Counted from the first letter of the stretch, positions 1 through 64,000 are shown. The stretch: DNA of 64,000 nucleotides from Perkinsus chesapeaki ATCC PRA-425 (GCA_013115145.1 JAAPAO010000057.1:35373-99372), one strand, 5' to 3'. Translations and numbers: made by a program. Notes: generated by a model from the sequence alone, not told the origin.

Positions 1-28
1 AAATGAGAGCAGGAAATCACTGCCTTAC

Positions 29-3000
29 CTGGGAGCTGTGAAGATGGTCTTCTTGCATGTGGGACAGCACCTTAGTTGTATCGCCTTGTGGTCACCTTTA
101 GAGGCATCATAAGTCATGTAACTGGGGAAAGAGCCTTACGATACTAACTCCTAGCCTCAGAACTTACGTATCCAAACCTTCAACGAAGAATGTATGCCCA
201 CAGTCGGGAAGCATGTAAAGTCTGGAGCCATCTTCCAGGGCAGATCCTATAGTGTCCAGGGATATAGTGCACTCAACATCAGGGTAGCAACGTGGGCAAA
301 TAGGACAGGGCTCGCCACAGAGGCCTTGACAAGGATGGCCACAAGCCAGCTCCAACGTACAGTGAGCATTGCAGCGCGGCCTCTTGCATGGCTCGTGGCA
401 TACTTGATCACATTTATGGTGGCGACAGCGCCAAAGGCAAGGCTCACGGCATGGGACACAGATCTCACAACAGGCCTTACCGCAGACATTTCCGTGAAGG
501 CAGCGCATACCACATTCTTGATCACATAGTTTTGTATGGGGCTCTCCACAAAGCTTATCGCACTTATGGCCACAAGCTAGCTCCTGCTCGCAATCTTCTT
601 TACATTGGACTTTAGTGTGATCATGTGCCGGTGAACAGAACTTAGGGCAGGGATGACCACAAGGTAGGACTCGCTCACATTGTCGCATGCACTCCTTCAC
701 GTTCTTACAGACTTGCTCTACATCATGACCGCATTGAGCCTTCACTGTCTGCTTGAAGGTGCACTCCAAACTGGTCGACTTGGACTTGTAGCATGCCACT
801 TGGAGTTGATGTCCACAAGAGAGAACGACCGAAACCATTCGCAGACAGCGCCTCTCGATAGGATCATCTTTCATAAAGCAGCGTACTCCCTTTTCGTGGC
901 CGCAATCAAGGATGACCGATACCGTAGCGACACAAGGTGTCTTGCAGACATCCATCGGCTCGGAGTCAGGGCGAGTACAATTACAGCAGAGGTTTGGGCA
1001 TTTATGGGAGCAGCCAGTAGGCCTCGGCCGATTGCATGGCTTATCACAGGTTACCAGTTCATGATCGAAGACATGGCAATTAAGGGGGCACCTATGACCA
1101 CATTGAGGAAGCAGGAGCTTGCAAGGTTCACGGCAGCCACCATCTTTGACATAGTAGAAGTCGGCAGGGTCGGAAATATGCTCCAAATTCTCAGGATGAT
1201 TACGACACTTCAATGTCAAAGTGGGTCCGATACGTCCCGGCTCGCGGAGGCGTTCAAGAACAACCTTCCAACTTTGGGAGCCTCCGAGCATTTGAGAGTT
1301 GCCCAGGATATATAGGCCTTGCTTCGCACGTGAGAGCGCCACAATAACTCTATTCTCTATGCCGACAAAGCCGATCTTCTTAGCCTCATTAGAACGGACC
1401 AGAGAGAGAATGACAACCTTGTTCTCTTCACCTTGGTAGTCGTCGATAGTAGCAACTCTGACACCAACGATCTCCTTGTTCTTGTTAGCTCGTATCTCCG
1501 GGTCCAAGTAGCTTCGCATAAGCCGCTTCTGACCGATGTAGGGAGTTAGTAGGGTGATGTCCTCGGGTTGATACTGCTGTGACCGAACAAGATAAAGAGC
1601 GAAGCTGGTGACGAACCTGGCTTCATAATCATTCTTTTTGGAGGTACCCTCAAATGACTGTTCGAGCTCTCTGTGGTCGAGGAAGTATACATCAGTAGCC
1701 ACACCACCAACTCTATCATACTTCTTAACCCTCTCGTGGTCGATGAGACCATCAGCGTAGAAATGCTTCACCAATTGGCTGACTTCTGGTCTCATACGAA
1801 GTTGAGTGGATAACTTAGCAAATGGGACGTTGAGGTTGATGAGCCTTTCAAAAAGTGATATGTCAAAGTGATTCTTCCGGCATAATTCAAAGGCATTAAT
1901 TTTCGGTCTCAACTGTTGATGGTCTCCAATGAGCACCACATGTTCCAGTTTGGGTGAGGACAAGCTGGATATCAGTTGACATTCTAATAGCTCCCCTGCC
2001 TCCTCGATGATGACCACCCTCGGAGCCAAGCGATGAACTAGATCCTGGTTGAGGGCTGCGTAAGTACTAGTCATACCGATAAGCTTGGAACCACGACAGG
2101 CCCGGAACAATACTGCCTTGCGATGCTGCATATAGGCCTTTGCCGCATCCTCGCCCTTTTTATAGATGTCTCGAAGCTTTGTCTTCATAGGGCCTTCAAG
2201 AGCTGTTCCAACAGCTTCGACTAGTCCTTGCCGACTACGTCGAGATGGTGCAGCTTGGTTAACACAAGTGGTGCCGGCATCATGGACAGCAACGTGACAG
2301 CCAGCAGCGACGACGGTTTCACCGAATGTTGTTTCTAGCCTCCCACGTATCTTCTGCTGGAAGCAAGCTGCCATCGTATACTCGTCCTTCCATGGCCGAT
2401 CAATCTCCAAGTCGTCGACATTATCATCAGAAGGGCGAGCAACCGCCAGGTTACCACCACGGCCACGAATAACGCCGTCAATTTCTATTCCGCCAAGAGC
2501 GGCCCCTCTTCCAGCACGGTCGGCAAAGAGCTGATCACCAATCATTCTCTCTTGCTCGATGAGGTCGAGGAGGTCCATGTCTAGGTCATCCATATCGATA
2601 TCATTGCGCCTTCGAGTTGGGGCGCTGAACTCGAATAGATGGTCAATAAGTCTGTCGACTCCTGCCTCCATCTCATCACGCAAGTCCTTTCTTTGACGGT
2701 CAGGCAGGCCGCAAAAGGATTCGTAGGCTCGCGACGATCGTCCAGGATCGAATCGATTAGACGTCTTCACTTTCCCCTTGATGTCGAATCCTCTCTGCTT
2801 CAACCAAGCCTTCTCACTTCCTGCCATCTGCCTCTCCGTGCCCTCCAACCAGTTCCTCAGAGATTCCATAGCAAACTCAGCGGCAAAATGGCCAAGCCTA
2901 GCAAAGCTCATTTTCCAGCCAACTGGTGCCAGAATCCTTCGGAATAGAGTGAAAGGGATATAAGCTAGGATGCACACAAGTTGGGCGTCACCACCTTGGT

Positions 3001-4858
3001 AGAGGGCCGCCACGGAGTTGAGAGTCCGGCAAGTAGCCTCCAACTGATCCTTGAAGTCTTGCCTCCGCTGATAGTCTTCGGAGTTCTCGCGCATCTTAGC
3101 TCGGACATGGCATTCTTGAAGAGCCTCGTTATCGGCCTTAGACCGGCCTCCGAATCTTACGATTTGGCCTGGCATATAAAGTAGTAGGTCTTCGAGGAAC
3201 TGATCCAGGGCATGGTTGGTGAGGGTCACCGCCAGCATTGGTTCCTCATGATATCTTCTGTCAAGGGCTGCCCTCGCCAGCCTGGCAAACTTCACCCCCA
3301 AGTAGCTTTTGCCCGTCCCAGGAGGCCCTTGGACAACGGCAATAGGACGGCGAAGGATATGTCTCATAGCAGTCTGTTGAGCGGGATCAAGCTCGATCCT
3401 TCTTCCTGCCACAGTTGGCCATGGACCAAGAGGATCGCTCTCGAGGGCCGTCGGGCCGTCACCGGTATATAAAGGTGCCAGGTCAATGCGAGCTCCTCGC
3501 AGATAGTCCGGTGCCTCGTCATGAGGGGTAATATCGCCTAGGAGCTTCTGGAGGAGGGGCATCTCTCTGAAGACCTCTTCATCACGCAGGAAGTCGAAGA
3601 CCGGCTTCTTGGCAAGGAAGTAATCAGGTGACTCTAGCATACAGTACTCGGCGTCAAACTGGAACTTGTGGAAGTTGGTCTCATCAAACCCAATACCGAC
3701 CGTTCCACCCTCTGACTTCTGGCCACCAGTCTCCCGGACGTCGAACTGTACTACAGTTGCGAATACCAGTGATTCGGGATCAGCATCACCACGTGGGGTA
3801 CCAGTGGTAGTACGAAAGAGGGCCACCAATGAACCATAAATCAAATGGGAGCCGAGGGTGAAATCGACAGGCCGCTGGCAAGTGAAGGCTACTTGAACAT
3901 AAGGATCGCCAGTATTAGTGACACCGAAGGGTTGCGGGAGAGCTTTCACATGCTCGTAGCACATAGCCTTCGCAGGCGCTCCAGTGGCAGTGGCGAAGCC
4001 AAGAGAATAGGAAAGGGCCTCCTTGAGAGGGATGAGGAACTCCTGGCGTAAACAGTAATAGTGTGTGGCCCTATACAGCAGCATGTCTGATGCTTTGTTG
4101 GCATCCCACTTGCCGGCTGCTCTATTGATGACCAGCTTTGACTTCAACTTTGTTGGTCTCACATTGTCCTTGATCTCATCCAAGGTAGGCATGAGATTGA
4201 ACTCATGCATCAGTGACTCGCATTCGGCCTCCTCATCAGGGGTAAGGTCTGTGGGGCCAACACCAGCCGCACCGCGGCGTGCTTGGAGATTGCGCACAGC
4301 ACCACCAGTCTTGTAGAACTCTATGCGTTGGAGAGGCATCAACAATGGTTCCTCGCTAGAGCCAATAAGCTTCGCCTGCTCACGGAACTTGTCTGCTGGG
4401 ATCAAAGCAGCAGCCTTCGTGTCGACCCGTCCGACTTCGACGAGGACCTTCATACAAGCAAGCATCTGGTCCATAGTCCGGATGTCTTCTACATAGTCAG
4501 GAGTGGCCACCACCAGACTCGCGCTCAAGGTTCGTATAACTTCATCGAACTGCTCCTTATCAAACGCTTCCATACACTTGGCGAGTAAAGAAAATAAGGC
4601 GTTGATCTCGAAGTCGTCGAAGTCTCTGATGTACGTGTTGAGCCTCTCTTTTAGACGCCAAACCTCCGACAAGCAGAAGTCGATATTCTTGTGACCATTT
4701 AGTCGCCTCACAAACACGGCGGCATCACGATAGCTGTCGATGCGGTCCTTCACTGCAGTTTTCTTAGGGACAGCAGAGTCACTATCTGAGTTGTGAGAGA
4801 ATCGGCAGGCTGTACCATTCCTGCATATCCCTCTCTGGTAGAAGCGACAGATAGGCAT
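29..4858 (-). CDS. ZNFX1: ZNFX1-like protein, paralog A: N-terminal CCCH finger, Upf1-like SF1 RNA helicase, NFX1-type Cys-rich fingers, RING-like domain; 3' end runs off the window
   Basis: CRFYQRGICRNGTACRFSH (CCCH); QGPPGTGKS (Walker A), IIEEAGE, IGDHQQLRP, TIDDYQGEEN, VALSRAK; repeated CxxxLxCGHxC; CTISLD...CGHTF. A 46-nt intron at 122-167 (GTAAGT..CAG) joins exon 29-121 (YMTYDASKGDHKAIQLRCCPTCKKTIFTAPR). A further intron starts at 28. Confidence 0.93.
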
Positions 4859-5368
4859 ATATGCTAGCGGAGAGGCACAACAATCTTGACATGAACCAGT
4901 TAAGTTTACTCTCCTGCTTGAACAGTACTGAGGTATGGTGGCGCGAACGAGCAGAATCCCTTGAAGGCCAACATTAATTCTGAATTTATACGGCTCTGCT
5001 CATTGGTTAAACTCAAGACTATGCGATGACAACTACGCTACCGTTAATGTCCTACAAATAGATTACGAAAGCTACGATATTATTTTACAATACGTATTCG
5101 TAACACAGAAGGGCTAAGCTAACCTGAGTGCTGTTGACTACTCTATTTCTCCCCACAACAATCGCTATTTTTAATCACGTAACGGCTCAATGGACTACCA
5201 CAGTTGCTTAATTAATGAAATATAATGAACAACACAACTCAGAATCATTGGGACTGAAGGTATGTTTGGTATAGGAGAGCGCGACTGACATGCTCTGGCG
5301 ATCTGTGATGGCTCGGTTGATTAGCTGAGGTCTCATTTCACTTTTTTGACCAATCCTGCCGCACGCGT

Positions 5369-5396
5369 GCACATTTTGTGCAACAAACGTGACGGG
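5369..5396. promoter_or_regulatory. Candidate upstream elements GCACATTTTGTGCAAC and CGTGACGGGCTTA (paralog A)
   Basis: Near-identical copies lie upstream of paralog B (11221-11233, 11259-11274); the flanking sequence is not alignable by eye. Confidence 0.45.
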
Positions 5397-5687
5397 CTTA
5401 ATTCGAGTCCTTCCGGAATTTCGGCGACAGGGGCTACGCTGCATCTAGGTTTGGAGACAAAAGAATAGCTTGCACCTCGTTGTGATGCAGGTGGTGAAGT
5501 CTACCACTAACTCGGTACCAAACTAGCCGGGTGCGGCTGATACTGAATGCTTATATGTTACGCAATAGAGCTGCAAGCCAACGATTTATCAAACGCGAGA
5601 GGATCAGTTGATAGAAACGTCTACTGTTAAAGAGAATCCTCACATTATATCAATCATTCTGATCTTCTATACTCAGTCACCAACTTG

Positions 5688-8600
5688 CTAATCTCCGCCT
5701 TCCACGAATTCGAAGATCGCTCTGTTTTCAGAGGCTAGTGTATCTTGTCCTCCGACTCGAGCCCCACATTCACGGCAAACAGCTGACTGCCTCGCAGCTC
5801 CACAATCCCCAATGAAATAAGGGTGTCCATTGGGACAGGCATACCAATGACCCACAGTAGAGCCAGTAATTTCGGCACTCATCGCAACATCAACTTGCTG
5901 ACGCTCTTCTCGATTGAGGGGGCCAAAGGTCTTCAACAACTTTTTCTTGACTTCGGAAAGTAGAGCTATTTGGGATTTCGCAGAGTTGCCGTACCTAATA
6001 AGTACATAGTACACAGCAATTTCATACGTCTGCATCTTTCTCACCTTGGTGCCGTATAGGTTGCCTGCTTACATGTAGGACAACACAGTAGTCTGACAGC
6101 GGTATGGTCGTTATTGGTAACTCGAGTGCTCATGTACCTAATTCTGGAGATGCCACAAAGAAGAGGTAGGAGACTCTCGTACTTGTCCAGCCCCTCAACA
6201 AAGAACGTATGACCGCACTCCGGAAGCCTATAGAGCTTAGCGTTATCTTCCAAGGATGAGCTAATTTCATCCAGTGTTATTGCGCACTGCAGGGTCGGCT
6301 CGCAAGTAGGACACGGTGGACATGGCTCACCACATAAGCCTTGACAAGGATGCCCACAACGTAGTTTTATTTTGCAGGGTTGGTCACACAGTGGCCGTTC
6401 ACACATCTCATGGCAGAACTTGGAGCACTTATGATGCTCACACTGTCGAGGGCAGGACTCCTTACATGGGGTGCAAATCTCGTAACATTTTCTTGGACAA
6501 CCATGACCATGTAGGCATTTAATTGGGCATGGCTCGTTACAAAGCTTAGTGTGAGGCTGCCCACATCTCATATCACATTTATGTCCACATAATAGATACG
6601 CGTCACACGGCCATTCACAGTCGGTAGTAACATGCCCGTGTTGAGGCAAGCACTTCTTTGAGCAACGGTGACCACATGGTAGCTTCATCTCGCAATCTCT
6701 GGTACATTTCCGAGGAGTATTGCATATCTGCTTCACTTCATGGCCACAGGCTGCATGGACAATGCTCTCAAAGTTGCACTTTACCGAACCAACATCGCAT
6801 TGTGCCTCGTGACACGGTAGGATCACTGTGTGGCCGCAAGGGAGCTCACAAGAGACTTTCACCAAACAGCGCCGCTCACCCAGGTCATCCTTCAGGAAGC
6901 AGCGAACATAGTTCTTGTGCCCACAGCTCAAGTCTACTGGTACTAGAATACTGCATGGAGTTTTGCACACGTCTTCAGGTTTAGAGTCTTTGTTAGAGCA
7001 CTCTGAGCACATGTGAATACATTTATGATTGCAACCATCTGGTCTCGGACGTGCACACGCTTTACGGCACTGGACTCCGTCATGATCGAATACATGGCAA
7101 AGATAGGGGCATACGTGACCACAAGCTGGCAATAGGGTACCACAAGGATATCTGCAACCACCGTCTTTCACATATTTGAAACCCTCGGGACCGGCCACTC
7201 GTTCGATATGGTCTGGATGTACACGGCACGTAAGAGTGAGAGCTGGACCAACTCGGCCTTGATCTCGTAGGACACGTAGTGGGCCTACCCAGCTCTTGGA
7301 GTTATCAAGAACCTTAGTGTTACCTAGAATAAACAGGCCTTCGCGTGCACGCGATAATGCCACAATAACCCTGTTCTCGATTCCAACAAAGCCTGGCCGA
7401 CACTCTAGATTAGAGCGTACCAAGGATAGGATGATAACCTTGTTCTCTTCACCTTGATAGTCGTCAATGGTCGCCACGTGCACGCCGCAACGATTGGAAG
7501 ATTTATCGGACTTGATACTCGGGTTGAGGTAATCCCGCATAAGCCGCTTCTGACCGATGTAAGGAGTTAGTAACGTGATGTCCTCGGGTTGATACTGCTG
7601 TGACCGAACAAGATAAAGAGCCAAGCTGGTGGCGAACCTGGCCTCGTAATCATTCTTTTTGGAGGTACCCTCAAATGACTGTTCGAGCTCCCTATGGTCG
7701 AGGAAGTATACATCAGTAGCCACACCACCAACTCTATCATACTTCTTAACCCTCTCGTGGTCGATGAGGCCATCAGCGTAGAAATGCTTCACCAATTGGC
7801 TGACTTCTGGTCTCATACGAAGTTGAATGGATAACTTAGCAAATGGGACGTTGAAGTTGATGAGCCTTTCAAGAAGTGATATGTCAAAGTGATTCTTCCG
7901 GCATAATTCAAAGGCATTAATTTTCGGTCTCAACTGTTGATGGTCTCCAATAAGCACCACATGTTCCAATTTAGATGAGGATAGGCACGCCATTAGCTGA
8001 CATTCTAACAGCTCACCAGCCTCCTCTATTATCACAACCCTCGGAGCCAGACGATGTACAAGATCTCGATTAAGTGCAGCAAAGGTACTGGTCATACCAA
8101 CCAATGCTCCACCTAGGCAAGCTCGCAACTGCACGCTTTTCCTTCGCTGGGCTTGGGTAGCTGCAACCTCATTGCCTTCCTGTTGCAACCTGGCAACTCT
8201 GACCGGGACAAACCGTCGCAGCGCTGCGCGTACTGGTGACCAAATTTGCCACCTTGTTCGCGGAGAGTCGTTCCGCTTGGCCAGACTATTGACTAAAGCA
8301 TGACACGCTACCGCAACGCAATCTGCTCCCACCATGGACTCAATCGCTACTCGGAGATATTGCTGGAAAGCCGAAGCCATAGTACGCTCGTTGGTATAGA
8401 GCGGCAAATCCATAGCTGTCTTACTCACATCGTCATCGGTAGGCCTGATAACTGGTACGTCGCCAAGGGAAGTACTATCTTCGACTGCACTGAACGTAGA
8501 GCTTAAGGGAGACACATTAACACTAGGCTTGTATCCAAATATCTCTTCCAGTGAGCTGTCGACGCCCGCCAGCATTTCAACCAACAAACCATTCTTACTG

Positions 8601-10883
8601 CCCTCATCAATCGAGTCGTAAGGGCGTGGGGTGCGTCTAGTGGAGCGCAGCGAACTTGAAGATACCCTGGTTTGATGTGATGACAGCCAACACTCCTCCG
8701 TAGCATATAGTTCATCTTCTGCCCCTTCCAGCCATCTATCCAGTGCAAGAATGGCAAAGTCCATTATTGAGCTACCAAGATACGCAAAGCTAGTCTGCCA
8801 GCCTCGAGGTGAGAGAACCTTGCGCAGTATGCTAAATGGAAGGTAAGCCAAGATACAAAGGCGCACACCTCTATCTTGACATAGCGCTGTTACTGCATTC
8901 ATTGATCGACCAATAAATTTTATCGACTTGGCTGATTTTTGGCGACCTGCATATTCTTCGGGTGTCTCCTTCATATTCTCCCTGATATTGCATGCCTGCA
9001 GCTCCTCATTGCCGCTCTTGGATCGGCCCCCAAATCGCATTAGACGCCCCTTCATGTGAGGCAGTAAGTCTTGTAGTAGCTGGTCGAGAGCATGATTCGT
9101 AAGAGTAATGGCAAGGATAGGCTCGCTGTGGCCTTTAGCATCAAGTGCTACTCTGGCGAGTCGCACGAACTTCACTCCCAAGTAGCTTTTGCCGGTACCG
9201 GGCGGTCCTTGTACCATCGCGAGTGGCGTCGAAAAAATGTGGTGCATCGCTACCTGTTGGGCTGGATCAAGCTCCACAGCACGCCCCTCTACAGTAGGCC
9301 AGGGCTCTAGAGGATCACCTCGGATCTCAGCCGGTTCGTCAACGCCTGTATATAGACAGCCAAGGTCGAGTTCAACCCCAGCAAGAAATGCAGGAGGCCC
9401 TGCCTCATGTCCGGCAATATTGCCGAGCAAGCGCGGAAGCAACAGGGTGTTCGAGAGGAGCTCGCCGTCTATCAGGAAGTCAAATACCGGCTTCTTGGCC
9501 AAATAGTAGTCCGGAGACTCCAGCATACAGTACTGCTTATCATAACATAACTTGGAAAAGTCCAACTGGCTCAAGTCGAGACACACCTCACCGCTGGACG
9601 ACCTGCCGGTTTTTTGAGAAGGCATCACATCAACCACGACAGCATACACTAGGGAGTCGCGAATGTACTGACCTTTCGGTGTCCCTGTAGAGGTTAAATA
9701 CAATACAACAAGGGAGCCATGTCGTAGGTTCGAACCAACCCCAAAGTCAACTGGACGCGGACAATCAAAACTCATCTTAACGCAGACTCCGGTACCGTCG
9801 ATGGCTTTGAAAGGTCGAGGTAGCATCTGAACTCTCTGGTGACATAGGCCACGAGGGGGGACTCCAGACTTGGTCATGTATCCGAGGCTATATCGCAGGA
9901 CCTCTTTCAAAGGTATGACCAGATCTTCTCGGAGGCAGTGATAGTGAGTGGCGCGGTAGAGTAGGAGTTCATCTTCGTTGGACGAATCCCAGCTATCTGT
10001 CTGTCGGTTAACCAACTTACTGATTAACGGGGGTGGTTTATCGTCTCCAGCGATCTCGGACATACTTGGCAGTAGCCGATCAGCAGCCATAAGAGCTGAA
10101 TACGCCTTAGCTTCTGGCACTGCAACTGACGACGTTGGAGTGATACTGAGCTCCTCCGGGCGATCTTGTTCAGGAGCTCGCAACTTTGACAACAAAGACT
10201 CGATTGTTTCAGATGCAACACCAAACATTGAAAGACGCTCACGTAGGAACGCTTCTGGGACCATCCTTGCTACTCGTGGATCAATCCTCCAAATCTCAAT
10301 GAGGACAATGATGAATTGAATTACGGCGTCAGCGCTAGCGGTGCTCCCAATGTAGTCGTGCGACTACTGCCAAGTTGGCGCTGAAGTCTTTGATTACCGA
10401 GTCGAAGGCTCTACCATCAAAAGCGTCCTTGCACTCGACCATAACTCTCACCAGCAACGCCAGTGACTCCTGGTCGATGTCACGAATGAACTCCTTGAGC
10501 CTGTCGCGCTCTTCGGAAAGGCGTGCCAGCATTGCATCGATATCCGTAGAGCGCTGTAGATCATTAAGGAAACGTCTTGCATCTTCGAGTGACCGAATCG
10601 GGGGCTCACGCGCCATGTATCGCCGTCTTTTAGCGGGATTACCACTTGCCGCCGGCGCATCCCTCTTGGCACCATTCCTTACAACAGCTTCGTTTACTGG
10701 CAAGGGAGACCACAATCTGGGCCTATTTTTGGACGAACCACGCTTTCTAGTTGAGTGAGCAGGCGAAGTAGAGGATACCTTGGTAGCAGAGTCGTGCGAA
10801 AACCGACACGAACTCCCATACCGGCAGTTGCCTCTAGCAAAGTCGCGGCATGGCTTCTCTGACACCCTTCGAGAGCGGTTCAT
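5688..10883 (-). CDS. ZNFX1: ZNFX1-like protein, paralog B, interrupted by a frameshift near 10358; terminal RZ-finger exon at 5688-5994
   Basis: ORF 10335-10883 (CCCH CRDFARGNCRYGSSCRFSH) and ORF 6041-10264 align colinearly with paralog A. There is an in-frame 45-nt intron near 6137-6181 and a 50-nt intron at 5995-6044, both at the same positions as in paralog A. The last exon encodes HWYACPNGHPYFIGDCGAARQSAVCRECGARVGG (RZ-finger pattern). Confidence 0.9.
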
Positions 10884-11220
10884 TCAGAGAGGAATAACAG
10901 GGAACACCTACGTAATCAAATGAGCATCTTGTGGTAATCGAAAACGGTGGGTGGTAATTAAAAAGCTAGACTTCTGCGAATTCTACGTCATACACAAGGT
11001 TCACGAAGTACTTAGAGTTAACTTGAACCTGACTTCGTGTAGCAGTGGGACACACTCTAACGCAAATAGACAACTGGCTCAACGAAACACAGTATAGAGT
11101 TAAGCTGGCAGCCCAGCAAACCTGGGTTTACTAGCCCTCCAAGCCAGATGTGACCTCCGATAAGCCACTGCAGCACGTCCATGGCTTGCGCTAATGTAGT
11201 TCAAACTATCACACAGAGAC

Positions 11221-11274
11221 CGTGACGGGGTTAGTGCATCACACATATGTTGAAGAGCGCACACTTTGTGCAAC
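11221..11274. promoter_or_regulatory. Candidate upstream elements CGTGACGGGGTTA and GCACACTTTGTGCAAC (paralog B)
   Basis: Match the motifs at 5369-5396, in swapped order. Confidence 0.45.
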
Positions 11275-11329
11275 GGCGGGCGGTTTGTGTTTGTATAGGC
11301 AAAATGGATTACTCTTTCGAAGCACACAT

Positions 11330-13730
11330 CGGCTCAAAATTAATAAAGACATGAGAAAAGAAACTTTCCGAGGGATAATTCATCTCTCACATTCTTAGAC
11401 TCAGAAAAGTCTGAGACTTTCACCTTTGCACTCGGCTCCTCATCACCCGCTGAGAGTCCGACTGATGCTCTAGTCCGGCGTAGATGTTTTTTAGAACTTC
11501 AGAACTCTGAGTTCGCGGTTAGAGGCAGCATACTGCTCTTCCCTACTCTAATACGGCTTAGACGTAACTTCTCGATGTCTATGCGACTCTCAGGAGTAAT
11601 AAGCAAGGGAAATGCCCGCGACGGTCCGAACGATCTCGCATGGAGGAGTTTTCAATAATGACCTTTTGATGGCAGGCTCGTATGGTTCATGTCATGGCAC
11701 TTATCATTTTAAACAAACGAACCGTCGCAAAGGAATAACTCTATATTATCGTCTGCCTATTGTATTCCGTAGGATCTATATCGATATAGTGATATGTCTG
11801 GTTCCTAGACTCTGGTATTGCCGTACTGCGAAGTCCGCAAATTAAGCACGGTGAAGTTTACGAACTGTATATGAACTGTAATATGTGATATTATATTAAA
11901 CAGCACTATGAGTTATGATAGTCAAGAGTAGCACTATCCTTTATAATAATAATGATGATGATGACGATGATGTTCCCGATTGCTCACGAGTTGATGCTCT
12001 CGATTCACGATGATTGACTAACTCGCACTAAGAAAATGTAAATAATGATACTCTTTGGATCGAATAATGCTGTAGAATGATAAGAATGCAACTACGATGA
12101 GATCCACGGGAAAGGGACCCTTGAATAAAACCGGAGCGATGCGATAGATAACCACACACGGGCGACATGCTGGTAATTGTCAAAATCTCGTCTGAAGGAC
12201 TTGACCATCCGACGCGCCTGTGCCGCATCGGAGAACCAAATACTTCCCCTGACAGAATGTAGCCCTTATTGACTCTAACTTCAATATGCTACTTACGCTT
12301 CAATATCTTCTTCGTTGGGAGTCGCTGTTGCTGGATTAACTGACAAAAAAGGAATGCTAAACTCCTATGCCGTCGAAATAAATCTCATCCTTGGTTATCA
12401 ACTTGCTTTGGTGGGCCATCGATTCAGTTTGATAATCGTTTCCGCGCTAGCACCTTTATTATTCTATAGCCAGGCTTCATTGGCCTATTAGCCGCACGAT
12501 AAGCTTACGTTTTGGCATCTTATCGATGATGAAGTGGACCAAGATGTCTAACGGAGACCTTCCACAAACAATTGCGTTCCAATTTGGGCCTTACCGAGAT
12601 GAGACGAATTTTACTTAATGCAATTATTCGTGACACGGGCATGAAAACAAGCAGACGCAGGCAGCTGGTGTACTGCCGCACCATCAACACTAGCAAGGTA
12701 GTCGACCCCTTCAACAGCCCCAGCTGCTGGCTGGAGTTTACGGTGAAATATGAAGGGTAGGCCATTTGGCGTTAAGTGAATGTGAAAGTAGGCATACTCT
12801 TCTCCACAAACTAATTTTTTGACAGGCTGTTTCATCTCTCGAAGCACTGATATCCTCGGTGCAAAGTGTTGTAGAAAGCAACAACCAAAAGACCAGAAAT
12901 TCCCAGAAAACCAGGCGAGGGCTCTCACGTTGGTGAGCACCGGAGAATGAGGGAGAGATCCCATTTGTTTCTCTAGGGAGGGATACTCTAACAGAGATGC
13001 ACGCTCCAAAGTAGTGCGAGAACGCCGCGCACATCGTTACTTTATACAAGTTCTTGTCTCAAGAGATCCTTGGTCGTACACATGGCAGTATCCAGATTTA
13101 TCAGTATACTTATGGAATCCATAATATGGATCCTGTATGACCAGAGCTGTCGGCCATCTTTTCAAAACTTGATTTCAGCTATGAAATTCTTGCCGTAGTG
13201 TGTTGCTGTGCACACGTCACATTGCGATGCAACAGATACATGATACTCATATCAGGGTTTTGTAATACTAATTTGAAAAAGGACTTCGGATTACGAATCA
13301 AGAACTAGAGGTTTAATATCCATGGAGTCCGAAGTACGGGACACTCATGAACCGTACGTCTTCGATTCATCTACCCAATACAGAACACTGTCACACCCTA
13401 TAACAATCTCAATGTATTGCCCACAAATTGTCTAAGTCTTCTGAATTGCCGACTCGGCAATGTCGACAAACGTTTAATTCATATACGGACATATTGCTTT
13501 GGTAACCATCAAGGTATAAACCCATTAGCTTTAGTGGGCGATACTGTCCCATTTGTCTCCAACAAGGCAGCACGGCAAACATGCCAAGTCTACCGACTAA
13601 AGAGCCCTTATAGGCCAGCATTGTTCTTATGCCATAGCTATCGTACTCGAATGAATAAAAAGCTTGTGATTTTTCCACGACGCCGGTGAGTGCAATACTT
13701 GGGGTAGTGTCTGCGTGCAGATTGTGCATC
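11330..13730 (-). pseudogene. Decayed multi-exon coding remnant, family unassigned
   Basis: Coding-like stretches (DAAQARRMVKSFRRDFDNYQHV; ERASLLEYPSLEKQMG; PLLITPESRIDIEKLRL) broken by stops and frame changes, with some GTAAG..AG intron-like segments. Confidence 0.3.
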
Positions 13731-14141
13731 GCGTAGTGTGGCCGAAAGCAGTGAGCTCACTTCCTCATATTCAAATGTGTAATGAGCCCCAACAGTAGTA
13801 TTATCGAATGTGCTGCTCCCAATGCAGTATTACTGGCTCGCTTCGTACTATAGTCTTGTGTTAGCCTCTACATTGTTAAGTGACTTAACTTAAGTCTCGT
13901 GACATGCTTCGTTTATTAATCGATCGCAATGGCGTGCGGGATCTACAGCGCATTGCGCAGTACCCGAATCTTTTCTCCTTTTGTTGACCTTCAGCAGCAC
14001 GGGACCAGGGGTTGCGTCGGCATACTTGAGTAAGCGTCATTAACATATTTACCAGTATTACATCTGAATGAGGATAGGTATATCTAGAAGATGAATCATA
14101 ATAGCCTTCTGAATCCGACAGTTTAATTTTAATATCAATTC

Positions 14142-14628
14142 ATGACTAATTCATCGGCTTCATGGTTTTGGGTAGTATATCCCTTTATATGTTGGTGGTT
14201 AGTAAGACCAGCAGTTACCATGCTTCATACTGCACTAGATGCATTAAGGCAATCAGTAGCATCAGCCTGTGGTAACGACTACACAATTATCGACTTAATA
14301 ATGATATCTGGTTTGATCGGTCTATGGTCCTACGCATGGATGTGGTTTAATCGTTATTTCTCTTTACCTTGTGTCATTGCTAACTCTAGTATGGTACTCA
14401 GTATTACTTGATTCATAGTACTGTTTCACAAGAGCACGAGCTTTGAGCCGTCAATCACATACCACTTTAATAAGTTAGATCCTATTAATGTTTACGGGAG
14501 TAAATCTAAAAGGTACTAAGATAATTATCAATACCTTTTCCTACTCTGCAGGGACCGCTAGCTTAATGTGGACCGTTTTCCAAAGGATATATAGACCGTA
14601 TTTTCGAGTAGTTGCTCCAGTCTGTTAA
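14142..14628 (+). CDS. Small hypothetical membrane protein (multi-exon)
   Basis: Trp/Phe-rich hydrophobic ORF 14142-14411 plus short downstream exons ending ...RVVAPVC* (TAA 14626-14628). The splicing is tentative. Confidence 0.35.
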
Positions 14629-17600
14629 TGAGCCTTCTTGAGGATGCTATTGCTCGTTATGAGGATGCTCGAGAGCTGTTATCAGTCGATGATGATCCTG
14701 TGAATCAGATGGTTATATCATCATTGTTCGAGAGCGAGGGCTTTGTAGTCCACCAGGCCATGGATGGGTTTGAGGCATTGGAGCACATGCAGAATAACTC
14801 CATGCCTGATCTTATATTATTAGACGTTATGATGCCTGGTATGAGTGGTTATGAGGTCTTGGATACATTAAGAGCAGAGTAATACATAACGGTGGCAACA
14901 GGATATGAAAGCGAAATTATAGAAATGTATAAAGGGAAGGCAAATGCATTGTTTTCTATAGGGAACCTTTTAGTTCTATTGAATGACTTGGTGAAAGTCC
15001 CCTTGGCGTTAAGGCTCAGAGTGACTTCGAAATTCATATCGAAACGTTTATCGTTAGAGATTTCAACCGCGCTAGTATACGATGTCTCTTGAGACTGGTC
15101 AGAATCGACAATATATCTCATCTCTCGGTGAAAATTGGACTTAGGGCAATGATGCTCGAAAAAAATCAATATATTTGCAGGTACCCCCCAGATCTCCCAG
15201 TAGTTATGATATCAGCCAAGGCAGCTACATCTGATAAAGTGGAGGGTGTGGAGCACTTTTGTAGGCCATTCATCTCAGGCTAATGTCTTTATAATGGTCT
15301 AGGTAATGATTACCAGACTAAACCATTTGAAAAGGAGGAGCTCTTGGCACGTGTTAGATGCCTTATAGTATTAAGGCATATGATTAACGCCCATTTCGGC
15401 TCTGTTGGGAGCGGCGGAGGAGGATCGGCTGAAGGTGGTGGAGGGGGCAGTGAATCTACGGGTAGTTGAGATATGGTATTCGTAGTGGACAGTTTTGGTA
15501 TCAGTTTTGAAGGCCCTGCCACCACATATAGCAGAGAAAGTGCAGCAGGGTGAAACTAATATATCGGAGAAATACGATAAGGCTTCATTCCTCTATATGA
15601 TGTTTGATAAGTAATATCCATACCGCACTTCCCTCCGATCTCGCCTGAAGGTTCGGTGAAGTAGCCGAGGCCATCCCTTTGCCGCAACTCCTAACGTTGT
15701 TGAATAAGCTACATACATCTTTTTTGGAGGTTAAAGAAAGCAGTAAGACTCGGAAATGGTGGCACTTCTTCTCATAAATTATCACTACTAGCGATAGGCG
15801 AAGTATCTTGGTTCTCTTGAACCGTGTGGTTTGATAGGTCGAATGAAGGCTTAAAAGTTTGTATTTCATTTTTACAATTGTAGGTTACGAAGCTATATAC
15901 GTAGAATTTGTGGGAGTTAACACCATCGCCATTGCTGGCTTTAATGATGATACAGCTGCTAGCTCAGAGGAGCTGCTCTGCGGTTTCGGGCAGGTTTGTC
16001 TGGCAAAGGCAGCAGAGGTATAGGTGTAAAGGATCTTACAGAGGTTGAGATGCGTGATGTTAGATAATGATAGGAGACTATCCGATGTCGAAGTTGATTA
16101 AGATTGGTATTCATACTGGGCCGGCTTTTGGAGGTAGTAGAGATTAATACCGCCTGTCCAAGGGCAGGTTGCTCACCTGAGCCTGGGGGTGAGCATCATC
16201 ATCATACTTCGGTTTGACGCTAATATTGCACAGTATAGAATTTCGTCTTTATCGTTCGATTTGCCCATCAGCCATTGTGTGTGATGCTGGGTGCACAAGT
16301 AATGATGTTATATCATCATCCTGCAGGCCTCATCGGTAGCTCCTTCGCCTTTATGGGTGAGCCTTCGCAGATCTCAAGGCAGCTGGCTATGGGGGGTGTT
16401 TGTGGGTAAGGCAGCAGGTTTACCTATATTCAATAAGCCAATATTATGATAATAGGTATATGCATGTCACCCAGTCTACTAAGGATGGCGTGGAGGCATC
16501 AGCTCCTAGTACTTATTATTTTGGGGAACGAGGAAGCATTAAAATAGGAGAAGATAATATGGAGACCTTCCTCGTGAAACAGTAAGAGTTAAAGGTAGTT
16601 ATGGGTAGCTAACGGGTCAGATCGGAGGAAGAGGACCTGTCGGAATTCAAGACTGAGGCATCCATGGATGTTGGTGGCGATGCGGGAGAAATGGTATGAA
16701 ACTTATGGGGGTTGATAGAGATGGAGTTTTCAGATTGAAGGGCTACAAAAGCGAGTTAAAGAATTAGAAGCTCAACTTAAAAATATGATGTCTGGTAGGA
16801 TCGAACCTGTGCCTCTTGCTTTGTAGTGTAATATGAGGTAATAATGACGATGATGGAGATGGAGAGGATTCCCTCGCCAAAGCGGTTGCCAAGTCTGGCC
16901 AGGTCCCTGTGTGGGCATGCAATGGTAAGTGTGGTTCACAACTGCGGGGGGGGGCAAATGCCTGATGAGGTTCGGGCCCAAGGTGTTGCTTATAGTTCGC
17001 GAAAATATAGTTTAACATAACGATTAATATTTCTATACACCGACTAATAATTGTATATAACGCGTGCTTTATTATTATTAAGGTCAGGTTTATGGACCTG
17101 AGTCTACTCGTGAGGAGCTTGTTACTGAGTATCCGTGGTTAACCTCCTCCTCCATCCTCAGGTATAGCGGAGCCTTTGGAATCATTAATGGCCGCGCTGG
17201 AAGCAACGGTATGTGGTGATAAAGGTAAGGAGGATGATGGAGGGGAGGCACCATTGGTAACTAGTATTAAGACAGTAGAGGTAATAGTCATTACTGATAG
17301 AGGAATACATATACTGCTTTAGGGGGAGATTAGTAAGCTATTCGATGCCATTAATACTATAGAAAATGAATCAAGGGCAACTCAGAAGACAGTGCAGGAT
17401 GTAGCGGCTGGGAAGGTATTAACGGTATAGCTATTGTAATGTGACGATTTGGAGTAGATAGCATTGAAGGGTGATAATGTAAAGGGTGCTGGAGGCTTCA
17501 ATCTGGCTGATGGTAGTAGTAGGCGTTGGTCTGTAGTAAGGGGACAGATATTGTGTCGCAGAGGACCGTGAGGCGTTGAATAAGATTCTAGAAGGGTTAG

Positions 17601-19080
17601 ATGGGGAGTTCTCCAAGTTGCAAGAGGGGACACCGAAGGCTCCCATTGCTGGTGTTGGAGTTTCACCAAGTAGGTGATGACAGTGTGGGGCCTCCTGTTG
17701 AGGTTGTTAAAGGTGATGTTGATGCTATTATTAAGGAAGTTGAAGCTGTTATGAGGACAGTAGAGACTCTAGAGAAAGTTTGCCAGGATAACACTAAAGC
17801 GGTAGTGATAGTAGAAGGTTTAATGTTGATGGGGATGTGTAGGTGAAGGAAAGTAAAGTGGTAATTGATGATAAACAAAAGGAGATTGACGCATTGAAAG
17901 AGGGAGCAGCAACAACAGGCCAGCCATCGACTAAGGCTAAAGAGGATGGCACTGATTTCTTTGCTGGTAAGGTAGTGGTAGTGTGGGGCATTGGAGTTTA
18001 GTGTAGATGCTGGCATTGCTGGTGATGGTGCTCAAGCTGGTGTTGGCGAGCCTATGGTACCGGCATCACAACTTGATGCAGTTAAGAAGGAACTGGAGGA
18101 TACTAGAGCGGTAATAAAGAACTGGTTTATACTGGAAACAGTGTTGGTTTCTGATAGGCATTGGCCGCAGCTAGAGCAACAGTAACGACCTCGGGAGGAG
18201 GAGGAGGGGGAATGGACGCTGGAGCTATGATGGGCATGATGAGCGCTATGATGCAACAAAACTTCATGGCACAAAATGCGCCTAAGGTGAGCAGCAGCTT
18301 TATTACTACTGTTGTTGGTACGTGCCTTATAGGAGCCTTCGAGAGGAGCTGACTCTGGTGCTGGTGGAGGTGGTAGGCCATTAGGCTTTGTGGTATTGAT
18401 TTGGAGTTATAGGTGGTGCTACTGGAGGGGTTATGAAGATCCAATTAGAGGCTTTAGAGGCTGAATGTGATAGACTACGACATGATGCTGCACAGGCAAA
18501 GAGCTTGGCGACTGAAGTGGTGTTTTTGAAGAGGCAAGTTGCTGGTAGGGATTAATTCCGAGGAGTAGGCCGCTTTGTAAGCTGTCATATTAGAGCTTGA
18601 GTCGGAAGGAACTATGAGAAATACTGATGCTGATACTATAGAGGGATTGAAGGTTCAAGCGGAGAATTCGGTATGATGATATACTGTTACCGTTGGTATA
18701 ACTTTACGTTTTCTTTAAGGTGCTCACTTCCAGACTGCTGTTGATGGAGAGGCAAACACTCGAAATAAAGGCGCGGAATAAGATGCTGGAAGATAAGCTG
18801 GCTGTGAGTGGAGTAGTGGACTGGGAGGGGATTGGTGGCATTTTAGTTGGTGGGAAGAATGGCGAATGATGATAAGATAAAAAATATCATAAACGATGCT
18901 GATATATCATTTAACGATGATTTAGATGGTAAGACTCAATGAGGCTTTGGTTCTCGTATGGGTTTCATAGCCACACCGACGGTATCTACTTTGACCACTC
19001 TATTGGCACTGAGTAATAGAGCACAAGAGGAGATGAGACAACAGATGGAGATGATGATGGAACATAATAATAGAGAGTAA
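14628..19080 (+). CDS. Receiver (REC) domain, degenerate class III nucleotide cyclase and long coiled-coil tail
   Basis: REC: LSVDDDPVNQ..LILLDVMMPGMSGYEVL..VMISAK..NDYQTKPF (introns 14879-15180 and ~15259-15300). Cyclase-like exons: LKALPPHIAEKVQQG..SEKYDKASFLY..QLLTLLNKL; MHVTQST..ERGSIKIGEDNMETFLV. Downstream exons are E/K/Q-rich. Confidence 0.8.
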
Positions 19081-19794
19081 GGTTATGACTTTCCTAGTCA
19101 TAACAGACAGGAGGCTCAATGAGGCTCAATAATTTTGGGTACGGGTGTTCATGCTTAATAATAAAGTATGGCTCATTCTATTAGCTTTTGAGCGACTCAT
19201 CAAAACGTGTAACGAAGCCACTATTTTGCGGGTTAAGTGTTACTTTTAGGCAACAACATACACCGGGTCGCCTGGCGCTAGGATTCGGTGCTGCTTCTTC
19301 TTCTAGTAGACCAGCTGAGGGTATACCATCTCCTAGTCACATGGATTCAACTATGTAAGATTCATACTAGACAGTGTCGTTTATGACAATCCACTTTAGG
19401 CGATCCACTGGAGGGTTTTCCCGAACTATGGGATGGCCACAAGTATCTACTAAACGGTATAGGCCTATTTATTAGACATGTAGGGCTGGGGCTTTAGCCC
19501 AAAGTGTGATCCATATTGTTGTTGATAATAACAAAGGTCGTTGTGTTATAGTAGGAACAGGCTCCTAATGCGAAAATGCAATGAAAAAGGTATTCGTTCT
19601 GTCAACATTTTATGTTCCTCTATGACCCACTGTATACGAGATGAAACCCGTTTGGAACGCGTATCATTGCGTGGGCAAATAAACAGTAAATATAGGTAAC
19701 TAGTATAAGGTGGCAACAAACTAACATATCTTGGTTCATTACTATACCTAGGACCCCACGGGACTTCGCTCAAAACGTCAAAGGCGTAAGAAAC

Positions 19795-22017
19795 TCATTT
19801 ACGATACTCTTTTTTGAGATACAATAAATGATCTCGAACTTCGGCCATATCCTTTAACGATCGTGTTAACTGATCACAGGGTTGTATAAGCAATGTCATA
19901 TGGCATTTAACGTAACAGCTTACACATTTATATTCCTCACTATTCTTCTTCATGCCAGGGAAGGTGGCCAAGACTTCCCGTAAACCCAAACGATACTCGT
20001 TTCTTGCAAATAATTGTTTTAACTAATAACCGCCACGATAAAACAATAGGACTTCCAATACTACCTTTTCCTTCATCTCATCCTGTTTCGAAGGTTTCGC
20101 TTTTACAGCTAACGAACACAGTATACTCACCGTCTCCGATTGCACCTTTCCCCTCATACCTGTAGCTGCTGCACCAGTGACATCTTTACGTGCTTTATCA
20201 TCTGTCTGTGCTACATCATCATCAAGCTCATCAGGATCAACGCCTGTTTGTAACAGTTCATCATCCAAGGCAGCCTGGGAAGATAGTAACAGGAATACCG
20301 AAGATGACATAGTTATACATCAGCCAGTCCCTCCTTTCGAACTTCCTCCTTGTTCCTTTCCTTCTCCATTATATCTGCAACGCTAAACCTTCCCATTTAT
20401 CTACTGGTATTGTTATTACTAGTAATAGCCTTCCCTAATAGAGTTGATTGTTCATCTTCACTCTCGCTGGAGCTGGATGATTCGCTATCAGAATCCCTGC
20501 CAGTGCGCGCCTAATAACAACGAGACATTCAAACAACGGGTAGCTCGATTCTCCATGAAGGCTTCCGGGTTTCGGCCAACGCAGTTGAAGGATATCGGAG
20601 TGAACTCCAACACGGAACTTAAATAAGAAAGGTTAGACGGAGGATTCTATGCCGACTGTAAGTTGTCGCCTGTAAGTCCTTTAGTACCTCCTTCATTTTT
20701 TCCTTCTCCTTATCAACCGCTCCAGCCGTTTCTATTTGTACTTCATTTGCAGCATCAGGATCATCTAGTAGTTCATCATCATCACCTATACAACACCATA
20801 ACCAGTATCTTCCCTATCTCCCTTCCTACTAAAGTCCTCATTGCCTTCCCATTCATCATCATGCTTTACTGCATACAACTTACCAACACTTAAACTAGAG
20901 CTGGGTACCTGCTCTCCATCTACCCCCCTCATCCTCAATAGTACTATCTACCTCCTTAGCCTCTAAGTTGTGCCTTGCCGTCTTTGAAGCCTTCAGCTTC
21001 CTCTTTGCCTCCTTCCGTGCAGCCTCTACCATTCAACATTCCCCCAGCAGCCATGCCTATATCGTACTACTTTCAGCATCCTGGCCTTCCTCAGCGTCTC
21101 CTCCTCTGGCCTTTGCCTTCTTCATTTCTATAGCTGCCCTCATACGTATAAATCTACAATCCGGGGCTTGGGGAAATTTAGTCGAAGTACAGTTTTTTTG
21201 GTAAGCTCGAGTGTAGAGATTTCAATACAAAAGGAACTAACGCGAAATTTGCTATGCTTATCAGGATTTTTGCTGCCCACCTCCCGATGATGTCGCGTAC
21301 CGCTTTCTGTCTGCCACCCTATTCCTCTCCTTTTACCTTTTCTCATCATTCTTATCCGCAAGTCTTTGTTTCTTCATCACTTGTTCTGCTATCTCCGTCT
21401 CTGTCTCTTCCTTAACTTTATCATTACTTTCCTTCACTCTGTCCACAGTGACACCTTTCGACTGAGCATACCATACCCGCCCCCACACACCCTTACCTGC
21501 TGTATCATTTCTAGCCATCCTCAACTCAACCCCTGATAAAGGCCGGAACTCCAGCCACCTGTTTTCAGTAATATCCCCTTATACACTAGTATCGTCCTAC
21601 TTCCTTACAGGCGCCACTCTATAAGCCCCAGGATTAGTAGGGTCAACGGATAGTGTAAACCAGCAGGAGGTATCATTGGCAGTTGGTCTACCACTGTATA
21701 TAGCATTAGACCCTGATGACAGTATTATCATCCATACATATAATAACTGCCTTACCTTGTGATACGCCTCTTAGTGTCATTGAATCCTCCTCATCATACC
21801 GTGCCTGTCACCAATCGTCTAACATTGAGGGGAATGCTGTATCTCTTACAGCCTTTATCTGTTCCTCTTTCTTCTTGAATGCATTAAAGTTCTTCTTTTC
21901 TCCTATTTCCAGTTCAACTCTAACTTTTGTTCGTTGACTTGTCAATGTAGCATTCGAGCTCATATTCCCAAAACCGCTCCCTTCCGCTATATTAGATCCA
22001 TCTGAGGGCGGCGGCAC
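19795..22017 (-). CDS. Candidate TFIIF large subunit (RAP74/Tfg1-like), multi-exon
   Basis: N-terminal WQARYDEED..YSGRPTANDTSCWFTL..WYAQSK..TEIAEQVMKKQ; acidic motif DDEWEGNEDFS|DDDELLDD (in-frame 45-nt intron removed); Ser/Glu/Asp-rich middle; C-terminal winged-helix-like YRLGLREVLATF..LLYLKKEYRK*. Assigned by recalled similarity to plant/fungal RAP74. Confidence 0.5.
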
Positions 22018-22134
22018 TCAGTTGCTTTACTAATTTATTATTTCGCCGTTTTGAGTAAGATACCATTTCCGAGCTAATCCTCAGGTTTTGAAGGAGAGCA
22101 TTAAAATGATATCAGGGCACATACCCCAAACCAG

Positions 22135-23539
22135 CTACGACGGGGTAACCCAAACCGAAGCCGAGACGTTTTCTGATGCCGCCCTACAATTGGCTCTCCC
22201 AATATGGGCTTGTCTACTATATGCGTAAACCAGCGGCGGCGGCCTTTGTATTACCAAAGTTAGGTGGGAACTTAGCAACGTCCGCATCCTCCCCTCCGGT
22301 GGAGGCATCAGCGTCAACTATCCATCGTATTTCTGGTACAGCTGTCGGTGATGATGACGACACTGGAGGCACCATGGTACTGCTGCTGTTGTAACACCTT
22401 ATAAGAATTACTAAGCAACACAGATCTTATAAAGTAGGGTAGAAGAGTGCACACTAGTAGAAACAATGGTAACAGATGGGCTGTTGCTGCTGCTGCTTGG
22501 TGATGCCTATACCTCGTACATAGGCAAGATGACTTGGGGTTCACCACGCAGTCTAGATCTATAAAGAGATATTGTTAATATAGAGTAGTACTCAAGTATA
22601 TTACCGGAAGTAGTAGTAGAGGAAGTCACTGAGGATCAACAGGTTAAGGGTCTCACTGGCCATTTGAACACCCCTATTATCTGGATAAGCATACTCGAAA
22701 ATAAGAGGGTAACTAAATATAGAGTGATACATAATATAGTTATGGTATATTACCTGAACCAGAATATCAATGTGCAAGCTCTATTGACAGCAGTGAGAAC
22801 GACAAAGTTGGCCAGTGGAGCTGAGACAACCTTATCCTGTTGAAACATCCATAATTGAGGGAATAATGCCACTGCACATAACACCTATAAGATTTGAGTA
22901 AAGAGCGGTATGAGATGGATGTATTACCTCATAGAAGCAACAGAAGTATGATACATAGAATGAGCTATGACTTCTGCGTACTAGATACCATAGGAAGGCT
23001 AATACTGCTGTGAAGAGGTATATAAAACCATATCTATTGTAAATAAATGGCCTAAGAGGAAAGAAGAGCCTTCTTACCTGGTTAATGGCGTTGTGACTGG
23101 CACGCCCATCCTTTGAAAAAATGCTTGGCCAAAATTATCCTTCTGAGCTTCGTAGGATGTTTTATATCTTGTAGTAGTATAAACCAACATATATGTGCCA
23201 AACGCAGCATTAAGTATCTGATAGAAAAATGGTAAAAATAATAATAAGAGGTTCAACTGTTACATCCATGAGACCATACACCCAAAACGGTATGACAGTT
23301 GGTCGGAAGTGTAAGCCTAGTGGGTGACTTAAGAGATGAAGGCATCGAGCTACTGCCACACATCCTAGTGTCTGGAAGGATAGACCTGATGCTGAGTGGG
23401 ACTTCTTAACCTGTAATAGAGGGGTGAATGTGGTGGTATGGTATAATACTACTTGGTGATATACAGCAATAAAGGAGCCCAGTAAGGCTATGTCTGCCCC
23501 TAGGATAAGACTATCAAGGAAGAGGGATGTAGTGGGCAT
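22135..23539 (-). CDS. ERD2: ER lumen protein-retaining receptor family (ERD2/KDELR-like)
   Basis: SASGLSFQTLGCVAVARCLHL; AVALFPQLWMFQQDKVVSAPLANFVVL; multiple TM segments across short exons. Confidence 0.75.
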
Positions 23540-24132
23540 TGCTGCTAAAACTATATAGGTCACTCATCAGCTGTAGATTACAACAAGTAGACTTTTAGGT
23601 AAGTAAATGGCCATCTTCTATCATTTATAGGCTTAAATTAAGAAGCGGTATGAATGCCGCTTTCGCCAATACCAGCCTCCCTAAGCTATCATTAACGTGT
23701 GCTTTATGTACTTGAGCATTGGGTAATTATCTAGTGCTGTACTGTGCCATTCTATCACCCTTTCCCGAGGCTCAGGCACTCCAAATCAGTGTATCTCTTT
23801 TGTAGCTCCCTCACTCAAATGGTTAGCATTGTAGTGTACGTCAACCCCTCCAAGTTCATGCATTCAATTAACCGTCTAGATACCCCCAGACGGACCAGTC
23901 AAGCAGCAGCAGCAGCTGTCAGCTGGAATTGTACTTTTTATTATCGCGCGCGCCATTATAATCGATATCTGCGCACTTCGAGCACTGTCGCTTGCGTCTT
24001 CCACAAGGCAGGAAAATCCTTCTATTAGGATTGTCAGGGCACGTTGGATGGGGCCTCTAGTTATTCCTTACATTCGGCTTTTGTTATGGTTATTGATATA
24101 TATTTGTGGTGCTTAGTAGCTTATTGTAGCGT

Positions 24133-25481
24133 ATGTCATCATTTAGAGTCTTTGTAGACCTTCGGGCTGAATCCATTAGTATTATAGATTCCTTAATAAC
24201 CAGGGAAGTATCATCTCGGTTAGGCCGTCATGATGGTATATGCAATATGGCTTTAACTGGTGAGACAGCTCCAAGTAAGCATAAGGCCTTATACGTCTCC
24301 CCCTAGCATCTGGTCAGGTTTCGGGCTTTCTATTAATGAGAACTGTGACCCTACTGTACAGAGTGATCACCTAGCTGCATTCAGACGACTGGATCCTAAT
24401 GGTTTTCAATCGGGACCAGTGCTGGCTAGAGGATCGTTGTCGTTACCTATACGAGACGGCAAACTTAAGAGAGGTAGAGGAGGGGGTATGGGGAGGTAGT
24501 TAAGGGCTTATCAGGCACATGGCAAGGTATATACCTTATGAACTGCTCCCATAAAGATTCAAGAGCTGTTATCGCTGTTACCTGCATTCCAGCGGTTAGT
24601 ACTAAACACTTTGAGGTATCAGGGGCTAGAGGGGCACATATAATACCTAGGGAGAAATATGATAGGGTAAGGGAAGGGGGCTGTTAGGGGGAGGAGAGGA
24701 GGAGGATTCATGGGCTTAGATGCTGGCTGGTGATGATGATGTTGTTATTAACTTTACAGAGCTACATACATCGGCATCATTATCAATATTAGATGGTGAA
24801 GGAGAGGAGGCTAAGACACTTGAAGAGACTGTGTCAAAAGTAGTACCAGAGACTTGGAACTATGATATATTCCAACACGTTTATGAGGGACCAGATGATA
24901 TGCCAGGTAGTAGGGCTCGAAAGGTCGTGGGTTCAATTCCTGGTGCAGGCCATATGAAAAGCACACTTCTGGGGTGCAGCCATTCTTTGTCTTCCTATGA
25001 GTTAAATGATCCAGAGGGCGCCCGGCCGTATTTGACAGAGCATAGGAACTCTGGTGGATGGGGAGTAGGTCACACTCGAACACTCGAGCTTACAGCTGTT
25101 AAGGCTTCTAAGAACCTCACCACGGCCAAGGTTAAGGTAAAAAGATATTTCCGAGGTTGATTGAATGCATCAGAAGTATCTTAGGTTGATGAGGAGGTTA
25201 TGAATCAACTTGATTTAGCGTGTGATAAATATAGTATGGTTCATCTTAGTGTTTATGATGGTTATTCCCTAGTAGTTGGCTGTGATATAATACCGTCTGT
25301 GCGCCCGGAGATTTTACCCTATGCAGCTGTAGGGAACGGTCGTACTGTGGACGTCCCTTTAAAGCAAGGATGTAAGGTATGGGTAGTACCACCAAGGATG
25401 TCAGGTGACACTATTATGGAATGTCAATTATATGCTACTGTAAAGATTGTCTACTTTGACCCTAAACCTGATAAAGAGTAA
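24133..25481 (+). CDS. UPF0047/YjbQ-family protein with three tandem YjbQ-like domains
   Basis: Domain 1: LSINENCDPTVQSD..SLSLPIRDGKLKR|GTWQGIYL. Domain 2: RGAHII..LHTSASLSI..YEGPDDMP|GHMKSTLLG..LTEHR. Domain 3 (degenerate): VDEEVMNQL..MVHLSV..GRTVDVPLKQG. Confidence 0.8.
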
Positions 25482-25741
25482 AGCCTAAGAGGTACTCCAT
25501 TAAGAGTTTATTAAATACCTTGTTCGCTGCTGTGTGTTTCATCCTCCGTCCGTATGTGGTGTTGATTAATACAAGTATACTGCAATGCACGGATAACCCT
25601 GATGCCATTTTGCTGTATTATGCATTGCTTACTATTATTAAGAACCATTTCGATTCACATAGTAAGCCAATATTATACTAACCAAACAGTCGAGTAGCTC
25701 TTCATAATGGACGGTAACTCTGACACTAGAGTTTTTTTCTG

Positions 25742-26695
25742 ATGTCATGTCCGGTCCCTCCACCTATCATCTCTAATGGGTCTACCTTGCACTCCCCCCC
25801 AAGGCACCCATCGAAGCTGGATATGCCACTACAGCCTGGGCCAGTGCATCTGGAACCGGGCTTCCTATCACAGCTCATCTCCGGTGGTACCGCTGCAGTT
25901 ATCGGCAGAACATGCACCGCTCCGCTAGATAGGGTAAAAATATTAATGCAAGTGGAGGGGAAGGCAACAGCAGCAGCATCTACGGTTGGTAGGGGTAGCT
26001 GGGTGATGGTACTAATGAGGACGGCAAGGGAACAAGGGTTAGCCTCATTATGGAGGGGTAACATGGCCAACCTTATAAGAATCTTTCCGACACAGGCTTT
26101 GAGGATGACTATATTCTCCAGGCTCAAAGAGCTTCGTCGAAGTTATGGCATTCAGACTACACAACAGACCATTGTACCAGCGCTGCTGTCGGGAATGATC
26201 TCGGGGGCATCAGCTTGTTTTCTAATGTATCCTTTGGATGTTGCTAGGACAACTATGGCAGCTCAGGCATATCAGACGACGCTTACTGAGGAGCTGAGGA
26301 GGATGGTACGGGAAAGGACAATGTTCAGAGGCCTAGGGGTTAATATGATAGAGATTGCACCTTATGTTGGGGTGTCATTAGGGAGCTATGATTATATGAA
26401 AGAGCGGTATGAGATGAAGCATGGCCATCTTAGTGCCTGGGATAGGCTACTAATAGGCACCTGTAGTGGTATATTAGCTGTATCCACCTGTTTCCCTTTG
26501 GATACAGTTAGACGTTATATGATTGTACATAAAGTGCCTTTCAAGAAAGCAATGGTCGAGCTACTTGGAGCTGGTGGACCAATAAGGCTGTATAGAGGTC
26601 TACCTGTATCAGTGCTAAAGGCAGCTCCTACTGCTGGTATAACACTGATGGCTAATGATATGTTAAAGCAGGCCTTTGCAGCTATAGGACGGTGA
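25742..26695 (+). CDS. Mitochondrial carrier (SLC25), intronless
   Basis: Three carrier repeats with PLDRVK, PLDVAR and PLDTVRR; LWRGNMANLIRIFP. Confidence 0.95.
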   Translation: MSCPVPPPIISNGSTLHSPPRHPSKLDMPLQPGPVHLEPGFLSQLISGGTAAVIGRTCTAPLDRVKILMQVEGKATAAASTVGRGSWVMVLMRTAREQGLASLWRGNMANLIRIFPTQALRMTIFSRLKELRRSYGIQTTQQTIVPALLSGMISGASACFLMYPLDVARTTMAAQAYQTTLTEELRRMVRERTMFRGLGVNMIEIAPYVGVSLGSYDYMKERYEMKHGHLSAWDRLLIGTCSGILAVSTCFPLDTVRRYMIVHKVPFKKAMVELLGAGGPIRLYRGLPVSVLKAAPTAGITLMANDMLKQAFAAIGR

Positions 26696-26873
26696 TGGTA
26701 GGACAATGAAGAATAGGGATAGTAATATGCACAGAGGCAGCGGGAGGCAGCAGGAGGAGGAAGAAGAAGAGGAGGAATGCCTCAAAGTTATAAATTTTCT
26801 AATTCGGCCAGTTACGCTGTCTTGGGTTACTTGTAGATGATTCTGATAGCTGCTGTTGCTGCTTTTAAATAAA

Positions 26874-29401
26874 TGTCCATCAGCCTGAGTAGGTCCCCTC
26901 GGGACATGTCCTCCCTTCGTATGGCCTGTAGTACGGGTAACAGTGTTGGGCCGGGAAGTTATGATCCAAAGAAGCCCAGGGGTGGCCCTATTACGGTAGT
27001 GGAGACAAGTTCGACATCGGACAAGTGCTTTTTGTAATAGGTTTATGAGGAGGTTAATGAAGATGGTACAGTAGAGACAATTCAGCTATTTAAACGAGGG
27101 ACCGAGGTCAGGAGGGACTCATCTGAGGAAAAGTCGGTATGAGTATGATTAGGTACCGTTCCAAAGCCTTGAGGAGAAGTTTGCTGTATATAATAGAGCT
27201 AATGCATCTAAAACACCAGGTAAGGGTCATAGGATAATAATAACATCATCATCGACGTTTGGACTTGCTCGACAAGTTTTCACCTTCATGTCACCGCAGC
27301 CATCCGCATGGCTACTTCCGCTTAACAACAATCGCAGCATCTTTGTTAATAACTTACAATTTTGGGCAGGTCCTGGTACATACGCACCGATGTTGTCATG
27401 CTCTAAAGATTGTGGTAAATCAGCAGGATATGGTCTTAAGTCAAGGTCAGCTAGGCTAGCACCAGTAGCACCAGGAAGCTCACAGTATACAGCAAGCACT
27501 GTAGTGGATAATCCCGGTAATACAGGAGTAATAGACATGGTAGAGGTGATGATGGTCAGGGCCAGGGGCATACTTTAGTGGTGATGATATGACCAATGGT
27601 CCTAGTGTACGTCGACGGTCAGAGGCACCAATAAGGATACCAACTAGTAGAGTGTCAGCAAGTATACCAGTTAGAAGACTATTGCCAGGGGTAAACAAGG
27701 GTGAGATTGTTGTTGATAACTTTTATTATTTGTTATTAGGATACAGTAAAGGATTCAGCAATACCTACGATGGACTTCACAGGCGACAAGGATGACACCT
27801 GTGGACCTGATAGATACTCAATAGAGTCGGCTAGAAGGGTTACAGGACCCGGGGTTAGGGATGCACAGTGGCACAAGTATAGGGAACAGAGGAAGGTCTT
27901 CCAACCGAGCCACTCTATATCCAACGAACTGCCAGACCCGGTGGTGCCTGGACCAGGACAGTATCATGGGATGAACCATAATAATCGTAAACTGCCATCA
28001 TTGGGAACTAGTCAGTTCCGAAGTAGAGTCCCTATGGCTCATCAAATAGTAGTGTACCCTGAGGGCAAGGTGGGGGGCAGCAGCTCAAGTCAGTATGGTG
28101 ATGAGTTGGTCTCTACTGCTGCTAATACAGCGACTACAACAGGAGGCTTTACCGATGGTGGCAACTACTGTGGGCATTATAGCTCAGCAAGGATGGCTAT
28201 AGCTGCCCATAAGGCCGCAGTCGCCCCGTTCTCATCAAGTGTACCAAGATCAGATGGTTGGGCACGGACCGTAGAGGCACCATACACTACATCACACCGA
28301 GGTGGCCCTGGACCGGGGGCTTACCGTCAGCCCCGATCAAACTCACTAAAGGATGCAGTGACAGTATTGGCCAGGCCAGGAGGCAAAGCTGCTGGCACTG
28401 ATAGCTTTACTACCAAAACTATTAAGCATAAGCTTACTACAGTGGAGGGGGTGCACGTCCGTATGGTTGATGATCCTGTGGTGACACTTGGGCAACATAG
28501 GAGGTATTATGGCGTACATAACCCTTTGAACATGGCAATAGTATCCGAGGCACTTGATAACCGTGAACCTATGATATCATTTAATACTACTGATGGAAGA
28601 CCGTGCAATAAGCCTTTACTTCAGACCAGTCCAGGACCAGATAAGTATGCCAATGGTGAAGCCCTTTCCATATCCAAAGCTACTATGAACAGGGCCACTG
28701 TCGGGCGGAGAGGGGTCTTTGGAACCTGTGCGAGTCGCAGTGCGGGCTCGGCTTTTGTAGACAGCAAAGATTCCCAAGGGAAACGTAAACGGCATGAGCT
28801 GGAAGAGGAGATGGATAACCTTAATTCACCTCGAATGGAGCCTCGAAAGGGCGCCAACTATCGAATGATTAAGGTAGTCAGAGACAACTCTATGAAGAGA
28901 GTGGTCGAGCCACCAGTAAAGTGTCAAGGTCCTGGCCCAGCATCCTACAGTCCACGGGAACCAGAGGGTGGGGCGTATAGGAACCCTTATAGACTTGGAA
29001 AGAAAAATCATCTCAGTTTTGGGAGTGCTAATGAGAGGTTCGGTAAGAGTGGTGGCGTTTTTATGGCGGCCGATGTACCAGGACCGGGTCAGTATAGTAG
29101 CACACAAGTGGGACCGAAACAACCAGGCGGAGCAGCCAATACGGCCAAGTCTAAACGGTTTGGTAGTGGTGTTGTTGGTGTTGACTATACTGCTATTACA
29201 TCTACAGATGGGGCAGTAGGGCCAGGGTCTTATGACCAACAGAGGGCTGATAACTGTTCGGTGATGGCCTCTAAGACACACAATGTTACTATGAATACAC
29301 CGTGGGCACAGCTTAAGTCAGCAGCAAAGAATAATAGGAAAGTAGTAGTACGACCGAACCTTGTACGGTTTAGAGGCGTTGCTGGAACAGTACGACAATG
29401 A
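26874..29401 (+). CDS. SHIPPO/ODF3-STPG-type PGPGxY repeat protein (axonemal)
   Basis: Many PGPG(S/A/Q/T)Y units: VGPGSYDP, GPGTYAP, PGPGQYH, PGPGAYR, PGPDKY, PGPASYS, PGPGQYS, VGPGSYD. Confidence 0.85.
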
Positions 29402-29559
29402 CGAGCATAATGCAACATTGCTTAGATGTACCATGGTGGCCTCTGCCCCCGCCGCCCTTCGGCAGCAGCATCATCATATTGATGTTCCTATTCGACCTGT
29501 TGCTTTGTGTTTATCTATGTTGTCTTGTAGTAGTGGTAGCAGTGGTTGCTATACTGTAT

Positions 29560-32500
29560 ATGGGTGGTCCACCTCCGCCGCCGCCGCCATCATCTAATAA
29601 GAAGCAACTGCTGCAGTCTAGTGGTATAGTACCACAAGGCTACCGTATCCTGGATAAAGCTACATTGAACAAGGTAATAACCAGCATGGAACCTTCAGGG
29701 AACTACGAACTCTATGTAGATATACTTCTCAACCTCAACAGCAGATAGTTATAGACCAAGACCGATTGCCGACGCATTGGCAGGTCAGAGTGAATCATGT
29801 AAAAAGATACATCAAATTGACAAGGAACTCGGGCATAGAGTATCTCAAGNNNNNNNNNNNNNNNNNNNNNNNNNNNNNNNNNNNNNNNNNNNNNNNNNNN
29901 NNNNNNNNNNNNNNNNNNNNNNNNNNNNNNNNNNNNNNNNNNNNNAATATCATCGATAGTGTTATAACAAACTATTACTGTCATCACTCAATGTCACCTG
30001 TACCGTCAACATCATCATCTAAGCTTAATACTAGTGGAGTTCACACACCACAATTCCTAAGCTCGACTACTACCACGACATTATCGGGCCTTCAAGAGGG
30101 ATACTCCTCTGAACAATGGGGCCCTTGGAGGAGCCATGGCCTACTGTTACAACAGTCAATACGACAGTTGAAGTGGCAAGTCGGGTCATTGACTTGGGCC
30201 TACCTATTAAATCTGTTAGGATAACGCCGCTGCTATACTAAAACTGATGGCTCAGTACTCATCATCAGTGAAGTCACAGCAGCAGTCATCACTGAGTAGA
30301 GATGAATTCATTCGCCTTTTACATGGTAAAGGATTATTATTATATCGCACTATCTAAATAGGTGGTATTGTATTGCAGACCATAGCGTATTGGATGATGA
30401 TGCTGGTAGACGAAGGATAGAGGCACAACACCTTTGGGATGTATTTGATAGGGATCAAGATGGCCAACTCACAGAGACAGATCTCCTTGCTGGGTGGTGA
30501 ACTGCTGCTGATGATGCTGCTTCTGTTCTTGTTGAAGAGGTGTACTCCTCTCCATTTAGGTTGATTGCTGTGGACCCCTTTACACCGCATGATATAGAGT
30601 CACCCAGTGGTATGCTGCGAATGCAGTTTATATTCCTTTACTTTGACGAGGATAGAAATGGTCAACTTGATCTCAAAGAGATAACAGCCTTATTGATGCA
30701 TCTACGCCAGCTAAGGGCAGTGTAAAGCTCCACCAAGCCATGCCTGAAGCTCATACTGTATTGCAGGACATCCCCTTCAACAGCCTCCTCCTCCTCCTCC
30801 TCTAGGGCCCCTGATGCTGCTGGCGCTGCTGCCTTAACTGACCTTCGATCATCCTGTATCATAGAGGCCAAAGCTCTGCTATCTGAGGCGGCCTCTACAC
30901 CGGCGGCAGCAACAACAGCCCTAACTTATAATGCATTTTATCAAGCAGTGAAGAGGGGTGCTATTAATGGTAGAACGTCTGAGTGCTGCTGCTAAGAAGA
31001 TGATAAACGCTCATTAGGGACGAGTCAGATTCTTCGTGTACCTCGGTCTCTAGCACAACAGGCCTTACGTCGACGCCATTCAGCCACTGCTGCTGCTGGG
31101 GAGTCATCAAAGACTAATACGTACGTTGGTACTTGAGGTACTCTACCAGCCGTTGAGTGGCTTGATGGGGCTTCTAGGCGTATCTTTCTCAACACTCGTT
31201 TGAGTGTTGGTGTTATTCCTTAGTGTCATGTTGTAATAGTCCCTGACTAAGCCGCGGTATTTTTCGGGGCGTACACTTCTGAGGTGGTATATCAGGACAC
31301 CACCATCATCTGATGGTAAGAAGAGCTCAAATTCCTCGAACTCATCAGTGACACGGCCAAGACAAGGATATAAAAAGTCCAAGACGCCAGACCTACCTCT
31401 ACCACGGGTCCGCAGTAGAGGTAGTATCTTTATGTGAGTGTGTGCTATTAACATATTTCTTAATAGTAGGTAATAATATGCTCCATTCCCGCCCTAGTAT
31501 CATAGAGCCTTCATTTTATGCTGATGATGATGTAGCATCAGGAGTGAGGTTATTCTATATTATTAAACTGCATCCCTCGGTAGGTACCTAATGGATACAC
31601 TCAACAGCAACAACAACAAGAAGAAGTAGTAGCCCGCCGAGTAGCATTGACTTTACCTAGTCCCCTAGTAGATGCTTTATATTATCAGGTAAGATCAGCA
31701 ACAGCAGTATCGGGTAGCCCTACAGTAAGCTCGAATCCTATGATACGTTTATCTGCTAATTTGGCCCAAAGACAAAAGAGAACAGAAGTCTTTGCATTGG
31801 AGCATCGATTGTTGACGCGCCTAATGGAGTTTACTTCGCCACCACAGACTCGTAGGACTTCTGGTCCATGCTGGGGTGACTCTGTACTGCTGCTGCTGCA
31901 GGTATTGACTGGAACAAGCTGAACCTGTTCCCTGGTGGTGCTAATGACATGCTTACTATTATAGACCATGCTATAGCGGTACTTAGTATGGAAGATTCAT
32001 TGGTATCAATACCCCTACCTTGTAGAGTATATGGTGATATACATGGACAGTTACCGGTAAGAAGTAATTTCTCTGCAGTACACTAGTGGAATTAATCTGC
32101 CTTATTGACCTGGCCGCTGGGGATTTTACTGCTCCGCCTTCCTTTCCCAGTATCTTTGTAAAGGTCCTTCTAAGCCTATTTTACCCTAAGGGGATTTAAC
32201 AATGCACTGAAATATACGGTCAGAACTAAGAGAATCGTTGCTAGAGTCTGTATTAGATATCGTTTAGTATTGTACCTATTTCAGTATAATCTATATTCCG
32301 CTCTGCACTTATACGATTATCTCTCAGGATCTGGTACAGTTCTTTAATAAGTTCTCCTGGCCCCACACCAGAAAGGGCGACATTTTCTCCATGAACTATG
32401 TATTTCTTGGTGACTTTGTAGACCGTGGTGCATTCTCGGTAGAAGTAGCTGCCTTATTGTTCTGTCTCAAGGTGGTGAAGTCAACAACATCATCATCTGT

Positions 32501-34088
32501 CCCTTTAGCTCGTATATGTTTAAGGTTATCTATCCAACTAAAGTAGCACTGGTACGTGGAAATCACGAAGATAGATCTATGAACGCCAACTACGGTTTCC
32601 TAGCAGGAGCCAAGCAACGCTTTGGTCCCGTCCAAGGTACCTAACAATACCCGACTTTAAAAGATGCTAATTCGATATTATAGGGGAGTCTGTGTGGGAG
32701 AGGGCCAATGAGGCATTTGAATACCTTCCTTTGGCTGCTGTTGTTGAGACTAGAGATGCTCCTTATAACAGTCAATCAGGGCGATGTCTACCACCAGTGT
32801 ATGATAATAATAATAATCATTACATATCACCTAGCAATAACAATAGGGTGCTTTGTATACATGGAGGTGTGGCAGCAGAAGCATTCATTAATATTACGTT
32901 AGCTGGTCTTAATAGGTATTGGTGATAATATTATATCATTAGAAGACCTCTCTGGCATCCCAAAGCCGATAACTATTCCAGCATGCTCAGTAGCTCCAGC
33001 CGCATCAACCGACGAGCTTTATCCAGGTTGAAACCTCAATATGCCATATTCATTAAAGGGCATCTTCAGGCACTACTTGTCGGCGTGAAAGGGTTATTTT
33101 AGATGCTTTGTGGAGCGATCCTACCGAGAATGACAATGTGGGGGTATTCACAATATCTATTACTATACTGTCATATTTAGGTATTGGGAGTACACCTGTC
33201 CCCTCGTGGGCAATCGACTTGCCGGTTTGGTCCTGACAGAGTAGCTGAGTTCTGCGAGCGTAACGACCTCAAGCTCATTATTAGAGCTCATGAATGTGTT
33301 AAAAGTGGTCATGAGTACGAACTGCATCCTCTATGACGGCGGCATCTCTCAGTGACATGATGTCTCTGCGTCAGGTACTTTGCTTCTGGTATGTTATTAA
33401 CAGTCTTTTCGGCTACTAATTATTGTAATGTATACCAGAACGATGGTGCTATGATAGTCCTAGTAGTGGACCCTGAAACAGGGGAGGTTAGGATAAGGAA
33501 AAGCAGGTTATTAATATAACTGTATATATTGTAGATTGATGAGCATGCACAAGTGATCAAGTGCGGGGAGTCTGGACAAGATACATCAGTTGGATGGAAT
33601 GCATCACAGTTCCGTAACCCATCACCACTTCGTAATGGTGGAAGAGATATCACCATTCCTGAGTACTCAACACAACAACAGCAACAGCCACCGTCATACA
33701 GTACCCTTCTCACTTCAACCCTCTGTATTGCTGGATATTATGTGAGATCAGGTCTATCCAATGTGATTAACGGTGGCTATACTCTGCCCTTAGCAGCAAC
33801 CTCTTCCTCTTACCCAGCAACTCAAAAAACTAACCAATGTAAGACCGCTTTGTGTCGCCTGTCCCCATTTTGTCATCACTCTTTATAAAGTGTGTCGACA
33901 CTAGCGTTGATTTAGATTACCAAACTGTCTCCTATCAACCAGCCCCTCAACAGCAGTTCACTGCCACCGTACAGCAGCAGCAGCAGACTTCGTACCCTTC
34001 CTCTGGCCACTACCATAGCCCTTTCCTTCGTCCGGTGTCCTCTGCATCCCGACTCAGCAGTGGTGGTCTACCACAGCACGCCGCATGA
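29560..34088 (+). CDS. PPP-family Ser/Thr phosphatase with N-terminal EF-hand(s), PPKL-like catalytic core and a Q/S/P-rich tail
   Basis: YFDEDRNGQLDLKE (EF-hand); GDIHGQ, GDFVDRG, RGNHE, CIHGG, LWSDPTEND, FGPDRV, IIRAHE, FSATNYC. An assembly gap lies within the gene. Confidence 0.9.
29850..29945. other. Assembly gap (N run)
   Basis: Run of N. Confidence 1.
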
Positions 34089-34294
34089 TTATTGTTTTCA
34101 TTAGTAGTAATTAGAACCCTGAAGGGGCCGCCACGAACCGCCAGCAGCAGCAGCAGTATCATTCAAGAAGTAGCTTAGCATGCATAATCGAAGAAGTAAA
34201 TCTTCCCAGTCAATAGTATTAATAGTGTTGTGTATACAAGTACTGGTATTGGTGGTGTAACATACATGTAGATTGATTGTGTTATTGTCCCTTG

Positions 34295-35179
34295 ATGTCT
34301 CCTTGGGTATCTCTATTATCAACACTGCTTATCTGTTTGACCCTATTCCAAGGAGGACAGTCTGAATGTGTAAGCCTATTATCTCTTTCAACCCCTCCAC
34401 TGATTTAATAAAAATTAGGTCTTATCTGCGGATCCTGATAGTCAATGCAATGGGCACGGTAAATGTGTTAAGCCCGCTGGAGGATCGGGCTTCATGGCCC
34501 CCTCTGATATAGGCGAATGTCAGTGCCTTAATGAGTGAGTATCTAATTACCTCTTACCTTCACAACGGACTTAACTCAGTTACACTGGAAGTGATTGTTC
34601 TTTTAATGAAGCTGATCAAAGAGCAAAACTCATGAACGCTACCGATGGTCAGACTACAATTCATAGGTACAGTCTTATCATTTTCAAGTTAGACATCGCA
34701 GTCATTATTTCAGGACTACCGTAATACACACTCAACCCACTGTGGTCCAGCGTACAGTTGTCCATAGAACAACCATTATACATCATCATCAGGTTAGTGT
34801 GGTTATGTAGCCGCCCTTCTACTATTTTAACAGGCACCAGTAGTTGCACCGGTAGCTCCGGTAGTGGCTCCTATACCTGTATTCATCCCTCCACCAGTAG
34901 CCCCAGCACCATCAGTTGTTATCGAACAGCCTAATCCTTATCCTGCCTATGGTGGAACTAGCAGTGTTGTTATTGTCCATCACACGCCATGGTATGACCA
35001 TTGGTATGTAATCCTATGTATGGTCTTGCTGGTAAGTCTGAGATATTTACCGTCATTTTAAAGATTTCCTTCAGATCATCCTTCTTGCTGTTCTACTCTA
35101 TTTCTTGTGCTGTAACGATACCTCAGATGATGAAGTGGTTGATGCATATAGTGTAAGTAGATACCCCCTTTTAGTGTAG
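34295..35179 (+). CDS. Type-I membrane protein: signal peptide, one EGF domain, Thr/Val/His- and Pro-rich stalk, TM helix, short acidic tail
   Basis: MSPWVSLLSTLLICLTLFQGGQSEC|VLSADPDSQCNGHGKC..ECQCLND|YTGSDC; APVVAPIPVFIPPPVAPAP; WYVILCMVLL|IILLAVLLYFLCC; NDTSDDEVVDAYS. Confidence 0.75.
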
Positions 35180-36099
35180 TTATTAGCTGCCTTCTATTAG
35201 CCGGTCGATGACACTACCACAATCACTACAACCACTACGTATGTGACACAGAATGTACCAGCGAATCAGCAAGCTATAGTGGTCCATCAGTAGATAGGAT
35301 AATGATGATGATAATGATGATGATGATGATGCACTAAAAAAAGCAGCTATCTCATCAACTCCCAGCATCAAAGGGGCCCACGGAGCTGTTCCTAAAGCTA
35401 TTCCTTTGTAGCGTCGGTATGTTTCCTTCATTACCCAGTTAAGTGTTTAGTTCTCATTTACGCTAGGATACTGCATTGTATACATTAGTTAGACAGTAAC
35501 ATACAGTACATGTCATCTAGAATTACGCGCCAAAAGCGGGTAAACTCTTCCCGAACCAGGTCGAATTCCGTCTTAATTCCTTCTCGGCCGATTACCGATA
35601 AAGCCAAGTCTCACTCGCCAAGTCAGTCAAGACTGGGCATCCGAGACTCGGACAAAAAAGTTTTCAGCCGTTTAACAAGTTTAACAGGCTAATAAGTTTC
35701 AAGCAAAGAAGCCAGCATTAACGAACACGAGACAGGTCATGGTTAGCAAAGTTTAGTTGATACTGAAAACATTAACAACCGACGGTTGTCAACCGTCGTT
35801 GGTAATATTGAAAGGTTCTACTCTAGTGCCTCAAAGACTTTAAGGTAATGGATATACAGTTTGGGACCCGCAATCGGGTAAACCAAGTCATATTGAATAG
35901 AAGCTATTAGCTTCAAGCTAAGTATTTAATCTCTATTGAGGATTCCCTAAGTCTCCTTTACTAGAGATCGTCTAGTCTCATGAAATAAAGCTACGGTTCT
36001 GTTTCAAGCAAAAGTGAACGGACTTCGATTATGTCAGGCACGCCGTCGCCTTTAGAGGATTAGGTAGAGTTGGCCGTGTGGGATTAAGTACATACATAC

Positions 36100-37110
36100 T
36101 GCATGGGCCTACAATAGATGGCCGCTATATAGTACACCGATTGACAGCAGCTTTACCCTTAGGCTTCTCGTCTTTTTTCCTTACAAGTCGCATGTATCCT
36201 CCTTCCCCACACTCTATGCCCCACCAGTTCTTGAGAATCCAACAACTAAATTAAATGACCATAATGAGTTGGCAACAGCCTTTACTTACTCTTTCCCAAG
36301 TTTTTCGTCCGTTCCATACCCGGCTAGTAACATAGCATGATTGGGCTTGCCAAAGCAGTTGTCACCTACCAACAGAGGTAGCACTCGCCCACGTAATATC
36401 AGAGACAACAGCAACCCGAAAGGCATTCTCCCTATGCACTGTCACACATGGTATCAGAGCACGTTTTGAAGAGGAATCATTCTCCCTTACTGTCAAGCAC
36501 CCCTCCTTCATACGGTTGGAATTCTGGGATCTTCGTATAGACACTGACAGCCACTGGGCACTTGTCCAAACTCAATAGCTAAATTGATTGCCGGAAGATA
36601 GTTTCAGTCACTTCTGTGCAACATGTGTAGTTTGTTATCCAGGACTGTCGGAAGGGTTGGTTTTCGAAAAAAACTCAAGACTTACAGTACCTATCGAGTA
36701 CTTATTCCCTACAACACTGGGTGGAGTGAGCTAAGGACTGGTGACTCAGTAGTGCCCGACTAGAGAGATTTCCTCCATTTTTATCAAGTTTGTAACACTA
36801 GGAGACCGTTATCACCCCCTGCTAGGCGAGACTCTACGTAGTTACGTCACCGGCTAATAGGCGAGCGCGATCTCTTACATTCATCGTCATCAATGGCTTG
36901 TTAAATGTACCAAGTGACAAGTTTTTCGTTTTAATACATCCATCTGCCACATATCACCCACGTAACCGCAATATGACGATGTTCGGTTTCAGTGACTAAA
37001 GAGTTGGCAGTAGATTCAGTGATAAGAAGGCCCATTCGACCGCACTCATTAAAAGCCACTTCACTGTCAGTACAGTGCTGGTGGTGGGTACTTCGGGTAA
37101 GAAATTCTGA
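36100..37110 (-). pseudogene. Decayed papain-family (C1A, cathepsin-like) cysteine protease
   Basis: Broken CGSCWAF remnant (TGCGGTCGAATGGGCCTTC, 37026-37044); CPVAVSVY..FQPYEGGVLD; KPNHAMLLAGYGTD|CWILKNWWGIECGEGGYMRL; contains stops and frameshifts. Confidence 0.7.
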
Positions 37111-37403
37111 CTATTTCTGATGAGACCTACCGTTGGTCACCAACGCAAAATGTATCGAGCATAGGGCCGAAAAACACCGTTATGGAGTCTAAGCCGGCAT
37201 TGGTTGTGATGAGATCGATTTGAATATAACGAGATACTCATAAATCCACAACAATTGTAGACCATATTACATGACTAAACTGGAATGAAAACGTAAGTGA
37301 ATAGAGCCTACGGTTATCGAAGGCCATTATATTGCCCATCAAAGATAATGACTGCTTTGAGGAATGCAGTGGAGCTTGATCAGGATAGTACGACGGATTT
37401 TAT

Positions 37404-37943
37404 TTAGGGTTCATACAAACAAACATCACCGCCATCTTCACAGTAGCCCCCCCCCCTGGGACAATCCTAAGATGCACATGTTTGTTGTATTTGCAACAGC
37501 TGCAAAACATTCTCACCTTGGTTGTCTTGCAAGTCAGCATACACATACCTCCACCGGTAAGCACTGGTGAGCACGTTGGTTTCCCGATAGTTGAATTGGG
37601 ACAGGGAGCATTATCGTTACATCCCTGGGTACAGAAGACTGCTACGAGCGTGTCTTCCTCACCCTAAATAAAGATTCAATCATTTTGGGTGAGCGAAAGC
37701 ACCAACCTACAAACTCAACACCCAGATTCGCACCGTTGCACAAACATCCGTAAAGTGGTTCGGACGCGAGTGAGTCATAATGACAATGGCCAATTGGTTT
37801 ACCGTAACAATCACCTGAACTAAAACTACGACCCTTACGAGCGTGTGGAACATCTCCCTGTCACCATCATTTATGGCCGCAGCGTAGAATGACCACATAA
37901 GGAGGAGGTGGGTGCAGACGACAGCGTACATGTGGAGGTTCAT
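37404..37943 (-). CDS. Small secreted Cys-rich protein (~130 aa, 4 exons)
   Basis: Signal-like MNLHMYAVVCTHLLLMWSFYAAA. Three GT-AG introns keep the frame: GDCYGKPIGHC..GCLC..|..FCTQGCNDNAPCP..PTC..MCMLTCKTTK|DCPRGGGYCEDGGDVCLYEP*. Confidence 0.7.
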
Positions 37944-39202
37944 GGTTGATCAGCTGTTCCGGAGTGATGTCCGTATTTAAGATCTACTAGGAAAAGGTTT
38001 AGGTTAGGGTACGTACTTGGTGTTTGTCCCCATGGAGCGTACAAGCTCGTTTTGCGAATTTGTGCGGGACAGGCGAGTGAATCATATTACACGTTCGCTG
38101 GTATCTTGTTATTTGGCAAATGCGCAGAGCTTTCATGCAGTCCATAGTACACGCTTCATAGATTTATTTTTTCTAAAGTTCCAGTACTACTGTATTTTTG
38201 TGATACATGCAGCGACTACCCTTTAAGCGGCTCTGTGCTGCGCATTTCTGTACTTGTGTCGAATTGTGCTTCGCCCTAAGTATTCCTCCATGTAACGTTT
38301 AATATCTCACATCAACTCTTTTGTATTACTGAACATATTACCCATTTACTTAATGTCATGTGCTGTGGTTTGTACAAAGGAGTACTAAGTTCGTTAGACG
38401 AATCGATTCGATCGTGGTTACTACACTGTAGTACAGAGGAGCACGATAAGATCCAGACACGAAACACAACGACTATTGTGTGATGGTCACCAGAGACGTT
38501 CGGCCCGAAAGAGTATGAGATGATAATATAGGTCGACTCACTTAAGAGGAGGCGAAACATAGAGGAAGATTTCCCAGCTATTGTATTTAACTGTTATTTA
38601 ATGGAGCTTTGATTCCTGATTCCCCGTCACGCGACAAACGCTACAATAGCGTGCTGTCTTTGGTTTGAGAATAACTAACGAGCGGTCTCTCACAATGGTA
38701 GAGAAGAGTTCGTATTTTTCAATGGTAGGGAAGTACACTTGTCATAAAGCGTTATTAATTGTTCACTTTGCCATCACACACAGGGCCTGTGTCACAGACA
38801 CATAACCTATATTTGAAATACTGTAGAGTACGTTGAGCATATGACGTCCTGATCATGATAGTGTGAGCGTATTGAGCGCAATGAGATAAAACAGTAATGC
38901 CCCTTTGATGAAAATCATCCGATCATCCGACCAGCCATCCTATGTTTGCTGCACGAGGCCCGACCTAATTTACTTAGAAATAACTCAAAAGAATAGAATT
39001 GAATGAATAGTAGAGCAATCCTCGACAAATAACACTCATCCTTCCCAAAGGCAAACGAGGCCGATGGTATACGGAAACAGTTGCAATTGTTATAAAACAA
39101 TTCAGACATTCCTCGTTCTTGTAGTTGGGCTGCTGCTTGTGCTGTAGCAATAGAAAATGCTCGAGCTTCTTCTTCTGATAAACATCATCACTTCCATCTC
39201 CT

Positions 39203-40985
39203 TTACTTGGACTCTTGAGCAGCCTTCTGAGCCTCACGATCACGAGGATAATACTTATCCTTAATCTTCTGAGGGATCTTTTTGAGCATAGTCTCGGGGA
39301 ATAGACGCAGCAACTCCCAAGCAATATCCAATGATTGGAAGATATCACGATTCTCATAGGGACCTTGGCTCAAGAACTTGGACTCGAACTTGTCCAAGAA
39401 CTCCAAGTACAAGTGATCCTCCTCACTGAGAGCCTCCTCACCAACGACAGCCTTCATGGCGCGAGTATCGACACCAACAGCGTAGTTAGCATAAAGCTGA
39501 TCAGATACAGAAGGATGATCCTCACGAGTCATACCACGGCCGATACCGGACTTCATCAAACGAGACAGAGAAGGCAAGACGTTAATCGGGGGATACACCT
39601 GTCTGTTATGAAGGGCTCTATCGACGAACACCTGTCCCTCAGTAATATAACCGGTAAGATCAGGAATAGGATGAGTAATATCATCATTAGGCATGGTGAG
39701 AATGGGGAACTGTGTGATAGAACCGTTACGGCCTTCAACACGACCGGCACGCTCGTAGATAGTGGCAAGATCGGTATACCTAAAATACAATAATAAAAAT
39801 CATATCAACGATAAATGAATCCACGTGGAATTGAATTGCCATCAGATTAGCATGACCACTATTTTTCAATCACTATAATGCACTCAGACAGCTAAGTGAG
39901 AAGTATTGGATTTGTCATCACTAGGCTTCTACTACTAAACGTTAAAAGAGCGTAGGTACCCAATACTTACATGTAACCGGGATAACCACGACGACCGGGG
40001 ACTTCCTCACGGGCAGCAGAGACCTCACGAAGAGCATCAGCATAAGAAGACATATCAGTCAAGATGACGAAGACATGCTGCTCACGCTCATAAGCGAAGT
40101 ACTCGGCGGCGGTAAGCACGAAACGAGGAGTGACAATACGCTCAATTGTGGGATCATTGGCAAGGTTCATGAATAGACAGACATTCTCCATAGAGCCGTT
40201 CTCTTCGAAATCATTACGGAAGAATCGGGCAGTTTCCATATTGGCACCCATAGCACCGAAAATAATAGAGAAGTTCTCCTTGGAGTGATCGTGAATATCC
40301 TTGCCTTGTACAAGCTGAGCCTGACGGCACACCTGGGCGGCAATCTCATTATGAGGAAGACCGGCAGCAGAGAACAAAGGCAACTTCTGACCACGGACGA
40401 CAGAGTTCATGGTATCAAGGGCGGAAAGACCAGTCTGAATCATCTCCTTAGGGTACTGACGAGACTTGGGGTTAATAGGGGAACCATTGATAGGCAAGTA
40501 CTCCTCGGCCAGGACAGAAGGACCCTTATCGATGGGCTGACCGGAACCATTGAAGGAACGGCCCATAATCTCATCAGACATGGGCATCTTAAGGGTATCA
40601 CCCGTAAGCTCGATGTAACAGTTCTTGTTATCGACACCACTGGTACCCTCGAAGACCTAAATATCAATAATAAAGGCATACTAGAGGACTGTATTGACGG
40701 TTACCTGTACAACAGCCTTAGAGCCGTTAACCTCCAAGATCTGACCCTGTCTGGTAGAGCCGTCAGCCAGAGTAAGATTGACAATCTCATTATACTGGGG
40801 GAACTTGACGTTATCAAGGATAACAAGAGGACCCTAGAAAAGCCATAATAAAAATAGCGACGTAATAAAGCAAATATAATTACCTCAACACCAGTGATAG
40901 TCTGATACTCGACGCGAGGGTTGATGGTATAATCCCTCGTCACTGCAGCTGCGTTAATCGCAGCCGCATCCATCTTAGTAGCCAT
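39203..40985 (-). CDS. ATP6V1B: V-type H+-ATPase subunit B
   Basis: GPLV..; [19 protein letters not shown]; [13 protein letters not shown]|[14 protein letters not shown]; [15 protein letters not shown]. Confidence 0.98.
39838..39926 (-). ncRNA. Intron-encoded C/D-box snoRNA, predicted U6 snRNA 2'-O-methylation guide
   Basis: Sense to the host gene, inside intron ~39784-39966: GCCta-GTGATGA (C) ... CTGA (D') ... TGATTGA (C') ... GGTCATGCTAAT-CTGA (D) -tGGC. The guide pairs with conserved U6 GAUUAGCAUGGCC over 13 bp with one G-U pair. Confidence 0.75.
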
Positions 40986-41407
40986 TATTCGGAAAAAATC
41001 AGGGAACTTATCAAATACAAATATTAATGGAATCACTTATATAGACAATGGGAGCGAGTCGGTACAAGACGAATACAGGCTGATGATGATGCTGATGATG
41101 ATGAGAGGCTCAAAGGCCACAAGCAAATTTAGGCTGAGGCTGCGCGTCCACTATAAGCGAGCTCAGCTTAATGAGAAAATGCAAGAGTGCAAGATTTAGC
41201 AAGATTTTTCTCACACACCTCTTCTTGGAAAATTCATTGTTACTTAAGCTAATTGAACCAAATACCGATATGAAGGATAGATTACACTACGTACATCTTG
41301 GGAACCAGGTTACATAGGGATATAAAGATAACAATGTCATTTCAGTTTGTGTAGTGTGTTGAGTTTTACAGTAGTGTGGATGGTATGTAGTTTTAAATAG
41401 GATAATA

Positions 41408-43079
41408 ATGAACGGATGTCGGCAAGTTAACCCATACTTTATAGATCAACATTATAGGCTATTAAACGTATTTAATAACTTGGAGAATTACGCTAAGTTC
41501 TCTGTATTGGGTAACCCTAATAGAGAGGGCAGCAGACCGCCTAAGGTAGCCATATCAACATTAAACGTATATAAAGATACTCTCAGCTTGAAGATGTTGA
41601 CTGCCTTGATTGGACCTGTGATGGTGATCGTTTAGTTGTAGCCCATCGTAACTGTAACATGGTCCTTTGGAATGTTAATAGAGTAATACCGTAAATGCCC
41701 CCTTATATATAACTTATGTTTAGTGTATGCAAGAAAGGCAATGGACAGGGGATACATGGACATGGGTTGAGCCTCATCCAATAGACCCACATGTTATTGT
41801 CGGGGTTACATTTAATGGATTAGTTAAAGTATTAGATACTAGAGCACCTACCGGAAGGGATGGTCTTATGTAATAATAAGATTCAAAAAAGGTTAATTAA
41901 TGCACTTGGGCAATTCAAGAAATATAGCTAACAGTTTGATCGGCCTATATGGTATAGTTTAGGTTCAGCGCTGAGTTCTCTAAGAACCCAGGGCCTACCC
42001 AACCCAAAGGCCTTGATAAGCTACTCAATGTTACATGGCATCCAGAGGGAAGGTTTTTAGCAGTTTATGGGAGGGTAATTCATTTCACAGTACTCATTGA
42101 TAAGACTTCCAATCAGGCTGGTACTATACAGATATTAGATCCTAGGGTGGTAGTATCATCACCACCAGTAGGAGGAGGGGAACAACCGGCCATTGGTAGG
42201 GTCTATAATAATTACATTATAATAGTTTTAATAGGTACATTTGCATTGGGACAGCAGATCAACGCTGCTGCTAATACGGAGGTATACTCTATATTGTGGG
42301 ATAATTACTGTAATAAGGGTACTGAGGAGGAGAAGGAGAAGGGTTGATGGTAATGGATTAGGTGAAGGGCCACATTCCTTATGGGCAGCTACCACAGGGG
42401 CACCTAGTAAAATAGTGTTGTATGATGATGATACGGTATGAGAATGATGGGAGATATAGAAGACAATGTCGCCTTGTAGTTATTGAAGGGCCCTCAGTAT
42501 CAAGCTGATGCAGTAAAGCCATCAGAGGTCCTAATAGGCCATCAATCTACTACCTTTACATTATCAAGAAGCATGGATGGAAGGTTTATGGCATCAGGAG
42601 GGGTAATAGAGGGAGTAATAGTAGTAGTGGGAGGAGGATAAGTGATGAAGTTAGGGTGACTCATTGGTTGATATATGGTCAGTAGCTGACTTGTCTTGTA
42701 TAAGGACATTCTCATCAGCAACACATGTACCGATACAGTCAGTGTCACTAAGTAATGCTAATAGCGCTATATATGTGTATAATTTAATGTACTAGGTCAT
42801 GACGGCAGCCTAGTGGCCTATACTGCCTTACCATCTACTGGTGGTAATGATATTATTGATCGTAACTTGGTTATAGCTGGCACTATGACTGGTGTTGAAT
42901 ATGTTGATGTTGCACAGAAGTTCACTGGCAAAAACAGTAGAGTGCCACATCCAGTGAACCATGTAGCATGGTCACCAAAGGAGCATGTATTGGCATATAG
43001 TATGACAGCTAGTGCTGGTGGCAGTACTGGTAGTAAAGGGGGGCAGGGGGAAGTGTGGTATAGGAAATATTGTTATTAG
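41408..43079 (+). CDS. THOC3: WD40 protein, THO complex subunit 3 (THOC3/Tex1)-like
   Basis: LNVTWHPEGRFLAV; GHQSTTFTLSRSMDGRFMASG..DSLVDIWSVADLSCIRTF; SHDGSLVAY; VNHVAWSPKEHVLAYS. Confidence 0.7.
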
Positions 43080-43184
43080 ATCCACAACCGACTAGCTTGA
43101 TTAGTATTATGAAGATTGATGCTGATAATAAGACATTACAGGACTGCCCTATAGACTTCTAGTCCTTACGTTTCCGCACACTGT

Positions 43185-44708
43185 ATGGCTTGTGTACCGC
43201 CTCCGCCGCCGCAGATGGTAATGCAATATTGGTGCAGTTTGTTATTATTAAACAGAGGTGGTGGTGGTGTCATGAGATCTAGTGATAGGGGATGGTATCC
43301 AGCGTCGGTAATGAGTGGTAATATGGCATCACCAGCAACAACAACAACTACCCATACACCCTCTACATTGGGGGAGACAGCAGCTGTATCAGCGGCGGTG
43401 GCATCATCAGAGATACCATCTGAGGAGCGTATGTTCTATGCTAGCCTATTCTCACATGGATTAGCGGCATTAGCTGCTAAGTTAGTTAGTGCTCCTATGG
43501 ATAGAGCTAGAATATTGGTAATAACAGTGGTTGGTAATGATGATAATAATAATGGTGGTGGGTGTATGTTAGTTACAAACATCACCAGGAGGGAAGACGT
43601 TCCCCTCAGTACGTAATGTCCTAGCTAATGCACAAGGTCATCATTATACTGCAGTACATATACATCTATTACATATGGCTGGCACTACATGGATAAGGCA
43701 TTATCTGTAATATGAGAGAGAATTACGGAGGTTTGGATCCTGGGGCTTGATGAGGAGAAATACGAGATTACAGTGGGAAAATTAAAGTTCGGCCGTCAGA
43801 TATTTGTCGAGGCTTTTCGAATTCCTGACAAGTGATAGGTCATGCTGAGATGAGTCGTATAGCTGAGCTGGAGAGGCCCATAAATTTGTGATTGAATGCT
43901 ACCAATCTTGTTTTCATATTCGATCGTTGACTCATTCAGATCATCGGCGCAGAGCATATTTGACCAGACTGTATTACTCCAGTTTACATACGTTCGGGAC
44001 TGGGCTAAATTTGAGAAATTTCCCCAAGAGGCTGCTGCTTTGTACTACCTTCGTGTGGCATAAGCTAAGATACAGTGTGTATTGGTAGTAGTAGTATAGT
44101 ATATTGTTCAGTTACCATTGTCATCTACGACCAGTGTTAGATAGTAATACTAAGGGTACTGGGTTAGCATCAACCATACTATCTGGAGGTGCTGCTATCA
44201 TTGTAATGTATCCATTAGATGTCCTGTAATAATAATATGTCTACATAAGGTTAATAATAGTAGTAATATAGGTATACAAGGCGACTAGTAATGGGCATGC
44301 CTGGTAGGATACCTATTACTAGGGTACGTGATCTTTATAGTGGACTAGGTGTTACATTACTATCAGCACCAATATATTCAGCAGTGGCAATGACAGTAAT
44401 AATAATACTATTATAGAGTTAATGATAATAGGCTTTAGGCTTATGGTTATTGTAAGGATATGATACGTGATCCTGTGATAGCTGGTGGGGTAGCAGGTGC
44501 AATAGCGAGTGTAGTTACTTATCCAGTAGAGACAATACGTAGAAGGATGATGGCTGGTCTACCATGCGGTGGATTTAATATTACTTTATATAGAGGTTTA
44601 GGTCTATTTATACTTAAAACTGTACCTGAGATAATGGTATTGTCAGCTGCATATAAATACATTGTTAATTTACCAAGTAATTCTAGTGGTATGGATGATA
44701 CCATGTAG
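43185..44708 (+). CDS. Divergent mitochondrial carrier (SLC25), multi-exon
   Basis: APMDRARI, MYPLDV and TYPVETIRRRMM repeats; long intron 43707-44111. Confidence 0.8.
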
Positions 44709-44885
44709 GATGATTGTTGTTGTTATTGTTGTTAATATATCTTATAATATTAATGCATACACTACTACTACATTATTATAGTATTAATTTCTACCGTCCC
44801 ATTCCTCCTCATAAGTTTCTCTTTAAACCATCTTAAGTATTGTGTTATTAGCTCATTAATATCATTAGTATAACCGTACCATCTA

Positions 44886-47800
44886 ATGAAAGGTGGTGGA
44901 ACTGGTGGAGGTAAGGGTATGCGTTATGGAGGCATACGAGGGAAAGATGGTATGAACAATGATGATGATATAGAGGCTAGGATGGACCCAGAAGCCTTGA
45001 ATAAGGTACCCAGGCTATATAACTCTATACTAGGCTTCTTGTTACTCATGATGCTTTAGTATACCTCGGAGCTGTCAGCTCGGTTTACCTTCTATAATCG
45101 TTGTTTTATACTTGCAGAGGTATCCGATGTAATAGGCCTATGTTTATTAGAGTTGCTATGGCATGGTACCATTAGTGCATGGGTGAGGAGATACACAATA
45201 TACTCTATCCTTGCTACTACTATTATTGTCATTTAGTTCCATACTGATATAATAGCAGCATATAACCCATCATTGAGCACAGTAGATATATGGGCACTTG
45301 TTATAATACGTCTTATAGCATCTATATGCTATACTGGAACACAACGTAAGCATACAGTCTTCATGATAGAATATGAATATGATTAAATTAATTATTTAAT
45401 ATGTTATATATTAATCTGACTAATATGAAACTATTATAATCATTTGTTAATATTTATTATATAAAAAAGCATTGTGCATTTATGATGAAAAATGTATATG
45501 ACAGTAAGTTACTCTCAATAATGCAAATGTGGTGCAGTTTGTAAGAGCCCCAATGAACTTGGTATGTAGTATAAGAATAATCTATTCAGGTAAACTGGGC
45601 CTTATTAACTCATTCTGTGGTTTCTGTATAGCCTTTATATTATTTAAGGCGGCTCTTATGGTAAAATATAATGGAACTCTACATCACTTTATTTCATATC
45701 CTCCTCCTTCTCCTCCTCCTATCAGCCTCGTATGCAAGAGCTCAGCCTTATGGGTTTATTAGGCTTTGAGATGGTAATATGCCTTATAGATATTATTATG
45801 GTTAATAGACTACAGAACACTCTTGGGGTAAGCTATAATTTCTCATCATTGGTATTAGTAGTATTAATAGGTTATAGACCATGTACAAGAGTTCCAAGCA
45901 TCTTTATTACATAATGCAGAGAGCGGTATGGCCGATGGTGGCAGTAGTGTTGAGGTAGCAGCAGAACCACAGTATAGATTTGAAGGATTGGGAATGTGGG
46001 AGACACTAAAAGTAAGAGTGTCAAAGGTGAGTGGATTAATGATTGTGGCTATCAGGTATTAAAGCCATATTTTTGGCCAACTACCCCAGCTACTGCTACA
46101 GGGGAGGATGTTAGCTCCAAAGTGTAAGGATGATAATTTAGTAGTGTTATTAACCTATTTCTTTATTAGGTTTATCAATCGTTGTAGAGCTGTGGGGACA
46201 TGGTTTTGTGTTATTCTATCTAAAATATGTAATGTTATATCTCCACTATATCTGGCCTATGCTACAAATGAGCTAACTAAATTACTTAATAACCAGTATT
46301 ACTAACCATTACTGTATATAACCCGTATAATAATAGCCTCAGATCATCATCATCAACAACTAACCTATCAAGTTCATTGATTTGGTATATATCAGCCTAC
46401 GCCTTGCTTACAGCATTATCTAAGTCTTTGAAGGAGGCACAGTCACTAATGTACATTAGTGTGCAGCAGAGCGCGTAGGGATATAGAATATGAAAAAGAA
46501 GAAGGGTTAATGGAATAATAATAATGTAGGTATGTTGAAATAGCTAACTTAACATTTAAACATCTACATGAACTATCATTGGATTGGCATATAAGAAAGA
46601 AGACTGGCAATACAGTAAGTATTATATTATAGCAGTAGTATTTAGTGTTACTCTACTACTACTTATTAGGTTAGAAGCTTTACTAGGGGGGTACAAGCAG
46701 CACAGATGATGATGCAGGTAAGGGAAGGTAGGACGATGTGAATTAATGCAGGATAGTAGAGATATTCTCATTTGAAATAAACAAACAGAATACAAAATGT
46801 ACAAGTATAAGAGGAAGAGGAAACTGCTCCCCGCGGGAAATAGATACTTATACTGCGTTCGATGTTATTTATGTCCAAGAGGATACTCTTATTTTATACT
46901 CTTAGGATTTATATCAAATACGATATTAATGAAAGAGGGGACGCTCGTATACATACTGGGTCATAGAGTCCCTACACCTGAATCAATCCGGCGGGTTCCC
47001 TTTTTATATGGCTGCTTGTCCAGTTAATTATGTTTCAGTACCTTTTCCTGTACTTGGTACCAACTCTAGCTGAATGTATTGCTGTTACGTTGATATTCAC
47101 AATACACTTTAATAACGCTAGACTGGCAGCTACATGCCTACTAGCCTTGGGGGTTTATATGTAAGCCTCCTGATGTACTAGAAGCTATGGTAATGTTGCT
47201 CTAGTTACATAACAGTAAAAGTGACCATATGGCGTAAGAAGTTCCGAGAGGGGACAATGGTACATGATAATGAGCTACATGATAGACTTAATGATTCTTT
47301 AACCAATTATGAGACTATCAAGTAAGTGTAGGTATGAACTAATAGGGAAGTCCTTATTGTACTGTTAATGTGTTATTATTATTAAGGTACTTTGGTAATG
47401 AAGAGTATGAGCTTATGGAGTTTACTAAGGCAGTGTCTCAGTAGGCAGATGGTTTCCCTTATTATATAATAATATGTGTCATGTCATATAGGTTCCAAGC
47501 ATACAGTATGATGACACAGGCATCATTAAGCATACTTAATGTTGCTCAAGTTGTAAGTATTTATTTATCTTCAATACATACTCCTGATCCATTGCCTCTT
47601 AGTTGGTTATATGTGCTACTACAATAGTATCGCTACTATTGATGGCTAATGAGTCTCTAGTAGATCATACTGATATAGGTAACATATAGTCAACTGGCTT
47701 ACATTAACTTATTCTTAATTATAGGTGCCTTTGTAGCTGTTAACGCCTATGTCTTGAACCTGTTTGCCCCTTTAAGCTGGCTAGGTTAGTACTGTATCTT

Positions 47801-49313
47801 TACCTGGTTTACTTATTATCACACTTAGGCACTATATATAATATGGTTATTAATTCAATTATCGATATGCAGTCATTTGGTCAGCTATTGAAAGAGCCTC
47901 ATGACGTTAATGATAAACCAGGAGCTATTCAATTGGTGAGCTTATTACCTTTATATCCCCTTGGGGTATATAAATCGTCGTTTTAGAAAATAGTACCACA
48001 TGCCGTTCCAAATCTTATTGTATTTGACCACGTTTACTTCAAGTATAGAAGGCAACCAGTAAGAAACGGAGGCCGCAGCAGCATCACCAATGTTAAGCTA
48101 CCTTCTGTATTAGTACTCAAGATCCCTGCGTGATTGCAGCTTTATTGTACCTGAGAATACTACTACAGCTATTGTTGGCGTAACAGGATCAGGGAAAACT
48201 ACAGTATCAAGGTAGGCTACACTTTACTGGTGGAGGAGCTAGGTCAATGAGACTGGTAAAGACTCTACTACACTTTAAAGTACAGTATACTTTACTGTAA
48301 AGTTTACCATGTTGAGAGAGATCCTTCCGAAAGCCACCATGCAGCAGTAGTCGCCGATAGGGCCAGTTCTGCCTTTTCAGGTTACTCTTCCGGTTTTTTG
48401 ATGTCGATGACGGTGCAGTCCGCGTTGGTGGGTATGATGTCCGTGACGTGACACAAAAGAGCCTTCGAGCTCAGATAGGATGTGTTCCTCAAGATGTGGT
48501 GCTATTCAATGATACTATCATACATAATATACGGTACTATAGCATACCATCACATAGTAGTAGTAGTTATCATTGTTGTCAGGTATGGTAAATTGGATGC
48601 TACTGATGAGGAGTGTTGGGAAGTTGCACGTAAGGCTAAGCTAGATCAACTTATAGAACAACAGCTTGATGGAATGAATACAGTAAGGTTATGGAATAAC
48701 TTATATTATTTATATATCATAGGTTGTTGGTGAAAGAGGTTTAAAGTTATCAGGTGGTGAAAAGCAAAGGTTGGCTATTGCTCGTTGTATGTTAAAAGAT
48801 ACTCCTATACTACTACTAGATGAGGTACATATAACCGCCATGGTATTATAGCTTTATAGGCTACTATATTATAGGCAACCTCTGCTTTGGACTCAGCTAC
48901 AGAACAGTCTGTACAAACAGCATTGGCAAATCTTAGGGAAAATCGGACTACAGTTGTTATAGCACATCGTTTGTCGACTATTAGGCATGCTAATCAGATT
49001 GTGGTAATAGACTTGCTAGACTTGGTTAGATATACAGTCTTGCTCATTTTTGACGGGTAGGTGCTGGAGTTTGGTAGTCTAGTTGAAAAGGGTACACATG
49101 ATGAGTTGATAACATTAACTCATGGAAAGTAAGGGTATATATTATGCTATTATGGTATGGTTATATTATAGATATCGTGATCTATGGGAGAAGCAACAAA
49201 GAGGCATTGATGTTGATATAAGTCATAATGGACAAGTCGTGGTAAATAGTAAAGTGAACGGTGGCAAGGGTGTTAATGGCAAAGGCCCTCATCAAGGCCC
49301 TAAGTCACCCTAG
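44886..49313 (+). CDS. ABCB6/HMT1/ATM1-like ABC half-transporter with N-terminal extra TM domain
   Basis: [16 protein letters not shown]; [12 protein letters not shown]; GVTGSGKTT; [13 protein letters not shown]; LLDEATSALDS; IAHRLSTI. Confidence 0.95.
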
Positions 49314-49339
49314 TCATCGTAGCGTAGTCCATCATTAAC

Positions 49340-50375
49340 AATTCTGAATACTTATTATTATATCTGCTGCTCATACCATCTTTTCTTCGTTTATTGTCCT
49401 AAGATGTCATAGTTGCTATTTGTGAAATGTCATACTACTATGATAATAACTGATATACCTTATCATACTACGTCTTCTTCTTCTTCCTTTCTTGTTTCCA
49501 TAACTATACCTTTACTGAGTTGAGTCTATCTACTTCTATCTCTTAAGTGTTTGTTGTTTTTATGTCCCAAGGTAGTAGCATTGATGTCAACTCCTCTCTC
49601 CCCTCTAGCTCACCTTCTCAATCTACTAGCTCATTAGAAATCACTAGTGTTATATTAACCAATGGAGATGATAATAGTATCCCCAAGAGGAATACTGTAA
49701 GGCCTACACTCTTGTGTATATGATGACTCACCTACTGCTGCTGCTGTTAGGATATGATTCTCCTATTACCATGGACAATAGCTTTAGGGTGTACACTTAT
49801 ATTATTACTAACTGTACCATCGGTACGGCATAGAATAGTACAGGTAAGAAGCTTACGTTAATTACTTCTACTTGGTTGTTTTTTAGAAAATGATATACAG
49901 TTATATATGCTTATGGTATGTATGCCGTAGATTGAAGAAGCTTTTAGGCTTTGGAAGAGACCATACACCAGATGGTGGCCTGGTAGGGGCTCCCAGGCCA
50001 CTATAGCTACTATTAAGTAGCCTCTCTAACAAGTTTGTCTCATATTATTCCCCCTTCACTGAAAGTTTAAGTGACTATTGCTCAGTGTTACTATTGCTCA
50101 TCTATAAGGCATCACAGTTACCTAGTAATATAACCATCTCACCTAATCTCTAGTGTTGTTGTTGTTGTTTGATGGTTAATAGTGGTGGGGGAGGGTGTGG
50201 AGTCAAACCCTAGTATTACTTTTAGAATGCCTCTTGCATCATCCTCATTGATATGTTTAAAACGGTCTGTAGCCTCGAGGAGTCGAGCGTCGACTCGAGC
50301 GGTCACCGCTGTTGTAAACAGCTTTTCGTCGTCCTTCCGTGGCTTTGCCAGTCGGGCCCTCGGACCTGCATTCAA
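49340..50375 (-). CDS. Hypothetical multi-exon protein, tentative
   Basis: ORF 50139-50375 plus downstream GT-AG-bounded coding-like segments, including a hydrophobic GLTVFLLGILLSSPL. Confidence 0.3.
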
Positions 50376-51856
50376 GCCAGAGAAGCCTAAACCGTAGTGG
50401 TCGTGTGATACTATCTACCACTAGTAGCTGCTGCTCCTCTCTTTCAGTTTGCTATTGGATCGTACTACTGATCTACCTCCATTGGAGTCCCCTACTACTT
50501 GGCATTATATATATAGAGAGGATGATGTTAAGGAGATACGTACAGTATTGAATGATACTACTACTGGAGGATTGGCTTATGGGGTAAGTGTTGTTGTACG
50601 GTGAGTAGGTGAGAATGATGGTAGTAGGTGTATGGCCCTCCCGGAGTTGGTAAGACAACAGTACTTGAGAAAGCTATGGAGGAGACAGGCTATAAGTGTA
50701 TAGTCATCGATATGCAGCGGTATGTGTGATATGAACCGGTTTAATACTATATCTCATTACCATAGATACTGCCATTATAACATTGATGTTTTTATTGATG
50801 AGCTTAATAGAACAGATGTTGTTATTGGTAGAGATCCATTATCTATAGCATCATACTGTAAGTGTACTATAGTTGCCTAATGACCAGCTGCTATAGGATG
50901 CTCAGGTCAAACCACGGAACTTCCTTTAGTACTGCTACATGCTGATCTACTTCGCCGATCACGATGGCTTAATAACTCAGGTCGAGGGGAGGCCTTTCTT
51001 AGGTTAACAGCTTGATGGATGCCAAAACTGCTGCTGCTGCCATTGCGTTATACTTTAGTGACCTTCGTACAGCGTTGGGTGACAAAGGTGTGCCATTGAT
51101 AATGGAATCAGACACCCTTACTAAATTAGAGTTGTGTGATAAGTCCATAGTCATCGATGATCCTGATAGTAAGCCTGATACAACTCGATATCATAGCCAT
51201 AGAGCTCACCTTTACTTCACCTCAGCCTGCCTTCTTGCTGATTTGTACTCCAAGGCTATACCGTACTTTGATAAACTCTCACCAATCATTCATGGACGTC
51301 TTAGTCACTGGAAGGATGTCTGTGATGGTGGTGACCTGTCATCGGCCAGTCGTGTGGTAACATCGCCTTCAACTCGCTTTAAGTTTTATAAAGTTCTTCT
51401 ATAGGCAAATCACTGTTGGATGACATTCCTGGCTCATCCCTCTATAGTTGATATGAGAGATAAGGCTAGTCTGGATAACATGTTTTATATTAACGAGACA
51501 ATACGATATGTAAGTATCTAAAAAAAGGAAACTCCATCGTTCCCTCCTAGTTGGTGCAATTGCTTGGCGCGGAAGGCTCCTCACTGGAATGTGTTGGTCC
51601 ATGGGAGAGGTTGATAGAGAGTAACAAGCTGATAGGCATTCTGGTAGAGTGTGGTGTGCTAACTCTTCTACCGTCAACAAGAACAACAATACAAGATAAC
51701 GGCAACTTCGAGCTTATCATGTCATCCGGTGCAGTAAGTGCTGCTGCTGCTGCTGCTATTCTATCAAACAATGGGCATTTCTTATTTAGATGGCCCATGC
51801 ACTTCGTAATTGGTTGGAGAAGTCTCAACCAGATTTACATTGGACTGATGAATTGA
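50227..51856 (+). CDS. P-loop NTPase (AAA+/STAND-like) with probable mitochondrial transit peptide
   Basis: MPLASSSLICLKRSVASRSRASTRAV (R/S-rich, no acidic residues); VYGPPGVGKTTVL (Walker A); IVIDM. Confidence 0.55.
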
Positions 51857-52039
51857 GATATATCCGTCACTTACTTACACGTCAGAAGACCATTAGAGAT
51901 CCTCTACATCACTTACCTCAAATACCTGTTCGAGCAGCGGGATAGGTGCCAAAAGGGAAGAACATACGTTTCTGAACATGGTGTCATCATGTCGTGTGGG
52001 GGGGACCTGTCCTTCGCATAGTGTCGGTGTCTTTTGGTT

Positions 52040-54978
52040 ATGTCGGATGGTCTCCAAGCACCACCCGAGTCGGCTCCAGAAGGTCGACCGAAGCCTACCC
52101 GTCCTATTGTACAACTACCTGAGGTTGTTGTTAATAGAATAGCTGCCGGTGAGGTGGTGGCTAGACCAGTTAATGCTGTTAAGGAGCTTATAGAGAATAG
52201 TATTGATGCTGGTTCTACTAGGATACAGGTATATCTTTAACATAACTAAACCTGAATAGCATTGTGCTAGTAGGTGTTATTTAGTGCTAATGGAGCTATA
52301 ACAGTATCTGATAATGGCTGTGGAATACAAGTGGATGACCTACCGATATTGTGCAAGTAATTGTGCACAATTGTGCAGCAGTGTCAACGAGCATGCTTCC
52401 TGTCGATTATGGTACCCTTCCCTAGCAGCCCGGTTCTCTCTGGATTCATCACGAAAAAGGGCAGTTCAATGTATGTCTTACTTGTTGAGATACTAGTCGT
52501 TCTTCCTCAGACGCTTTACTACCTCTAAGCTTCGTTCATTTGATGATCTACAAAGCATAATGACACATGGTTTCCGTGGTGAGGCATTGGCATCTATATC
52601 ACATGTAGCAAGGCTTACTGTTACTACTATGACTGAGGTAAATTATGATGAAGATGAAAATGCTTATTATAGCATAATGATGCTAATGATGATGTTTTTA
52701 GGATGCCCAAATAGCATACAGGTGTGAGTACATCGATGGAGAGCCTGTTGCACCACCACAGCCTACTGCAGCAACCCCTGGGACTACCAGTAGCAACATC
52801 ATCCTACATATTATAGTAGATCTTATATTATTAGTTCATTTTACTGACCTCTTCCATAATCTACCAACACGTAGGAGGTCTCTAGCAAGCACACAGTCGG
52901 AAGAGTATGCTAGGATTGTTGATCTGGTAGTAGTTACCCGATCTGGTTAGATAACACTACCGAACCATTCCCTCTATAGGTATCTCGGTTCGCTGCCGAA
53001 TACTACACTATTGCATTTACATGTCGTAATGCTCGACATGGCTCGGCTGATGTATCAAGTCCTGGTAAGCTACTCCACAGTATTATTGTCCAATATATTG
53101 TGACCAGGTGAAGAAGCTGATCAAATGAAAGCCCTTCGCTTTGTGCTTGGTGACCGTATTGCCAAGGACCTTATTGAGTTGCCTGATACCGATATTGATA
53201 TCGGTACAGGAGCCTATACAGCATCAGTACGGGGATTCCTTACCCATGGCAACTCCGCTGCCTACTATAGAGGATCTCAGCGACATACAGTGTATTCAGG
53301 AGGTCTTCAACAAGGATAAATAACGTTGATACTAATTGCACTGCTGTTAGGCTCTACTGGTGGTTGGTGCACTATATTCATCAATGGTCGACTTGTTGAA
53401 TGTACACCACTTAGGAAGGCTATAGCCGATACCTATACAAGGTCGGGTTATTATCAGCATAATCAAAGGTAAATATGATCATCGTCAGATACCTACCTAA
53501 AGGGCAAAAGCCAGCTGCAGTGCATTTGTCTTTTAATATCCCAGGCCAGTGTGTTGACGTTAACGTTCATCCTACTAAAAAGGATGTTACCATAAGCCAT
53601 ATGGAATCACTTGTTGAAGAGCTACAGATATTACTTGATTCCACTTTAAAGGGTCATCATTACTCTAGGACCTATACTGTACCAACCAGTAGTAGACGAA
53701 GATCTGAAGGAGAACCAGTGGCATTGGGACATAGCACAACAACAACAACAACAAGACACAGGCCTGCCTCCTCATCATCATCTGCTAGTATGATTTCTGC
53801 TGCACCGGTTAGGGTTGATAGCACACAAGCCGCTCTAACTACCATGAATATGTATACTCAACCACAAGCTGATAATAGCCTCGATGCCCCCTTTGATGAG
53901 TGTACAGCCGCCGCATCGCACTGTGTGAATGCTAAAAGATTGCTGGAAAAAGCTTGGGGGGCTACTAGTGAACGTCTGACGGATTTACTGAGCCATAGTG
54001 TATGGGTTGGTCCATTGAATGAGAGTGATACTGAGGAATTAAGAATTCTTATTCAACATAAGAGAGGGCTATTCTTGATAGAGGGAGGACCAGTGCTAAT
54101 GGAAGCTGCATATCAACAAGTAAAATTGGCTAAGGCGACATTAGATGTATGAGTCTGACTTTATAGATACTAAAAAGCTGGGGAAGCCCATCACTTGGCA
54201 AGGATGTGTCGTCATCATCTTTACAGTTGAATCTAGATGCTATATTAGTGGATAGGTTATCATTAGAACCATCTAAAGCACGAGTCATAGCTAATAGAAT
54301 AACATCACCACAGATACTATCACTCATAGCTGAGGTGGGGCTTGTACTTGATACCGACAATGAAGCTGGAATAGTAAGGGGGCGGTGGGCTCTCAGACAT
54401 TATACAGAGAATCTTAATCCAGTATAACGTCATTTGTATGAAACGCTTGAAAACTAGATCTTTAGAGAGACTGAGAATAATGTCGACTAGTGGAGGGTTT
54501 AATGAATACAAAGCATCATCAATGAAGCTCTAGTTCTTTCCTGGATATTATACTAGATTTCTCAGATTATCCTTAAAGTGCCTGATGTACTGCTGCCTTA
54601 TTATGATAATAAGGTTCATATTGAGACAGCAGTTGCTCGGCTGTTAGTTCGGATATGGGCCCAGATACCCGAGGGGGAAGTTAACGATCCTCAAGTAGAA
54701 GCTATGGCTCGAATACTTGGAGTGTGGGCTGTGCAGGATAGTCTAAGACTCACTATAGGTTAGTTCCTTGCCAACTGTTGATCATTACCATTTTAGATAC
54801 CAGTAGTAACAATAATGTGCATCCACTACAGCAGTTATGGTTGAAGTATGTCTCTTATCCCGCACCATTCAAGGCCCCTACTAGATGGGAGGCGAGCGCT
54901 CATGAAACAACACTATCGCCCATTGTACGTAAATTAGTTGAATTAGATGACCTGTACAAAGTATTTGAGAGATGCTAG
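52040..54978 (+). CDS. MLH1: DNA mismatch repair protein MLH1
   Basis: [29 protein letters not shown]; DNGCGI; FTTSKL; [12 protein letters not shown]; DVNVHPTK; C-terminal LYKVFERC*. Confidence 0.97.
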
Positions 54979-54997
54979 ACTGCTATTCCAACCGCTG

Positions 54998-56179
54998 ATG
55001 GTCTCTCCGTTTCTCCTGTACGTCTGGTTTTTGTTACTATTGCGTACTACCATGTTTGAATACATCAAGTCTCACCACGCCAAAGTGATGTGCTTTAGAT
55101 TAGGTTAATGGCCCCTGGGGAACCATTCACCTTGTCATATTGTATGTCGCTCCACGCCGTCTGGTTCCCTGATAGGTTTTCAAAATGGTTACTATCCCCC
55201 AGTTCGCCATACGGTTTTGTGTGTCTATATTGCTATTGCTGGATATAAGTATGATGAGTATGTCTGCTGAGGAGTGGTGGAGAGTATCTAACTTGGATAA
55301 TGCCAAGTATACACAAAGCTATGACCCCAGTACAAAATTCCCTTACTAGGTCACTCGCTCTAATGTTCGATCGTGAAAGCCGCAGGTAGACTAAGTATTG
55401 TATGCTTGGTTATTCTGATAGGTCCCTTTAATAGGCATTTTATGTATCGTGAAGGGAATATAGCAAAGTCAGATTATCAGTTAGAGATGTTTTTTGAAGT
55501 AGCCAGATCACCATGGATAAGAACGATATGTGAAACGGGCTTCAATGCTGGACATAGTGCTGCGGTCAGAAACTCGCCACGCCACTTACTTATATGACGA
55601 TGAAGACAGGTGTTCCTCATTGCCAATCCATCGGCGAGATTGATCACTTTTGACCTTGGCCAGTTTGAGTACACCATGCATAACCTTCGTCTGGCTGCAG
55701 AACTCTTCCCTGATAGGTCCGTTACGAAGGACGACAGAACGTTTATGTCGGTGATAGGTTCGAATATGTCCTGGGTGATAGTTACTACTCATTACCAGAC
55801 ATTATCAACAAGTATCCCGATCTTCGATGTGACCTTGTATTTGTGGATGGTAGCCATACATCCGAGGGAGCATATAATGATATTAAGAACTTCCATAAGT
55901 GAGCTTATGCCGCCAGCAAATACAGTATATATCCTTATATAGGATAGCCAGCTGTCGTAACTGGTTATTAGCTGATGATACTGGCTTTAAGGAAGTTAAT
56001 ACAGCATGGCAAAGAGCAAAGGATGAAGGGTAGGGGTATCGTTATTATTGCTTTAGATGAATGACTTGTCGAAGGCATATTCGTTTTATAGTTTGGTTAT
56101 ACAATACACCTGTCTTGTTGATCTCGAGCCTACATCACATTGGCAATACCTTCAGAAGCCAGAGAATCGCAGCTGGTAA
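54998..56179 (+). CDS. Class I SAM-dependent methyltransferase (Methyltransf_24-like) with N-terminal hydrophobic segment
   Basis: ICETGFNAGHSA; LITFDLG; CDLVFVDGSH. Confidence 0.8.
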
Positions 56180-56501
56180 CGGCGAGACTCGATGGTCGCT
56201 GAGCAGCAGCAGCAGCAGCCTGAGTCATGTTATTTAGGTGCCTTGGCTTTTTTAATGTTACACACCGTGATGGTTCAGACTGTCCAACATGGTTCCCACC
56301 AGAGAGGAACCCCTATAAGAGTGTCACTAAGCTTGATATACTATAAAGTGTTAATCGATGAGGGATTTCAACATGTACATAGTGATGAGCCTTTATTCAC
56401 TAATAGTTGTGTTGTGGAACTAAACAGTATTGAATATTACTCTACTACTACTAACTAGTGTGACCGCCGCTGTTATTTGTGCGATATTCCCTGGCCTTAC
56501 C

Positions 56502-56838
56502 ATGAAGATTAAGGTTAAGAAGATATATGCTGTAGCTGCTTGGCGATGGAAGACCACAGAGGTATATTACCTATAGGCTTTCATACTAGGACCTGTTCTA
56601 TCAGGAGGATTGTGCTATATGTTGTCAACCGTTTGATGCTACCTGTGGTGAATGTAAAATACCTGGAGATAATTGTCCACCAGTTTGGGGAGAGTGTGGA
56701 CATCATTTTCATGTACATTGTATATCACGGTAAGATATATTGATGAGTAATAATTCTATCAATGGTCTTAGATGGATCAATGACCAGAAGCCATGTCCTA
56801 TGTGCCGTAGAGAATTCAAACCAGTTGCTAAGCAATGA
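56502..56838 (+). CDS. APC11: Anaphase-promoting complex subunit 11 (RING-H2); missed by the ORF track
   Basis: MKIKVKKIYAVAAWRWKTTE|EDCAICCQPFDATCGECKIPGDNCPPVWGECGHHFHVHCISR|WINDQKPCPMCRREF. Confidence 0.92.
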
Positions 56839-56922
56839 TCTCTAATTCCCGCTTTGGTTGTCTTCCTATCGGGTATAGGCCACTCCAATGCTCCTAAGTT
56901 TTTGTCTTTCTTGCATGAAGTT

Positions 56923-59900
56923 ATGTCATCAGCGTCAACAGTGAAGATACGGCAAGTCCTCAACGGTGCTTTGCGGAGTGCTGGTGTTATTAGCCAGACC
57001 ATCGCCGGTACAGCAGCGTCAACAGGTGCAAGGCATGCCGGTGAGTTATTCATTGTGTTCAGAGCTTATGTTCGTTCCCTTGTCAGGTAAGGTATTCCCT
57101 ACTACCTTTCCTCGACCTAGCCCTCTGAACCCTAGTGATGATCCATGGTCATTTATGCAAGTTCCTGATCCAACTGTCTCACCACCAACTCAAAGCGTTA
57201 TTGATGCTGAGAACGATTTGGCTGATATGTAAGTTACATAATGTAACTACCCTAATAATACGCATGGTAATTTAATACTAAGAGCAGTACTTTAGGTACT
57301 TTGCCGATCCCCAAGGGCTTGCTTATGAGAAGATACTATTCGATGAAGCTTCTGATATGTTAGTACCAGAAGGCACATCATCACCTGAAGAGGATAAAGG
57401 TAGCTCTACACTGTATTTACCTGTAGCTCTACACTGTATTCACCTGTATTAACCTGTAGCTCTACACCGTATTTACCTGTATTTACCTGTAGCTCTACAC
57501 CGTATTTACCTGTATTTACCTGTAGCTCTACACCGTATTTACCTGTATTTACCTGTATNNNNNNNNNNNNNNNNNNNNNNNNNNNNNNNNNNNNNNNNNN
57601 NNNNNNNNNNNNNNNNNNNNNNNNNNNNNNNNNNNNNNNNNNNNNNNNNNNNNNNNNGCTCTACACTGTATTTANNNNNNNNNNNNNNNNNNNNNNNNNN
57701 NNNNNNNNNNNNNNNNNNNNNNNNNNNNNNNNNNNNNNNNNNNNNNNNNNNNNNNNNNNNNNNNNNNNNNNNNTCACTGTATTTACCTGTAGCTCTACAC
57801 CGTATTTACCTGTATTTACCTGTAGCTCTACACTGTATTTACCTGTAGCTCTACACTGTATTTACCTGTATTTACCTGTAGCTCTACACTGTATTTACCT
57901 GTAGCTCTACACTGTATTTACCTGTAGCTCTACACTGATTTAGGTTATCTTTATTTCCAAAGGATGGTTGGGTCTGATGATAATGCTACAACTCAAGAGG
58001 AGGTCAATGAGGATCGTTTACAGTTCCTTCGATTTTGTCGTGTACCTGCATCTGTCGCTGGTGCTGGGGCCCATGCTGCGGATGAGGAGGTTGTACTGTG
58101 TACTAGAGAGTTAGTCCAAGAACGTGGACAAGGGATGTAAGGACCTCAACATCTTGCAGCAAGCATTATTATGGTCTATCAGGTATGTAGAAGTAGTTGC
58201 CGTAAAGTTGGCACCATCGAACTCCCTTGTTGGTGTTGTTGTTGACTTTACTGGTGATGAACGTTTCGAACTTATCTTCCGTCATGTACCAGGTGGAAGC
58301 CGTACACCTTATCCCGAAGTGAGACAAGCAGCGGCAGCAGCACCGCCATATAATGTGAGATATGTTATCAGATACCACTAGTTAGGAACTTTGAATGGGT
58401 GGATAAAGTAACCTATATACCTGGTAAGGAAATGCTATATTATACTGAGCTTGATCCTGATACACTACGGACATGGAGGGTCGTTAGAAGGACCATTGAT
58501 GGCAGTGTTAATGAGGTAAGGGACACTATCTGACTGGCGGCGATGCTGCAAGTTGCCTACCATGAGCTCCTGTGTAGGTTGTGTTTGAGAGCACTGACCC
58601 TGCGGAGTATGTTGATGTGTTTAAGAGTAAGGACGGTAAAGTTATATTTATGTCCGCTGTTACTAAAACAACATCAAGAGTATGTGTTATATCAAGTGAC
58701 TCAGAGCATGGTATACCTCAAGCAGTAAAGGCTCCTATACCTGGTGTAGAATACTATTGTGAGCATAGATGGGGTTATATATATGCAGTATCTAATGAGA
58801 CTAATCCTGACTTTGCTGTATATAGAGCTAGCCTGGCTGATATAATGAATGGTGTTGGTGATGATGCTGCATGGGAGCACTTTCATACACCTGATGAGAT
58901 GTCTATAACTGATATTGATATGTTTGATAGATGCCTGATGCTATATGGTTGGGGGATGGAAGGAGAGCCTGCTGTAGAGGTAGGGAGCTCAGATAAGGAG
59001 TTATTCGATGATAAGATGGTAGAATATAGGCTTCATTAGGCTGTACATTTCGAGGATACCCAATGTGGCACACCAGACCATGTTAAGAAGGATAAGCCTA
59101 CTGCATTTGTCCCATTGGTGCACTTAATGCAGCATCGTGCTAAGCATCATGTACGGTTTATTGTATACGCTTGTATTCATACTCATTACTCTCCAGGACC
59201 CGACAGATAAGGTTTTAGATTTGAGAGAAAAGCCACCACAAGAGACTGTAGAGGATATGTTCTCAAAGGTTATTTCTGGTGCACCTGATAATGCTGCTGA
59301 GAAGGAGGCTGCTCGGAAGTTAGCCGACTATGAGGCTATGAAAAGGAAGAACCCCGAGTCGGCAGCTGGTGAACAGGCTGTAGATGATGCACTGTCTGAG
59401 ACTATGGAGAAGGCACCAACAGCAGCACAGATAATTAACACTGAAGTTGACTTGCATCCAGATGTAGATGATGCCTTTCGTTTCCCATTCGTTGGCCGCT
59501 TCAAGGTGGGGGCGATTGAGCTTGGTAGGATACTAAAACATTATGAAGAAAGTAATCGTGGTTACGGTGACATTGTGGTCAGGTGTAAATGGTGATTTTT
59601 ATGCCAAGAGTTCGAGGCTTATATTCTCAACACCTGCTGTACCTGGTGTTGCATTAGATTATGATATGACTGAGTTTAAAATAAAGGCAACTAAAAGCAG
59701 AGAGTATCAATATAAAAGGGAACCTCAGATGACTGTTGAAAGGGTAGGCAACATCATCATCATAATTCTGGCACCACATCACACTCGCTGTTGGATAATA
59801 GGTAAGAATACCGTCGAGTGATGGTACTGCTGATGTACTCCTAACTCTAGCATCCCCTACAGGCAGCATGGGTCAACCAGCACCGACGTTTGTGCAAGTG

Positions 59901-60883
59901 TAAGAGTATCGTCGTATGTCATTATTCAAGCCCAGTCGTCGTCGTCGTCGTCGTCGATTCTTTCCCTATACTAGATACGGCGTTTATGGTACAGTGCTAG
60001 AAGCTGCTTGGCATCCAAGGACTATATCACTTGTATCTAGGGGGTGGAATGTGGCATGGGCACATGTTCGTGGTGGAGGGGAGAAAGGTGCAGCATGGCA
60101 TCAACAAGCTAAGTGAGTTGTTATTCTTCCTATCATCGCTCAACGAAAGGAGTCTTATCTTATGTTCAGGGGATCTGCCCGACATCGGTCTCTAACTGAT
60201 TTCGAGGACTGCCTACGATGGCTTGTCGCCAATGATGTCACTAGACCAGAACTGATGTGTGCAACAGCAGCATCAGCAGGAGGCTTGATATTAGCCGAAC
60301 ACTTAAATCTATGGGGGAATAGATGGATAGGTGGCGCTGCGGTAGATCCTTGAACCTTGTATTTATGAATGATAGTAGTTGTTGGTAGATACTTCGGGTT
60401 CCTTTTATTGACCCACTATCATGTATGCTGGATGATTCATTACCTTTAACTCAACATGAACGAGAGGAATGGGGTGATATCAGCCGTGATCCAGATGCTA
60501 TGGCAGCTATGAAGAGCTATGCTCCATATCATAATATTCTTGGTTAGTTTAACTTACAGTGCTCCATAGAATACCCTTGTCTAACTTTAGACCAATCAAC
60601 TATAACCTATCCTCCGATCTATTTAACATGTGCTGTTGACGATTCTAGAGTCCCTTATTGGGCCCCATTGAAATGGGCTGAAAGGCTGAGAACTGCAACT
60701 GATACAGATACCTTGGTTGTTAGAATACATAAGAGTGGAGAGGGTGGACACTTTGGCACAACTTCTGCCCCACAGAATTACGAGGAGACTTGCCGTGAAA
60801 TGAGTTTCATGTTTCGATCATTAGGGTTAGACTTGAAGCCTCTCAAGAAGCAACACAAAGCCAAACAACACGAGAGTGGTTAA
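56923..60883 (+). CDS. S9A oligopeptidase B / PREPL-like serine peptidase
   Basis: Beta-propeller exons; AHVRGGGEKG; AASAGG (Ser), DDSRVP (Asp), GGHFG (His); VPFIDPL..LPLTQHEREEWG. Confidence 0.92.
57400..57943 (+). repeat. Intronic minisatellite, 22/33-nt unit GTAGCTCTACAC(T/C)GTATTTACCT(GTATTTACCT), with two assembly gaps
   Basis: Tandem array visible; N runs at 57559-57657 and 57675-57773. Confidence 0.95.
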
Positions 60884-61800
60884 TAACGTTTCAGGAAGAA
60901 AGTGGTTGTTGCGTCAAGTGAATCTGTATAATGATATCAAGTATAATGGTCAATAATATATCCTTATCGACTAGAACCGACCCAGTATTCTACTTACTGT
61001 ATATACTTACATCCCGCGCCCATGATATCATCGATTAATGGAGCATCACCGTTAAGGATCGAACCCATTATTTTTAACTCCTCGGTTTAACTCCCATATG
61101 CGAATACGGCCGCAAGGGTTCGCCAAAGTCTCTAGAAAGTTTAAGCGCCTTGGCGATTCTACCTAGCCTAGCTGGTGGCAAATCGGTTAGACCCAGGCAG
61201 CCCGGTGGAGTAGCTCTATGGAGGTCGTAGTCGTCGGGGCGGAATTACAAGCTTCTTGAAATTCCATACTTCAGCCGGTGTACTTTTGATCCTCTCAATA
61301 GACATTATATCTTAAGCTGAACTCCAGGCAACAGATGCTATACGCCGTGGCACCGTGCTTGCCTCACTAGTTATTTGCCGATTATTCAACCTTTTGACCA
61401 ACGGTAAAAAGTGATATGTCCATACTAGAGCAATGATGACAATTTGCAAGGAAGAGAAAGTGGTGAAATTAGCAAGAGTAGCTGCACAATACTCGGTACT
61501 TTACTTCTCTCGCTGGGATAAAACATCTCTAAGTCTTTTGGGGGCAGATCGCGCACAGCTCTCAATCACCTCGGAAGGAATGCGAGACCCTGTCTGGAAA
61601 ATGGCGACCCCAGCTCCACCAGGGACTAGCTTTCCTAGGCCATACAGGTTCTGAACCGTGAATTCCCAGAACTTTCCCACTTTTGCGAGAATACAAATGT
61701 AAGACAAAGTTCATTTGTTCCCCACCTTAGAGAGGTTTTCCCTGATAACTGATGTCAGATTGATCTCTCTGCATGCGCGCAATGTTTGCGCTGCAAACAT
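60880..61800 (-). pseudogene. Coding-like remnant with frameshifts, unassigned
   Basis: MFAAQTLRAC..|FWEFTVQNLYGLGKLVPGG..; LTDLPPARLGRIAKALKLSRDF; the frames do not join cleanly. Confidence 0.3.
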
Positions 61801-63079
61801 CTATCAGCACAGTCATATGCACAAGTTAAACTTTACAGAGATGCTTTCACTTCCCATCAGTGAATGACAGTGTTAGTGGCTAATCGTAGTGCGGCCCGCA
61901 CTACGGGCCCTCTGTAACCGCATCGGGTCTCCTCTCAACTATCGCTTATACCGTTCTCATGCGCAACTCGTAAGCATTACGGAAGTTATTCAAGTGAAAT
62001 TATGCATACGTTGTGATACTGATGAGTGCTACTCTCAGGTGTGCCATGGGATAATCTGTATCCACTACGCTAATTAACATGTTTGATTTGATTTGACTCG
62101 TTACCTGTGAGCCCCATCTCTGCCAGATCTCAACGCGATAGCGCAGTTCTGACATCTGTGCACTTGAAGAACCTGCGATGTCTCTTCCTTATGTTCCTCG
62201 AATGTTCCACTAGGAAGCGCCAGCGGGACTCAAAAGGAGAGCGAATTGTACAATTGCCATCAATCGGTCCTTATTTAGGAATAAGCTTCGCAACACTATG
62301 CTAGGCTTATCTCTCCCGATTCGGGAGTCCCGAACACACGAACATGCTATTCGTTGAACCCTGATGTGAACGCAGCCGTTTCACAATATAAGCTTGTATG
62401 TTGTACGAGGAAATGGTTAAAGTAAATGGTTATCGACTTTGTTAGCGGAACAAACACCGGCGAGTGGAACCTCCGGGATTCACGAACACCACAACGGGAT
62501 TAGACCCGGTTTTAAACAAGTTTTATGCTCGCTGAGCCTCTCTAGCAGACTCATTGACAATATGCGTAGCTCTTTAAAAGGCTCTTCTAGTTAGAGACCA
62601 CGTACCCAGACCATTTATACCCATATCCGGCTATTTCGTTAGTTTCATCCTCAATAATTAAAGGTAACGTGGATAGGACTTGTGCGCGCACAGTTTTCCA
62701 GATAGTACCACCGCTGGAGGGCTGCTTTCCGCACATTGTGCGTTGCACAAAAGTTTCTTATAGGCACCTTCCCAAGCACCAGTCAGAAATTTAGTCTTTA
62801 TTCAATTCGTGTTTGATGTCACCATGGTGGTATTATAACTCTCGTTAATAACCTCAGAAGGACGTTCTTAGACTTTAAGGATTAGTTGGGGGTATAGAAA
62901 GTCGTTACACCCTTCAAAGGGTTATCGCTGGGCTCCATGAGAACTCTCAAGTTCAGCTATCTTATTGTCACGCAATAGCTGCTGTGCGCCACGTTTGCTA
63001 TTTTCCGCATCATTCAACTTAAAAGAACGACACTAACGGTCATGCTTGATAACTCCATATTGAACTTCAATAATTGAAA

Positions 63080-63920
63080 TAATGAACTAACAATAGATGT
63101 TGTCTAAAGTGAAGTTGTGTTCACTACAGAGCCTTGGTCATGGGACAACCAAGGTGCTCCCAAGGAGAGTGAGTGGAGTACATGTCTAGGAAACATAGTA
63201 ATAGTAGGGATAAGGAGGATTAGATAATTATCCCTAAATAAAAAAAGTATGAGCATTGGAAATGCATGATTAGGAAGCGCTTTGTTCCACGACCCCTTTA
63301 TTAAAGCTAGCATGATGCGTAGGACAATTGTGAAGTCTACAATGAGACTTCTACCGTAGAAGTCTCCTCTCATAGCACCGTCCCCTTGGAGCCATCCCTG
63401 GAGTACTCCCTGGAGTACTCAGCAAGCCTCATTCTGACACTGCGAGTCGATTCACTCTCTCCATTCTCGTCTGTCGAATTTCTCCCGAACCCTCCCGAAA
63501 CCCGAAAAAAAACTAAACTGTCTGACGAATGAGGTCTATGAAGAAAAGAGTCTTTCCAAAAGACTGACTCGTTCATTTCTTCATGGACCTCAATGACACT
63601 TAGAACGGCAAATACCTGGACATGATATAATGAACCTGACATTTCCCAGTAGCAGAGAAGATGATGTCCCGGCTTTCCTGTTCAACTTCTACTACTGTAT
63701 ACTGTATAGGGATGTGGATATCTCCGTTGAATGGGGAAAGCATTTCCAGGCAAGCATGACTCTCAGTCTGAGAGTATCAGAGCCACCTTCACAACACCCA
63801 ACTACAGCTCTGCGCAACTTCCTCATTCTGAACAACATTGACAGAGAAGAGAACGTGGACCCAGATATCACTGACGGAGGGGTCGAGTCTGAGGATGATG
63901 AATTCGACTGCTTCTTATGA
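63080..63920 (+). pseudogene. Decayed coding remnant with acidic C-terminus
   Basis: CEVYNETSTVEVSS..LILTLRVDS with in-frame stops, followed by ..DREENVDPDITDGGVESEDDEFDCFL*. Confidence 0.25.
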
Positions 63921-64000
63921 GAGAGCCTTAAATACTCCTACTCCCAGCGCTTGGGTCCGACCAACGAGGAGTCTCGTTGGAGAAAGTGTTGTGCTAACGC

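Follow-up and report, generated by a model that had tools for sequence, protein, structure and literature searches.

Genes A and B, which lie head to tail on the minus strand at positions 29-10883 of the window (the whole 64,000-nucleotide stretch of Perkinsus chesapeaki DNA that was analysed), belong to the ZNFX1 family, and this assignment is solid. The best overall explanation of the locus, which on balance is the probable one, is an array of ZNFX1 paralogues with a role in RNA surveillance, drawn from a family that evolves by birth and death and with gene conversion in its helicase core. Human ZNFX1 is an RNA helicase and ubiquitin ligase that protects cells against viruses. When the sequences of the PDB were searched with phmmer, it was the best solved relative (9q9z; E = 1.6e-118, 400 bits), with an alignment that spans the 1B barrel, both RecA lobes and the first fingers.

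Organization of the array and its genes

The original prediction of two head-to-tail genes is confirmed by ORF calls and Pfam, both on the minus strand, and the tandem duplication it proposed is real but larger than foreseen: four genes stand head to tail on one contig (C3026), in the order B, A, C, D and all on the minus strand. Two of these, C and D, are located before the window on its upstream side (C3026:22600-34778), and a fifth copy, gene E, is found outside the array, split across the ends of contigs C146 and C2639. A full copy encodes a CCCH finger, an armadillo (ARM) domain, a 1B barrel and a UPF1-like SF1 helicase with a large 1C insertion, followed by an NFX1-type zinc-finger stalk, a putative Miz-like RING/U-box hybrid, a short helix and an RZ finger. 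Of the domains predicted earlier, AAA_11/AAA_12, CCCH and RZ were recovered by Pfam, while the ARM domain and the 1B barrel had been missed.

Gene A is the sole undamaged copy among the five. Its exon 1 (168..4858; like all features of genes A and B given here, on the minus strand) has 1564 codons, which encode the CCCH finger, ARM domain, 1B barrel, helicase, stalk and first half of the Miz-like domain; it ends at a GT donor at 167-166, and no lesion was detected in it. A 46-nt intron (122..167, GTAAGT...CCCCAG) divides the Miz-like domain, the second half of which is encoded by exon 2 (29..121, YMTYDASKGDHKAIQLRCCPTCKKTIFTAPR). Intron 2 begins at 28 and continues beyond the window, and the RZ exon is found at C3026:35006-35345, 27-366 nt before the window start (Pfam ZnF_RZ, 8e-24). 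An RZ finger had been expected only in B; B does have one, but so does A, just outside the window. From the exon coordinates, the coding sequence of gene A amounts to 1708 codons. The introns are short, 45-55 nt, and the one in the Miz-like domain interrupts the same position in all five copies.

At the N-terminus of gene A, the CCCH finger (4790..4855, aa 2-23) scores 27.5 bits with Pfam zf-CCCH_4 (2.5e-6; cut-off 24.6). The ARM domain (4283..4750, aa 37-192) was recognized from an AlphaFold2 model of aa 1-230, in which pLDDT is 88-94 over aa 41-160 with a shallow alignment of 7 rows, and from the structural match of this model. The top match is 9eve_A, the crystal structure of the ARM domain of human ZNFX1, with Z = 15.5 and an rmsd of 2.9 Å over 151 residues; beta-catenin, the runner-up, has Z = 11.0, i.e., 4.5 lower. 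The ZNFX1 domain that makes up the 1B barrel (3629..3961, aa 300-410) gives borderline scores with Pfam PF25396, 26.6 bits for A, 25.4 for D and 27.5 for E against a cut-off of 27, so that A falls just below it; the alignment of aa 194-598 with residues 397-792 of human ZNFX1 has E = 3.7e-23.

The SF1 helicase core (1295..3391, aa 490-1188) comprises AAA_11 (aa 490-613) and AAA_12 (aa 999-1188), with Walker A GPPGTGKS at 3305-3328 and a deviant Walker B, IIEEAG, at 1994-2011. IIEEAG is found in all of A-E, the EEA[AG] form occurs in 134 of the best 149 relatives, and an EEAx Walker B in place of DExx has been described for ZNFX1. Roughly at 2159-3019, the 1C insertion of about 290 aa contains an acidic motif (2534..2602, DIDMDDLDMDLLDLIEQERMIGD) that is a candidate autoinhibitory plug, or blocking helix. 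Its consensus, I-x-x-E-R-x-[ILM]-D-D, occurs in every copy except B and aligns with metazoan ZNFX1 relatives; it may correspond to the plug helix of the human protein (residues 828-836).

The stalk of gene A (287..1123, aa 1246-1524) has six C-x-H-x-C-x3-C cores and three CGH-x5-C units, and its length varies among the copies from 3 to 14 repeat units (3, 8 or 14 CGH units). Although Pfam zf-NF-X1 scores nothing on this Cys-rich region, even at E = 10, the NFX1 fingers proposed earlier are supported by the motif cores and by the alignment of aa 1218-1327 with the fingers of human ZNFX1, residues 1351-1450.

The RING-like domain that had been noticed is present as well, and it appears to match the Miz-like domain that was reported in 2025 for human ZNFX1: judged from sequence, the segment between stalk and RZ finger is probably a Miz-like RING/U-box hybrid. 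The site II ligands C-x-H...C-x2-C are present, there is no C-x2-C after the His, and the Pfam zf-MIZ and U-box models do not score on the segment. An HMM of this region, seeded from gene B, finds an equivalent segment in 71 relatives, with matches in Ciona (5e-32), Owenia, Naegleria, Cyanophora and Glomus. The linker from here to the RZ finger, about 55 aa, is far shorter than in metazoan relatives, and for this reason the cooperation of the two domains may differ from that in metazoans. The RZ finger of gene A keeps all six equivalents of human C1849, H1853, C1860, C1869, C1872 and H1881.

Gene B is broken near its start. ORF 1 (10338..10883, 182 aa) encodes a CCCH finger at 10791-10856 (Pfam zf-CCCH_4, 3.2e-9) and the first half of the ARM domain, and aligns with gene A, but it is out of frame with the main ORF: within 10346..10370, at about 10358, the homology to A changes frame between 'NLAVVA' and 'DYIGST'. 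The CCCH head predicted for both genes is therefore intact in A, and in B its frame is severed from the rest. An intron joining the two ORFs was rejected, since no GT-AG intron of plausible size fits. The main ORF of B (6041-10264, 1407 aa, with AAA_11/AAA_12 by Pfam) contains, from its first ATG (6183..10264), the rest of the ARM domain, the 1B barrel, the helicase (7316-9271), the stalk and the first half of the Miz-like domain. It reads through the 45-nt Miz-domain intron (6138..6182, GTACGA...AATTAG) because this intron is in frame and free of stops; the public model, P0001, is spliced exactly there, omits the CCCH part and starts 12 codons inside the first ATG. The second half of the Miz-like domain (6045..6137) is followed by a 50-nt intron (5995-6044) and by the RZ exon (5691..5994), with the finger at 5724-5867 (Pfam ZnF_RZ, 4e-20) and the stop codon at 5688-5690.

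Divergence, probable gene conversion and lesions

The copies are old. Their DNA identity is 47-57%, synonymous sites between paralogues are saturated, and there are orthologues in P. olseni and P. marinus, with which A, C and E each pair in the tree, inside a Perkinsus clade with support 100/99. Against this background, A, B, C and D have in common a tract of the helicase core, 292-445 nt long, with 96.8-98.7% identity as compared with 47-57% elsewhere. The share of gene A is 1514..2080 (aa 927-1115; core 1676-1930) and that of gene B is 7535..7969 (core 7697-7951), with approximate outer limits. Near-identity over 0.3-0.45 kb in four linked copies is best read as the likely product of gene conversion. 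What differs between the copies is the head, the 1C insertion, the stalk length and the catalytic residues of the RZ finger, and in this sense, as variation of modules, the expected diversification was found. The best explanation of the family is an old, Perkinsus-specific expansion that evolves by birth and death.

Disabling lesions were found in four of the five copies, so that much of what was duplicated may be in decay and the array may hold just one working gene. From this arises the strongest rival of the probable reading, namely that only A is functional, that B-E are decaying duplicates and that the locus amounts to one housekeeping-like ZNFX1 gene with pseudogenes; we regard it as tenable, though rather unlikely. 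In its favour, B, besides its frameshift, is without the acidic motif, has Thr instead of His at the general-base position of its RZ finger and is fast-evolving, with a branch about three times longer than that of A. Gene C has a frameshift in Walker A and TAA and TAG codons within conserved fingers; D has a premature TAG ahead of its last fingers; and E has TGA where P. marinus and P. olseni both keep a Cys codon. The RZ fingers of C and D are degenerate, and that of E (Pfam ZnF_RZ, 1.4e-22) has Tyr at the base position. On the other side, this Tyr has been kept between species in the E lineage, and C and E, whose terminal branches are short, have undamaged orthologues in sister species, from which it follows that their lineages have long been kept. 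Moreover, ORFs of 4-5 kb are still open in B and D, each lesion could be confined to one null allele if the genome is polyploid, and the frameshift in a C5 run could be an assembly error.

Proposed function

In the probable reading of the array, the most likely task would be the surveillance of RNA that is foreign or aberrant, coming from viruses or transposons, and a role in defence is suggested by homology to animal ZNFX1. That RNA activates the helicase of human ZNFX1, and that this helicase is coupled to a two-site ubiquitin ligase, was shown recently (Naydenova et al. 2025, bioRxiv 10.1101/2025.10.14.682297; He et al. 2026, PMC13710534; structures 9q9z and 9eve). By analogy, single-stranded RNA would enter the helicase groove and push out the acidic plug, and ATP hydrolysis would then be turned on. 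The C-terminal module would in turn be activated, with the Miz-like domain recruiting an E2 enzyme and the RZ cysteine accepting ubiquitin before handing it to a substrate. The CCCH finger would probably add RNA binding and the ARM domain would probably serve dimerisation.

Consider instead that the genes act in small-RNA silencing, in the manner of S. pombe Hrr1 and C. elegans ZNFX-1, and not as an immune sensor and ligase, so that target transcripts would be marked for siRNA amplification or heritable silencing. Fission yeast and nematode ZNFX1 orthologues do so (PMC9276528), both are in the same helicase family as the Perkinsus genes, and Hrr1 is the nearest sequence relative of the human 1C insertion. 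The proposed check for Argonaute, Dicer and RdRP gave a divided answer. The genome encodes an Argonaute, whose PAZ and Piwi domains are neighbours on contig C255, and contig C3210 gives another Piwi match; RNase III domains and RdRP (PF05183), with which Hrr1 and C. elegans ZNFX-1 work, were not found in an exon-wise search that is insufficient to prove absence and that, for RdRP, had no positive control, which makes this a weak argument against silencing. A further argument is that C. elegans ZNFX-1 has no RZ domain, whereas gene A resembles the vertebrate enzyme in its complete RZ finger and predicted Miz-like domain. Altogether, silencing is an unlikely function of the array.

Quite improbable, in our judgement, is a reading in which this unicellular parasite has in its array a functioning set of ubiquitin ligases that sense RNA and differ in their combinations of modules. 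Duplication would then have shuffled heads (a single CCCH finger, two of them, or a Gly/Lys-rich tail), stalks (3, 8 or 14 CGH units) and E3 tails (complete, base-less or dead), repeat expansion and local gene conversion would have added variation, and lesioned copies would act as conversion donors or regulators. If true, this would be a protist counterpart of the fast-evolving immune gene clusters of animals.

Relation to known helicases and to ZNFX1 in other eukaryotes

A place of the genes among the housekeeping helicases for RNA surveillance (the Upf1/Sen1/Aquarius group) can be practically dismissed: the UPF1-like SF1 fold (AAA_11/AAA_12) is common to both, but those families are without ARM domain, NFX1 stalk, Miz-like domain and RZ finger, they have accessory domains of their own that are missing here (e.g., the CH domain of UPF1), and in the phmmer search UPF1 (1e-35, 125 bits), Aquarius (5e-32) and Sen1 (1e-15) gave at most 125 bits, three times less than human ZNFX1. 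Other SF1 ORFs of the same genome have Sen1 as best match and ZNFX1 much lower, and in the tree the ZNFX1-like sequences split from these Sen1-like helicases with support 100/100; the predicted ZNFX1-type identity holds. The NFX1 transcription factors combine NFX1 fingers with PHD/RING and R3H domains and are without helicase; membership in that family was rejected, as a helicase is present and Pfam found no R3H domain. RNF213 agrees in the zinc ligands of its RZ finger and in the catalytic Cys/His pair, but is a giant dynein-like AAA+ E3 ligase without SF1 helicase, NFX1 stalk or CCCH finger.

ZNFX1-like genes are numerous in molluscs. Perkinsus parasitises bivalves, and mollusc ZNFX1-like proteins (Haliotis) are among the relatives, but acquisition from the mollusc host, or host contamination, is hardly credible: the metazoan clade (support 99/97) excludes the Perkinsus clade, which stands amid protist and fungal sequences (a GHVR-prefixed transcriptome, Rigifila, a chytrid, Glomus, Cyanophora), orthologues occur in three Perkinsus species, and the introns are short. 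The closest named relatives outside Perkinsus are called NFX1-type zinc finger-containing protein 1, and ZNFX1-type naming is already public for the P. marinus and P. olseni relatives.

Gene A resembles vertebrate ZNFX1 in its ARM domain, 1B barrel, SF1 helicase with EEAx Walker B, long 1C insertion with acidic motif, NFX1-type stalk, predicted Miz-like single-zinc hybrid, and RZ finger with four zinc ligands, Cys nucleophile and His base. Unlike the human protein, it adds an N-terminal CCCH finger, is shorter (1708 codons versus 1918 aa) and has its short linker where the human protein has a helical bundle of about 200-300 aa between Miz and RZ; the Perkinsus genes are in addition multi-copy, tandem and variable in stalk length. 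No interferon or MAVS context is known for P. chesapeaki, in contrast to human ZNFX1.

In an alveolate protein, the ARM domain, a plug-like motif, the stalk, a predicted Miz-like domain and the catalytic residues of the RZ finger are thus combined, and relatives occur also in Naegleria, Cyanophora, Rigifila and fungi. Together these observations indicate that the machine as a whole is older than animals and may reach back to early eukaryotes. Since Perkinsus is culturable and an economically important parasite of oysters and clams, gene A is a practical non-animal model for the ancestral task of ZNFX1, and its paralogues, natural variants without the plug motif, without the general base or with a long stalk, could inform structure-function work.

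The CCCH head is not unique to Perkinsus. It is clear in a Cyanophora paradoxa relative (P0036), which has CCCH finger, ZNFX1 domain, helicase, Miz-like segment and RZ finger in the same order; a Penicillium italicum relative (P0005, 'Zinc finger, CCCH-type') has a CCCH-like N-terminus and a helicase; and Nowakowskiella (P0017) has a CCCH match that is sub-threshold only. Unlike the Perkinsus genes, which form their own clade, these three are single representatives in the data set, with no evidence of tandem arrays, and their identity in the helicase is about 35-40%.

Identity of genes A and B

The assignment of the two window genes, A and B, to the ZNFX1 family is sound, with several corrections to the original prediction. 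When gene A is compared with solved structures, human ZNFX1 (9q9z) is the best match at 1.6e-118, followed by UPF1 (1e-35), Aquarius (5e-32) and Sen1 (1e-15), and the alignment with 9q9z spans the 1B barrel, both RecA lobes and the first zinc fingers. The deviant Walker B sequence EEAx, described for ZNFX1 by Naydenova et al. (bioRxiv 10.1101/2025.10.14.682297), occurs in all copies. A maximum-likelihood tree built on 41 sequences splits the ZNFX1-like group at 100/100 from the Sen1-like helicases of the same genome, represented by two SF1 ORFs for which Sen1 is the best match and ZNFX1 scores far lower, and which were used as outgroups. From the structure-database scores, the domains and the tree it follows that a grouping with Upf1, Sen1 or Aquarius, named beforehand as a finding that would speak against the prediction, is not what is found, and the ZNFX1-type identity stands. 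The two Sen1-like ORFs lie at G000:C2184:45961-49794 (L025:2962-6795; 1278 aa) and G000:C1478:44332-46104 (L026:1333-3105; 591 aa).

The domain anatomy of gene A and the conservation of its catalytic residues are direct observations. In its first exon Pfam places zf-CCCH_4 at aa 2-23, the ZNFX1 domain at aa 300-410, AAA_11 at aa 490-613 and AAA_12 at aa 999-1188, and the RZ finger has four zinc ligands, the nucleophile Cys and the general-base His, all with the human spacing. For the AlphaFold2 model of aa 1-230 (pLDDT 78.7), the clear top match in VIA-align is the human ZNFX1 ARM domain as solved by crystallography (9eve_A; Z 15.5, rmsd 2.9 Å, 151/173 residues), with beta-catenin as runner-up (Z 11.0); Foldseek alone gave no significant match for this helical model. 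Of the domains expected from the original prediction, zf-CCCH, AAA_11/12 and zf-RZ were recovered by HMM scan, but on the Cys-rich tails neither zf-NF-X1 nor zf-MIZ nor U-box scored in Pfam, even at E 10.

The segment between stalk and RZ that had been called RING-like reads …C-x-I-[ST]-L…LP[ED]CGHTFF…CP-x-C…, so that the site II ligands C-x-H…C-x2-C are present and there is no C-x2-C after the His. An HMM seeded from gene B finds its equivalent in 71 relatives, Ciona and Owenia among them. A single-zinc Miz-like RING/U-box hybrid has been reported for human ZNFX1, and the ligand pattern fits a domain of that kind here. In every copy an intron interrupts it mid-way.

Protein searches by word index brought up little beyond Perkinsus, and a full HMMER search was used instead, giving 22,629 relatives at E <=0.001 and 2,370 at E <=1e-30. 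The named top matches are ZNFX1 of insects, echinoderms, molluscs and hagfish; others, nameless or called "RZ-type domain", come from Rigifila, Naegleria, Willaertia, Cyanophora, a chytrid, Glomus and a ciliate. Like the Perkinsus genes, the Cyanophora paradoxa relative P0036 combines CCCH (twice), ZNFX1 domain, helicase, Miz-like segment and RZ, from which it follows that the CCCH-headed architecture is not unique to Perkinsus. Earlier work or annotation already covers the family, its architecture and its occurrence in Perkinsus: P. marinus XP_002773991 carries the name "NFX1-type zinc finger protein-containing protein, putative", and one P. olseni protein is NFX1-type zinc finger-containing protein 1 in UniRef. 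A paper linking Perkinsus with ZNFX1 was not found in the literature library searched.

Gene models, array and lesions

The assembly comprises 41.7 Mb in 3544 contigs, and the window is G000:C3026:35373-99372. All features of A and B are on the minus strand. Exon 1 of gene A (window 168-4858) is an ORF of 1564 codons, and is followed by intron 1 (122-167; 46 nt, GT-AG), exon 2 (29-121), read from its splice sites, intron 2 (55 nt), which starts in the window and continues outside it, and an RZ exon off the window, at contig 35006-35345 (Pfam ZnF_RZ 8e-24). Gene B consists of a CCCH ORF of 182 aa (window 10338-10883) and a main ORF (6041-10264) with an in-frame intron of 45 nt (6138-6182), then a short exon defined by splice sites (6045-6137) and, after a 50-nt intron, an RZ exon (5691-5994; Pfam ZnF_RZ 4e-20). 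Both 3' splices of gene B are confirmed by its public model, P0001. The RZ finger predicted for paralog B is there, but it is not limited to B, since gene A also has one. The spacer between the start of A and the end of B (window 4859-5687, ~830 bp) has lower GC (~45%), and Rfam and tandem-repeat scans of window 1-12000, spacer included, gave neither Rfam families nor tandem repeats.

Exons were searched singly, with spliced regions represented by the public proteins P0001, P0159, P0194 and P0196, and for alignment alone the ORF pieces of B, C, D and E were strung together, stop codons being written as X and the B frameshift as NNN.

A genome search with gene A, combined with ORF maps, places four head-to-tail genes on C3026, all on the minus strand: B (41063-46255), A (35006-40230), C (29484-34778) and D (22600-28668), the last two upstream of the window. 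Of a fifth copy, E, one half sits at the start of contig C146 and the other at the end of C2639; the two join inside an intron. The predicted tandem arrangement holds, but the number of copies is not two.

In gene A no lesions were found. In gene B the frame of the homology with A jumps at about window 10358, without a plausible intron, which severs the CCCH finger and half of the ARM domain, both missing from the public model. An intron joining the CCCH ORF to the main ORF is ruled out, since the frame switches within a few bases and the sole GT-AG pair there encloses just 24 nt. Gene C has lost one base from a C5 run within the Walker A codons and has TAA and TAG inside conserved fingers; gene D has a TAG ahead of its last fingers and an RZ remnant without the nucleophile Cys; copy E has TGA at the position of a Cys codon conserved in P. 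marinus and P. olseni. The lesions may be those of genuine pseudogenes or of null alleles in a polyploid genome, and the homopolymer one may instead be an error. A generally error-ridden assembly is unlikely, because long ORFs elsewhere are intact.

Copy E also has an intron of ~130 nt (L021:2228-2359, contig C146) directly after the VQG codons at the start of Walker A; it is absent from all four linked copies and adjoins the site of the one-base deletion in C.

Age, probable gene conversion and modular variation

What is of interest is the evolutionary pattern, that of an old tandem family in which modules vary, lesions are numerous and gene conversion probably acts locally. DNA identity among the paralogues is 47-57% outside one homogenised tract, and their third-position identity of 0.3-0.5 at conserved residues implies saturation. 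In the tree the Perkinsus sequences form a clade of their own (support 100/99), with a transcriptome sequence of prefix GHVR as sister and with the internal shape (D,(C,P. olseni P0004b)) and ((E,P. olseni,P. marinus),(B,(A,P. olseni))), where the B branch is ~3x as long as the A branch. The P. olseni model P0004 is a chimera in which the tail of an A orthologue is fused to a C orthologue, and from this it follows that the order A then C is older than the species split. Overall identity between orthologues of different species is 67-78%; it reaches 86-98% in the helicase core, falls to about 56-64% over the ARM domain and is 40-75% for the 1C insertion.

The homogenised tract corresponds to aa 927-1115 of A, from Walker B to the start of RecA2. 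Here the four linked copies, the broken C included, agree at 96.8-98.7% over stretches of 292-445 nt, with third positions 92-100% identical and with end points that vary from pair to pair; the unlinked E is only 64-70% identical over the same region. To judge from these sequence patterns, the tract is best explained by repeated non-allelic gene conversion. RNA structure as its cause is ruled out, as the fold is not unusual (z-score 0.14).

The copies differ further in their modules. The head has a single CCCH in A, B and E and a double one in D, while C and its P. olseni orthologue have a Gly/Lys-rich N-terminus without CCCH. The stalk is built from zinc-binding CGH-x5-C units of about 29 aa; A, B and E have 3 each, expanded to 7-8 in C and to 14 in D. 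The 1C insertion has an acidic motif, I-x-x-E-R-x-[ILM]-D-D, which aligns with metazoan relatives; A, C, D and E have this motif and B has lost it. By analogy it probably corresponds to the human plug or blocking helix. At the base position of RZ, A and E each share their residue with the P. olseni orthologue, His in the case of A and Tyr in that of E, and B has Thr.

A short way downstream of copy E's RZ exon, on the minus strand, lies an ORF of 313 aa (L022:6118-7056; G000:C2639:34117-35055) with four CCCH fingers, then an ARM-like domain, and no helicase after. It is 31% identical to aa 4-184 of gene A (E 1e-33) and resembles a free-standing 'head' of the ZNFX1 paralogues.

Proposed mechanism and role

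If the Perkinsus proteins work as the human enzyme does, entry of RNA would displace the acidic helix and so turn on ATPase and translocation, the Miz-like domain would bind an E2, and the RZ cysteine would relay ubiquitin to a substrate. One step further, the CCCH finger could make additional RNA contacts and the ARM domain could serve dimerisation. The role proposed is surveillance against viruses or transposons, or small-RNA silencing.

Of the silencing components Argonaute, Dicer and RdRP, an exon-wise search of the assembly matched no RNase III or RdRP domain, a result that cannot prove absence. PAZ and Piwi matches are adjacent at G000:C255:875-4067 and probably mark an Argonaute gene, and there is a further Piwi match at G000:C3210:7974-8153.
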